Shown: positions 1 through 64,000 of the stretch, piece after piece
Layout of the letters: each line of letters opens with the position of its first letter
Position numbering within the stretch: position 1 is the stretch's first letter
NCBI GenBank assembly: GCA_964035545.1
Contig: OZ037767.1
Span: forward strand, 8,752,581 to 8,816,580
From: Bugula neritina
Taxonomy: Eukaryota; Animalia; Bryozoa
DNA: 64,000 bases
Direction: 5' to 3'
The notes under the pieces: model-generated
What the model saw: the letters and a program-made list of their open reading frames with translations, nothing else
Told to the model about the DNA's origin: nothing
The model's database searches: none
Made by a program: the position numbers and the translations under genes

Positions 1-2882
1 TCTGAGCTTTCTGTCTCCATCTGCGATGCTCTCTCTCTTTCTGCTGCCAGCTGCTGTTTGTACATTTCTTCGGCAGCATCCATACTGTTGAGACGATGGT
101 TCAGGCTTCTGATCTGAAAAACAACTTTATTTCTTGCAATTTATAATCTGTAGGTTTGATGTTGAGTATAAACTTATACGAATCAGGTTCAAATTCATGT
201 TTCTACACCAACTACTGACGTGTAGAGGATTTGTAGAAACTATTTATAAACTTTTATTAAAAATATCTCAACTTTTTGTTTATGCATACATTAATTATCT
301 GATGATATTTTTAACTTGCTACTTATGAAGATGACATTCAAGCCAAAGGTCAATTAATTTAATTTTGGAGTTTTCTTACCTCATTTATCAGTTGGTCTCG
401 GTTTGCTTCAGATTCCAATAACTTGTTATGAGTATCTTTTAGCTGCTCATCGAGTGTAAAAACTTGATCACTGAGATTAGCTGCTTGCCTGTAATTTTAT
501 ATATAATATAATATATGTAAAGGCCGTATATGATATAAAAGAATATTTTGTATTACACTTCAAAGTCATAATCTTTAGGAACTTGCTGCATTTGCAAAAA
601 AAAAAACATAAAGACATAAGTAAAATATGAAATGTTTGAGAGTACTTTCAAACATTTCCTAAAAGTATAAAAGCTGATTGAAAGATGCTCAAAGTTCCTT
701 GTTGTCGTGTTGGATTAAAGTGAGCTTAACAATTAATGGCAGCATAGCTGAAAAGTTTAATTATTAGATAATTTGAAGCAGCGAAATAAATTTTTAAGGA
801 GTCATTGACTATAGAAGAGCCATTCTAAAATAATGTCACTCATTTACAGGCAATCCTATAGATGCTTAGCTTATTCACCGGCAGACCTCATATAGGGTAT
901 GAATAATTTATTATAGTGTGTATAATAACACCTATTTGTATACCAAGAGTATATTACTAACTGATTAAAGAATTATTACTATAGTGTAGACTAAAATCTC
1001 TACAACGTATATAATGGGTGGAATTCTACCTCTGTAAAGAGTTACGTTCTCCTTCTACTTCCTGAAGTTTATCTGTTGTGGATTTAAGATCCTTAGAAAC
1101 CTCATCAGCTCTCTCATGGGCTGCATCTACTTCTGCCCTCATCTTTAACATTTTTCCTCTCACACCTTAAACACATGGCAGCACTTAGTGTTTGTTTACT
1201 ATTATAGATAAACTAATAATTACTGTATATGGCAGCAATTACTATGCTATCACTACCTTGTGTATTCATTTACTGAATATGCTGCCAATGTTAGAGTTCA
1301 ACCTCTTCACTGTAAACAATAAGTTTTTTCAGTCACTCTGCACGTCGGGAAAGGAGAAGATCAAATAGAAGGCTAAACTCGTTTTAATATATTAAGTTAC
1401 AAAAATAAAGAAGACAAAATTAACTGATTTATACCAGCAGGCAGTGATTTCAATATAGGTAACAATATTCAATATCTTGGTTACTTTCAAATAGCCTGCG
1501 ATAATAAAAGAACCTTTTTAATTTAGAGCTACGAATCTGCAGGTTTGAATAACCAACAGCTGTTTAAGCTGTTTATTATTGAGCACTGTTGTAGAACCTG
1601 ACTCCCTAAAGCTGCATGTACACAGGCTGATTTTTCATTAAAATTGCCGATACACTGTTGGCGATTTTTTAGGATTTTTAAATTTATCGGCCGATTTTGC
1701 TTTTAGCCGATTTTTGAAGCGATTTCCAGAATTGAACATGTTCAATTTTTCGCCGATTTTCTGTTGAACCAGCCAATCAAAAGCTGGCAGAAAATCATGA
1801 CAGCAAGCGATATTAACACCATTGTTGAAATACAACCAGGAAGTAATTAATACGTTGCTATCTCTACGATACATCATATATGAAATACAATTAATTAAAA
1901 TAACTATCAATAGCAGTAGTAGTAATAACAATGCATTGGTTGTCGTGTGACTTTGAGGAAGTTAATTTCACTTTCATATAAATCCCTAAATATTTTTTAA
2001 AATTTTTTTTAAATAGAAAATTAGTATTATTCTTAATTTTTACTCATGTATAATATACTTTATAACTTGTAGTTCGTATGTTGTTGTGTTTATATTCATG
2101 TAACCAGTATTAGTATGAGTATCTCAACTTTACAATTTAAATATTTTCTTAGAGAACAGATTTGCCAGATCGTGAGTTTTTGTAAATAAGTTAGCTCCAA
2201 GACTGCCGTTATGTCAACATAAATAAGATTAAGTGTAGTTACAATCGTTTACAACTTGAACTAAAAAATATTCATACTAAAATTAGACAGCTTAATTATT
2301 TTATGTTATTCATATAGTTTGACATTAGGAATTTGTACTAAATCATTTATGAAATACAAGTAATTACAATAAGTATAACCATTGAATTTGATAGCAGTAG
2401 TATTAGTAGTAACAACCCATAAATTGAATGTATGTTAACGTAGTACTACTAGTACTACTGCTACTAGTACTGCTGCTACTAGTACTGCTGCTACTAGTAC
2501 TACTGCTACTAGTACTGCTGCTACTAGTACTGCTGCTAGTAGTACTGCTGCTAGTACTGCTGCTGCTAGTACTGCTGCTACTAGTACTGCTGCTACTAGT
2601 ACTGCTGCTACTAGTACTGCTGCTACTAGTACTGCTGCTACTAGTACTGCTGCTACTAGTACTGCTGCTACTAGTACTGCTGCTACTAGTACTGCTGCTA
2701 GTACTAGTACTACTGCTAGTACTAGTACTACTGCTGTTAGTACTACTGCTACTAGTACTACTGCTAGTACTAGTACTACTGCTACTAGAACTACTGCTAC
2801 TAGTACTACTGCTACTAGTACTACTACTAGTAGTAGTGGTAGTGGTGGTAGTTGTAATGGTAGTCACCGTAGCGGTAGTAGA

Positions 2883-2914
<32 letters not shown>

Positions 2915-4165
2915 TAGTAGTACTAGTACTAGTAGTAGTAGTAGTACTAGTAGTGAGCGTAGTTACTAGTTAGTAGCTGAATACAACTTGCCTTCCTGGT
3001 CTCTACTTCTGCACCACCTCCTGGCTCGTTTCTCATTGATGGAGTCGTTTTCCTTCTCGTCATAAAATAATAAATAAGCTGCAGCTGCTAAAATTTGTTT
3101 ATTGTTTCTAGCCATTTCACTTGTGAAAATAACGTATATGAAAATGCGTGTTTACTATGCACATGCAACTGATCTTGACCTCTGCGCATGAACCCAGAAG
3201 AAAGTTACATAGACTGAGAGCTATCCGCCAATAAAACGCAAGCAGGAAAATAACGCGGGGGAAATAAAAGTCGCTTGGATTTATCGCCCATTTTTCAATC
3301 AGCAATAGCGAAATCGACAAGTACAAAATCGGTCTGTGTACATGCAGCTTTAAAGAGCATATAATATATGCAGTAAACATGGTTTACTTGCTTTGTGGAG
3401 TGTAGAAATTGTTCACATTGAAAAGTGCCGCTGTTTTAGCAGCTGTCATAAGACAGCAAATTATTTATGACAAACCAGGGAGGTTTCTTGTCAGCAAATG
3501 GTTGTGCACTTGATGAAAATAAGGAAGCAACATTGATGTATATGTGTCACTTGTTGAACTGAATTCACAGAATCTCTTGTAGGACAATACACCTTCCAAA
3601 CGATGTTTTAAAGGGACTCATTTTTAAATGGTGATATGTAAAGCAATCAAGTGCTTCACCAGAGTTTTCAAATGTGAAAAAACTCTTAGAGTAACCATTG
3701 AAGCTGAGCTTTACAAGATTATCATAAAATCTGTAGAAACTCCTACAATTACAAATTTGTAAAAAAGATAAGCAATTAAAAGGAGAGAGCCAAGAAGTAT
3801 TCTTTTTTAAAATCATGGTAAACAAAATAATACCACCATTAAATCAAATCAAAATAACATTGAGCTGTTATATCAACTGCCAGAAAGATGTTTAAAAGTT
3901 TACCCAAAAGTTGAAAACGCAGAAAACTAAGAAAAAGCTTCTTTTTATGATGTTTAAAACTGAAAAATAAAATCCTTCAGTTGCACATTAGTTGATTGGA
4001 GTATTTTGAAGAAATAATTTAAACCAGTTTTTAGTTAGCTTATAGCAAATCATACAATGATATATATTTAGTACCATGTAATTCCACCCTTAATTTAACA
4101 TTAGCTGCAGTTTGCTCACCTTGAAGTTCCGCAGAACATTCTGCTGATAATCCCGTGGCAGGCAT
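1..4165 (-). CDS. Divergent tropomyosin-like coiled-coil protein, short/LMW type, 5' part (exons 4165-4120, 1165-1030, 488-380, 113-<1)
   Basis: GT-AG exons join in frame (phases 1,2,0): MPATGLSAECSAELQGVRGKMLKMRAEVDAAHERADEVSKDLKSTTDKLQEVEGERNSLQRQAANLSDQVFTLDEQLKDTHNKLLESEANRDQLINEIRSLNHRLNSMDAAEEMYKQQL... By eye it aligns without gaps to the short tropomyosin N-terminus as I recall it (VRRK..DAAEERA..SLNRR..KLEEAE). Confidence 0.7.
1609..3350. mobile_element. Non-autonomous PIF/Harbinger-like DNA transposon in intron 1 of the tropomyosin-like gene
   Basis: Terminal inverted repeats (TIRs) taaagctgcatgtacacag (1607-1625) and ctgtgtacatgcagcttta (3334-3352), extending to about 28 bp with 2 mismatches; TA/TAA flanks; subterminal ccgatttt repeats; short minus-strand ORF 3115-2992 (…KRARRWCRSRDQEG) resembling a Harbinger transposase N-terminus. 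Confidence 0.7.
2440..2960. repeat. Simple/minisatellite repeat built from ctagtactgctgcta (15-mer) and (tag)n/(cta)n
   Basis: Directly visible; accounts for the poly-Ser/Thr and poly-Leu/Val ORFs. Confidence 0.95.
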
Positions 4166-5577
4166 CTTCTATTCTGTAGGTATGCTTTAATCTTATAATT
4201 CTATCCTATTTTGTAGATATGCTCAAATCCTATGCTTTATAATAGGTGAAGTTGAATTTCAATTGAGAGTTAACTTTCGCTAGCTTCTGCTCTGTAGGCT
4301 GTCTAAGTCATTAAGATGTGTGAGCAAAGTTTAGAATAACTTCAGCATTGCCTACTCTCTCAAATGTGCAAACAACTGAGGGGCTTCACACACCCACCCC
4401 TACTATCAGTCAACCTTAGCCTTAAACTAGTCATGATTTGTTGATGTAAGTGCGGAAGTGCAGGATTTTTGCTATCAAAATAATATCATGTTGCATGCAG
4501 GAGTTCCCACCTACTGTACTACATAGCACAAGTGATTTAGTGAGTAAATAGAAGTAATAACTTGTATAAACACCCTATATATAACACAAGACATGGACTC
4601 AGTATTTTACATCTGTCATGGTATTGCTATAATGTAATATATTATACTATAAACTCTTACACTAATTAGCCCCTAACTGCCTGCTAAAAAGACGTTAGGG
4701 GCTTTTTTGCTCCCTCTTATGTCCACAGTTCATCAACATTAAATGTACAATACATGGACACATTTAAAAGTGTTGTTATAAAAACAAAAGCTACAACTGC
4801 TATACCGTGATTATGCTTGCAAACACTAAATTGTTTTACAAACTAAATTGTACAAAAATAAAAGAGGCCTTGTATAACAATTTGAGTAGCTTTTTTTAAA
4901 TGATGTGCTTTAAGTGTATTTCAAAACCAAGCGACATATAAGCACTCTGTATAGCATGTGTTATGGTCTAAAACAGTGGCTGTTATAGATGTTACTGCTG
5001 AGGCTTTGAAGTTTAGAATTGTTATTATGTTTATAAGTAAGCAAAATATTTCTTTTGATATTTTAAACATGCTGATAAATCCTGTTTTATTGGATTAGGT
5101 CACCCACTGCAAGCATAAATAGCATGTGACACAAATGTGTTAAAGCTGTTTATTGGTCAATTTGGGATCCATTGTAATGGACTGGGCGAGGTGCCAAGTC
5201 TGCCCTATACACAACCTTGCAGCCTTCATTTATATTGATTTTACTTTCATTGTGATAAAACTGCAGCTATTATACTTCGGTGCAAAGCCCAGGCACCAAA
5301 AATGACTCCGTGGCCCTATTACTATATTATTGTGGCCTGCACAAGTATGAATGAGCAGAACAATCATGTGTGACTGATGGGGTTAGTTGATATGTGTTAG
5401 TAGTAGTGCATCAACTACAACATAAATGGAGCAGTTATTTAGGATAACACTGACAACTAGATATAACTGCAACTAATATATAACTGCAGATATAACTGCA
5501 ACATATATCTGCAGGCAGCTAGGTAATACCATATATCTCTATGGAAGCTGTATAGTAGTGTATACTATTATTGGGCT

Positions 5578-8500
5578 ATGTATGGTTACCTGGACAACAT
5601 ATCCCCTTCACTACTAGCAGCCTTGTGTGTCGGCCTAATAGTCTACTATATCAATAGATGGTGGCAGGTGAGTCTACGTAACATAACCATCTCATTTATT
5701 AAACACAAGATATCTATTTGTAAAACTTAGACACATCTTAAGACTGAGACATTAAGATATCCAGTTTTCTTTTTCGAATCAAGAAGACAGGTTTTTCAAT
5801 GTTTCCTTTGATTTTGTATCTACTTTTGCACCTCCTGGTGAGATTGGTTGACAAAAAGAACTAATATCTTGCAGTCAGTCTCAGTGCAAACTCAAACACA
5901 CTATTTACTGCACTCAAGCACACACTGTATGTAAAGGCAGCCACTATCTTCTAATCAGTTATAAACTTTTACTCATAAAAGTTATCATATTATTGTTAAA
6001 TGTTAATTAGTATTACAAATGCTTTACTGTAACATATACCTCCTTCCATATTTCGTTTTATTGCTTTTAAGTACTTTATAAGAGTTTTATGTTGGGTTAA
6101 ACTTCTGTCACTTTAACTACATGGAACAGAACATGATATAGTGATTAATGTACTCATAATTCCTACATGGAGAAGGTAAATACACTATGTATAGTATATT
6201 ACCCCAGCTGTAAGAAAGTTCTATTCACTCCACCTGTAGGATCCACTGAGACACATTCCAGGCCCGAGAAGTCTCCCTATAATAGGAAATGTTCTCTCCA
6301 TTGATGTACAGAGAATGCACTTACAGTTCTATGAAATGGCTCAAGAGTATGGAGATGTAATGAAAATATATCTCTTTCACAATCCAGTTGTAATAATCAA
6401 CTCTACAGAGGCCTGCTTGGAGGCATTGATTAAACGAGGTTTGCTGACTATAATGTAGATTTTTGTGATGTTTAAATCCTTTAGGAGCAGTATATAGTGG
6501 AAAATTGAGATAGCCTAAGTTTTTTAGCTTTCTTGATAAATTTTGGTTGGGGGGGGGGGGTTTGAATTGCTGCGAGAACATAACTTCTTCTTCTACATTT
6601 CTAATCTAATTGCTGCACCTATTTCGTTTAAAATTTAAATGCAAGATATGACAAAGCATGTGGTAACTTAGAGGCACAAATATATAATCAAGGCCTGTAT
6701 AACAAATTATAGAAACTATTGACAATCTATTGACTTTTCATTTAAAGGGACAAGTTTTCAAGGTAGAGTTTATTTGCCAAGATTGAACTCTGTAATAAAG
6801 AAGAATGTGGTAAATTTGGTGAGTATCAGAAGTTTAGTTATATTGTATCACAACTGAGCTGCATGTGAAATATGTATATCTTTATGTTTACAAGCTTCCA
6901 ATCTTGCGGGTGGATTCTTATTTAACTCCACAACCATAAGTACGTGCAAACCGGAACCACAAATTCATTCACCAGAGCATCCATTTGCAAAATGCAAAGT
7001 AATGGAAATGCCATGTGCGAGAGTTCGTTGATGCCCTTTATGCTACAATCACTAAATATATATTTGAATCTGATTTGAAGTTTACAATTTTAGCTGATAT
7101 TTTATTATAGTTGCCACTACAGTACTGTTACTGCTGTTCCAAAAAGCATCAGTCAAATATTTAGTCTTATATTATAAAGGATAGAGGGCATCATTCAGCA
7201 TTAATTTGATTTCACCATAATATGATTATGACTTGGCCAGCCACCAGATCTGGATATGATCGTAAAAGGTGAACAGTTTCTGTGAATGTTTTCTGCCTGA
7301 TTCTACATATTCTAGGAATACTAGAAACTTCTAACACTCTATACTACAGGGCTACGATGATCCCATCTATGTGCCTCTACGAAAACTAGCCACTAAGGCT
7401 CTAAAAGCCTATGGTCCAGGAATTACACATCTTGAGAATACAATGCAGGAAGTGATGTGCGACTTGATTGACAGAGTTGAAGAGGATGAAGCCCAGGATA
7501 TTGATGAGCTGACTGGTGGCTTCCTGGGATGTGTAATGATTGCTTTAGTACGTCGTAACTCAACTCTATTAAACACAAGAATGTTTAAGTTACCAATATC
7601 ACCTACTATATGCTGCTATAACAAAACAGATAATAAAACACGACTTATATATTGTTTTGTTATTCAACTGGAAAGTTTGTAGCATTCTGGTAGATGGTGC
7701 AATTGCTTCTGTTTCTCGGTGGCTTATAGATTTTATATTGTTATTAGCACTGTTGAAACCACAACTACAATCTATAGTGATGATAATGGTGTCTTTAATT
7801 ACTCATCAATTTTGTTTCTAATTTTTTACTGAAAAAGGTTTTGAGTATATGCTGCCACATTTTAGGGCAGATATCATGTATGCCTGCTTTCTACTTTTAG
7901 ATGTTTGGAGAGAAACCAGACTACAAGGATGCGGACTGCCAGTTTTTACATGACCTGAATGAGGAGATGATTGATGCTGTCGACCCATTTGACAGTGCTG
8001 CCATTCTAGACCTGTTTCCTTTTCTCTTCAAGTTTAAATTTCTCTTTAGGTCCACTCATCAGAAAATTGAAAAATTAATTCAAAAGTTAGATCATTTCTT
8101 TTCTCAAAAAATATCAGAGGCTGAGGTAAGCTTATAAATATAAGCATAGAAACCTTAAGATAATCAATGCCCTACTTAACCCCGTAACTTCATTACAAAC
8201 ACTGAAACCTTAAAGTGAGAAATGTTTTTAGATAGCTGCTACACTGAATTGTATAACTTTTCAGTGCTAAGAAGGTAGTGTAAAGAATACCTTGTCACAA
8301 AATTAGAGCTTTATCATAAAACATGCCTGCATTTTTGCAAACTTAGTCTAAATGAAAATCTGCCATAAAGTTATTGCAAGTTACTGTAGTATTATGTGAA
8401 TAAACTTTATATTGAGCCTTATAGAACATGTTACTAAGTTGAGTCATGGAGAGAGTGACAAACAACATGTCTATAAAGCATTAGCTTTTTAACTGAAAGC

Positions 8501-10675
8501 TTTGCATAGCTTTACAAAGCCTGTATAACAACAAAGCCATAATACAACAGTTACTTCTGTTTTCAGCGAACTTTTGACCCAAACAATAAAAGAGGGTGTC
8601 TAGATTATTTCATTGAGGTTCAGAAAGAAGAAGTTGATGAAAATGGAAAACCAATTTTCGATTATGATTGTATTCAAGGAATTCTGACGGATTTTGTTGT
8701 TGCAGGTAAAATTATAGCATTACTGAGCTTGAATCTTACGTAAGTTGTTCACTATAGTATCTTTAAAGTTTAAAGTATCTGTTAATTTATTCATTTTGAA
8801 TGTATGTTGCTGCTATGTTATTATATTTTGGAGTTATCTTATTGCTATCTATAACATGTTGGTGTTGAAGGCATTGAGACTAGCCTGACTTCTCTTCGGC
8901 AAATGTTTCTGGACTTCCTTCATGATCCTCTGCTACAGAAAAGGCTACAGAACCAGATTGATAGTCAGTTTGCTCCAAATCACATCTTCACCATACAAGA
9001 TAGGTACAAATCTTCAACTATACAGAATAGGTATAGGTCCCTAACTATATACAGGATAGGTATAAGTCCTTTGATATACAATATAGGTATATAAGCTCTA
9101 ATAACACCACATCATCACCATACAGGATAAGTAAAATATCTAATGATATCACACCTTTATAATAGAAGATATAATTAAACTCTTATATGACGTAAAAAGC
9201 TTTTATATGTAAATTATTTATTTATTTAATTACTTGTAAAAACAGTCTGTGTTAAACACTAAGCTTGAGTGTGTTGATATTTTTCAAATAAGTCATCCGA
9301 ATTAATGAAGACTGCTGAATTTATTTTTGAGCACAAAATTCTTCAAATCCATTTGTCATGCCTAGTAAAACTAATACATTTGACCTAAAGTCGTTGGACT
9401 TGTTTGACGCTAATAGACAGAACTCCTATAATGTCATTTCAAAGAGTGCAATTTTCTCGATGCATATAGTGCTGTAGCAACAACAAACAGTAGAGTTAAT
9501 TTATTCTAGAGCAAAGCTGCCTCTGTTAGAAGCATATGTCCACGAAAACCTGCGATATCTCTCACAAGCTCCTCTGCTTCTGCCTCATCTAACTATTGAG
9601 GACACAGAAGTTGCTGGATATAAAGCAAGTATAGTCTAGTTGTAGAGATGTCTGCTGTGTTTTATTATCTCATTACTATATAATATATTGTCCTACTAGC
9701 TCAATATTATGGCGCTATTATTTTGATTTTATGATACTACTAACTGGATAGTATGATATTACCTAGATCACAATAAACATCTGAAAACAACTTTAGCACA
9801 ACATTGGCATCTATATGTTTTTTATTTCTAAAAAGGTTGTTACAATTCTACCGAATACAAAATTGTAGATATACAAAAAGGTTATATGAGAATTATTTTT
9901 TTCATGACTTTTAAAGTTACTATTATCACACTATGTTTGGGCCTTGCATAACTCTATTTTTGATAGTAGTTTATAGACAAATTTAAATTACTAAAAGATT
10001 GTAATGTGACTATAATCTACTCCACATTGTTCTTATATAGATACCTAAAGGAACTAGAGTACTGATCAATGGGTTCTATACAGCACATAATCCTAGTGTT
10101 TATGAAGAACCATTTGAAATGAAACCAGAAAGGTTCTTGGATGAGAATGGAAACGTCATTCCACCAGGTCACCCTCTCAGATATCAGTAAGTTTTCCTTG
10201 GTCTGTAAGCTGTTGGTGGAGCTATGGAGTTATTTTCTTTATGCAATTTACAACTTTTCAATTTTAATTGCAGAATTTTTTTACTAAAATGAAAAAATGT
10301 GACAGTTTTGTGAAGTTATAGAATTTTGCATGACGTCTTTTAACATTGTAAATTAGCAGTTTGTTTCAACGGCTACATATTGTATTAGTCTTGAAATTGA
10401 CTCTTGAGATACATGAACATAATACATATTGTGATACTACTTGCACATATCCCATTATTATTTACAGTTTCATAGGGTTTGGTGCCGGGCGAAGAGTATG
10501 TATTGGTGAAACACTGGCTAGAAGCAGAATTTTCTTATTCCTTGCCAACATTCTACAGAAATTTTCTTTGGAACCAGTCGGGAAACTCCCAAGCCGTGAT
10601 GTGCGGGAGTACAAAATGTCCGTTTTAATAAAACCTCCATCTGTGTCAGCCAGGTTTATTAGGAGGCAGCAGTAA
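5578..10675 (+). CDS. Cytochrome P450 CYP-1, clan 2-like, 507 aa; exons 5578-5667, 6240-6438, 6748-6818, 7350-7547, 7901-8125, 8567-8705, 8871-9003, 9510-9624, 10041-10186, 10468-10675
   Basis: N-terminal TM anchor, PGPRSLPIIGN hinge, I-helix AGIETS, K-helix ENLR, KPERF, heme motif FGAGRRVCIG; exon lengths total 1524 nt in frame; intron 8 has a GC donor (9625). Confidence 0.93.
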
Positions 10676-12778
10676 AACCAACTCTACATAAGTCTATTTT
10701 TAGAATAATGTTGGAATTTTGGCTAGCATCATTCTTTTATCTCACCATTTTTATTTTTGCAACAAATCTTGTAAATTATAGCATTTTTAAAATTTATCTC
10801 ACTTAAATAAATGCAGTTGAATTACTTTTACCTCAACTATATCCAACTTTGCTACTTATGCAAAGTTATGTGTAGTTATGTGTAGCAAATAATTTGCTAC
10901 ACATTTTTTTAACCTCCAAAGCTTTTTATGATGGTTGCTCAGAGTCACTTCAGAGCTACCTTATCTTGTTGACATATTGTGCTAACAGCTAGGGCAAATG
11001 TGTAGTGTAAACTAATTGTCATTTTATACATGATTTTTTATACATTATTTAATGTATACATGTATACTATATGTTACAATAAATCAAAAGCTTATTAAGT
11101 ATAATCAGTTATAATTTGGATGTCAATTTTCTATTATCCAATTAACAACATAATTTAAAAATGTATATCAAATATTACGATATGAAGACATTATATACAG
11201 TTTTATATGCAAGAAAAAAATATAATAATCATGATAAATATTGACATGTTGACCAACTCTAGCAACAAATTAGAGCTAAATTAGACTGTCTTTTAATTAT
11301 CAAACTTTTAGATGGCAAACAATTAGCTTTGTGCATTTGTCTTCTAAACAGTGTAGCTGTTCATACAAACACTTGCCCTAAATAATTTGCAATGCTTAGG
11401 ATTGTACAAAGGCAACCATCGATTTGATTTTATATTGCAAATATAATATAATTTATTAAAGAGGACACCTGATTGCTTTAAAAAAAAGCAGCAACACAGA
11501 TTCTTCATACTGCTTTGGCTATATATTATGTTCTGTTGGTCAGAAATTCCTCAGTGGACCAAGAGAAAATAACTCTTTGTAACGCTTTCTTCACAGTAAT
11601 TGAGCCTCATAATGTACCATAATATTATATTATTCTTTCCAACTCTATAAGTTCATTAAAGTGTTTATCGATAATTAGTTTATATATTTTACTTGGGCAT
11701 TAGTTGGTAACTAAGTAAACAGCAGCATGGCCTTTAGCCTCTTAAGGCCTGGCCTCACGCTCGTGAGAATCACACAAAAATTTGCATAAATTTTGTTGTG
11801 AGTTATCTTCTCTTTAAACAGAGACACAAGAATAATCTACTAAATCTTCTTATATGCAAATCTTGCAGGAAGAAAAAAACACCCCATTCTTGAAATAGGA
11901 TAACATAAGACATATACAAGAGAAGATCAAAACATGTAAACAATCACTATATCTGTTGCCACTTCACCATGCAGTATATCATGATAGTTTCTTACTAATA
12001 ACCAGTAGAGAACATTTAGAAGCAGTGGTGGGAAAATGAGATAGCTTAGGGTCTTTGATTTTTTATTGAATTTTGGTTTGGGGTGCTCAGTTTTCAGATT
12101 TTTATAATTGCTTCAACAATCTCTAGTCTAAATTTAACTAAAATATAAGATTATATATATTATATGAAACTGCATGTATATATATACGAGTTTATTGTTT
12201 TCTAAAATGTACTGCGAGTGCAATTCAAAACTTAACAATGTGGCAATCTCTAATATAGTCTTATTGTCTGCACCTTCTAAATGCAATATAAGTGTTTTGA
12301 ACATTATGATGATAAATATGACATTCTAATGCTTTAGATTTTAGAGCACCTGCAAATAAGATGCGACAGATGTGTTCAGGCATGCATGTGGTTTTTGTAG
12401 CAAAGTACTTTAATAATGTTATGATGATATTTTCTCCAACAATGTTATTCTTTCACTTCAGTCAGCTGCATGCAAATTACATACGCCAATGATTGTCCTA
12501 TCAATAACAGCATTTAACATTTTTTAGTTCAATGTTTTCAGCTCACTTCTCCCCCATGCATACTTTTTTTTACAGACAGACTTCTATTGTTGCAATAGTT
12601 GAGTTCTATTGACAACTGGAGTTTTATTACATTTTTTCAGCGTAAATTTTGCATGCCAGGTTTTATACTGCAATCAAACTCGACTCAAGCTTTTTGTCTA
12701 TTTCAACTAAGTGACTATCAACTCCATGCTGCTTCAAGCAAATTTCATAAGATTGAGTTGCAGTATCAGTATGAGTAA

Positions 12779-13121
12779 GCCTAGGGCCACACTGTGCGTA
12801 TTTTCGCATGCGAAAATTAAAATCACAAGTAGCAAAGGTGTCTACTGTAGCGTCAGTGATGCGTGATAAATAAAGCTTTCATTTTTAAATCGCACTCGCT
12901 TTCAATTAAACGCAATTTACTGGAATGTAGCACTAAATAAAGAAATTGGGCTCGCTGAATAGCTACCAGCCAATTAGGTGACGACGACAGAGACGATTCG
13001 CACTTGCGTTGAAAATGCAGAGCGACAAGTGCGAATGTTTTCTCAACGCGCACAGTGGACACCTTTGCTACTTGTGATTTCAGTTTTCGCATGCGAAAAT
13101 ACGCACCGTGTGGCCCTAGGC
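12779..13121. mobile_element. PIF/Harbinger-type MITE
   Basis: About 70-bp TIRs (gcctagggccacac.gtgcgtattttcgcatgcgaaaa...) with TAA target-site duplication (TSD) at 12776-12778 and 13122-13124. Confidence 0.88.
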
Positions 13122-13649
13122 TAACAGTTAGGGTATATGAATGCTATTACATATGTCTAAATATATAATTACTAGTTGTTTTACTCACAGCTCTGCAGGT
13201 ATCTCACGCAATATGACTTTTTGACATTATGTACAATATCCTATAACATTTTTATAGTAAGTATATGTAGCTAGCTGGTGTTATGTTGTTTATATTATTA
13301 AGAGTTGTCTATTTAATTATGAACATCATTGATGCTAAGAGTTGTCTACTCTATTATGAAAGTCTATGACTTTTAATAATGCATTAATTCGATCAGTTAC
13401 AACTAAAATATGTGATGGCGGCATGATTGACGAGCTTTTTTGGTACATTAATCTGAATTAATATCAAACTCATCTACAAAATCAAGCAAAAAATCTAGTA
13501 ACCGTAGTTAGAACTTTTGAAAATAGATGCGCAGTAATGAATAATTATGATTATTATTAATGATAAGTAAATAACTATTTATGTAAGTTAGTAATACTAA
13601 TAATTAAAAGTAACCAAGATTTAATTGAAAATTAATAAATAACTAAATT

Positions 13650-14836
13650 CTCTCTCTCTTGCAGTCAGTCGATACGACTATGACTGTTTTATGGATTCGG
13701 CTTAAATTTAGTTGCAGCTCTCCACGCAACTCTGTTGTCAGCTGTCTGCTGCCAAGAACTCAAGTTTATTGCTCTCCATTTCATATTCCTCTTACTCTTA
13801 GCAATATCTTTAAGTCTGAGTCTAGGTCGCCCTGTATTTCGTTTACCCTCTTTCAGCTGAGAGAAGAGCAATTGTCTTGGTAGCCGGCTATGTTCCATCC
13901 TGTGCACATGGCCTAGCCATCTCAGGTTCTTTTCTATAAGGACTTCGGCCATGCTTGGCAAATTGGCACGTCTTAATATTTCTTCATTCGTAATTTTGTC
14001 ATACCATTTTACAGCCATTTTGTCTCTCAGTTGCCTCATACAGCAGGCTTGAGAGCACTACCGCTCTGTAGACTTTACACTTTACTCTGATGGATACATG
14101 TCTGTTGTTCCAGAGTCTCTGCTGCAGTTTTCCGTAAGCCGCACTTGCTTTGCCTAGTCTGCTCCGTAACTCTTTATCTATTTTTGCCGTACAGGAAACA
14201 GTGCTTCCTTGATAAGTAAAGTCTGAAGCAAGTACAACTGGTTCTTGATCTAACATGACAACTTCAGGTTCAGGTGGGGCGTGGATGAGTTTGATTGGTT
14301 GGTACATGCATTCTGTCTTTTTAATGTTGATTTTTAAGCTAAACTGAGCCGCTGCTTTTGCAAAGTTGTTCACTAGCACTTGCATATCTGCAGCGCAATG
14401 TGCTACCAAAGCACTGTCATCAGCAAACAACATCTCTCTGACTAGGTGTTTGGTAGTACGGGTCTTAGACTTGAACTGAGCCACATCAAAGAGATCAGCC
14501 CCATGTCGAGTTTGAATATAAATCCCTTCATTTACATTTTTAAATGCCACTTCAAGCATAGCAGCCAAGTATAATGAGAATAGTGTGGGCGCAAGAACAC
14601 ACCCCTGCTTGACACCATTGGTTACTGCAAACTCATTTGAATCATCTCTACCTTGGCTTGCATTCCTGCATGAAGAGCTTTTATCAGGTTGGTGACCTTC
14701 TCAGTTAAACCAAACTTCTTCAGTACCCTCCAGAGGCCATTTCTTGATACTGTATCAAAGGCTTTTGTAAAGTCTATGAATACAGCATACAGCTCCATGT
14801 TCTGTTCAGCACATTTTTCTTAAATTTGGCGAATGC
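13650..14836 (-). mobile_element. 5'-truncated RTE-clade LINE, frameshifted RT C-terminal part
   Basis: RT motifs GVKQGCVLAPTLF, LFADD, LRWLGHVHRM..RLP, GRPRLR; (GA)n 3' tail; 14-bp TSD taaataactaaatt (13636-13649 and 14837-14850). Confidence 0.9.
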
Positions 14837-16089
14837 TAAATAACTAAATTATTATTACAATTATTATTATAAATTATGTGTAGGTAGTACTACTACTAGT
14901 AGTACGTACATCAACTTACATCAATGGTGACATCGCGCTAGACTGCCTAGTGGCATAAGGGGCGCGCCTCAGTTTTTGGTTATGATTAGGTAGTAGAGTA
15001 TTATTTTTTAACAGCGTATCAAATCCCATAGGTAGGGCATATTGCTTCAAAGAGGGTGTATCAACCCATTCAGTTATTTGTCATAAGCTTTTCTTTGTTT
15101 TTATGCATTATTTCTTAAGATCCCGAATCGTGCGTGGGACAAAACTGTTGTAGAAGAAGTTACCAGTTGTGGAGATGGATCTAGGTCCGTTTCTAGACTG
15201 TGATCTGGTATGAATTGCTCCTTCAGTTTGTTTTATAACTTCGTCATAGGCAGTGAAGAGTACGGGATGGGCATCTACCTTCGCTATAATATTCAGCAGT
15301 AGTTTAATTCTGCATTTTCGGCGTTTTCTTTGTTGGAGGCAATTATTAGCAATAAACCAGAATATTTATACTTGATACCTTTTATTTCTGCTTCAAATTA
15401 CATTAAAATAAAAACAGAGTTTGAGGGGATAGCTCCGTACATTAAGAGGAAAACTATCTACGAATATTATTCTAGGTATAAAAGTATATCTGTATAACTA
15501 TGTATATAAGTGTCCTTGGTCCGTAGCTTTTTGGTGTGTCTCATCTGCCATCCAATCGAAGGTTTGCAGCATGATCATGGCAACAAACAGACTGTTCTAC
15601 GGTAGGCTGATCTTGGCAGCGGTGGCAAGTGCACCACTCCGTGGTTGGCCTTATATTTTTCTACAAAACAAACAAGCTTTTTAAAAAAAACCTCATTACC
15701 AGTATTATCCACATTAAGTCCATTAATTATTGTGTCTAAATTTGTTTCCTGTATTTTCTTTGTGTTGAAAATTGAGTCTAATGAGGCTGAAATTTGAAAA
15801 TATTTCAAAATTATGGATTTCAAAATAATCCAAGTTTGCATTACTATTCAAACTATTATTATATTTATAGTTAATAATTAATTAGATTTTTTATATTGAA
15901 ATAAACTCATAATTTTTGCTATAAAATAAACCAATTTGCAAAAATTTTAAAATATTTTGTTAGTACCATATGTTATACTATAAAAGCAAAAATTCAGAAA
16001 AATGGGGGAGGGCTTACAAATAATAGAATACTAAATGCAATCATCGTAAATACAAGTTTGACATGATTATATAAGTGATTAACTTATTT

Positions 16090-19000
16090 TGTTGAGGATC
16101 GGTATAGCCACAATTACAATAAAAATGAATAGCCTAGAGGGTCATAGACTGAAGCCACTTTAGAGAGAATTTGATGTAAAGTAATGTTGCATGTAGATAT
16201 AATTGTATTGGCAGAAAACTTTAATGTGTCAGTTTTGGTGCACCATTTTACTTCCAAGGCTCGTTTAACAGGGAGGATATTATCAGTGTTAGATAAATCA
16301 AGATCTTTCAGGGTATCAGACCTTTCACTATTAGGAATGGCGGCCAATATCTCTTTTTTTGCAAATCTCAATGGCTTGGTTTATGTTGTTTACCATTGTG
16401 GTGTTACAATTGCCAGATAATAGGCCATCATCCATGCACAGATTTCCTTGTAAAAGTCTTTTAGCTAAAACACTATTGGGGTCTTCAGAATCGCGCTGTT
16501 CAGAGACTGAATAATTTAGTCTGAAATTAGCATAACCTGAAATTGATTTTGCTCCAAACAAATGAACTGTCAATCGGTACTCAGCTATTTGATCAAATTT
16601 GTCATTGGTAAACCACAGATAATCTCTATCGTTTTCATTAACTTTGAATCTATAAAACATGCGTTGTATGTCGCACATGACAGCATGCTGAGCTAACCTA
16701 AATTTGTGCGAAACGCCCACGAACCTGTTCATAAGGTCTGGGCGTTGAAGCAGAAAGTCATTCAAACATACACTCTAAAACCTTGCAGAAAGGTTAAACT
16801 CTACCCTCAATGACAGTTTCTGCTTGTGGTAAACACCAAAGTGAGGTATACCAAAATTTATACCTCACTTGGTCAAATCCTATACCAAGATGCATACCTC
16901 ACCAATATCAAATCTTCAACAGAGAGAAGATGATCCCTTAGCCCGCCATCAGCCACTTCTACTACAATTCTGTCACATACCAAATTGTCTCTCATGCCAC
17001 CGTACTCTCATTCGTCTGCTTGGACCATGATTTCCGTAATAAAAGCATGCAATGGCTGACCTACAGCTTGAGACATCTTGTTGAATCTTAGTCTCTCAAA
17101 AAATACACTCTTAGCAGGCTTACAATATACATCAAACATTTTCTGTACATTGGCATATGTCTTGTTAGTTTCATTATCAAAAACAAATCTCTCATAGATG
17201 GGTAATACATCAGATACCGTCAACAACAACATATTTGCTATTTCTTCCTCCTCTGACTTCTTTCTCAGGTCCTTGACCAAATGATACTTAACTCTCAAAA
17301 TGTTAAATTTAAAATTGATACATGGGCTGAATACTCCAGCCAGTTGAGTATTCAGTCCCAGGAACTAATTCACGATCACCACTGCTGATTAACTTATTCA
17401 TAAAATCCAAATACTCAGAATTCTGCATGGAATTTTTCGCTAATTTAATCTTCAGGGCTCGAAGCCTTCTTATAGCCAGGGATTTATTGTATGGTAACTT
17501 AGGTTTTGACCGAAAGGGTAAGAACATTTTGTAAAGCTATCTCTAGTTTGAGAGATGCCAATTTCTAGTATGGATAAAAATTGCTTATCATCTTGGGAAA
17601 GAGCAAGCTGAGTTCCGATAGTCTGGTTTTTTCTAAAATCTTGTAATATGCCCAGAACGCTGGTAGGTTTTAGAGAGTTGAAAAAGCATGCAAATGTGAC
17701 TGCATTTATATCTGCTGAAGTTTGGAGGGAGTTTGAGAGCCCAACAATTTAATGTTTCATATAGGGATTAGTAGCACCTACTACACTCCATCCTAATGGA
17801 GTTTGACCGCATATGGGTCTAGCATTTGGCCCGGCTACTGACTTTAAAGGAATGAGGGCATGAGAGTTGTCATACCCTATGAGCATGCCAATTGGGCAGT
17901 TTTGCAGTTCTCGAATTTCATGAGCTATGTGTTGTAAATGATCTTTAGTTGGAATGTGAGATCTATTTAAAGGGTATAAAGTAAACATTTACCAAAGAAA
18001 TATGTTGATCAGCGTAGAAGCCCTTTATAGTCAACTCTTTGAACAATCTGATTTGTGTGCTTGCGCTATGATTGGTTGGATTTACTGTGTTGATTTAGAG
18101 ATTTGCTAGAGACTGATGAGGTATATCTAGAATGTCTGCTACAGTGTCACTAATGAATGTGGTATCACTCATATTATCAAGACGAGCATACACAAGGTGT
18201 TCCTTATTTGAATTGGGTGAGGTGGAAAGCCAAACTAAAATGATGTTTGATTTCTTTGTTTCTAGTTAAAGTTTGTGTTAGCTGTTTGAGTTGAGGAAGC
18301 ATGTAATACTTGAAAGACACCTATTGTGCTATTGGTGATAGTGTGATCTGCAGAAGTTTGTTAATGAGTTGGTGAGGCTGGTTGAATGTGATTGAGTGCA
18401 GGTGTATTGGGCTGGCTATGGCTAGAGTTGCTATGCATAGTGACTTGGTCAGATGATGAAGTTCTAACTACTTGATAATGTCTAAAAGTAGGGATGCTGC
18501 TTGCCACAGCCCTTTACTTGGCATTTTCATGTAGTGGTACATTTTTTAGACTTATGATCAGGCTTAAGGCACTTACATCATAAATTATTGCTTCTGATAA
18601 ACTTTTCTTGACCACAATCACTTAATTTTGCAAATTTCAAATTACACCCACTGAGGGTATGTCCTAGTACATCACAATATGAACAGTAATAAGTGCTAGC
18701 TCTAGATGTGAAAAAATTATTTCTATTGTGACTAATGTCAACTGGCTTGGTTATTCTAGGATGTGAATTACTCGAACTACAAGGTCGTTTTGGATGTCAG
18801 AATTTTGTTGGGTAGAAAATCAGGTAATTTCCGACAGGCTGTGAGGGTCATTGTGCCCTGCTAGTTCATGAACTGAGCCCATGGCTGACAGACATTGAAA
18901 TAAAAATTTTCTCAAAGCAGCTTCATCATTACCTTTAAAACGCTGAAAGCTTTCTAATTTATTTCTCAATGCTTCAGCAATAGTATAACTAGACCCAAAA

Positions 19001-19620
19001 CGCTCATAAAGTGTGTTGATTGCTGCATTGTATGCTTCTGGATCATGTACAAGTGTATAGCTTGTAATTGCGTCAGCAGCTAGATTGCCTGTATATTTGA
19101 AAATATAGTACAGCTTGCTTTTGTTAGAGACATTAATGTGTGCCATATAGCAAGTAAATGCTGCTTTCCAAGCAGGGTATTCTAATGGATTTCCCCTAAA
19201 AACAGGTGGCTCAGGTATGGGTGCACTTTCAGTGTTCAAGGCTTTAGTAAGACACACTCTGAGTTTGAGTGTGGTGGCGCTGAAACCCGACATTTGAGCA
19301 TACTCCCAACTTATTTCTGCGCTATCTACTATTCAAAACTTAGTCTTTTTGCTTTTGGCATGGGAGAGTAAAAGTAGAATGCCTTGTGCAAATGTTTTCT
19401 ATTTTTTTCCATGCTTCAATACCGAGTACAGTGCTGCTGGCCCGCTGCATGCTGTCTTCATACCTATCTTCTCCTTTTTAAGCTTGATCATTGACATCGC
19501 TTATCCGAAGTGATTTTGCAGCTTTAGAGATTTATGACTTCCCTCTTCATGTCTTGAGCTAACCAGTCTTTTTTGTACTGCCATAGCTTGTCCATGCTTT
19601 ATTGTGCTGTTATATTCTGA
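16090..19620 (-). mobile_element. Decayed BEL/Pao LTR retrotransposon (gag DUF1759-like, protease region and RT fragments)
   Basis: PPVFRGNPLEYPAWK..F..L.ERFG (gag), IGMLIGYD..TPLGW, LPFR..LPYN..LA.RRL, CDIQRMF..HLFGA..MDD (RT), ILSKVASVYDPLG; many stops and frameshifts; LTRs not located, so boundaries are approximate. Confidence 0.85.
16905..17300 (-). mobile_element. Gypsy-type gag fragment nested in the BEL element
   Basis: F..YCKPAKSVFFERLRFNKMSQAVGQPLHAFIT...ADE*EYGGMRDNLVCDRIVV..D..LRDHLL, a Gypsy gag pattern interrupting the BEL pol region. Confidence 0.65.
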
Positions 19621-21693
19621 TATCATGATAATTTATCTATCCTTCCTGATGTCCTGCTCGAGGGGACTAAAAACACAATTAGCTGAAAGGCAGTCATTGG
19701 GAAATTATAAACTATCTTTATATTTCTGGTCACCCAAGCCTTCAATAGAAATTCACTTGATATATTATATATTTTTGGCAGTACAATGAATATTTAGCTG
19801 TTTTGAAAAGCACTTGAATGATAGGACTAGACCATCAGGTGGTGATGCTAAAGCGCCAACACTGGGCAGTAAGGTAGGAGTCAGTAAAAGTAAATTGATT
19901 GCTGAAAACCAAACCTATCTGTAGTTTGAAATACCATGAATACTAATTTATAATATATTTTCTGCTTACTTCAAAACCTAATATTTAAATCCATGAATAC
20001 TAATAATCTGGTTTGAATCAGTTGAAATCTTCATTTTAAACAAATTTGCTGAGCATCCAATCTTTGAATTTCTCATTATTATCTGCTGGAGGGAATGTAG
20101 CTTGCACTCAATCGTACAAGCATGCTGGTTGAAGGCGTCTTTCACCTTTTTTAATGTCAAGAAACAGCCAGAACACCAAAAATAGATAGCTGCAGAACTT
20201 TTGTTTAATTTTTTTTAGATTTTCAGTTTTTTTAAACCCAACGTTATGCCATTTCCCACCATTCCATAAAGCAGACACTCACTATTTTTAAAGTCGATCG
20301 AGAGTCTTACTATAAACACTAAATAAAAACCAAGGAGAATACCAGAAAAAAAGATGAAACAAACTTTCGGCACATCAGGCTACCCGCTGATGATAATAAA
20401 AAAAAGCAGTACACACAAAATATACTTTGTCTGAAATTGCCACCATAAAAAACCTTGCAATGGACATGATGGAATGGGTTAAAGTGATTTATGCAGCCAG
20501 CATAAAAGTATTGGTCCGTTTAACAGAGAATTCGAGTGTGAAAAGAGATCATCAGAGTAATTAATGTAAAATTACCAAAAAATGTAGAATGATGAAAAAT
20601 AAAAGGACATGCTACTATATCTATTACCAGGATAATAAAAAGGAGTACCATCCCAATGTACGAATAATTTTTTTTCTTTCATTTTCCTCTTCTGCCTAGT
20701 GACCTCACTCGAGGCCGCCAGCAGTTGGGCGAACTGACTTTTTTCTTCTTCCCTGCCTCTTTGAGATTCGGTTCTTATAGGTTTTTTGTTTCCACTAGCC
20801 GTTTTAGAAATTAAGGTTTTACAAATAACTTTCTTAAATGCTTGAAACCGTAGAGAGCATGTCTTTCACTGGTTTTGACAATATTCATTGATTGAAACTT
20901 AGCGGTGGTTTTGGAGAGGCGGGTAGCAGTCTCAATAAGATCACAAATTAACTTGCTTTCGCTGTTGGATGTTGTTGAAAGCGTTGCTAAGTTTTCAGAT
21001 TCAGCAGCTTTTACACGTTCTCTAAAGTCTAAACCTAGGTTCTCCATTTTTACCTAACACTTGTTTTTTCTGCTATAACAAAGTCTAGCTCTCTTTTTTC
21101 AGCTATTTTAGCTTCTCTTTTTTGTTGAAAAATATTTTCTATTTAAACTCGCAGCACTTCAGTTTTTTTGCTCTTCTGGTATTGCTTGCCTTCATTGGCT
21201 ATGGTATTCCTTCAGTGAAACTGTTTCAATACGTGCCACTCTTTGGTTAGGTATTTTGGTCTAGAGTAGCTTGAAACATGGAGTGAGTATCGATGCTGGC
21301 GGGAGAAAAGCTACCAAAGCAAACAAAAGTGATAAATTTTATTAGAATAATTTTCACTAAGATTACCTTATCCATTTCTCAAATAAATCTCAGCTTCTAA
21401 CAATTTAAAGCCCATTAAATTTGAAATCCTTGTTACTGTAACTGTGTTGATATAACAATTGCAATACTATTGAAATTGTGAAATAATTTGTTTACAGCAC
21501 AATTATCATAATAACTCTCAACGTCACCTTTATTCTTTTGTATACTTTGCAAGGAAACTGATAATAAGGATTCTTATTACAATCATCCTGATTTTATTAA
21601 ATATTTATTATATTGAGCTACAATTACTACTAGCTTTACTACTTGAAGTCTTATACTAATGATTATATTAATAGAAATACCGGATACTCTACT

Positions 21694-21963
21694 GGCAATG
21701 CTGCTACTGGAAGTCCAAAGCTAGTTTTCTGTCATCGTTTGGGTTGCTGATAAAGTTATATGTTTCCTTGAATAGCTGCTTAAGATATTCTTGGTCTTGT
21801 AGTTGTGGCTATAAGTGAGAAGCTTGGGGCAATGCTGCTACTGGGAGTCCAGAGCTAGTTTTCTGTCATTGTTTGGGTTGCTTATAAAGTCATATGTTTC
21901 CTTGAATAGCTGCTCAAGATATTCCTGGTCTTGTAGTTGTGGCTATAAGTGAGAAGCTTGGGG
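21694..21963. repeat. Tandem duplication, two copies of about 133 bp
   Basis: ggcaatgctgctactgg...gagaagcttgggg occurs twice with a few substitutions. Confidence 0.9.
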
Positions 21964-22989
21964 TGTAGAGTTGCATACACCTACTGTATTTCAAGAAAGT
22001 GTATTACCTAATACAACAGCTCAGAAATCTAAATACTTTCAATTAGACGACAAATTAGTGCCAATTAGTTTTGCATTGCAATGAAAGTTTCAAGCCACTA
22101 GTTTTTACTTAGATGCTTACTATAAGGAAATAAAACTGCAAAACTTGCATTTCAGGGTCAAAAAGCATATACAATGCATAAGAAAGTAAATGGAAGTACA
22201 CCAAGAAAAACAAAAAGAAATGAACACGGGTAAACCCCGTACATGTGAAAGTAGTTTCCTACCACTACATTTTCAACATTACATATTACATTTCTAACAT
22301 TATTTTTCATGACACTCTTACAAAATATTTCTTCAAAAATGTTGCTCTTTTTAGTATTGAATTCAGCCAACACGAAAACACCAACATAGATATTTTAACT
22401 TTCCATCTCTAGGTTTGCAACTAAAAGACAGAATTTTTAGTCTCTCCTAAGCTATTATATATTTTACTCATTTTTGAGTGTCAAATTTTTAGCATACTTT
22501 CACCTTCTAAACCTATGACCTGTTTACACTATTGTTCAAAATGAACTATCATTGAGTTTTCAAGGCTGTGAGTACTGAGTGGGGTTACGGCGGCTGTCGA
22601 CTTTTTCTGTTCCATGACATTTGATCTTTTCTTAGCTGCATAGAGGGAACTGTTTTGAGTGCATGTCTCCAAAGTCTACCTCTTCTTATTGCAGAAACAG
22701 TAAAAATTTGTAGTGAGGTTTTCAACAAAGCGGCCTTTTTGAACACAGTTGTGGCATCTATTCTTCTCACACACTGCTGCTAAATGGTCAACTTTAATAA
22801 ATTTGAATTGTCGAGATCCCTTTCGGTTGTTTTCTATCCATCAACTGTATATCCTAGAAAGTCAGCATTGTCTTTTACGGTTCGCATGAATCTGTGTAAT
22901 ACTTGGCAAATATTTGTTAGAGTAATAGCTTCGAAATCAATTGCTAAACTTAGCTCAATAATAGCTGCCGCACTTAGTAGTTCCAAATA

Positions 22990-24384
22990 TGAACTACTTC
23001 AAGCAGTCCAAGTGCACATCAATTGTGCCTTTACCCTCTATATAACAAGTCACAAACCTACACCATGCTTCCTGGCTAGGCATGGCGTACTCAGCCACCA
23101 AGGTTGCTTTCATCACATGCCACTGGGATTCCTCATTTTCAGCCCAGTTAGCATCTGCGTATCCATCTAGCTGCTCACCATATTTACAGAAGATCAACCC
23201 ATAATCCAAGGTACCTTTAAGATACCGAAGTACACGCTTTGCAGCTATCAGGTGAGTTTCAGCAGGAGTTGCATTGAACTTCGATAGTACTCCCATAGAG
23301 AAGGAAATATTTGGACAAGTGGCAATAGATACATACAGAAGGCTACCCATTATAGATTTTTTATAGATTTGGATCTACTGGTTTACTACCATCATCCTTC
23401 ACCAGCTGTACATCACTTGCAAATGGAGTAGCTGTAATGTTGCATCAAATTTACCTTTAAATCCTCTTGGGCAATATCTAGCGAGATGCTGTGGTGAATC
23501 ACGGTTATAACATTTACTTTTCAAGTGTTGCGAACATTTCTATTTGGCCTATGCATGCAGTGCAGTATCAGTGTTTTCCAATGCTCTCCCGCTGCAGTCT
23601 ATAATTGCATTACTCAGAGCTTATTGCACCTTCTTTTTTGCTGTTCATTGAGCAATGTATTCTGAAAAAATTCTAATGTTAGTGTTTCTGGCTTCTGAGC
23701 TTCTAGTGCAGTAACCAGGGTTGCATTTTCACTTGGCATACTGCCTAGAAGAGTAACTACTTGATCGTCTTTGCTTACTGGAGCTTTGCTAGCTGTTTGT
23801 TGACAATGTCTTTCATAAATTTTAGATGGTCTTCAACAGAGTCACTATTCTTCATAACAGCCCTGAAATATTTTTATTTTAAATACATTTCATCAGCCAA
23901 AGTGTCCCGTTCAAAATGTGATTGCAGTTTCTCCCATGCTTGTTGAGCAGTCTCGCATTCTGTTAGTAGATAAATGAATTCATCACTTACGCTAAGGACA
24001 ACTTGGCTAACAGCCTTTTGAGCATTCAGTTTAAATGCTTTCTTAGCTGCTTCACCTGTAGTAGGCTCCTCCATACTGCCATCACAATATCCAAACAGCT
24101 CCTTAGCTATCAGCAAGTTTTCAGTTTAAATTTCCAGGTAGCATAGTTATTTGCTTTAAGTTTATCGACAACTAGTTCATCTTCCATTTTGATCTTCTCA
24201 ATGTTATACATGAACTGGGCCCATAACCTGTTGATGTACTTAGATGTAAATAGATTATTCAGTTTAGCAATATAGTTCAGCAATTTATTTTAATGGAGAC
24301 ACAGGAACAAAAGAGAAGGATTATGGGTGAAAAAAACAGGTTACAAAACGATGTAATATGGAATCTATAAGTATGTAGATAACA
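22990..24384 (-). mobile_element. Internally deleted Ty1/Copia LTR retrotransposon: putative 5' LTR (24229-24384), PBS, gag and RT/RNase H junction fragments
   Basis: PBS GGTTATGGGCCCAG (24228-24215) directly after an LTR ending ..CAACA; gag NYATWKFK..LIAKELFG..AWEKLQSHFE; RT end GSLLY..T.P.I..AKRVLRYLKGT..GYADANWA. Confidence 0.85.
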
Positions 24385-26509
24385 TAGCTCCAAAGTTGTA
24401 ATAAAGTGACTGCTTTTTACTACATTCAATATTCTTGTCACGCCGTAGGCGATCCTGAGCGTTGCGGGCAGTCATCCTAAAACGGGTCCTGAATACCTTA
24501 AAAATATGGCCCACATCGGGTTCGAGGGCACAACTCTTGGCCCGGCGCGTCAGGCAGGTCTGGAGTTGGAAAAGGCACACCTAGGCCGGCCATTCGGTGA
24601 CGGTAGCTACCTCCTCGAACTTTCTGATAAGGGTCATTTCACTTAATTTGTACACACTGAGAATCTCCAGTTTTTCACAATAAACATAGGTTTTTGCCCA
24701 AAACTATGAAAATATCAATATCAAATAATCAAGGTACTTTTTAATTTCGCTTGATTTCTCGTGTTTTTCCTGTTTATTCAGCTAATTTGGATTGCGCACC
24801 GTTATGAAAAAACAGTAACGCTCTTCAATCTAGCATTGAACACCTCATATTTTGGTCAGATGGATGTGCAGCCCCGCATAAAAGTGAAGTGCTTTCTCTA
24901 ATATTGTAGTAGCTTTGTGGGTTATAGAATGAATTCAGGCAGAGAACATAACTCCTTGCTATAGAAGAGACAAGAGAGAGGTGACTTCGTGTGTGTATAG
25001 TGATCTTTATTGTAACAAAGATGTATACAGCTCGGACTCCAGTCTTGAAGTGCTGAGCTGGGGAAAAACGCGTGCTTTTATACTGACAAAAGACAGGAAT
25101 TTGGGCCTTCCAGAACATTCCACCTACAGCGGAGCCGATGTTCGGCAGGGGCGCCGACATTTGTCATGTCGGTAACCGACACTGGACTTGTCGGTAACCG
25201 ACATTCGGTCTGCTTGCACCCAACTGCCGACATCGGCACATCTGTCGGTTTACAAGTATAAAGAAATGAATCAACCAAGGGTATTGTAATAAGTTATTGT
25301 TCGTAAAATAAAGGAAAAGGCAAAACCAACAAGTGTGTTATAATAACTGAGACTGTGACTGTAATACTAGTTACGGGAACGGGGAGGGGGGGGCAAGGGG
25401 GATAACGTGATATCTAGATATTTACTACAATATCAATATTCTCAAAGAATCACGTGGAGTTTTTTATGGAACTAGGCATGGTAAAACTGTGTCTGATGGA
25501 AAATCAGCTGTAGTACAAACTTTCCTAAATAAGTCTTCCGAGTCTAGACAACTGACCATTAACACTGCCCAAGAAGTTTTTTAGCTGATAGGTAAATGTA
25601 AAAAGCATATTGTTGACTCTGCTAATCGTAGGCATTTTTATAGATTTGTTCAATATTGCATTTGACATCAATCTACCGAGCAGCTGCTGTTCGAAGTTCT
25701 CTCGTATATTCTCTATCATCATGTTATTGCCTTACTGAGAGTTACTGGCACACTGCTGAAATGCAAACAGTCAAGTTAAGTTAACCTAAATCAATGCTTT
25801 GGTGTTGAGATAAAAATATTCTTCTTTTGTTTATTTTCGTTGCCTGCCAACTTTAGAAGGGTCAGAGATCAATTTGAAGCACTCTAAAAGAATTGTCATT
25901 TTTGAATTCAGCATGTGTACACAGCTGGTTGCTTTCCAAACCACCTATGTTGTAAGAAAGTGGCTCGTTACCTTTTTGTATTTCCGAATTCAGCACCTAA
26001 AATTTACCCTTATGACAAATTTTGAGCTTTCTATTCCAAGTTTTATTTTTTGATGATTTTTTTTCTGTGTGTATTTATTAAAATGAGATGACCCATTTGC
26101 AACTGTTCCATGTAAATGCATTAGAAAAGTAAGTCTTCACCACATTTTTTTTACGTATAGTGAGGCTCTATAGAATTGTGATGCCAATTTGTTGCTGTTG
26201 GTAGTTATTAATACTGTTATTCCTTTAAAAACCTGATATAAGAGGATTGATAAAAGTTCGTTGAACCAACTGAAAAATGCTGTATAAATCATTTAGCATC
26301 AGCGTGGTTGGTCAATAATTTATTTTCATCAGCTAAAATAATCAATGGGGGTAGAATGTAGTAGCAGCTCTTCTGAATTTTGATAAGTCAAATTGTTTAT
26401 CTTGTTGCTGTGTGAAATATGAGCTATACTGTTTTGATTGCATAACATACCATTGTTGACAGTAGCATTAATAAGTAGTAGATTGATAATACAGCTGGTA
26501 TCAGTGAAC

Positions 26510-29500
26510 ATGGCTGTACTTACCACAGCAGTTCTAGTGGCAATAGCAGTGGTGTTGCTGAGTTATAACTTCATAAAATGGCTGAAGGTGAGTAAGACAA
26601 ACAATCAATTTTACTAATTTATAAGCTGTCTGCTTGAAATCTAAATATTTTCCTATTTAAAAATTCACTGAACCAATAGCATAGGTTTATGTTTTCTAAA
26701 TATAAGCATTTTGGGATGCTGCTTGTTAGGTGAAGCATCAACTACTCTAGTTTTGTAGCAGCGGCAGCCTACCTGCTCAAGCTTGCTACCTGCTTCTGAA
26801 ACCACCAATTAAACAATAGATTTAGGTCATTGCTCTTTCAGAAGCCACAAAATCAAATGGTTTATTTCAAAGTTAATAGCAATAAAAAGTGGAAGCTGTA
26901 GTTCATTTATCTGTTGTATGGTTTCGGGTTTTATGCAGTTTGTGTAGTATAAATTTTTAGCGGAGTTCTTTTTTTATCAAATTCCTTTTAAAGTTTATCT
27001 TCTGTGATTTCACTGCTTTGCTTGGTATGTAGTCTGTATTTTATCTGCTGTTTTGTTTATTTAAAAGAATCCTCTAAGGAAAATACCAGGTCCTACAGGG
27101 TTGCCACTATTTGGTAATACATTCTCTATTAATCCAAAAAAGCTTCACATGACACTGTATGACTGGGCAGAGAAATATGGAGATATTATGAAGATATCAC
27201 TATTCAACACTCCTGTAGTTGTGATTAACTCAACTGAGATGGCATATGAGGTCCTCGGAAGAACTGGTAATGTTGACGTAAACTCGATAACACACAATAT
27301 ATTAATAATAATAGTTATTAAATTAATATTCATATGAATGCATTAATTGTGCTACAGGAACAGATTTTCAAGGTAGACCAGAAAGTTTGCGGTCTGAAGT
27401 GTTGATTGGTAAAGATTTAGCTTTTGCTGTAAGTTATCAAAACATTTTATAGATGAATATTTTGAGATACTATTTAAACTTGCAAAGTAGCATCAGTTAT
27501 AAGTTGCTTGTAGAGCCCGTAGCACACAGCACCTAACTTTGGCATAACTCTTTGCTTCCATCTTAGTTCTTAGAGTGTATTAGAGAATAGAGTGCTGTGA
27601 ATACTAATTTAAACAATGCTGTGTTAGTTATTGGAAATATATTGCAAGTTGCACTCCAGCCAGCTGAGCTTTATAGACTTCCATAGATAAAAACACTCAA
27701 TTGTGGTTGCAGATTTCTAGATATGGGTGGTTTCCAATTTGAGTGATTGTTGGTCACGTGATCAAGATCTCTTGTTATTGTCTGAACCACTTGTTGCTTG
27801 CTGCTTTTGTAATATTCCTAAAGTAACTATAGGATTAGCAAAACTTCTGATCAACCTGATTCCACATAGTTTCATCATCAATTATTCAGTTTCTATAATT
27901 CCACCAGTAGGCAAGACTTGAAAAGGTGCTTGTAAGGAATGTAGCAGTGTGTCTTTTTAGGATGTGAGGAAACATGGATATCAGGAGATGCGGAGCATGT
28001 CTATAAAGGCTTTCAAAGCTTATGGTGAGGGCGTAGCTCATTTGGAGAAAATAATACAGGATGTCACAGCTAACCTTGTGCAAGATATCACCAAACATGA
28101 TGGAAAGCCATTGGACACTGACCAACTAGCCTACGGCTATTTCTGCTGTGTTATTGCATCAATAGTAAGAATATTTCACAGTATAAGTGTACGACAGTAG
28201 GATGCATGATAGAGTAGATTTCTGATCTAGTTATTTCTAAACTGTTGAAAAGTCACTTGTGGTAAGATTTTAGTTGTTGTGCTATTACAATTAACTTTGA
28301 TATTTCAAGTTGAAAAATCAAAGTTGATTTTCATGTTATTGAACCAGTTTGTCAAAAATACTACTCTTGTAGTTTGCCAGGACCAACATTATTTTCACAC
28401 AAAATTACTGCTAATGTGTTAATAGTTCAATATTTCTGGAAATTCTTCCCCCTGCTTTAAGGGAAGTTTGGAGCTTGTTGGTAAACACATTAAAAATATT
28501 AAATGAGAAAATTTATACCCATACATATTACCTACAAAATTATATTAATTTCTATCAATGTTATTCGTTCCACTTAAAGCAAGATAGCATGCTGCGCTGG
28601 TTTAGAAACTGTGTGTACATCAATGTCTGTAATTGACAATATTGATTGAAAATGTTAAACATTGATGTGAAGTTTTATGTGAAATAAATCAACTGCCAAT
28701 CTTTTTCAATTGCTAAAATTGCTTATGGAATAACACAATGTATTCACATAATGTATACTGTAGCTAGTTCACATGTATTAAATTAACCAAAGGCATTAAT
28801 TTTTGAAAATCTTCTAACTCTTGTGATGTGAATTGTAAGATATGACAACACTTCTAAAGGTCTCCTTCCTCATGAGAAATTTTTTGGCATCTTTGAAAAA
28901 TAAAAAAAATTTGTTACTCAGCTAAACTATATGCGAGGTTGTGAGACATGCTCTGCAACTTACTGCTAATATTATATATAAGTAGTATATGTGGAGCATT
29001 TGGGACCCCATCCCTGTGTTATATTCCCCATTACTCACACCGAGAAATCATTTTACTCACGGCTGGGGTAATTAATTATACATTAATTTTTTTATTTTTT
29101 TACTCATGCAAAATTATATGTAGAAAACTTGGGACCCCATCCCTGTGTTATATTCCCCATTACTCACACCGAGAAATAATTTTACTCACGGCTGGGGTAA
29201 ATAATTATACATTAATTTTTTCTTTGTTTTTTTTACTCATGCAAAATTATATGTGGAGCATTTGGGACCCCATCCCTGTGTTATATTCCCCATTACTCAC
29301 ACCGAGAATTCATTTTACTCACGGCTGGGGTAATTAATTATACATTAATTTTTTTCTTTGTTTTTTTACTCATGCAAAATTATATGTGGAGCATTTGGGA
29401 CTCCATTTTTGTGTTATATCCCAATTACTCTAAAACAGATGAACAGTTACTTTACTCTGTGTTAATATAAAAGTGAATATGAACCAAATAAAAGTTGTGA

Positions 29501-32500
29501 TATTTGAAATTATTTTTATTATTGTGGTAGATGTGAAAACAAGCACATATACTCAAGTCCATACCGTGCTAGCAAAATGACTAGATTTGTTCATTCATCT
29601 ATAGTTCATGATTTTGTATGGTCTACGTTGTCAGAGAATTGGTTGTGCTGCTCTCCTTTTTTTGTGGAAACAAAGCATGTGAAGCATTTTAAGAAAAAAT
29701 ATAAAATGTTAACCATAAACGAAGTTAAATTGTGTAAAAATCTTGGAAACATTTTAATATCATGTCCAAATTTTCCTCAAAACATCAACACATTTATTAA
29801 ATATATGCTCAGCATTTCAAATGTTTCAAGAGAAAACAAGTATTTTAAAATAATGTGCATCATTGTTCAGTTATCAGATTCATTGCTTGTTCAGCATGAT
29901 ATAAAGAAAATTGAAACTTTGATTGAGATATGTCAGCAACATATTGATAGTTCATGTAAGAGCAAGTATTTGTTTATTTTACATTTGCTTGGAATATTAA
30001 TGATGATAATATGTTTGTACATTACGTATAAACAGATATCTTATTAGGTAAGCTATATGTAAAAGCTTTATTCACATTATTTTTTGGACAAACAATGATC
30101 ATATACATTCGAAATATTATATTATACTAAATGCATTGAATAATATTCAAAGTATGGTGATATATAATTGGATTGCAAAGTGAAAGTATTCGTTGGTATA
30201 AGATAGGTTTTGTAATTTTGTAATAAATATTTTGAACATTTGTTTGTAAAGAAGTATTCAACTAGACATATAGTGCAAATAATTGGAGTCTTGTGAAAGT
30301 GTTGTTATTAATTATTATTATTATTATTGGTTGTATCACAGCTTTTTAGCTGGTGTAACCTTTTATAACCACAACCTAGTTTCACTAGGTCGATGGTATG
30401 ATTATTATTATTATTATGATTGTTATTGTTTGAAGTTACATAATGCATATTATAATAATATTATGCATGCATTGTGAAAACTTTCTTTTGCAGAACCCTA
30501 TAGTAGCTTGTCCATGCATGGATGTGTTTGAATAATTTGAGTATTTACATGCTTTTATATATTTCTTCTAAGATGATTAATTAAAATGAAGACAGGAAAT
30601 ATTTCAAGTGTTAACTTTGCCTTCCACAAAATTCCTTCATTATAGACAATCATGAGCTTTTTATAACCAATGAAACCAAAGCTTTTTCAACCATGAATTC
30701 AAGAGTTAACTACATTATTTTGCTAAATCATTCAAGCTTATCAGTTCATTTGTCATTCTTGTTTTGCAGAAAAGGAGTTTTGTGACAGTTGTTGTAATTA
30801 TTGGATACCACAGTTTACTAATGGACAAATTATTACAGAATGATATTCCATCGTCAACATTTCATAAAGCAATTTACAATAAAGTGCTACTTTACCAGAT
30901 ATGCAATCAAATATGGATTGAAACCAAAAAGCTTGCTTATTATTCATGTGAAGCTTGTCTTAACCCAAACAGAATATTTGCTCATACATGCTTACACATA
31001 TGGAATGAAACTCAGCTTTTAGACAATGGTTGGGCAAAAAACTTTACTGAAAAGTATTTCAAGGATGCATTAAATAATGTTTCTTGGAAGAAAATACAAT
31101 TGTATATGGAAAGGTATAATCATTTAAATAGAGACAATAGGAAATGTAACAAAATGTTTTGGATAACAAGAAGTCGAAGATTGTTTCTACAAAAAACACT
31201 ATTATCCTCTCTTAATAATATTGTCAAGGAAGAAGAACAATTTTATATACAAGTATAATAATTTGTTTAAAGGCAATGCATACATTTAAAAATTATTATT
31301 TACTTTTATACTCTAGTATTTACGTTTCTCATTCTATCACTGTGAATAACATAATAAAATAGAATGTTGATGTGAGTTGACAAAGTATGTTTTATAATTT
31401 CATCTTCAATTTTCATAAAAATTAAAGGTTTTGATTTTCTGGATTCATTTGAATATAGCATACCAACCATGCAACATCTCAGCTTGATGGAACAAATTTT
31501 CCGTCATCAAAAATCATTGCTAGCTATAATTTTTTGCTTAACGACAGCTCTAATTACTCTAACTGTTTATAACTCAGTTTCTGAAGAAAGTAAAGCAGTT
31601 GAATCAATTAAAAATTTACAAAAAATATTATTCTCAACCGATAATATTACATTACTTGAAAGAAATTCTACAATATAAATAAATGGAGAATAAAGAAATA
31701 GACATTTCCCTTCATTCGCCATTCACAGGAATTATTAACGGTAAACATTAATTACTAAACCAACTCACTTCCTAGCAATTTCCCCATTATTTTTTGTCAA
31801 GTCATGGATGGAATAAATTGATTAGATTGATTTAATTACAAATGCTTCCTATATAATTGGTTTAAGCGGATTAAAACCGTCTTAAGAAAATTAAATCTAA
31901 AATGATGAAGTATAAATGTTGCTAATGTATTATAAAATTGTGGTATTACAAAAATTAAAATAGATTCACAGGAGATTGATAAACTAAAAGTGTAAATGGA
32001 ATTAGCTTTTACTAAGATTATTTTTTGATTGCGTGTCAATAAAGCGGAAAAGAAAAATAAAGCGGACACAAATAATGATTTATCGCAGTCAAGTCTTATA
32101 CAGAATGTAGTTAAGCTTTATTTTGCAATTACCTAAAGTTTGTATAAACAATTTTTAGCTCAACTATTTTATTCAACTGCAGTAAAGTGAAATGAAACCA
32201 AGTTGGAAAACATAATTGTTGATACAGGTCCTACTGGATCCGGAAAAAGTGTTCTGATGAAAAAGATTTTGGAAAACAGCAACAGTCTTATATTCCCAAA
32301 TGTTGAAGAATGCATTATTAATTACAGTGTTTGGCAGACATTGTACGAACAAATTCAAGTTCCATTTCCAATTAAATTTTTAGAAGGAATTACAAATATT
32401 GAAGATATTCCAAGAGACAATAAGCATAGGCTAATTATTATTGACGATTTGATGAATACTTTATCTGAGTCACAAGAAGTGTGTGACCTGTATACAAAAT

Positions 32501-35500
32501 ATTCTCACCATTTGAATATTAGTGTAATTATATTAGTTCAAAATCTGTTTGAAAAAGGCAAGTATTTTCGAACAATAAGTTTAAACACTCATTATTTATG
32601 GTTGCTAAAGTCTGTTAGAGATACATCAATTATATCTACATTAGGAAGACAAATGATGAACTCAAAGTTTTTATCTAAATGCTACAAAGATGCAGTTAGC
32701 AAAAAATTTGGTCACCTATTTATTGACATGAAAGCCTCATCAGATGATAAATATAGAGTAAGATCCAATACATTTGATGAAGAAGTTGTGGTATATGTTG
32801 ATCAGTAGCTCAATAGATCATGACTTTTATTATTATAATTCTGTTTTTATCAATATTGCCATTTATTCTGCAAAGTTTTGCAATATTTTTTAAATATTTT
32901 CATACAAACAAAAAAACAAAAAAATATACATTTTCTTTTACAAATTTACTAATATCAAGAATTTTTTTCTTAGGTCCACCAAACAAGAGTATATCAAACT
33001 ATTTTGTTGAGTCAGTTTCAAGCAACAATATAATTTTATAAACAAAATTTATTTTCATAAATCTCTTGGAAGCATTCAGAAAAAAACAATGTTATATAAA
33101 AATGCTTTATATAAAACTGCTTATATAAAGGATGTTATATTTTTAAAAGTTTAACAATGTAATGCAGAAATCTTTAAAATTTTCAACTTTGTTAAAAGAA
33201 TGAAAAAAACTTATGTTGCAAATGTATTTTAAGATTGATTTCAAATATGTATTGTGAGTAGAGTTTAGAAAGCTAATCAAAAATTTTTAGTAATCTTAAG
33301 ATACGGAAGTAAAGGGTGCATCATAATAATATACTGAAAAATAGATTTTTTTATTCAATTTGAAGTGAGTCTTGAAGGATAACTTAAGTTTAAAGTAACA
33401 GTCATGGGTTAAATTTTTTTAGAAAAATTGTTCAACCTCTTAAGTTACCCATTGGCTAGCTGAAAACCAAAAAGCAATCGGATTGAATAGTTATTTTTAG
33501 TAGGAGGAGAATGAGTTAAGCATGATTAATTGAAATTTTTTGTATAAAATATCTATCTTTTCGATGTTTCACCATTATCAGTTTGTGATATCAATTAAAA
33601 ATCTGCCTCAAGTCAAAAGAAAATAAAATGTAAGTAATATTTCATATATAAATAATAAACAAAATTTTATGTGAAAATTAAATGAAATTATTAAAAGAAT
33701 TTTTTCTTTGTACGTAGCATCAAAAAATTATAAAGTTTGTGTTTAGATTTTAAATTAATGATTTTTAGAATAAATAAAAAATATGAGTGTTTTGGATGAT
33801 GGACTGGTTAAGTGTGGATATTGTGGAAATATTTGGGATGGCTGTGCACAGTGTGACTGCTATAACATTTTTCCAGAGATATATAATCGTGTTGAAGAAT
33901 CGAATCAAGTATGTTGACAAATATTATGTTTCTAGGTGCACCTAAATATTTAGTGAAACTTGATTATGTTATTTTGGAGTTACCCTTTCATGAATGTGTT
34001 AGTACTTGTTTTGTGGATATGCGGAGCTTGTCCACAAAACATAATGAATTATTCAAGCAGTAATGCAGTCATGAAGGGGCAACTCTAAAATACAATAGCA
34101 TCACAATATTATTAGCTATATATAAATATATATATTTTTTTGTTTTTATAATTTTTTACTTCTTGAAATATTTTAGAAAAGTTTTTTTTCTGTAAGTTTA
34201 TTTTGTGTTTGATAATTTCAAACCACTTTAACTTAATTATGTTTGTGCAAATATGCTTTTAATAAGTAATTTTTTTTTGTAGATGCCTCCAAAATCTCAA
34301 CTTAAAAAACTTGTGAAAACCTTTATCAATGATGAAGCAATTGAGGTGAATGATGGAGAATATGAGGAAGAAATGTCATCTCAACTTGTACCAAAAAAAT
34401 GTAAAGGAAAAGGAAAAGGCAGACCAACTGCAAAGGTGGGTGTTAACCAGGGTTGGGGTAATTGTAATTTGTAATTGTAATTGGTTGTAATTATTTACAT
34501 TTTTTCAAGTAATTGAATGTAATTTGTAATTGATGTATAAAAATGTAATTGTAATTAATTACATATTTAATGTAATTGATTTTTACAATTACTTTATAAT
34601 TACATGTCAATTACTTCAAACTTTGAAATCCTAAAAGTTTCATACTTTTCCTACCATGCCTACTGTTAAATAACAAATTCAGATTAATTGTCAATGTGGT
34701 ATAGTATTACTGTTGAGTACAAAGGAAGTTCAGCACTGTCAAAATTGCCCCTGCTAGTTGGACCCTAGAAGTGAAATTGCATAACTTCTATTTATCTCTT
34801 GCGAGAACAAAAGTAATTGTAATTGTAATTAATTACATTGCCATGTAATTGTAATTGTAATTAATTACATTACTATTTGACTGTAATTATAATTGTAATT
34901 GTAATTGACAAATTATCATGTAATTGTAATTGTAATTAATTACATTCACATGTAATTGACCCCAACCCTGGTGTTAACTTTTAATTCAGAAATTAACTTT
35001 GATTTTAAATGGATGAATTTTATTCACATAATTTAAACAATTTTTAAAATTTACAGACTTCTACAATTAAACGAAAGCTTGATTTGAGCAGCGACGACAA
35101 TGTAGAAGATGATATATCATCAAAACGCGCTTTGATGAACAAGGAGGCTCAACAAGAAATTGAGGATAATTTGGCCATGTTCAAAAAGTGGAGTGCCAAG
35201 ATGAACAAATATTCTTCTACATCTGCTTGCTCTGCAAGCACAAAAGGTTAGTATTTCTAGGTTAATGATATTGTAATCTGCGTAAATTTCATGAATATTC
35301 TGAGTATTTGATTATGTTAAAGGAAGTGATATCGAGGAGGTGGATTCAACTCCACGTAGGGTTCTTCTGCCGACACCTTCCTCTGCATCTACTATGACCA
35401 TTGCCAATTCACCACCACCACATCATTTTCAAAATCTATCATGTGATGATGATCATGTGTATACGATTCGCTTAGAGGATGCGAAAGTTGAGGACCTTCT

Positions 35501-38500
35501 TATAGAGGTAATTAATTTTTGAAGAGTTATATACAAGTTTATTTTTGATGTGTTTAGGGACCTATTTTTTTACTTTTATATCTTATTAACAAATTTTTTT
35601 CTTCTATGCAACTAAACTATTATAATATTTTATGCATGTAAATTTCTATGTTAAGGGAACTGGTAGATGGCTCTCAATTTACCACAAGCTTGACGACAAA
35701 AAGAGGAATATAATGATTGTTGCACGTAACCAACTCAGTCAGGGATGTAAGTAATTTTGCTATTTGTAGTTATTTAATATTTGTAAGTATGTGATTTGCC
35801 AAAATTACTCAAACGTTAATTTAACATAAAATAAATATATATATTTTTTTGTTTTAGTCTTGGCGCCACGAAAAAAGTGGGCTAATGGCGCATTTCAGGG
35901 AGACCCAATTGGCTATAATGTCAAACTGGCCCAGTCCAGTCATCTAGTCAAATTTATCCAAGGTATTGAGCGGGAAATAGCTGCAAAAGGTTATGTAGTC
36001 AAGAGTAGGACCAATTCCTCCCATACATACATCAGTGTTAGAGGAAATGCCATCAGTAGCGACACAACGTGAGTATACTATAAATATCCATATTATACTA
36101 AAAAAATTCTTTTTTATTTGAGTTCAAAATCGAAAAAATAACTGATTAAATTGCGTCATGTTAATTTACATAGGTTCTACAACCGTGACAAAGAAATCAC
36201 GTTTGAAGAGGCAGTTTCTATAAAAGACGAGCAGATGGAAGTATCTGTATGTATGGAATTGGAGAGTGTTGTGGAGATCGGAGAACTGAAGTTTGTAAGA
36301 GCTCGTGTGAACAGCATAAGAATGGAAAAGACATGCCGTCAACAACCAGAGAACAATCAGCATATTAACATTTGTAAGATGAAAAATTTTTTTGCCAGTG
36401 TATGACACATTTCGCCGAGTTTTGCATGTCATAGTTGTACTAGTGTGTTTTCGAGAACGTTTAATCTCCTAAGACATATTAAAACATTGCATACCTCTGT
36501 TCAACATTTCTTATGTCAAAACTGCAACACTCAATTCACTTCTGAAATTGACTTACAAATTCACCACAACACTTGCAATGAAAACTTATGTATTCAAATT
36601 GGGGGAGCACATTCATCTCATAATCACTCAGATAATGAAGAGGGTCAGACAACTTTTCAATCTCATAATAGTGATATTGATAATTTAATTAAAAATCGAT
36701 GGAACTCAATTAAATCGTATTTTAAGTGTAGAAAAATTGTTGACGTATACAATTTCCGCATGGTTAATCAAAAGAATGCATTTATACAAACCATAAAACA
36801 TGTATATATAACAAAAATAAAAACTCAAATTAAACTTCAATGCTGCATCGGATTTGTTCTAATTAATAATTCAACAAAGCAATTGAGATACTTTCACAGT
36901 TCTGTTAACAACACTGCATTGTTTTCCAAGCCTCAATCAGTTGGAAATCTTGAACAATTTTTACAAGTCTGTGAACAAATAAATCAAACAGATTTGCACC
37001 AGCATGCAATTTCTAAAAGACCAAACAGTTCATGGAGTGTTGCATTAATTACTAACATAACATTTTACTTCACTAAATTAACATTTGGCAAATTTGGTGC
37101 ACCAATTACTTTACCTAAACACATTGTGAGAAACAAATCAATTGTTTCGCTTACCTCTAACCATCATGGAAAATATAATGACAATCTATGTTTCTTTCGT
37201 GCTCTTGCTCTCAGCAAAATATGCAAATGTAAAACAAAATGCATGTGTGTCAAACGCATTGAGCAATTGACTCTCAAATTCTTTCGAAAGTTTTGTGCTG
37301 TAAAATCACTCCAGTGTAATAAAAAGTCATTTGAGGGTGTGGATATTCAAGATTTTGGTCTACTGGAAGAAATTTTCAATATAAAAATTACAGTTTACAC
37401 ATTGGATAGCTTTGGAGTGTCCTCAATTCTAGTACAGTCAATGAAATCAAACATGCATGAACTTAATTTATGCGCTTACAAAAACCACTTGTGCTATATT
37501 AAAAATGTTCAGACTTTTTGTAAATGCTTCAGGTGCAAGACCTGCTCCCAATGTTTTGACCGCAGATCAAATTTAACAAGGCACACAACTGGATGTGCCA
37601 AAGCGCAATCTCAATTAATTTACCCTCAAGAAACCTTTTTTCCTAAACCATCAATATTTGAAATTATTGAAGAGCAAACAGGAATAGCTATTCCACCTCA
37701 ATTAAGATTTTATCCATATCGTGCAACTTTTGACATTGAGTGTTACCTTGAACCAATTAGTAACTGTAATACATCTATGCTTTCTTTTACGTCTAACCAC
37801 AAGGTGATGAGCATCAGTGTTTGCTCTAATATTCCTGGCTATACTAGCCCACTATGCTTAGTATCAAATGGAAATGTTGATGAGCTCATGGAAGGTTTTG
37901 TAATTTACCTTGAGCTATTAAGTTCAGTTGCCAAACAGTTATGCCTAAAACAATTTGAAAACATTTTTAATGACCTTGAGACTGTCAAAAATGATCAGCT
38001 TTTATCAGAAAAAAATTTTCAAAGCATGAATTGGTCTAATCAGAAAGTTTACAATAACAGGTCTATTGAAAATCTAAAAATGCAACTAGAATCCTATTTT
38101 AGTGAGCTTCCAGTTATTGGTTTTAATAGCCAAAAGTACGATATAAATTGCATGAGAACCCCACTTGTTAGAAATCTATTGAAGCATGATAAAATTCAAT
38201 TTGTAATAAAAAGAAACAATGCAATGAAGTGTATCAAAACTAAACATTTAAAATTTCTTGACATCATTAATTTTATAGCTCCAGGGTTTTCATATGCAAA
38301 TTTCATCAAAGCATACAATTGTAGTATGAAGAAAGGCTTTTTCCCATATGAATATGTCACATCATTAGAAAAGCTCAATGAGAATTCTCTGCCTGCACAT
38401 GAAGCTTTCTACAGTAGTCTAACTCAATCAAATATCACAGCAGCAGACTATCAGAATTGTAAACAGGTTTGGCAAAACAAAAACATGCTCACAATGAAAG

Positions 38501-41500
38501 ATTATTTGATTTATTACAACAATCTTGATGTATTACCATTTTTAGAGGCAGTTGAAAAACAACACATGGTTTATCGAGAAAAAGGCATTGATATGTTCAA
38601 GGATGGAATTAGTGTTCCATCTTTAGCTACTAAATGGTTATTTAATGAATTAAATACTAAAAACTTTTTTATTCCGTTGATTGGCAGAAAAGATGCAGAC
38701 TTGTATAAAACTATACGGAATAATATTATTGGGGGTCCAAGTATTGTTTTCCACAGATATCATGAAGCTGACAAAACTTTTATTCGTAAAAATTCATTTG
38801 ATAGTAAATCAAAAGTTTGTAAAAATGTGTTTGGCTTTGATGCCAATGCTTTGTATTTGTATTGTGCTATGCAAGAACTTCCAACAGGTTCAATCATTAG
38901 GAGACGTAAAGAAAATAACTTTCGTCCAAAGTTTTGTGACTATTTTGGGAGACTGAGTGTTGAATGGTTAGAGTACTGCTCCTACTTGAATGGTGTGTTT
39001 ATTCAACATAAATATAATAAGGGTGAACAAAAAGTTGGGCAACACGGGCTCCCAGTAGATGGTTATTGCAAGCAATTGAAAACAGTTTTTCAGTTTCATG
39101 GTTGTTTATTTCATGGACATAAGTGTGTAAAAACAAAAGGGGTAGTATTTAATCCAATTAACGGAAAATCCAATATTTGTAATTCCTTCTAAAAATTTAA
39201 TTGGAAATGGAACTTGAATTTGTTCGTACAATGTCTGCCAAACACTGTAATTAATAATGCATTCTTCAACATTTGGGAATATAAGACTGTTGCTGTTTTC
39301 CAAAATCTTTTTCATCAGAACACTTTTTCCGGATCCAGTAGGACCTGTATCAACAATTATGTTTTCCAACTTGGTTTCATTTCACTTTACTGCAGTTGAA
39401 TAAAATAGTTGAGCTAAAAATTGTTTATACAAACTTTAGGTAATTGCAAAATAAAGCTTAACTACATTCTGTATAAGACTTGACTGCGATAAATCATTAT
39501 TTGTGTCCGCTTTATTTTTCTTTTCCGCTTTATTGACACGCAATCAAAAAATAATCTTAGTAAAAGCTAATTCCATTTACACTTTTAGTTTATCAATCTC
39601 CTGTGAATCTATTTTAATTTTTGTAATACCACAATTTTATAATACATTAGCAACATTTATACTTCATCATTTTAGATTTAATTTTCTTAAGACGGTTTTA
39701 ATCCGCTTAAACCAATTATATAGGAAGCATTTGTAATTAAATCAATCTAATCAATTTATTCCATCCATGACTTGACAAAAAATAATGGGGAAATTGCTAG
39801 GAAGTGAGTTGGTTTAGTAATTAATGTTTACCGTTAATAATTCCTGTGAATGGCGAATGAAGGGAAATGTCTATTTCTTTATTCTCCATTTATTTATATT
39901 GTAGAATTTCTTTCAAGTAATGTAATATTATCGGTTGAGAATAATATTTTTTGTAAATTTTTAATTGATTCAACTGCTTTACTTTCTTCAGAAACTGAGT
40001 TATAAACAGTTAGAGTAATTAGAGCTGTCGTTAAGCAAAAAATTATAGCTAGCAATGATTTTTGATGACGGAAAATTTGTTCCATCAAGCTGAGATGTTG
40101 CATGGTTGGTATGCTATATTCAAATGAATCCAGAAAATCAAAACCTTTAATTTTTATGAAAATTGAAGATGAAATTATAAAACATACTTTGTCAACTCAC
40201 ATCAACATTCTATTTTATTATGTTATTCACAGTGATAGAATGAGAAACGTAAATACTAGAGTATAAAAGTAAATAATAATTTTTAAATGTATGCATTGCC
40301 TTTAAACAAATTATTATACTTGTATATAAAATTGTTCTTCTTCCTTGACAATATTATTAAGAGAGGATAATAGTGTTTTTTGTAGAAACAATCTTCGACT
40401 TCTTGTTATCCAAAACATTTTGTTACATTTCCTATTGTCTCTATTTAAATGATTATACCTTTCCATATACAATTGTATTTTCTTCCAAGAAACATTATTT
40501 AATGCATCCTTGAAATACTTTTCAGTAAAGTTTTTTGCCCAACCATTGTCTAAAAGCTGAGTTTCATTCCATATGTGTAAGCATGTATGAGCAAATATTC
40601 TGTTTGGGTTAAGACAAGCTTCACATGAATAATAAGCAAGCTTTTTGGTTTCAATCCATATTTGATTGCATATCTGGTAAAGTAGCACTTTATTGTAAAT
40701 TGCTTTATGAAATGTTGACGATGGAATATCATTCTGTAATAATTTGTCCATTAGTAAACTGTGGTATCCAATAATTACAACAACTGTCACAAAACTCCTT
40801 TTCTGCAAAACAAGAATGACAAATGAACTGATAAGCTTGAATGATTTAGCAAAATAATGTAGTTAACTCTTGAATTCATGGTTGAAAAAGCTTTGGTTTC
40901 ATTGGTTATAAAAAGCTCATGATTGTCTATAATGAAGGAATTTTGTGGAAGGCAAAGTTAACACTTGAAATATTTCCTGTCTTCATTTTAATTAATCATC
41001 TTAGAAGAAATATATAAAAGCATGTAAATACTCAAATTATTCAAACACATCCATGCATGGACAAGCTACTATAGGGTTCTGCAAAAGAAAGTTTTCACAA
41101 TGCATGCATAATATTATTATAATATGCATTATGTAACTTCAAACAATAACAATCATAATAATAATAATAATCATACCATCGACCTAGTGAAACTAGGTTG
41201 TGGTTATAAAAGGTTACACCAGCTAAAAAGCTGTGATACAACCAATAATAATAATAATAATTAATAACAACACTTTCACAAGACTCCAATTATTTGCACT
41301 ATATGTCTAGTTGAATACTTCTTTACAAACAAATGTTCAAAATATTTATTACAAAATTACAAAACCTATCTTATACCAACGAATACTTTCACTTTGCAAT
41401 CCAATTATATATCACCATACTTTGAATATTATTCAATGCATTTAGTATAATATAATATTTCGAATGTATATGATCATTGTTTGTCCAAAAAATAATGTGA

Positions 41501-44500
41501 ATAAAGCTTTTACATATAGCTTACCTAATAAGATATCTGTTTATACGTAATGTACAAACATATTATCATCATTAATATTCCAAGCAAATGTAAAATAAAC
41601 AAATACTTGCTCTTACATGAACTATCAATATGTTGCTGACATATCTCAATCAAAGTTTCAATTTTCTTTATATCATGCTGAACAAGCAATGAATCTGATA
41701 ACTGAACAATGATGCACATTATTTTAAAATACTTGTTTTCTCTTGAAACATTTGAAATGCTGAGCATATATTTAATAAATGTGTTGATGTTTTGAGGAAA
41801 ATTTGGACATGATATTAAAATGTTTCCAAGATTTTTACACAATTTAACTTCGTTTATGGTTAACATTTTATATTTTTTCTTAAAATGCTTCACATGCTTT
41901 GTTTCCACAAAAAAAGGAGAGCAGCACAACCAATTCTCTGACAACGTAGACCATACAAAATCATGAACTATAGATGAATGAACAAATCTAGTCATTTTGC
42001 TAGCACGGTATGGACTTGAGTATATGTGCTTGTTTTCACATCTACCACAATAATAAAAATAATTTCAAATATCACAACTTTTATTTGGTTCATATTCACT
42101 TTTATATTAACACAGAGTAAAGTAACTGTTCATCTGTTTTAGAGTAATTGGGATATAACACAAAAATGGAGTCCCAAATGCTCCACATATAATTTTGCAT
42201 GAGTAAAAAAACAAAGAAAAAAATTAATGTATAATTAATTACCCCAGCCGTGAGTAAAATGAATTCTCGGTGTGAGTAATGGGGAATATAACACAGGGAT
42301 GGGGTCCCAAATGCTCCACATATAATTTTGCATGAGTAAAAAAAACAAAGAAAAAATTAATGTATAATTATTTACCCCAGCCGTGAGTAAAATTATTTCT
42401 CGGTGTGAGTAATGGGGAATATAACACAGGGATGGGGTCCCAAGTTTTCTACATATAATTTTGCATGAGTAAAAAAATAAAAAAATTAATGTATAATTAA
42501 TTACCCCAGCCGTGAGTAAAATGATTTCTCGGTGTGAGTAATGGGGAATATAACACAGGGATGGGGTCCCAAATGCTCCACATATACTACTTATATAAAT
42601 AAGCAGGTTTGCCATCCTAAGTCGTAGAACCTACTAATCTAGTGCATATACTTTCATTCTGTCATGTCCAGGCTTTTTCTTTATATAAAAGTGTCAGCAG
42701 TTTTTGAGTAACAATCAGAATAATGTAGATTTATGTTGTGTTTGCTTCACGAACATTTTACTGAAAACGTTGCATTCAAGTTGGGTGATATTTTGTCACG
42801 GTTTGTAGTTGTATGGTGAACAGTATACATATGATGATCCTGTGTGTCAAAAACTTCATATTATGAACAAGGCATCAATGAAAGCAGTTAATCCTGTGTC
42901 ACTGGGACACCTATTGGACTGTTTCCCAGTATTGTTTCGGCAAAATGTAATACTGAAGGAAACTATAGCACAGATTAGAAATACCAAAGATTTTATAGAC
43001 AGAGTGTTCTATGAAAAGATCAATGAATACAAGGTACAAATGTAAAAGTTGATAGTATATATTGTATTCCCAGTGAGTAATGTGCTTAATTTATCAAAGT
43101 CCCAGTCTGTTACAATAGTATGCAGGTCTAGAGCTTTTAAAGCTTGCAAAATGTGCCTGTGAAACATTTTAAAATAATATTTATTGCAGAAAAGACAGCA
43201 AAAAGTAATATATCTGTTAATTTAAGCCAAATGTCTCGGGTATTATATACCTGCCAGCTTAAGCCAAGTCAGGGAAGGTAAAACTTGTGGGCCAACAATA
43301 CACTGTATTAGCTAACAGTGATCACTTCTGTATGCTCCTTAGTATTTTATTTCTTTAGAGTTTGCAGCTCTTCCAATTCTTACAGACATTAAGTATCCCG
43401 TGAAAGTTGTTTATATTATAGTCTGGGTTTGACGAGACCGACATGAGAGGAATGTTGGATCAACTCATATTAATTCAAAGACAGGAAAGTGGTGAAGGGA
43501 AACAGGTAATGGATGACGCGGCAATCCGTGGAATACTGTTGAATTTTGTGGTCGGAGGTGAGTAGAACAGCTGTATTGGCATGACTCATGCATCACAATT
43601 GTTAATATGGTAAACTTACAGCTTTTACCATCAGATATAATCTGTAATTATTTTAGGAATGGAGACAAGCCACACAGTCATAAGTCAGGCTTTTCTTGAT
43701 TTCCTCCATGAACCAGATTTACAGAAGAGACTCCAGGATGAGATTGACAGTCAGTTTGATTCAACTCATATCATCACATTGCAAGACAGGTAATGCACAC
43801 ATGTGCATGAAATCGTGCAAACTTTTGCACACTCACTTGCACATTGGGTGATTTGCTATAGTAATGAAGTTTACACCTTTATATCACTCAGCTGAATGTA
43901 GGGGAGCTGTAGTGATGATTTACCCAGTGTCCCCGTGGTGTAATGGTTAGCACACTTGCTTGCAAGCCAGAGGTCTTGGTTCGATTCCCAATGGGGGCAA
44001 TTATTTTTTCAGGGAGTAAATATTAAAGTCTTGTTAGAATCTATATTCTAAGCCATAATAGATTGAGGCAAATTGTACTCTTTACAGTTAGTAAAATTCA
44101 ATTATGACTATTAAATGCTGCAAATTCAACAGTTGCTTCGATTTATTTAACAAAATACTGTGATCAAAAATTTATACCAAAGCTCTATGCTTCTATTAGT
44201 TATGTTTGGGATTAATGTGCTAAATTGGTTTATTAATATATACATATGCTACTCATTTGTAATATTTGCTGTTTATTTATTTTAATAATGAGCATTTCGG
44301 TAGATCCGCTAAAATTTCACCACATGTACCGCACACTGATATTGCTTATTATTATAGGCATAAACTACCATTACTGCAAGCTTACATTCAAGAAAATATA
44401 AGATATAAGACGGTCAACCCGATACTTTTAGCACATGAAACAATCCGAGACACACAAATTGCTGGATACAAAGTAAGTCATTGGTTTTTATTTTCTTCAC

Positions 44501-45989
44501 TATAGCATGGTCTGCCTGTTCTATCTAATGTGACTAATTTGTATACCTGTGTTAATTTGTTATTTTTTTATAAAGCACCATTCAAAACTCATCCAATCAG
44601 CATAGTGTACCAACTGGATATCTCACCATTCTAACAAATTATTGTAGACGTTTTTATAGACATACAATTTTTAATTGTTTTTATAAACACTTAATTTAGA
44701 CATTTTGAAAAAAACTAAAAGAGTCATAAATTTTAGATACGAAATGGAATATTGCACTTAACAAAAGTTGCACAACTATATTTTGAAAACGTGCATTATG
44801 CAATTGAATTTGCAGAATTTTATATAAATTATAATGGTGAGATATTTGGTTGGTACAGTTTGCTGATTGGCTGAGTTTTACATGATTTATTAGTAACCTA
44901 TACTTTGTTAGAGATACTAAAATAGCCTAGAGATCTTACTACAGCATAGCTTTGTTTCATCTAATAATGCACTATTGTCTCAACATAATGCAAGTGTAAA
45001 AAGTTTTGGTTTGGCATAGGTTTAGACAACACAATCATGTAACACACGGACAGTTTATTACGTGTACTTTTTGTTACAGATACCATCAAGAACAACTGTA
45101 CTGATCAATGCCTTCTATACAGCTCATAACCCTTGTGTTTATGATGAACCATTCAAAGTGAAACCAGAGAGATTTCTTGATGAGAATGGGAACCTTGTAC
45201 CACCTGGTCACCCTGCTAGATACAAGTGTGTGCTATAAACATCTTTCTATTACCACTTGTAATTTAGATAACAACTCTTAGAAAAAAATATCCAATCATT
45301 AACCGTTGCATACATTCTGTTGCGTTCGATTTTATACAACATCCGTTCAAAAATGTTTCATATTCTCAACTCCTGATAATATTTAATTTATACTTTGCCT
45401 GTTAAATTATCTCAGCTCCATGTGATTGTGAATGTCAAAGATCAATATGTTATCCTAATTTATTTACTCTCACTGTAGGTGAGTGTTCGAAAGTCTAGCG
45501 TAACATTTGATAACAAGCATAAGCTTAATGTATAGTACACCTGCTGTATATTATACTGCAGTTGCCCAGAGATTGGTTCCCTGCTCATTAGGCTTGATAT
45601 TTCAATAAATGCCTATTAATGGTATAAACCCATATCTTATGTTATCTCTGATGCTCTTTCCATTTACTAAGTTGTTTAATAAACACATTTAGGTTTCGTA
45701 AAAAGTTGATGTTTTAATATTAAACTATACTCATTAATTTGCTAATTCAGGCATGTAATACATGTGGACTTATTTTTCTTTTAGCTCCTTAACATTTGGA
45801 AGTGGCAAAAGAGTTTGTATCGGGAAAAGCTTTGCTGAATCCAGGCTATTTCTATTTTTGGCCAATATTCTGCAAAAGTTTACTTTACAACCTGTTGGGA
45901 AGCTACCTTCACGTGATCTGCACACATATGAGTTGGAGATAGTGTTGAGACCCCCCAGTGTATCAGCCAAGTTTATTAGAAGGCAATAG
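26510..45989 (+). CDS. Cytochrome P450 CYP-2, 503 aa; exons 26510-26587, 27068-27266, 27358-27428, 27961-28164, 42809-43033, 43422-43557, 43657-43789, 44358-44472, 45080-45225, 45785-45989; intron 4 hosts the Polinton
   Basis: PGPTGLPLFGN, GGMETS, ENIR, KPERF, FGSGKRVCIG; exons total 1512 nt, GT-AG junctions, same exon sizes as CYP-3 and CYP-4. Confidence 0.92.
28986..29430. repeat. Subterminal tandem array, about 3.4 units of 129-133 bp (mirrored at about 42142-42586)
   Basis: gggac(c/t)ccat anchor recurs at 29002, 29131, 29264 and 29397. Confidence 0.92.
29577..30047 (+). CDS. Polinton accessory protein, 156 aa, helical with C-terminal TM segment
   Basis: ATG-started ORF of 471 nt in very AT-rich DNA; hydrophobic tail YLFILHLLGILMMIICLYITY. 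Confidence 0.6.
   Translation: MTRFVHSSIVHDFVWSTLSENWLCCSPFFVETKHVKHFKKKYKMLTINEVKLCKNLGNILISCPNFPQNINTFIKYMLSISNVSRENKYFKIMCIIVQLSDSLLVQHDIKKIETLIEICQQHIDSSCKSKYLFILHLLGILMMIICLYITYKQISY
30821..31258 (+). CDS. Polinton accessory protein, 145 aa, with CxxC-x8-HxC zinc-binding motif
   Basis: ATG at 30821; motif CEACLNPNRIFAHTC. Confidence 0.65.
   Translation: MDKLLQNDIPSSTFHKAIYNKVLLYQICNQIWIETKKLAYYSCEACLNPNRIFAHTCLHIWNETQLLDNGWAKNFTEKYFKDALNNVSWKKIQLYMERYNHLNRDNRKCNKMFWITRSRRLFLQKTLLSSLNNIVKEEEQFYIQV
31469..31678 (+). CDS. Small single-TM protein, 69 aa
   Basis: ATG in acc-ATG context; TM segment LLAIIFCLTTALITLTVY; stop lies 4 nt before the ATPase ATG. Confidence 0.55.
   Translation: MQHLSLMEQIFRHQKSLLAIIFCLTTALITLTVYNSVSEESKAVESIKNLQKILFSTDNITLLERNSTI
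31683..32808 (+). CDS. A32/FtsK-HerA-like packaging ATPase, 212 aa, 2 exons (31683-31740, 32228-32808)
   Basis: Spliced N-terminus MENKEIDISLHSPFTGIING|PTGSGKS (Walker A), Walker B LIIIDD, SHHLNISVIILVQNLF, RTISLN; GT-AG phase-1 intron. Confidence 0.9.
32820..33041 (+). CDS. Small protein with N-terminal hydrophobic segment, 73 aa
   Basis: ATG 11 nt after the ATPase stop; FIIIILFLSILPFIL followed by a basic stretch; could be a chance ORF in AT-rich DNA. Confidence 0.35.
   Translation: MTFIIIILFLSILPFILQSFAIFFKYFHTNKKTKKYTFSFTNLLISRIFFLGPPNKSISNYFVESVSSNNIIL
33783..33917 (+). CDS. 44-aa Cys-rich micro-protein (CxxCGxxWDGxAQCxC), absent from the ORF track
   Basis: MSVLDDGLVKCGYCGNIWDGCAQCDCYNIFPEIYNRVEESNQVC*; a G-richer island in AT-rich DNA. 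Confidence 0.6.
   Translation: MSVLDDGLVKCGYCGNIWDGCAQCDCYNIFPEIYNRVEESNQVC
34283..36405 (+). CDS. Six-exon Polinton gene, 353 aa, putative OB-fold ssDNA-binding protein (exons 34283-34435, 35057-35246, 35323-35507, 35656-35746, 35858-36068, 36174-36405)
   Basis: Five GT-AG introns with consistent phases (0,1,0,1,2), 1062 nt in frame. The gene model is well supported; the SSB function is a pattern-based inference. Confidence 0.75.
34448..34970. mobile_element. hAT-type MITE nested in intron 1 of the Polinton 6-exon gene
   Basis: TIR cagggttgggg / ccccaaccctg, 8-bp TSD GTGTTAAC (34440-34447, 34971-34978), subterminal (tgtaat)n arrays. Confidence 0.9.
36406..39170 (+). pseudogene. Protein-primed family B DNA polymerase (pPolB), C-terminally truncated by the right inverted arm
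   Basis: N-terminal C2H2 fingers, DNLCFFRALA...HLCYI protease-like segment, ExoI TFDIEC, ExoII GFNSQKYD, KGFFPY, ExoIII YNNLDV, IIGG, motif A FDANALY, then VDGY..FQFHGCLFHGH; motifs B and C (KxxxNSxYG, DTD) are missing. Confidence 0.92.
39171..42591 (-). repeat. Right arm of the inverted repeat; duplicates the accessory ORFs (41525-41995, 40314-40751, 39894-40103) and a truncated ATPase gene on the minus strand
   Basis: Reverse complement of 28981-32401; identical ORF translations. Confidence 0.95.
43929..43999 (+). pseudogene. tRNA-derived sequence (pseudo-tRNA or SINE head) in CYP-2 intron 7
   Basis: A box TGGTGTAATGG and B box GGTTCGATTCC with acceptor-like pairing gtcccc/gggggc, but an imperfect anticodon arm. 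Confidence 0.6.
44569..44890. mobile_element. Degenerate MITE-like inverted-repeat element in CYP-2 intron 8
   Basis: About 55-bp imperfect inverted repeats (aaaactcatccaatcagca...atatctcaccatt / aatggtgagatat...tgctgattggctgagtttt). Confidence 0.6.
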
Positions 45990-47286
45990 AGCTAATGTGT
46001 GTGACTGCTTTTGTCATGCACAGGTTTAAAGTTTTTGCAAAGCTCTGTTGAGTTATATGATTTGAACTTTTTGAACTAAGGATTTGACTGCTCCGAGTGC
46101 AAAGTGCCAGTGGAAAATTCTATACTCCATCATTGTATTATAATTTAGTAAGACTTACTCATCAAGCTGATTTTACACTATTTATGCATGTTCCTTTGTA
46201 TTCATTAAATGCCCTCGAGCAGGAAAAACCAATCATTTACCCTGTTATATTGAAATTTTAGTTGTTGTGATGTAACCTATATTTATTCAAGGCTGGCAAT
46301 TCAGCTATACTGATTGACATCTAATGACCTTCACTTGAAAATTCAATCCATAAATTATAAGCTGTTATTTATTTGAAACTTTTTGAAATTAAAAACGTCA
46401 AATTTTACAAAGAAAGCTATGCATTTTGAAGTTTTTAATGAGTTCAGTTTGAATTGGGTTTTCAATTGTATAAATATATCTTCTGTAGCAGTTTCTACAA
46501 TTGTCTTAAATAGCACATTGTTTTCACAGTCACATATTTCGCAAAAGTAAATATTATTGCAAGTACTGTTTTCCTTTTAATTAGTTTGCTGGAAATCTCC
46601 AGTTAGTTTAATTATATACAAGAGAAACCTCTAAGATCTGTTAAAATCTAGCTCATTCTGGAGAGTGGTGGCATACTGCTGCAGTGGGAGAATATTTCAG
46701 CTCACGGAATTTACTTGATAACTCTACTTCTAAACTGCTACAAATACTAATCCGTAATATTTTGTTGGCCCTTTTTTGCCCCCCTGCTCCTGTTGCATCA
46801 CCTGAGGATGAAAGTACAGTATCACTGACATTAGTTGTGTATTTCTAAACGAGCTAAAACATAAATGAACTGAGTTTTGTTATATTTTTTACAGTACATG
46901 TTAACAATATCAAGTCTTTCAAGTATAAGTATTATAATTTGGTTATAATATTTACACGCATCAAAGCACTTCTTGGCTTCCCTCATAGAGTAATCAGCAT
47001 ACCCTAGACTTTTATTATGATTTACAGGTCTAGTGCTATCAGATCACTTTAAGGAATCTGGCAGTGCAACAATAAATTATTGTTAATGTAATATCATCTT
47101 CCATAAAAAATGATGCCATGCGTCTATGAAGGCATTTAATGCTCCCTAGGAAAAATGTTATAGCATACGGTTAATATCTATTACTCAGCCAAGCGTGCTA
47201 CAGACTACACTAGTGATAAGATAGCCTTCAACACTTCACTGTTGGGTGGGCAATGCAATAGTTAATACACTCTAGTAACAGTAAAA

Positions 47287-50200
47287 ATGGCTGCATCTAC
47301 AATGCCCATCCTAGCAGCAATAGCGGGTGGTTTATTAACCTATCTACTCATCAAGTGGCTAAGGGTAAGTGACTCATGCTATTCTATTTGGTTAGCAAGT
47401 GCTGCAATGTGCAAACTAATATAATACACAAACCAATTCATTAAGTTGCCAATTCACTGCATGTCTTTCATAGGATCCTTTAAGGAAAATACCAGGTCCT
47501 AGAGGGCTGCCATTATTTGGCAATGCACTCTCTATCAACCCAAAACAACTTCACATGATACTATATGACTGGGCAGAGAAATATGGAGATATTATGAAGA
47601 TATCACTATTCAACACCCCTATGGTGGTGGTCAATTCAACTGAACTGGCCTATGATGTTTTAGTGAAAACTGGTAAGGTTTTTACAGCTATAGTAACTAT
47701 TGTATACGGTTCAGAAACGCTTGATATCTTCCAACTTATATAATGTTTCTCATAGAGCAACTTAAATGCAAATCCCAGTTTCATTACACGCGAACTATAA
47801 TGCTTTTGCAAGAATCATCTTGATACACTGAAGATATAAATACATTTCTGATAAGTTATACTGATAAGTTATACTGATAAGACACCTTTTTTCACAATAT
47901 AGTACAGTGTTGCAGCCTTCGCATAGCAATTCGCCTATATAGTAGCGGCTATAGCATACTTGCTCTACCTAGTCAGAAGTTTTGCCTATTTGTAAGCATT
48001 AAAGCATAATTTTTAATTTTGGCACCTGTTTGCTCATGTCAAGTCAGCCTGCGTGTAAAAAATTGATTTTGAAACCAAATAGAATCCAAGGTTATATAAA
48101 AACTGCCAAAATACTTCAAATAATAATTGTGAGAGAGGTAAACGTGATTATGCAGTCAATTTTACAGTCTTTACTAGCGCAACTGTACCCACCATATAAT
48201 ACAATTTGTTAAATATATGCCAGTATAGTGAGTATATGCATGCTATGAACTGAATATTATATTGTAGTATGTGATACATTAGCAAATATAACATTTAACA
48301 GTGACTAACTACAACAGCATGTATTATAATTTATAATACATGTATCATAATCTATAAAGTCTAGATTTTTCCTATGTTCATGTGAGCAATTAAAAGTGGT
48401 TCAATGTTATTATGTTGATTTTGAATCTATAATATTTTTCGAAATAAGGCACAGACTTTCAAGGAAGGCCGTCAAGCGTAAGAACTGACAGAGTAATGGG
48501 CAAAGATCTGGCTTTTCAGGCAAGCAAAGTGTCTAAATTAATATTTTAATATATTTTTGTTAAAGCTACACAAAGTCGTTGTAATTTCTTGCTTCGTCAA
48601 AAGATAATTAATAACTTATGCAAATACTTCAAGTTTCAAATCTTTACTGAAATGAATTACATAAGACATTAAAAACTCGATTAGTTATTGTGCTTAGAAA
48701 TTATTTTTAAAAAGCCAAAGAATGTAACCTAATACTCTTTATAAGTTTGAAACTTTGTTTTAAGTTCCAGTTTTAGTAAGTAGCAATAAGTAAACTTCTT
48801 TATTTTTTCTAATATTATTGTGCAATATTTTTATATTCCAAAATGGTAGCCTAAAAAATTTGCTTACTCTGTAGCCACTACCAGCATTGGACCTTGAAAT
48901 ATCAGAATTTTAGCTCTTATCAAACAAAGTGATTACCTACAATATTATACCCATTTATGTATATTCATAAATCACTAGGCTAATTAGTTTAATAAATGGA
49001 ACATTTCAGTCAATAGATGATGAAGGCTACCAACAGAGAAGGAACTTAGCTATAAAAGCACTCAAGGGATACGGGGATGGAGTGGCTCATCTGGAGAATT
49101 TAATTCAAGACATTACCACCACATTAGTTGATGACATCACAAAACAAGATGGCCACCCTATTGACACTGACCAACTCGCCTATGGATTTCTTTGCTGTGT
49201 AATGGCTTCTGTGGTATGCTGAAACAAGCAAATGCTTTTACATACATCATATTTTTACAAGATATGTCTAAAACTAAGTACACATATGATAAATAAATAT
49301 CTAAAATAGATCTTAGTGTAGCATTTAGCTTAAAGTGAATGGTATATTTATAATCAACGACATTATAAGAATTAATGTTTATTATTTAGCAGGAAGCAGC
49401 TATGGTCTAGGGGTTAGAGTGTTTGGCTTAGCAAACACAAAGTCATTGGTTTAATCCCAGTAAAGGCCATTGGTGACGTTAGGAAGTGCATTTAGTCATA
49501 ATTACTCCTGTGCCACATAAAAATGAATAAGTTCTTAGCCCGCTTTAAAAAGCCCCTTCAATCATAGGTTCTCACAGGGATGGCGACTATAAATTTGCGT
49601 GTGTGAGCTTTTATTTATTTAGCAGCTATTTTGCTATTGTACTGCATGCTTTTCAGTTGTATGGTGAGCATTATTCCTACGATGACCCTGTTTGCCAGTC
49701 CATCAGTGAAATGACCAGAGAGGTGATGATAGCCACAGCTCCAGTCTCAGTTGGTGAAATACTGGACAAGTTTCCTATCCTGTTCAAACAGAAACTACTT
49801 TTGAAAAAGTCCCAGGAACAAATCATCAAAGCTCGTCAGCTTGTAGATAAATTTCTCTACCAGAAGATTGCAGCCTATAAAGTTAGATATATGATTAATC
49901 TCACCCGGTGTTTGCTTTCAGTATTTGATGAGTAGAATAAAATGAGCAGAAAAATTAATGATTATTAAGATATTTTTGGATTTTTATAAATAAATTACAT
50001 TAGTAATTATATAAGCTTTGGAAAACTTGGATGCAATTTACATTAAATGTTTAGTTGACCAGCTACAAATTCAAACACATTTTGAACAAAAGCAATTCTA
50101 AACCAGCATACAAATATTTTTTATTTATGTACAGTCATAGCAAAAATAAGGGCTGTATAATAAATATTTGACTGACGTTTAATGATTTGGTAAACAAGTT

Positions 50201-52277
50201 ATTATGAGGCTAAATTAATTTAAGTACACAATTTGTCACTACAGGCTGAGTTTGATGAGAACTGTCTAAAGGGAATATTGGATCAGCTAATCTTGATTCA
50301 GAAACAAGAAGTTGGTACAGATGACCCAGTTATGGATGATGATGCAATTCGGGGCACAATGCTGAATTTCGTAGTAGGAGGTGAGCTACAACACAAGTTT
50401 GGTAAATGTGTAATTTTATTAACTGATCATTCATCACACTAGTCATTTTGATCTTGAAAGAAGGATTTAAATTAACTATAAGCAATTAAAGTTGCGCATC
50501 TTTAATTTAATTAATAACACTGTCTTAGTTTGCCTATATATACTGTTATTTATATTAGCATGTTAGTTTTCTAGCATGCAAATCTTTTCTTAAAACTAGG
50601 CATTTATCACTTTACTTGAATGTTACCATTTTTAAGTAATTGAAATTGGCCTGTAAAAATTATACAATTAGAAATTGCAAGCAGTCAAACTTATAATTTT
50701 TTATTTCATAGCAGAGATGCAATTTTGAAATCTCTAACATTTTGTATTAGAAAATAGTTGAACCCTTAGTTGTGCTACACATAGACAAGTTAAAAGCTTG
50801 ATTTTGCAATATGTTTTGTAGGAATGGAGACGAGTCATTCTGTACTCTGTCAGGCTTTTCTTGATTTCCTCCATGAACCAGATTTACAGAAGAAACTTCA
50901 AGATGAGATTGACAGTCAGTTTGAACCATCTCATATCATAACTCTGAAAGATAGGTGCGAATGTATTGTGTATTGCAGTCATTGCGATATATTATGCATG
51001 CAATATCTTATAGTGGCAATCATATGCATGTAGTATGGTGAAAGTATAGCTGTTTATTATTCATATCGCCTGAAGTTTCGATACTTTCACATAGACCTAA
51101 GCTGCCTCTACTGCAAGCATACATTCATGAAAGTTTGCGGTACAAGACGGTTACACCGATACTGCTTCCACATGAGACCATTAGAGACACAGAGCTTGCT
51201 GGATACAAGGTACTGATATATACATATATTTAGCCTGGTCAACTACATGAGATACAATTAAATTAAATTTAATTTCATCAGTATATTTGAACAATTTTAA
51301 TTTAGGATATTAAATTATTACTATCACCGCCATACAGAGTTGATTAAAAAACTGTTTTTGACAGTTTTTTAAGTTTTGTTTGAAGTGTCTACTTTTAACA
51401 GACATTTTGCTTAATAACCAAAACTATATTATTTTCAATAAAATCTTTTCCATCATATAGAGTGTGAGAAGAGGCTCATTCAAGTCAGATTAAAAATATT
51501 ATTGAAATTAGGTGTTATAAACTAATAAATGAATCCTGTGGGTTTTAACTTCGCAATAAATATCTTATTACTAGCACTTTACCTGCATGTACGGAAAATA
51601 CTAAAACCTGTACTTCATTTTATTTTTAGATACCCGCTGGAACCACTGTACTGATGAATGCCTTCTACACAGCTCACAACCCCCGTGTTTATGATGAACC
51701 ATTCAAAGTGAAACCAGAGAGATTTCTTGATGAGAATGGGAACCTTGTACCACCAGGTCATCCTGCTAGATACAAGTGTGTGCTATAAACATATTATTTT
51801 TCTATTTTGGTGCATTTATGTTTATACAGAATTCATTTAAAAAGTGCTCCACATTCTTGACTCCTGATAATATTTAATTTAAAATGCTAAATACAAGTGT
51901 GTGTTATAAACCTGTACTATCTTTGAAAGAAATACAAACATTTTGTTATTGTGTGAAATGGTAAATCAATGCTTCATATTAAAAGTTTCTGATAACCATA
52001 TAACCTCAATCTTTGACTGATACAGGTAATTGGTCATGAACTTGAAAGACAGCCTTGGTTCATTATTTGTAGCTCTATATCATTTGGAAGTGGAAAAAGA
52101 GGCTGCATTGGAAAGAGCTTAGCTGAAACACGGATCTTCTTGTTTCTAGCCAACATTCTGCAAAAATTTGCATTAGAGCCTGTTGGAGAGCTACCAGACC
52201 GAGATCTCAGGAAATATGAGTTGGAAATAGTACTGAGACCTCCTAAAGTTTTTACTAAATTCATCAGACGACAGTAG
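47287..52277 (+). CDS. Cytochrome P450 CYP-3, 503 aa; exons 47287-47364, 47474-47672, 48449-48519, 49010-49213, 49657-49881, 50245-50380, 50822-50954, 51095-51209, 51630-51775, 52073-52277
   Basis: PGPRGLPLFGN, GGMETS, ESLR, KPERF, FGSGKRGCIG; intron 3 has a GC donor (48520). Confidence 0.93.
49395..49590 (+). mobile_element. Degenerate tRNA-headed SINE
   Basis: A/B-box-like tggtctagggg and ggtttaatccc, followed by ggtgacgttaggaagtgcat, which resembles a conserved metazoan SINE core as I recall it. Confidence 0.45.
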
Positions 52278-53656
52278 GGTCACCTCTAAGTATGTAAGGT
52301 ATATAGGACACATATAAAACGTATCAGTAGAATACCACAATAATTATATCCCTGACAGCTATTAAGAGGTATACTGCAGGAGATATAAGAGCATGGCCAG
52401 ATATACTACCTCCATGTTATGGTAGGGAACTGATTAAAACTTAAATACACTTGTAGAAATGAATGAGTTTAGTAAGATTGATAAAATTGAGATCTGCTAT
52501 AAACAGAAATAAAGTACTTGTAAAAAACATGAAATATGCTATTGCTGTTGACTAAAATGTTGTGTTGGTGTTAGAAAAGGTAAGACTGCGGTTTTTTCAT
52601 GCAACTTGCAAAATAAAAGCAGTTAATTATAATTATTTTCTTAGTTATTGCGGTTATTGTTAATACATATTAGTTGATAGAAACTTTATGCAAAATCCAC
52701 TAATACTTTGATCAAGTCTAAGAATAAATAAAACAAAAAATTATTCACACTTTCAGAAGTGTTCAGACATACTGTAAGCAATATTATATTTATAATAAAC
52801 AGTATATATATTTATAAATAACAATACATTTGTTTCTCAAGAACTAATCATGCATACATATCAATATGAATACAACTGACATTAGGGTAAAACAATTCAA
52901 TTCAAGTGTACATTGATCAAAATACTGACAAATTTTAGTCAAATAAAGCTGCACATATTATGCTATAACTGATACTTAACTTTTATGGCACATGTTCCTT
53001 TGCATACTCACACGTCTTAGGTTTTATTTGTGCAAAAATTATGTATGCATGCAATAACTTTGTGGTGGATAAATGGTGGATTATCTCCGAGCTGCATTTC
53101 TAATAATGAAGTGCAATAAGAAAGTGTAACTATAGGTTGGTGATCTGGAAAGTAGATGACATGTATGATTATTATGGTAAAAAAAATCCCCAATAAAACA
53201 CATGGCATCATTGTTACATCATCAGGGCAACAAAGCTGCCAATGAAACAAATTGAGTGAATAAAAGTTGCACTGCAAAAATGGTATTGATTTCACAAAGC
53301 TGAGAAAGGCTTAAATAATAAGAATATAGATAACCTTTTACAATAATGCCACGGAATTAGATAAAACAATTTATTTTTTTGCTTTTATTGTCATACCAAA
53401 ATCAGGTAAAACACATATAATTATATTGTAATAAAATAAATATATAGCGTCTAACTGGGAAAGGTCTATTTGCAATGACACCGTGTATTAAGGATTTACA
53501 AAATTTGAGTATAGGAGAGTTATGTTTGTTTGTTTGTTTTTATTTTGTCGTAGTCGGGAAAAAATTAATAGAGAAAAAATAAACAAAATGACAGGGCCTA
53601 TGGCGCAATAGCACTGTAGCTAGTCGAGGCACCGAGCCATGAATGGTTGACAGTTA

Positions 53657-55413
53657 CAGTGCTGTGAAAAAGTTTAAGGATGCCTCCCTGTTTTCCATAA
53701 AGGCAATGTTTCAAGGTAATTTTAAGACACAACTAATGCATTTCCATAGGCATGGTGCCTATCAAAAAGATCCTTAAGATCTCCTTATCTCATTCATATA
53801 AATTATAAGCGTCTTTTTTTACATCCTCTAAAAATTAGGGTAAAACAATGAGATACTATGCATATATGGGAATTGTTCAATGTTCTCACAATTTGTGTGT
53901 ACTGTAGGACATCAGAATATTTTACTTGAAACATAGAAAAATATTATATGTGATGTGTTATACACATTATAGCAGCATTGCAACAAACAGTGCTTTAAAT
54001 TTTAGTATCTATTTTTGTTGGCCAGCCTTTATTCTCAATCACAGGTCGACAGCGACGAGGCATCGACTTGTACAGCTTCTCCAACTCCTTTTCAGTCACG
54101 ACATGATGCCATGCATGAATTACAGGCTCTATGAGTGTCACCTTAGTTGTTGGCTTCTGTGAAGAGACTATTTTAGCCATTCTTGACCATGAATTTCTTA
54201 TTGGGTTCAAGTCCCGGCTTTGTGCTGGCCAGTTAAGCGTTGAGACCCTCTGCTTTTTTATCCACTTTTTAACAGTTTTTGCCCAATGGCATGATGCATT
54301 GTCATCTTCAAATATTTTAATTTCATTTAAAAAGAAGTTTTTTATGATTGGAAGATGTTTAGCATTAAGATTCTCCATATATTTTTGAGCATTAACATCA
54401 TTCCAGAGCAATTACTGAGTCGACCTACACTTTTTTGTGTTATGCAACCCCAGAACATAACACCGATAGAGTGCTTAATTGTTCGAAGAATATATTAGGG
54501 GTTATATTTCTCATACTGGTATCTTTTGACACAACAGTTTCTATCATGATTGTTCACATAAAATATGGATTCATCTGAAAAAATTACTTTTTTTCTAATC
54601 ATTCACTGTCTAATTACCAGGCTCCCTGGCTTTTTTGCTGCTTCTCGGTTGGTTGAGGCTTCCTCTTGCTTTGCGGCCATGTAAACTATAGCTCAGCAAT
54701 CTTGCCTTATCAGGGATGTTGAAGCTGGTCTTCCTGTTGATTCTGACTATTCCTTGTCTACTCAAGACTTGTTTTATGGCAATCTTTCTTGCTGATCCCA
54801 ATGAGAACCTTGTCATCTCTAGGTGTGCTTATTTTTGGTCGGCCATTTTCAGGTCCATCTGCTACACTACCGGTGTCCATAAATTTCTTGATAATTTGAT
54901 GTACAGTTGTCTTTACTTTGCTAACCTTTTCAGATATTTTCCTAATTGAATAACCTTCTTTGTGCAAGAAAATTATTACAAACTTTGTCTCTGAAGGAAG
55001 ATTTACAACTCTCATTTAGTCTATGGGCAGCACCCAAGTGGACACCATGTAAAAGCTCACAGCTAAATGACATATTTAAAATTATAAAAGAAAGTTATAC
55101 TTTATGATATCATGATGCCATGCACAAAGTCAAATTTCACTATTTAGCCTTTTGTGGTTATAAAAGTCGATAAACTTTGGTTACATAAAAATACAGGAGT
55201 TGCGCTTCCCTAGCTGCCTGTGCAGTTGGCCCAAAAATGGGTAGAAAATATCACAACAGCAAGAATTTAAAAGATGGAGATTGTAGAGCACATCCTAAGG
55301 GTCATTTTGATATATAGAACTTGCAGGAAAATATTAAGAACTTACAAGAAATGCCTATTAAACAAGATACATAGAAATTTCTGCAAGCGTCCTTAAACTT
55401 TTTCACACCACTG
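53657..55413 (-). mobile_element. Tc1-like transposon, inactive
   Basis: TIRs cagtgctgtgaaaaagtttaagga / tccttaaactttttcacaccactg, TA TSD; frameshifted transposase 55015 to about 54000 with HTH-GRPK, FSDES, DDNASCH, and DLNPIRN (catalytic E lost). Confidence 0.93.
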
Positions 55414-56869
55414 TATATAAGATTTTTGTTTAGGTTTTTGGAAAGTTTTTTAGCAACTCAAAGAGTATTATTTTTTTATCTGGAAATTTGCAACACTTTT
55501 ACTGATAAGCTAATCAAACATGTCACATTGCATGATCCTCATTAGAACTGAAATAGAAGAGTTTTGGGTAGATTTTCAATAAACTATAAAAGAGTTGTGA
55601 CTATATACCTAAAGTTAAGAAAGGTCAGATTATAGAGAGAAGGCCAGGATTTCTGAAAGCATAGCTTTAGTGTAATGAAATCTTTATGGAAGCTGTCACT
55701 TCTATGATAATCACTAGACCAAAGAAGCTATTATTTGGTAGAAATAAGTAATGCTCAAAGTTTAAATCAGCAAAGTTCTAATAAGTCATCGCCTAAATTA
55801 GTAAAAAGATGTCATAACAGTTGATTGACAAAATGTTTATGTTTATCCAAAAAATAGATAATAAATGAAAAATGCTATCAGCATAGAAATAGTAGATGAA
55901 GAAACCTGTTATCAAAGCAGCTTCTCTGCAAGTACAGTCTTAGTACATCAGTTGCTTTTATTGAGAATAAATACAGCAGGCGTAATAAATCAAGGTAGTA
56001 TTTAAAAGATTATAATATAAATAATGTGATTGGGAAAACTATAGTTAATTAAATTGCAATGGCTGATTTAAGTCATTATTTGACATTCTGACAATAACAA
56101 TAAATCGACATTCTTGTGTGCCACGCCTGTGATATGAGAAATGACAACTTTTAGTATTTATTGTGACTATTACATGAATTAGATATTTGCAACCATAAAT
56201 ATGAACTTATCTAGTTTTAAATCCTACATTAATTATTCATCTGTTAAAGGCTTTAGAACTATGTTTAATCAGTTTCCTAAACTATAACAACTAAGTGACA
56301 AAATGTCTTCATTTTCCTTTGTAGAAAAATCTACTGAAATTATAGATGAAAAAATCACTAGAGTAAAATTCTATAGCAAAGCATCATATTACTTCATATG
56401 TTCTTTATAGCCAGTTTAGAATATGCTCTAACTAAAATGAAGAGCTATATAATACTTGTACATTCCTTTGAAATTTCACAGCAATTATAAAGTATACACA
56501 CACGCACACGCACACACGCACACACGCACACACACATAATGCAAATATATAAATATTACGCTGTTATGTGATTTGCTGAACTATGTTTTGAAAACGAGAA
56601 ATTTACGTTTATTATTAGGCAGTTATCTAGGCAGATAAACTAATGGTAATATTGTCTTGCAGCACGAGTACTTGCTATGAGCCTATTACTATATATTGGC
56701 TAGTGTTGGCAATTGATAACCAATTGTGATATTTAGCAACCTGTCAGTCTCAACAAGTGTATGACGTTGTGAAGTTCACTTCTACCAGTACAGCAAGCAG
56801 TCTAGCTATCTAGTTAGAGTTCAGCTACTTCACTTTAAGTTAAAAGTGTGGAACTCTAGCGACAGCAGA

Positions 56870-59023
56870 ATGGTGTTGACTACCGCACCTGTGCTAATTG
56901 CAATAGCATTAGTGTTGCTAGCTTACTCGTTTCTCAGATGGCTGAAGGTAACTTGATCAAACGTAACTAGAAACTTGAAAAGCTAGAAATACGGATGCCT
57001 GGCTTTATATAACAGAGAGTATTAGAATTAGCTCACATGAAAAGTCTCAGGAATATATTTTGTTAATTTAGTTGCACAAAGAAGCTAAAGCTTCATATTG
57101 CATAGTCCTTCAAAGGATTCTATCAAGTAGATTTGATCATGTTGTGTGATGTGATAACCAGAAGGTTTATGGCAGTTTAAGTTTAATTTATCAAAACATA
57201 AATTAATAGCCACAGAAGTTCGCCATTTAGCAACATTTTAATCTAAATTATTTAGTGTAAAAAGAAATTGATCATTGGTTTCCTGCTATCATAGCATGCC
57301 AAGCAAATGAGGGATATATATATATATAGAGTTATATGTATATATTGCTTATACATGTATAAGTAATAGCTGATGTTACAATTCAGGATCCACTGAGAAA
57401 GATACCAGGTCCAAGAGGGCTACCATTCATAGGTAACACATTATCTGTTGATCCAACAAAACTTCACATGATATTGTATGACTGGGCAGAGAAATATGGA
57501 GATATTATGAAGATTTCACTATTCAACACTCCTATGGTGGTTGTTAACTCAACTGACTTAACTTATAAAGTTCTTGTGAAAACTGGTAATTACAATTGTA
57601 TGAATTTTACAATGCATTGTGGTATGTATTTATCATTAAAACATAAGATGAGCCAATTTAACGTATTTATAGCTGAGCACAGGACTTTTACTAAAAATTC
57701 AGTTTCTTTTAGAATTTGATTGTTTAATTTCTCTAATTGTTTTCTGTATTCTAGTTATCAGTTTAGTAGGTTTTATGACTTATTTAAGGCACAGACTTTC
57801 AAGGCAGACCACCAGTTGCACTGGCAAAAACGGTGATGGGTAAAAATCTAGCTTTTAAAGTGAGTTCTGGCAGGTAGAATAATTAGTCCATTATAGTCAT
57901 GCATTGGCTTAACTTGTTGAAAAAAGTCACTATTAGATAAAGCAGTTTCTGCTAAATGCTGAGACACTAGAAATACATGTTGTTATTTCTAGCTTACAGA
58001 TATCGAATGGAACTGTATATACCTCTTTCACAATTTGCTTTACTATATAACTTATTAAGATATCTAATCTATATATTGTTGCAACAACAGCGAATTTTTG
58101 AAATTTATTTTGTAATCTGTTGGAAAACTTTCAGTCAATTGACGATCCTGGATATCAGCAAAGAAGACACTACGCTATTAAAGCAATCAAAGCGTACGGT
58201 GAAGAAGTAGCTCACCTCGAGGATATAATACAAAGCATTACAATCACATTGATTGATGACATCACAAAACAAGATGGCCGACCTATGAATGTTGATCAGC
58301 TCTGTTACGGATTTCTCTGTTGCGCGATGGCTTCTTTGGTATGTTTAAAAGGTGCAATGGTGGTTAAAATAGCTAATTGGAGTTGCATCAGACTTATTTA
58401 GCTAAAGTGATTATGACTGAACAATAAAACAATATCTTTTTAGCTGTATGGTGAGGAGTATACACATGATGATCCAGTGTGCCAGTCCATTAGCAGGATG
58501 ACGAGAGAAACGTTGGAAGCAATAAATCCCGTGTCACTTGGAAGTCTTTTAGACAGCCTCCCTGTTTTGTTTAAGCAAAATTTCTTTCTCAAAGAGACCC
58601 AGAAGCAAATTCGGCAAGCACAGAAATTTGTGGATGAGTCACTTTACAGGAAAATTGCAGAGTATAAAGTGAGTTATAGAGAAATGTATAGTCTTGAAAG
58701 TTTATTTATATGTGCATACATCATGTTCATAGAGATGGAAGTTGGAAATTGCTGCAACAAACATATATCACTATACAAGTTTTTGTGAATGTAACAAAAA
58801 ATTAATTTCATAAGATGAAATATTGATGTAGTCATCGAGTATTAAAAGTTGTTAAAAGACAAGCAATTTTTGCAGCTACTCAAATGATTTTAAAGCAGTT
58901 CAAGCAATATTTTAAAAAATACTGATATTTACTTAAAATATATAATGGGAAGCTGATGATGAGTATCTGCTTCCAAGAATTTGTCACCACTTGAATTTTA
59001 ATAGCTTGAGAGTACTTATATAT

Positions 59024-59119
<96 letters not shown>

Positions 59120-62100
59120 TACTCTTTGTATTGAGTTTTGGGATTTGGATTTCCATTCATGTTTAATGATGCAAACGTTGTGATTACAAATACTATAATT
59201 TGTCACTACAGGCTGAGTTTGATGAAAACTGTCTGAAGGGAATACTGGATCAGCTGATCTTGATTCAAAAACAGGAAGTTGATACGGATGACCCAGTTAT
59301 GGATGATGGCGCAATTCGTGGCATTCTGTTAGACTTCATGGTGGGGGGTATGTAAAGTTAAATTAAATACTGACTAGTTAGATTGGAATTAACTCAATAT
59401 TCCTCCTTTTTATTACAATATGGTTCATTGTTGTTGCCTTTCAGCTATACTCAGAAATTGTATTAGGTAGCACCAGGTTGGTTTTTAGTGACAAGGGCGT
59501 ATAGAAGCCAAACCCTTGTATAAAGTAATTTTACCTCTACTAGAATTCGAACTTGAGACCTCCGAGACCATTACACCACGGTGACCATTAGGTAAACTGA
59601 AAACTACATCCCACTCAGTTCTCATGTACTCTATTGGCCTCTTTACTACTTCTTCAGGCTTTAGGCTCCCCCTGGCCTCTCAACTCCTCCGGAGTTTTAC
59701 TACACTTCACTAAAAGCCGAAATAGTTTATAATAAAATAATTTTTTCCTTATTACAGATTTTTTTTCTGTTTTGAATGTGGTATGGTTTGTGTCAAAAGT
59801 CTGTCTCAATGCAGCTGTTAGTCAAGTACACAAATTTTCACCAACAGGATATCAAGATGTGCAAGCAGTGTGTTTGAATATTTCACACCATCACTTATTA
59901 CTGCGCACAGAACTATCAGCCTAGATTGTGCGCAATCAAACAGTGGTAAAAAAGAAATTGTTTAAACCAAATGGTAAACCCTATGATTTAATGATTTTAT
60001 CTTAGTGGTATCAGCATATTGATTGCAAAACTTGAAGAAAATTATAGCTCTAACAAAAGAATGGATCAATGATTCAACTAAGCAGGTTGACAACATGAGA
60101 TCGTGCAAACTGCAAAATTAATTCCTAAGCAAATTTCTACAACAAAGCAACATTAACAAATTCTCTTAGTGAGTTAAAGGGAAAAGTCAAAATGCTTGCC
60201 AAAAATATATGTTGTGGCATGCACAAACAGCTAACATACAGTGTTTCTACATATTAACGTGAGACTGACAAAAGTACCATCCAAATTCTCAATAATATTG
60301 CCAATGCAAAATCAAGCAGCCAAAAGTAATATTTCAAAACCTCTCTTGGTAAACAGGCATAGTTAATTTCAGACTGAGGTGTCCCTAACACGTGTAACAC
60401 AGTAGACAACAGCCATTTAGAAAAGATTGATTATTGGCCGCTATCTATTAATTATGACAAAAAACACAAAAGTCTTTAGAAGTGCAATATGGTGATAGCA
60501 ATATGTAACGTTTTACTTTATCACACTGTATTGGTATGCCACCAATCATTGAAGCTTTCTTGCTTTATTAATACATTCATCAAAAACTATTCCTAGCTGG
60601 CAGTGCTGTTGCTATAGTTCACTGTCCTTAGTACAGCACAGGTCAGTGTGTTCTGATCAAGCAGCCGCAGAGGAACATTTATTAACTTCCCTCTTTCAAC
60701 AAACGGCTCACTACAACATTAAATGAACACACAATTTTATACTCTAACATTTACACTCTGAATAGACCACCGGTTTTGACATTGGGATGACAAAGAATCT
60801 TATCTGTGCATCAACATTGTAAGTTTCACTTGGGTTACAATAGCTAATGTCATCTTGTTTGTATCTGCGCTGTTTTCATGTTGTTTGTCTGACTTTCTGA
60901 TTTATATTGTTACTTACAGCAGTTTATATAATTTCTATTTTTCCCATCATATTTCAAGGGTACGATTCGATAGTCAATAAACTTAAGGACCTGTTGCCAA
61001 GTTGGCTAATAGATAAAGTAGATCACAATCTTAGTCATCCGAACACTGTCACAAACCTGATACACACACATTGTCTTTTTCAAATATTAGCATATTACTT
61101 TTATATGGTATTCACGAGCTAACAAGTTGTGTTCCTTTAGTTCAACACTAGGAACGTTATATGTACTTTTTGTATGAATGTATTCTACACTTAATGTCTT
61201 AGAAGAGAAGTGCTATGACATGTGTTTACATTTATATCCAATGAAAAGCTGTACATTCACTATTAATTGAGAGTCATCCGCCCATAAACTGCTTACTACT
61301 CATAGCTTAGAGTTATCTTAAACTGGAACTGGATAACAAGCAAATGTACAAGGCAAAATTAGCAAATGTACAAGGCTAAACAGTACTCAATACAATGTAA
61401 TACCATACCGACATGTTTTGTAGGAATCGAGACTAGTCATTCTGTAATCTGTCAGGCTTTCCTTGATTTCCTCCATGAACCAGATTTACAGAAGAGACTT
61501 CAACATGAGATTGACAGTCAGTTTGGCTCATCTCATGTCATCATGTTAAAAGACAGGTACTTAATTTTATTATTGACTTAAAAAACAAATTAGAAGATCT
61601 ATTTAATGGCTTAGATATAGCAAAGATTGTTGCTTTGCATGTTTATTTTCAGGCCAAAGCTGCCATTGCTGCAGGCATACATATATGAGAATCTTCGGTA
61701 CAAAACAGTGTCTCCTATACTGATTCCACATAGGACTATTAGAGACACTGAACTTGCAGGATACGAGGTAAAAGATTAAAAGTTACTGAAAATATGTAAA
61801 AGATTTGCATTAGATTCTTTTCACATGTCTATGCTACTCAAGTGTTGATTTAGAGTTGTAATACCATAATAGTACACATTTCACATAGTATTTTAAAACA
61901 GACACCTCAAAGTGTCATAGTTTAGCTATTATATGCAAAGTTAAGCTATGTTGACAGAAATAATAAGTTGCCTTTATACAGTGTAGATATCTGCAGAATC
62001 ATGTTGACATAAAACTATATTACACCTTTGGAGTTGTATACCCAACAGAATTAAATACATGTGCATTTTGTTTACACATAACTTCAATCAATCCATCAAC

Positions 62101-64000
62101 TTTAGCAACATGACTGTGAGATTTTTTTTCAGTGAAAAAAATGATTGATAAAAACTATATCTAGCTAGAACCTTTAACACATACAGCTTTTTTTCTTTAC
62201 GTGCTTAAGTTGCTTGAATCAGCTATAGATGGCTTTCTCTTGTGTTTTTACTGAATTCTAGGCTATAGGTAAGATAACGTACTTGGCAATGAAATTATAC
62301 TATTTTTATTGTTGATGTGTTGTAATAAATTGTCAAATAATATTTATTGTAATAATTTTCTACTATCACGCAAAGCAAATTTTCAACCCTATTTTATAGT
62401 TTTTATAATTCAGCCAACATTATGAATATCTCATAATAATTAATTTGTTATTGTGACTAATTACTGAATTAAATTTATATAATAACATAATATCCATTGT
62501 AATATAAATATTCATATTGATACTCATCAGTTACATAGGTATAACATGTTATTTTGATTGTGTTTTGTTGTTTTGTTTTGTTGTAAAGCATCATTGAAAA
62601 AGTATTTGAGATGTGCATTTTTATTAGATATAAACCAGTGTTGGGCTTATATAGCAAGTTGAATCAAACTGCAATGCGACTGAATATGTGGAAACAAGAA
62701 GCAGTTTCTTGTTTTAAAAAGTTTCTTTACACAAATAACTTTGTATAATCAAACAAAAAAATCATCATTTTAGTAGAATAAGCATAACATTCATAGTGTG
62801 TGTGCTACATGCCCAATTTGTGCTTGAATATTTAATAAAATGCCTATGTTTAAATAGTTTAAATCAGTGTGTTTAGTTATCAAAATTTTATAATTGGAGC
62901 AAACATTTTCAGGTGTATTTAGCGCAATGTGTCAGCTATATAGTAGTATGGTATGTTATAGTAATTGTATTTTGGAGTGTTTTAGCCATACATCTTTAGA
63001 GTGCTGCAAATATTTCACAAATTGACCAAATCATCGAGAAAGAAAAGGCTGGTGCATACAACTGCTTCCACTATGCATTAATTCAAGTTTAATCGTTTTA
63101 CAAACCTGTTCAGATTAAGCAGCTTAAAATAATGCAATTGTAAACTGTGTATAAGTCATGGCTGCAGCTATCGCTGTTCTAAGTACTTTCCTTAAATTGT
63201 TTTATGCCTTTCCTTAGCTATAGTCCACAGCAGTTGTACAAGACAATGTTTCAAAGTACCACTTGGATTAGAGGTTATCTATAGGAATTTTTTTGAGCAT
63301 ATCAAAACCGTTTGATAAAATGTAGGTTCTATGTATATATAAGTGAACTTATATAAATATTCACACTACGTTATTAGCAGTGTAAATGTACTATTCTACT
63401 AACCATTCAGGGTGGTGAAGCAAGGAATGAATAATACACAGATATATTTTAGCTGATGCATGTAAAACTGCTCCATAAGCAAATTACCTAAGAAATGCTT
63501 TCGAGTCCACTGCGTAAAAATTTCTCACTCTATATAGTTTTTAAAACCTACAGAAATCTTGTATGTAAAATGATGGAATTTTTGATTATTGATTTCCATT
63601 TCATAGCATAGTGCATTGCATTTTAAATAACATATGCCATTCCATTCATGATAATTAGGTTAAAGGTCAAGCAGATGTGGTGCACACAAAACTGAGCAAA
63701 AACCTAAGGAATGGGCTTGCAAAACATCTCATTCAGATTGCTATATGTACAGCTTTTAATTAATGATATTTTATTTCTTTTTCAGTCAAACCTTTATATA
63801 GTTAGACTATAATCATTGATTGAATGATTTAGCAATAAAATAAGATTTCATAAAATAAATTCTTCTCTTATTTTAATTACAGAGCAATGATACTGTTTCC
63901 CTCACATTATTCTTATAACATATGGCTAACCTTTTTCAGATTCCGGCTAATACAACTGTATTGGTAAATGCTTTCTACACATCTCACAATCCAAGTGTTT
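56870..64000 (+). CDS. Cytochrome P450 CYP-4, runs off the window; exons 56870-56947, 57387-57585, 57789-57859, 58135-58338, 58444-58668, 59212-59347, 61424-61556, 61653-61767, 63940->64000
   Basis: Same exon sizes as CYP-2 and CYP-3; PGPRGLPFIGN, GGIETS, ENLR. Confidence 0.9.
59017..59116. repeat. (TA)n microsatellite
   Basis: Directly visible. Confidence 0.98.
59500..59582 (-). mobile_element. tRNA-derived SINE-head remnant
   Basis: Minus strand reads ccgtggtgtaatggt...gaggtctcaagttcgaattc (A and B boxes, anticodon arm deleted). Confidence 0.4.

Follow-up and report, generated by a model that had tools for sequence, protein, structure and literature searches.

A Polinton with an inverted duplication of its left arm in a bryozoan cytochrome P450 gene, a possible copy-back derivative

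Extrachromosomal replication of Polintons (Mavericks) is a model drawn from their gene content. The element described here lies in a window of 64 kb (the whole stretch of DNA that was analysed) and its closest described relatives are Polintons/Mavericks with a Beta-type polymerase that carries a VSR insert. According to the passages available from Jeong et al. 2023 (PMC10748475), Starrett et al. 2021 (PMC8502044) and Barreat and Katzourakis 2021 (PMC8097293), it shares with these a DNA polymerase B of the protein-primed type (pPolB) with a weak Vsr match, the A32-like ATPase, the (AGT)2//(ACT)2 ends, the 6-bp duplication and the size of 13.6 kb. However, its terminal repeat of 3,421 bp is longer than the 100-1,500 bp, and likewise than the 46-1,447 bp, given in the same passages, and its ATPase seems to contain an intron whereas the intact vertebrate Polintons described there have none. 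Unlike Polintons/Mavericks, the element has a cut polymerase, and no integrase, protease or capsid was found.

In RNA viruses, copy-back defective viral genomes have one break point, extended complementary ends and a lost replicase function. The element resembles these in its single point of break and rejoining, its complementary ends and its replicase loss, but it is DNA and integrated. For a Polinton with a replaced arm there are precedents: repeat extension in Galileo, end expansion in poxviruses, gene-bearing repeats of 2 kb and mobile Polintons lacking polB. In butterfly Polintons core genes are likewise duplicated in long terminal repeats, as far as the available part of the Pannagram preprint goes (10.1101/2025.02.07.637071). 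In those insects it is the full-length elements of a family that share the long repeat, with whole genes inside it, whereas the repeat described here is private to one copy and cuts two genes. The mobile polB-less Polintons in the same part of the preprint are likewise without a working polymerase and carry transposon cargo. In the extended TIRs of Galileo (Marzo et al. 2013, PMC3573991, in part) the internal sequence adjacent to TIR1 likewise recurs in inverted form before TIR2 and tandem units are located in the repeat. Galileo, however, is a cut-and-paste element with no replicative free form and no polymerase of its own, and the passage explains its extended or recombinant repeats, found in 38 of 170 copies, by chromosomal break repair, which we counted against copy-back. 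During poxvirus ITR expansion (Brinkmann et al. 2023, PMC10230479, in part) a region inside the left repeat likewise turns up as a reversed copy at the right end, where genes are lost; these viruses, however, are viable and non-integrating, have hairpin ends and lose accessory genes only. Mu killer of maize is also a rearranged transposon derivative (Guo et al. 2021, PMC8224964, in part), with a likeness in geometry alone. Among the literature matches listed, in a search that covered few subscription papers, there was no copy-back Polinton/Maverick and nothing closer, the terms "Polinton" and "defective interfering" occurred together only in an unrelated review and "bryozoa" was absent.

The element is inserted in an intron of a cytochrome P450 gene of a Bugula-like bryozoan, whose flanking exons are in order and in phase (Table 1). 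A mirror comparison of the assembled sequence, in which paired coordinates sum to 71572, bore out the first-pass annotation, according to which the right 3,421 bp is the reverse complement of the left without net indel. The arms 28981-32401 and 39171-42591 showed 0 mismatches in 3,421 bp and no indel (divergence below 0.09% at 95%), and mismatches started again at 32402 and at 28974. There was no N in the 64-kb window. The AGTAGT/ACTACT termini and the matching 6-bp flanks that had been claimed were present as well, with TATATA on either side. A chance match of these flanks is unlikely, since TATATA accounts for only 0.23% of host hexamers. However, TATATA is its own reverse complement, so that the mirror extends 6 bp into the flank, the flank is not callable as direct rather than inverted, and the duplication cannot time the rearrangement relative to integration. 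The family's native terminal repeat probably lies within the array of 133-bp units and would be about 400 bp or less in length; single-dose contigs of runs X3 and X10 extend 79 nt into the mirror of this array. Two other readings were considered and set aside. That the duplication extends into the host flanks was discarded as their apparent palindrome is nothing unusual (an equal score at 974 of 5,000 host sites), and two head-to-head insertions were discarded in view of the single duplication pair, the identical arms and a private allele common to both.

Table 1. Features of the element and its surroundings (positions within the window)
Feature	Position	Strand	Remarks
Host cytochrome P450 exon upstream of insertion	27949..28164	+	ends at phase-0 GT
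Left target-site duplication TATATA, palindromic	28975..28980	.	mirror comparison, hexamer count
Left arm, 3,421 bp, starts AGTAGT, family's normal left end	28981..32401	+	contigs in 4/4 runs join arm to 32402 onward
133-bp unit, 3.4 copies	28986..29430	+	array presumed to contain family's own terminal repeat
156-aa ORF, no family found	29577..30047	+	mirror copy 41525-41995 on minus strand
145-aa ORF, no family found	30821..31258	+	mirror copy 40314-40751 on minus strand; atlas scores <0.9, leads only
Packaging ATPase, putative first exon	31683..31740	+	followed by GT..AG intron 31741-32227, predicted splicing
Main exon of A32-like packaging ATPase, includes Walker A	32228..32808	+	134 homologues
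73-aa hydrophobic ORF, no family found	32820..33041	+	
46-aa cysteine-rich ORF, no family found	33777..33917	+	
Putative multi-exon gene upstream of polymerase, about six exons	34283..36405	+	exon-like blocks with GT/AG edges
Host MITE (34448-34970) in first intron of multi-exon gene	34440..34978	.	short inverted ends, 8-bp duplication
Protein-primed DNA polymerase B, cut in VSR-like nuclease insert	36406..39170	+	retains motif A, lacks motifs B and C
Junction, truncated polymerase to inverted arm	39170..39171	.	7/8 preceding bases match arm template two bases upstream
Right arm, identical to 28981-32401 in inverted orientation, ends ACTACT	39171..42591	-	mirror comparison
Cut ATPase copy in right arm, truncated mid-gene	39171-39344	-	
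Right target-site duplication TATATA	42592..42597	.	mirror comparison
Next host P450 exon, after phase-0 AG	42809..43039	+	resumes at same residue (185) of homologue P0122

As stated in the first-pass annotation, the junction cuts pPolB after NPINGKS, and it is exactly there that identity to the family polymerase P0007 stops; the reading frame extends six codons into the arm. Of the full-length relative that had been asked for, the polymerase was found in P0125, whereas no integrase or capsid genes of the helper were seen, the integrase being a point against copy-back. To P0125 the truncated polymerase is 98.9% identical (10 differences in 895 aa, no frameshifts over 895 codons), and family contigs read on past 39170 in all four public runs. 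The cut at residue 895 of 1,366 leaves the protein 471 residues short of P0125, and motif B (1092) and motif C (1193) of the full-length polymerase are both located past it. P0125 in turn shared 38% identity over 1,315 aa with P0036, which passes the PF03175 cut-off. Lacking motifs B and C, the element would presumably be unable to replicate by itself, and it would not integrate itself either. The predicted protein P0126 begins at the first Met after the junction; this was given no weight, as gene callers start at Met. A single protein query gave no match to the polymerase family in viral contigs, an alignment query one match there at 26%, outside this Polinton family, and a search of prokaryote genome bins three matches at 31-43%, none from this family.

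The ATPase copy proved to be cut mid-gene on the minus strand of the right arm, as claimed. The putative first exon of the ATPase was the top of 7,197 16-mers (score 20.9 compared with 8.4 for the next) with a profile of 28 homologue N-termini, and the similarity to Pfam Pox_A32 (E 1.8e-4) was below the cut-off. The last exon of the multi-exon gene had a weak likeness to giant-virus DUF5871/DUF2738 clusters (atlas scores 0.76-0.83, a lead only), and the host MITE in its first intron is presumably hAT-like. None of 69 stop-to-stop frames (at least 38 aa, 29430-36410) matched integrase, protease or capsid families in Pfam. This agrees with the earlier statement that no such ORF is visible, yet weakly so for capsids, for which the search is insensitive: it also missed the family polymerase P0125. 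For protease and capsid there was neither a Pfam nor a PHROGs match and no unexplained frame above 182 aa, a result to be read with the insensitivity of Pfam and the possibility of spliced genes. The N-terminus of the distant relative L003, which has no Pfam match and which we take to be integrase-like at this end, had no match in the element. A PDB profile search yielded zinc fingers only among the best 60 of 204.

The junction carries some modest microhomology. Its anchored score was reached by 73 of 20,000 random pairs, the unanchored score was ordinary (1,209 of 20,000), and the settings of the test were picked after the junction was seen. The join is not clean, with one extra base or a two-base skip. 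It was found in the contigs of none of the four public runs, and its motif had no match in metagenome contigs; since contigs drop rare variants, this absence neither supports nor excludes copy-back. We consider a single real rearranged copy probable. The label "defective-interfering" of the first-pass annotation was not supported, given that no second copy, amplification or interference was seen, and describes structure only.

The Polinton family is near-identical and probably multi-copy. In the public runs (X21 and X22, with a word share of 0.22, were left out of the comparison) contigs crossed 32401/32402 unbranched in 4/4 cases, and those of X3 and X10 continued to about 42220 at single dose. 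Neither metagenome contigs nor viral contigs contained a match to the terminal-unit motif. An allele at 41486/30086 is common to both arms and absent from the majority contigs of all four runs, and therefore the right arm derives from the left arm of this copy or from an identical sibling. Along with the exactness of the arms, this supports the earlier view that the right end was rebuilt from the left. The duplication is young, because the arms do not differ while the divergence of the element copy from the X3 and X6 majority contigs is 0.9-3.7%.

If the family normally carried gene-bearing terminal repeats of 3.4 kb, the element copy would be a plain internal deletion. Gene-bearing repeats of about 2 kb are reported for butterfly Polintons in the available part of the preprint (10.1101/2025.02.07.637071), and arm depth slightly exceeded middle depth. 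However, the ratio was 1.13-1.34, far from 2, in 3/3 DNA-type runs, which argues for intact relatives without 3.4-kb arms. Together with the unbranched and single-dose contigs and an arm that ends mid-ATPase, this renders such a family very improbable. Intact relatives sharing the 3.4-kb TIR, which the first-pass annotation had set against its own reading, thus did not appear. A chimeric read (fold-back or amplification), or leaving the terminal repeat by the wrong path during assembly of a multi-copy family, could also have joined the reversed left arm to the right host flank. A collapsed repeat would give perfect arm identity too, the family is near-identical and probably multi-copy, and the junction is missing from the contigs of all runs and from metagenome contigs. 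Inverted amplification chimeras also bear short microhomology. We nevertheless regard an artefact as unlikely: the window is free of N, exon order and phase of the host gene are kept from one side of the element to the other, the 6-bp duplication is present, the 895 codons without frameshift suggest accurate long reads, and with an overlap of 4-8 bases an assembler would need a chimeric read to make the join.

With a probability of roughly 0.4, we favour a non-autonomous Polinton derivative whose right end was copied back on a free replicating linear genome before integration. Protein-primed synthesis from the left end would have proceeded to 39170, and the new strand would have re-annealed by short microhomology to the opposite strand near 32402-32411 and from there copied back to the terminus, giving a 3.4-kb panhandle molecule with two normal ends. 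Polymerase and integrase might have been supplied in trans by the co-replicating parent, whose integrase would have inserted the product into the P450 intron. One aberrant event and a normal insertion explain this young duplication with its identical arms. The two arms, the ends, the duplication, the continuity of host exons, the cut polymerase and its full-length relative are seen directly. PolB-less Polintons are reported as still mobile (10.1101/2025.02.07.637071, in part), and replicating mpox genomes undergo replacement of the right end from the left (PMC10230479, in part). Alternatively, a full-length Polinton may have integrated first, and a later internal break may have been repaired in the chromosome from the left arm with deletion of the right-hand genes. 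Such repair would begin with invasion via the native terminal repeat, which is short, go on with synthesis of about 3 kb and finish with microhomology joining at 39170. It is somewhat less probable than copy-back; identical arms that share the private allele, imperfect microhomology and the same ends and duplication would be expected from it too, and it suits a single, unamplified copy. The available Galileo passage proposes such a route, giving TIR1-F1-F1-TIR2, and also states that inverted-repeat expansion was reported for Polintons (PMC3573991). However, chromosomal repair would require that one locus was hit twice within a short time, as the arms including the native repeat are identical and the polymerase frame is intact, and that at least 1.4 kb of polymerase was lost along with all further right-hand genes. 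The statement on Polinton repeat expansion may go back to Jurka et al. 2007. Copy-back and chromosomal repair predict the same ends, duplication and junction sequence. Of the template switch proposed earlier, the rebuilding of the right end and some microhomology stand, but not the timing before integration.

Should the junction be real and occur repeatedly, at several sites, template switching in free Polinton genomes and integration in trans would have direct sequence evidence, and the junction would account for the origin of gene-bearing long repeats and of polymerase-less mobile Polintons. It is somewhat doubtful that the locus as a whole is an integrated copy-back defective Polinton and as such the footprint of free strand-displacement replication, template switching and trans integration in a bryozoan family that is active and has spliced genes. 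A single repaired copy would make the smaller point that Galileo-type repeat extension reaches Polintons. In both cases the locus marks out a bryozoan Polinton family that is young, diverse and probably active, as well as a potential source of a hairpin within a host gene. Since both arms sit inside one intron of the P450 gene, a host pre-mRNA reading through the element would contain a perfect stem of 3.4 kb; that this RNA silences its own family in the manner of Mu killer is conceivable but quite improbable.

The MITE was skipped, with 531 nt left out, by the majority contigs of X6 and X3 and entered by that of X1; as depth is not copy number, "amplified" is a presumption for the MITE form. 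Compared with X1 the element is a mosaic, with 43 differences in 2,394 nt in one part and 8 in 4,335 in the other (p 9e-13). The MITE form as the X1 majority path and this mosaic suggest recent remobilisation and exchange between family genomes.

The Polinton derivative at 28981-42591 of the window has a length of 13,611 bp, and its terminal 3,421 bp at either end are exact reverse complements. A mirror comparison of the two arms, with inner limits at 32401 and 39171, found no mismatches and no indels, which confirms the inverted duplication without net indel described in the first-pass annotation. The termini read AGTAGT (left) and ACTACT (right), and TATATA (0.23% of host hexamers) is present on both sides. 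Thus, the proposed termini and matching 6-bp flanks were both recovered; since TATATA is palindromic, a point missed there, direct and inverted flanks would look the same. The terminal motif and the 6-bp duplication match those of vertebrate Mavericks, (AGT)2//(ACT)2 with a 6-bp duplication, in the available part of PMC8097293.

The flanking DNA contains tandem cytochrome P450 genes. In the interrupted gene an exon ends at 28164 (GT) and the coding sequence restarts at 42809 (after AG), with phase 0 on both sides. These exons meet at a single residue, 185, of the host P450 homologue P0122, and the downstream exons follow in order. Since the exons resume in phase at this residue, the gene model places the element within a P450 intron (about 1,027 bp), and no part of the coding sequence is missing. 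For one P450 exon four homologues were found, all annotated Bugula neritina proteins (73-78% identity); other P450 exons in the window reached up to 96%, which points to a Bugula-like bryozoan as host. In total, four tandem P450 genes on the plus strand were delimited (6240-10669, 27065-45986, 47474-52274 and 57381-64000), with Bugula neritina proteins as nearest relatives. At 2441-2970 a TAG repeat comes after a 15-bp tandem array (about 26 copies) whose units are self-complementary.

Gene content of the element, in order, starting at the left end and going up to the junction at 39170/39171
Feature	Position	Remarks
Tandem array	left end of the element	133-bp unit
156-aa ORF	right of the tandem array	no family
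145-aa ORF	between the 156-aa ORF and the ATPase	no family
Packaging ATPase	31683-32808	A32-like
Two small ORFs	between the ATPase and the multi-exon gene	
46-aa ORF	33777-33917	one of the two small ORFs above; pattern CxxC..WDG.AQC.C; no match in Pfam and PHROGs
Putative multi-exon gene	34283-36405	six exons; upstream of the polymerase
MITE	34440-34978	523 bp, 8-bp duplication; in the first intron of the putative multi-exon gene; host origin, high depth
Polymerase frame	last gene before the junction	928 codons

Small proteins similar to the 46-aa ORF are known from large DNA viruses. The final exon of the multi-exon gene showed a weak likeness to giant-virus DUF5871/DUF2738 clusters (atlas 0.76-0.83); DUF2738 is a putative single-strand DNA-binding family. 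A spliceosomal intron (31741-32227) seems to split the ATPase immediately ahead of Walker A. A 19-codon frame located 487 nt upstream ranked top of 7,197 16-mers for the conserved ATPase N-terminus (20.9 vs 8.4). The intron is apparently common to the 10 closest homologues (50-66% identity) with Walker A in the predicted frame, as the N-terminus was missing in 10/10, which is expected if it is shared. Against the intron, a contig of the public sequencing run X10, RNA by guess only, spans 412 nt of it unspliced. According to the available portions of the sources, introns are absent from intact vertebrate Mavericks (PMC8097293) and known from dinoflagellate elements (PMC11957031); in the ATPase of an animal Polinton a spliceosomal intron is unusual.

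The polymerase frame shared 98.9% identity over 895 residues with P0125 (1,366 aa), a full-length polymerase of the element's family, and the match stops at 39171. P0125 was 38% identical to P0036, a protein that lies above the Pfam DNA_pol_B_2 cut-off. The cut falls inside a VSR-like nuclease insert, also carried by marine pPolB2 Polintons (PMC10748475, in part), and costs 471 residues including motifs B and C. None of 69 further frames matched integrase, protease or capsid families in Pfam, consistent with the earlier failure to see such ORFs. Because the motifs are missing and no such genes were matched, the copy would be incapable of its own replication or integration; it is not an autonomous Polinton. 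Related polymerases were present on short contigs in three prokaryote genome bins (L002 1513-4404, L003 61-3312, L004 54-2899); these contigs probably come from animal hosts whose DNA was binned together with that of symbionts. On L003 the polymerase is followed by an ATPase and then by a presumably integrase-like start without Pfam match.

All or part of the stretch was contained in 22 of the 24 runs listed, and four were compared as contigs. In 4/4 runs a contig ran on beyond 39170 into different sequence, and a contig joined the arm to 32402 in the normal left-end layout; together with P0125 this supports a full-length polymerase in a close relative. The junction was found in contigs of 0/4 runs, though contigs lose rare forms and absence is not implied. 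The median arm/middle depth was 1.14 (X1), 1.34 (X6) and 1.13 (X3) and not 2 (9 and 17 bins, with bins on the MITE and the mixed bin at the junction excluded; depth is not copy number), a slight excess over 1. Contigs of X3 and X10 extended unbranched to about 42220. From this depth and these contigs, the terminal repeats of intact relatives are judged to be short, about 400 bp or less. The refuting observation named in the first-pass annotation, intact relatives with the same 3.4-kb TIR, thus falls away.

Compared with the eight longest listed pieces of X1, the closest run and possibly non-independent of the assembly, 8/4,335 sites differed outside 35332-37890 and 43/2,394 inside (p 9e-13). 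This block is ~1.8% from the X1 majority form and the remainder ~0.2%. By this measure the copy is a mosaic, either through exchange between family members or through collapsed assembly. Majority contigs lack the MITE in X6 and in X3, and in X1 the majority contig runs into it, which suggests that a MITE-bearing copy was remobilised. The family looks active and recombining.

Of the eight bases just ahead of the junction, seven match the template of the arm at a point two bases upstream of the arm start. Among 20,000 random pairs, 73 equalled this score under an anchored rule, picked after inspecting the junction, and 1,209 under plain local alignment. The junction and the family's continuation share a four-base overlap, offset by one base. 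These data lend modest support to a microhomology-guided switch and do not indicate the polymerase responsible. An allele at 41486/30086 is carried by both arms and was missing from majority contigs in 4/4 runs; thus the template of the right arm would have been this copy itself or a sibling identical to it; alternatively, both arms derive from one collapsed consensus.

We favour, with a probability of about 0.4, copy-back while the free genome was being replicated, with integration in trans afterwards, because one aberrant event would be enough to rebuild the right end from the left, the parent templating it would also supply the missing proteins, and there are signs of activity and recombination in the family. 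The microhomology speaks modestly for the template switch proposed earlier; the timing of the event in this one, unconfirmed copy is not recorded in the sequence. Chromosomal repair, copying the left arm after a full element had integrated, would yield the identical product and is a possible, somewhat less probable origin. It has precedent in Galileo, where 38/170 copies carried extended or recombinant repeats attributed to break repair, a process that works like the arm duplication here; the same source, as far as available, mentions a Polinton repeat expansion reported elsewhere (PMC3573991). An assembly or library artefact is retained as an unlikely origin of the junction, since no read crosses 39170/39171 in the data examined (contigs), but the window is gap-free, the P450 exons are continuous across the element, a target duplication is present and the polymerase frame is unbroken up to its cut.

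The layout, as known from sequence, is that of a copy-back defective genome; defective-interfering genomes are defined by amplification and interference, and the likeness is one of layout. Poxvirus end replacement works like the rebuilt right end (PMC10230479, in part). Both halves of the idea are precedented, since butterfly Polintons with gene-bearing repeats of about 2 kb and polB-less Polintons that stayed mobile, by a route left open, are described in the available part of 10.1101/2025.02.07.637071. No copy-back Polinton was found in the literature searched, with most subscription papers outside its scope, nor any similar element in the available parts of PMC8502044, PMC3014272, PMC11161782 and 10.1101/2024.01.15.575659. 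Because both arms share one host intron, read-through would yield a 3.4-kb RNA stem; an RNA stem is known from Mu killer (PMC8224964, in part), and that of the element is predicted from arm geometry.

Follow-up and report, generated by a model that had tools for sequence, protein, structure and literature searches.

The window, by which we mean the whole 64,000-nt stretch of Bugula neritina DNA that was analysed, contains a Polinton-derived element with a packaging-type ATPase frame, a spliced gene and a further frame which we presume, from motifs and context, to be the polymerase pPolB (Table 1). The pPolB frame is 54% identical to the 1398-aa ORF of a related element (L001) and its only Pfam matches are zinc fingers. 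The inverted 3421-nt copy cuts this frame at 39170, whereas pPolB sequence continues past that point in contigs of 4/4 sequencing runs; the window copy is therefore non-autonomous, and it is likely a copy-back product. No integrase, capsid proteins or protease were found between its ends. The site of insertion is likely intronic, within a P450 gene of the host. Ends of the AGTAGT//ACTACT type with 6-bp flanks are described for Mavericks in the accessible part of PMC8097293, and the window element shares with Polintons/Mavericks these ends, the 6-bp target duplication, the pPolB and the packaging ATPase. It departs from that description, as far as the accessible part goes, in having a conserved spliced gene and in missing the integrase/capsid half.

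Table 1. Features of the Polinton-derived element and exons of the spliced gene in the window.
Feature	Positions	Strand	Remarks
Polinton-derived element	28981..42591	.	Ends AGTAGT...ACTACT, 6-bp TATATA flanks on both sides
Left end, 3421 nt	28981..32401	+	133-nt tandem repeats; three ORFs without family match at cutoff
Packaging-type ATPase ORF	32191..32808	+	Pox_A32 E=2e-4 (under cutoff); 57% to L001
Exon 0	33783..33908	+	ATG, CxxC-NIWDGxAQCxC module, donor GTATGT, phase 0
Exon 1	34283..34435	+	Low-complexity: acidic, then basic (KGKGK)
Intron 1 (between exons 1 and 2)	34436..35056	+	621 nt; small inverted-repeat insert at ~34441-34978 takes up nearly all of it
Exon 2	35057..35246	+	Acidic patch; KRKL motif, residue 98 in both gene models
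Exon 3	35323..35507	+	Linker rich in Ser/Thr/Pro; fused to exon 2 in L001
Exon 4	35656..35746	+	Conserved core begins here
Exon 5	35858..36068	+	Strand, long helix, strand; 211 nt both here and in L001
Exon 6	36174..36405	+	Short strands, short helix, long beta-hairpin, conserved N.CK..NFF-type tail, TGA
pPolB frame	36406..39170	+	Same frame as exon 6; C2H2 fingers in front; no in-frame ATG before codon 119; end cut at 39170
Right end	39171..42591	-	Inverted, mismatch-free copy of left 3421 nt; replaces remaining pPolB and integrase/capsid module

Directly upstream of pPolB, whose frame opens right behind the stop codon, six exons are joined through five GT..AG introns into 353 codons without an internal stop, as the preliminary description had proposed. 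The introns measure 621, 76, 148, 111 and 105 nt and have a GC content of 0.18-0.25, as opposed to 0.35-0.45 in the exons, which are 15-20 points higher. The longest spliced ORF in the real DNA has 353 codons vs a mean of 91 and a maximum of 215 in 200 dinucleotide shuffles (0/200 reach 353); the donor list took in the observed donors, and the identical list was used for the shuffles. Both the shuffles and the contig joints given below bear out this structure. The six exons described earlier stand but the start does not, since the upstream exon 0 had been overlooked; it joins in frame and extends the gene to seven exons and 395 aa. The spliced gene of 395 codons next to pPolB is confirmed.

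Parts of the stretch were present in 18 of the 21 listed runs, from 6 studies, one run (X12) being recorded as RNA. The contigs are 90-99% alike, and therefore come from sister copies rather than from the window copy itself. Over the region 34000-39400, intron 1 is skipped exactly in contigs of 3/4 runs; for intron 2 the figure is 3/4 (a 77-nt skip whose joint carries one differing, allelic letter), for intron 3 it is 2/4 and for intron 5 it is 4/4. For intron 4 there is no listed joint, the stretch being flagged as repeat; in an X4 contig, 35505 and 35862 are separated by 97 letters, exactly the length of exon 4 plus 6. In a second set of runs, intron 5 is skipped by three of four (X3 for the second time, X1 and X7), and the DNA-like X15 spans it without a joint, which marks the skip as splicing rather than an allele with a deletion. 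Taken together, the RNA-like sister-copy contigs bear out the predicted borders for four of the five introns, and the remaining one fits by length; the gene is spliced in these contigs. In X4 and X12, the letters ahead of 34283 match window positions 33879-33908 (29/30) and end at the GTATGT donor. One spliced X12 contig extends from exon 5 into pPolB, to 36709, although a contig is no proof of a single transcript. Among 6 RNA-like runs, whose contigs drop rare forms, no clean joint of a spliced leader into the pPolB start was found; an X4 joint, 35393-37118, was considered as such a leader and discarded for 39 foreign letters at the joint. Read variants in the spliced gene, too few and too selected to carry weight, are synonymous in 13/34 cases and lead to a stop in 0. 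Contigs of X3 carry different letters upstream of 34283, which are absent from the window.

L001 is a complete 14.9-kb element retrieved with a pPolB query (2 loci from 63 candidate stretches). It encodes an ATPase, an orthologue of the spliced gene, the 1398-aa pPolB and an integrase (rve, E=6e-10), along with DJR-like and protease-like ORFs, both under the cutoff. The orthologue (375 aa) lies between the ATPase and pPolB, so that the spliced gene adjoins pPolB in both elements, and 143 of the 355 aligned residues are identical. Five introns are common to the two genes and match in position and phase, four exactly and the first in a gapped stretch; the sole window intron missing from L001 is that between exons 2 and 3. 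Identity amounts to 41-46% in exons 5-6 and 32-44% in exons 0-4, and exons 4-6 encode a basic core in which aromatic and Arg/Lys columns are conserved. This conservation in related elements agrees with the earlier assignment of the gene to the Polinton, and no recent host capture is apparent.

A profile search of 1.84 billion representatives returned 15 matches, all of them exon-sized pieces of 40-158 aa, which is in line with the earlier expectation that ORF calling misses the gene. Ten of the 15 were looked up, and they and their cluster members are nameless. Exon 5-like pieces begin after pyrimidine-rich text and end at the donor position, exon 6-like pieces begin at the acceptor position, and in the pieces P0048 and P0027 the frame runs on through introns 4 and 5, at corresponding places. 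The family is thus wide, with its introns kept and only pieces visible to gene callers. The word-based protein search gave nothing for exon 5 and two short pieces for the exon 4-6 profile. Viral contigs searched with pPolB or exon 5 queries yielded no related loci, prokaryote genomes yielded one 2.3-kb pPolB piece, and there was no match in phages and none among PDB sequences at E<0.1. The exon 4-6 core did not match any Pfam or PHROG family.

The motif encoded by exon 0 is also present in giant viruses. A pattern made of its central residues alone recovered 17 viral loci, many of them giant-virus MAGs, and the flanking CxxC and CxC were present in 17/17 loci, though the search pattern did not demand them. 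The presence of the module in giant-virus contigs indicates that exchange with that pool has happened.

Regarding function, the situation was less clear. The gene had been put forward as a candidate gp2.5/NCLDV-like SSB, and we retain as our leading candidate that it encodes the ssDNA-binding protein of the Polinton, in one spliced unit with pPolB, at a chance we judge slightly short of even. What stood of that proposal is the order of predicted elements: strand, long helix, strand, short strands, short helix and long hairpin, in both models, which is the order of gp2.5-type SSBs. Similarity above chance in fold or profile searches did not appear. The fold searches gave no match, and the two models were poor (pLDDT 33 and 55, with intron text inside), so that they speak neither for nor against the fold; ESM Atlas leads from exon 6 of L001 and from P0032 were rejected as unrelated and at chance level. 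The giant-virus reference set comprised 37 viral proteins (14/16 of those scanned match DUF5871), and we take DUF5871 to be the giant-virus SSB, an assumption whose sole backing is its weak in-register match to gp2.5 (E=0.025). The profile score against this set was 11.8, while shuffles had means of 11.7-12.6 and 36/100 and 59/100 of them reached it. A second profile comparison gave E=0.18, and the value against T7 gp2.5 was E=0.41; even the control pair of the DUF5871 set and T7 gp2.5 reached no better than E=0.025 in local mode, and global hhalign failed on this control too. The best local DUF5871 match pairs the start of exon 6 with D.EKK..I to ITEMNSVYF, in the expected register but not above chance.

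The acidic C-terminal tail of gp2.5 is absent, the last 25 residues of the two gene models holding 1 and 3 D/E; the 37 giant-virus proteins have a mean of 8.4. The tail is not universal, being missing from three of four set members inspected. The exon 6 hairpin also lacks the Trp/Phe conserved in the giant-virus DUF5871 set. The protein resembles the gp2.5-like SSBs of phages and Nucleocytoviricota in predicted strand/helix order, in having an aromatic motif behind the final strand (judged by eye) and in replication context, but differs in its long zinc and disordered N-terminal half, its six introns, its protein-primed element, and the lack of significant profile similarity or an acidic tail. 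The accessible part of PMC4889955 reports gp2.5-like SSBs from phages and giant viruses, and states that pPolB viruses often encode SSBs, those being unrelated to OB folds. Gamadviruses have a T7-like SSB (PMC11253617, accessible part), and the Bam35/phi29 SSBs are described as the first OB-like case (PMC8276246, accessible part). Should the SSB reading hold, the window protein would share with this last group a protein-primed replicon and a diverged OB-like fold; theirs are short intronless proteins of bacterial viruses, and there is no PHROG match here. No description of a Polinton SSB was found in the open-access literature searched, and under the terms used PMC11161782, 10.1101/2023.08.22.554363, 10.64898/2026.10.13.758929 and 10.64898/2026.06.19.733378 gave no SSB passage for Polintons.

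The gene could instead be an Oncoid-like early regulator, whose zinc module and disordered motifs would drive the host cell into S phase or activate element genes and whose core would bind dsDNA or proteins in place of ssDNA. Both gene models have KRKL.[LF], a cyclin-docking form, at residue 98; LxCxD/IxCxD and CK2-type sites are present, and the splicing resembles that of adenovirus early genes. According to the accessible part of PMC8502044, adintovirus Oncoid genes sit upstream of PolB and carry paired CxxC and CK2-type sites, and the position upstream of PolB with paired CxxC corresponds to the description in its section 3.2. However, the window gene is spliced, a subject for which the accessible text of PMC8502044 has no 'splic' word, LxCxE and the CR1 motif are absent from 2/2 gene models, and it is the folded core (exons 5-6) that is conserved best, not the motifs. 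We regard this explanation as unlikely. Nematode Mavericks carry intron-bearing cargo. Introners are described from dinoflagellate Polinton-like elements (PMC11957031, accessible part). The spliceosomal introns, as against the intronless core genes reported for vertebrate Mavericks (PMC8097293, accessible part, which describes eight intronless ORFs), could suggest a captured host gene without a replication role. Against such cargo, there is no named or full-length cellular homologue in the 1.84 billion representatives (15 short pieces), the core belongs to no Pfam or PHROG family, the exon 0 module is viral, and the gene keeps its place in two elements whose pPolB frames are 54% identical, which makes this origin improbable.

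It is also rather unlikely, in our view, that the product assists replication through a different fold (binding DNA or stimulating the polymerase as a non-OB protein), perhaps with part of it translated past the stop into a fusion with pPolB. A single TGA separates exon 6 from pPolB, which lies in the same frame, and this TGA is kept in contigs of X15 (15/15 differences listed), X3 (6/6) and X1 (2/2). The window pPolB lacks an ATG ahead of its first two fingers, 11/20 relatives start <=6 residues from the first finger, and two variants in codons 3-4 downstream of the stop leave the pPolB residues unchanged. Still, two stops and a separate ATG occupy this place in L001, frame sharing is expected 1 in 3 by chance, two synonymous sites are few, and a decayed polymerase start in the family may suffice.

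Returning to the SSB reading, the structure, splicing, conservation and position of the gene are established. In this reading, the exon 4-6 core would fold as a gp2.5-like OB barrel and cover the displaced strand while pPolB copies the element from its ends by protein-primed synthesis. Nuclear targeting and contact with host cell-cycle factors may fall to the zinc module together with the N-terminal half, which is disordered and basic/acidic, a role similar to that of the N-terminal region of adenovirus DBP. The gene is likely transcribed with the polymerase as a single replication unit, with a putative shared transcript, as in adenovirus E2. Like DBP/E2, the window gene is spliced, tied to a protein-primed polymerase, and predicted to encode a nuclear protein with a disordered N-terminal half and a folded C-terminal domain; unlike DBP, its zinc module is N-terminal and of giant-virus type, and it has no Pfam match to the DBP families. 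The wider proposal, that an animal Polinton clade encodes an OB-fold SSB of gp2.5/giant-virus type combined with a giant-virus zinc module, with ancient position-conserved introns and in an E2-like unit with pPolB, is tentative and we would not give it an even chance. Under this proposal, translation in the sub-family of the window might even arrive at pPolB by passing the one stop codon.

Adenovirus and phi29, both SSB-dependent, serve as the models for how Polintons replicate. The spliced gene represents a conserved, so far nameless Polinton family, for which SSB identity is plausible, and it offers a concrete protein for folding and assay. The presence of a conserved spliced gene beside pPolB shows that ORF-based annotation overlooks part of the stable Polinton gene set, and introns in place across elements ~40% identical in the spliced-gene protein imply that these elements have long resided in nuclei of their hosts. 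If the gp2.5-like fold is true, Polintons would be linked to the giant-virus replication kit, and otherwise the family would be a nameless conserved one. In the former case, the gene would supply the missing SSB for Polinton strand-displacement replication and place a gp2.5-type SSB within a protein-primed eukaryotic replicon.

The left-end 3421 nt of the Polinton-derived element (28981-42591) recur in inverted orientation and with 0 mismatches as its right end, giving the element a fold-back structure. The inverted right-end copy cuts pPolB at 39170. In all four sequencing runs compared with the window pPolB continues beyond this position, and the junction itself was bridged by none of the four. 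It is possible that the right end is a mis-assembly; the 6-bp flanks and the host DNA, which differs between the two sides, instead speak for a genuine copy-back product with a recent integration. As P450-like exons are present on both sides of the element, a host P450 gene likely carries it within one of its introns; the right-hand exons had no family match at 0.01. Three ORFs in the duplicated left end lack a family match at the cutoff and a counterpart in L001, a related complete 14.9-kb Polinton.

Features of the element and other parts of the window
Feature	Position	Location	Remark
15-nt tandem array	2368-2955		
Reverse-transcriptase fragment	13999-14700		
DUF1759 retrotransposon fragment	18820-19332		
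P450-like exon	27961-28197	Left of element	PF00067, E=1e-4, under cutoff
Three ORFs	29508-31678	Duplicated left end	179, 182 and 100 codons
Small inverted-repeat insert	34441-34978	Fills intron 1	TGTAAT-type repeats
P450-like exons	42809-43045, 43422-43565	Right of element	Judged by eye

Regarding the spliced gene upstream of pPolB, the insert in intron 1 begins a few bases past the donor, which is still spliced in sister copies despite the adjoining inverted repeat. Two runs displayed other exon joints. In X3, exon 1 is joined (34281) to upstream letters, which were searched for in the window and not found. X10 contains a diverged copy with a different exon 1 donor and a joint (35244-35655) that omits exon 3. 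These variants may reflect either sub-families or alternative splicing. In the stretch 36403-36760, the pPolB frame is in phase with exon 6 and begins after its stop, with two zinc fingers preceding the first ATG; the stop between them is retained in contigs from X15, X3 and X1.

The CxxC-NIWDGxAQCxC module of exon 0 was also found, terminal or central, in small ORFs of 59-188 codons on giant-virus-type contigs (L004-L020), and the module matched no Pfam family at the cutoff. In P0032, a distant homologue from a protein database, the exon 5 part passes straight into exon 6-like text, and judging from this continuity the homologue may therefore lack intron 5. The N.CK..NFF-type tail at the end of exon 6 (36365-36402) is kept in the window and five homologues. 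We take it to resemble loosely the PCNA-binding box, without the Gln of that box, and it could serve as a partner-binding tip.
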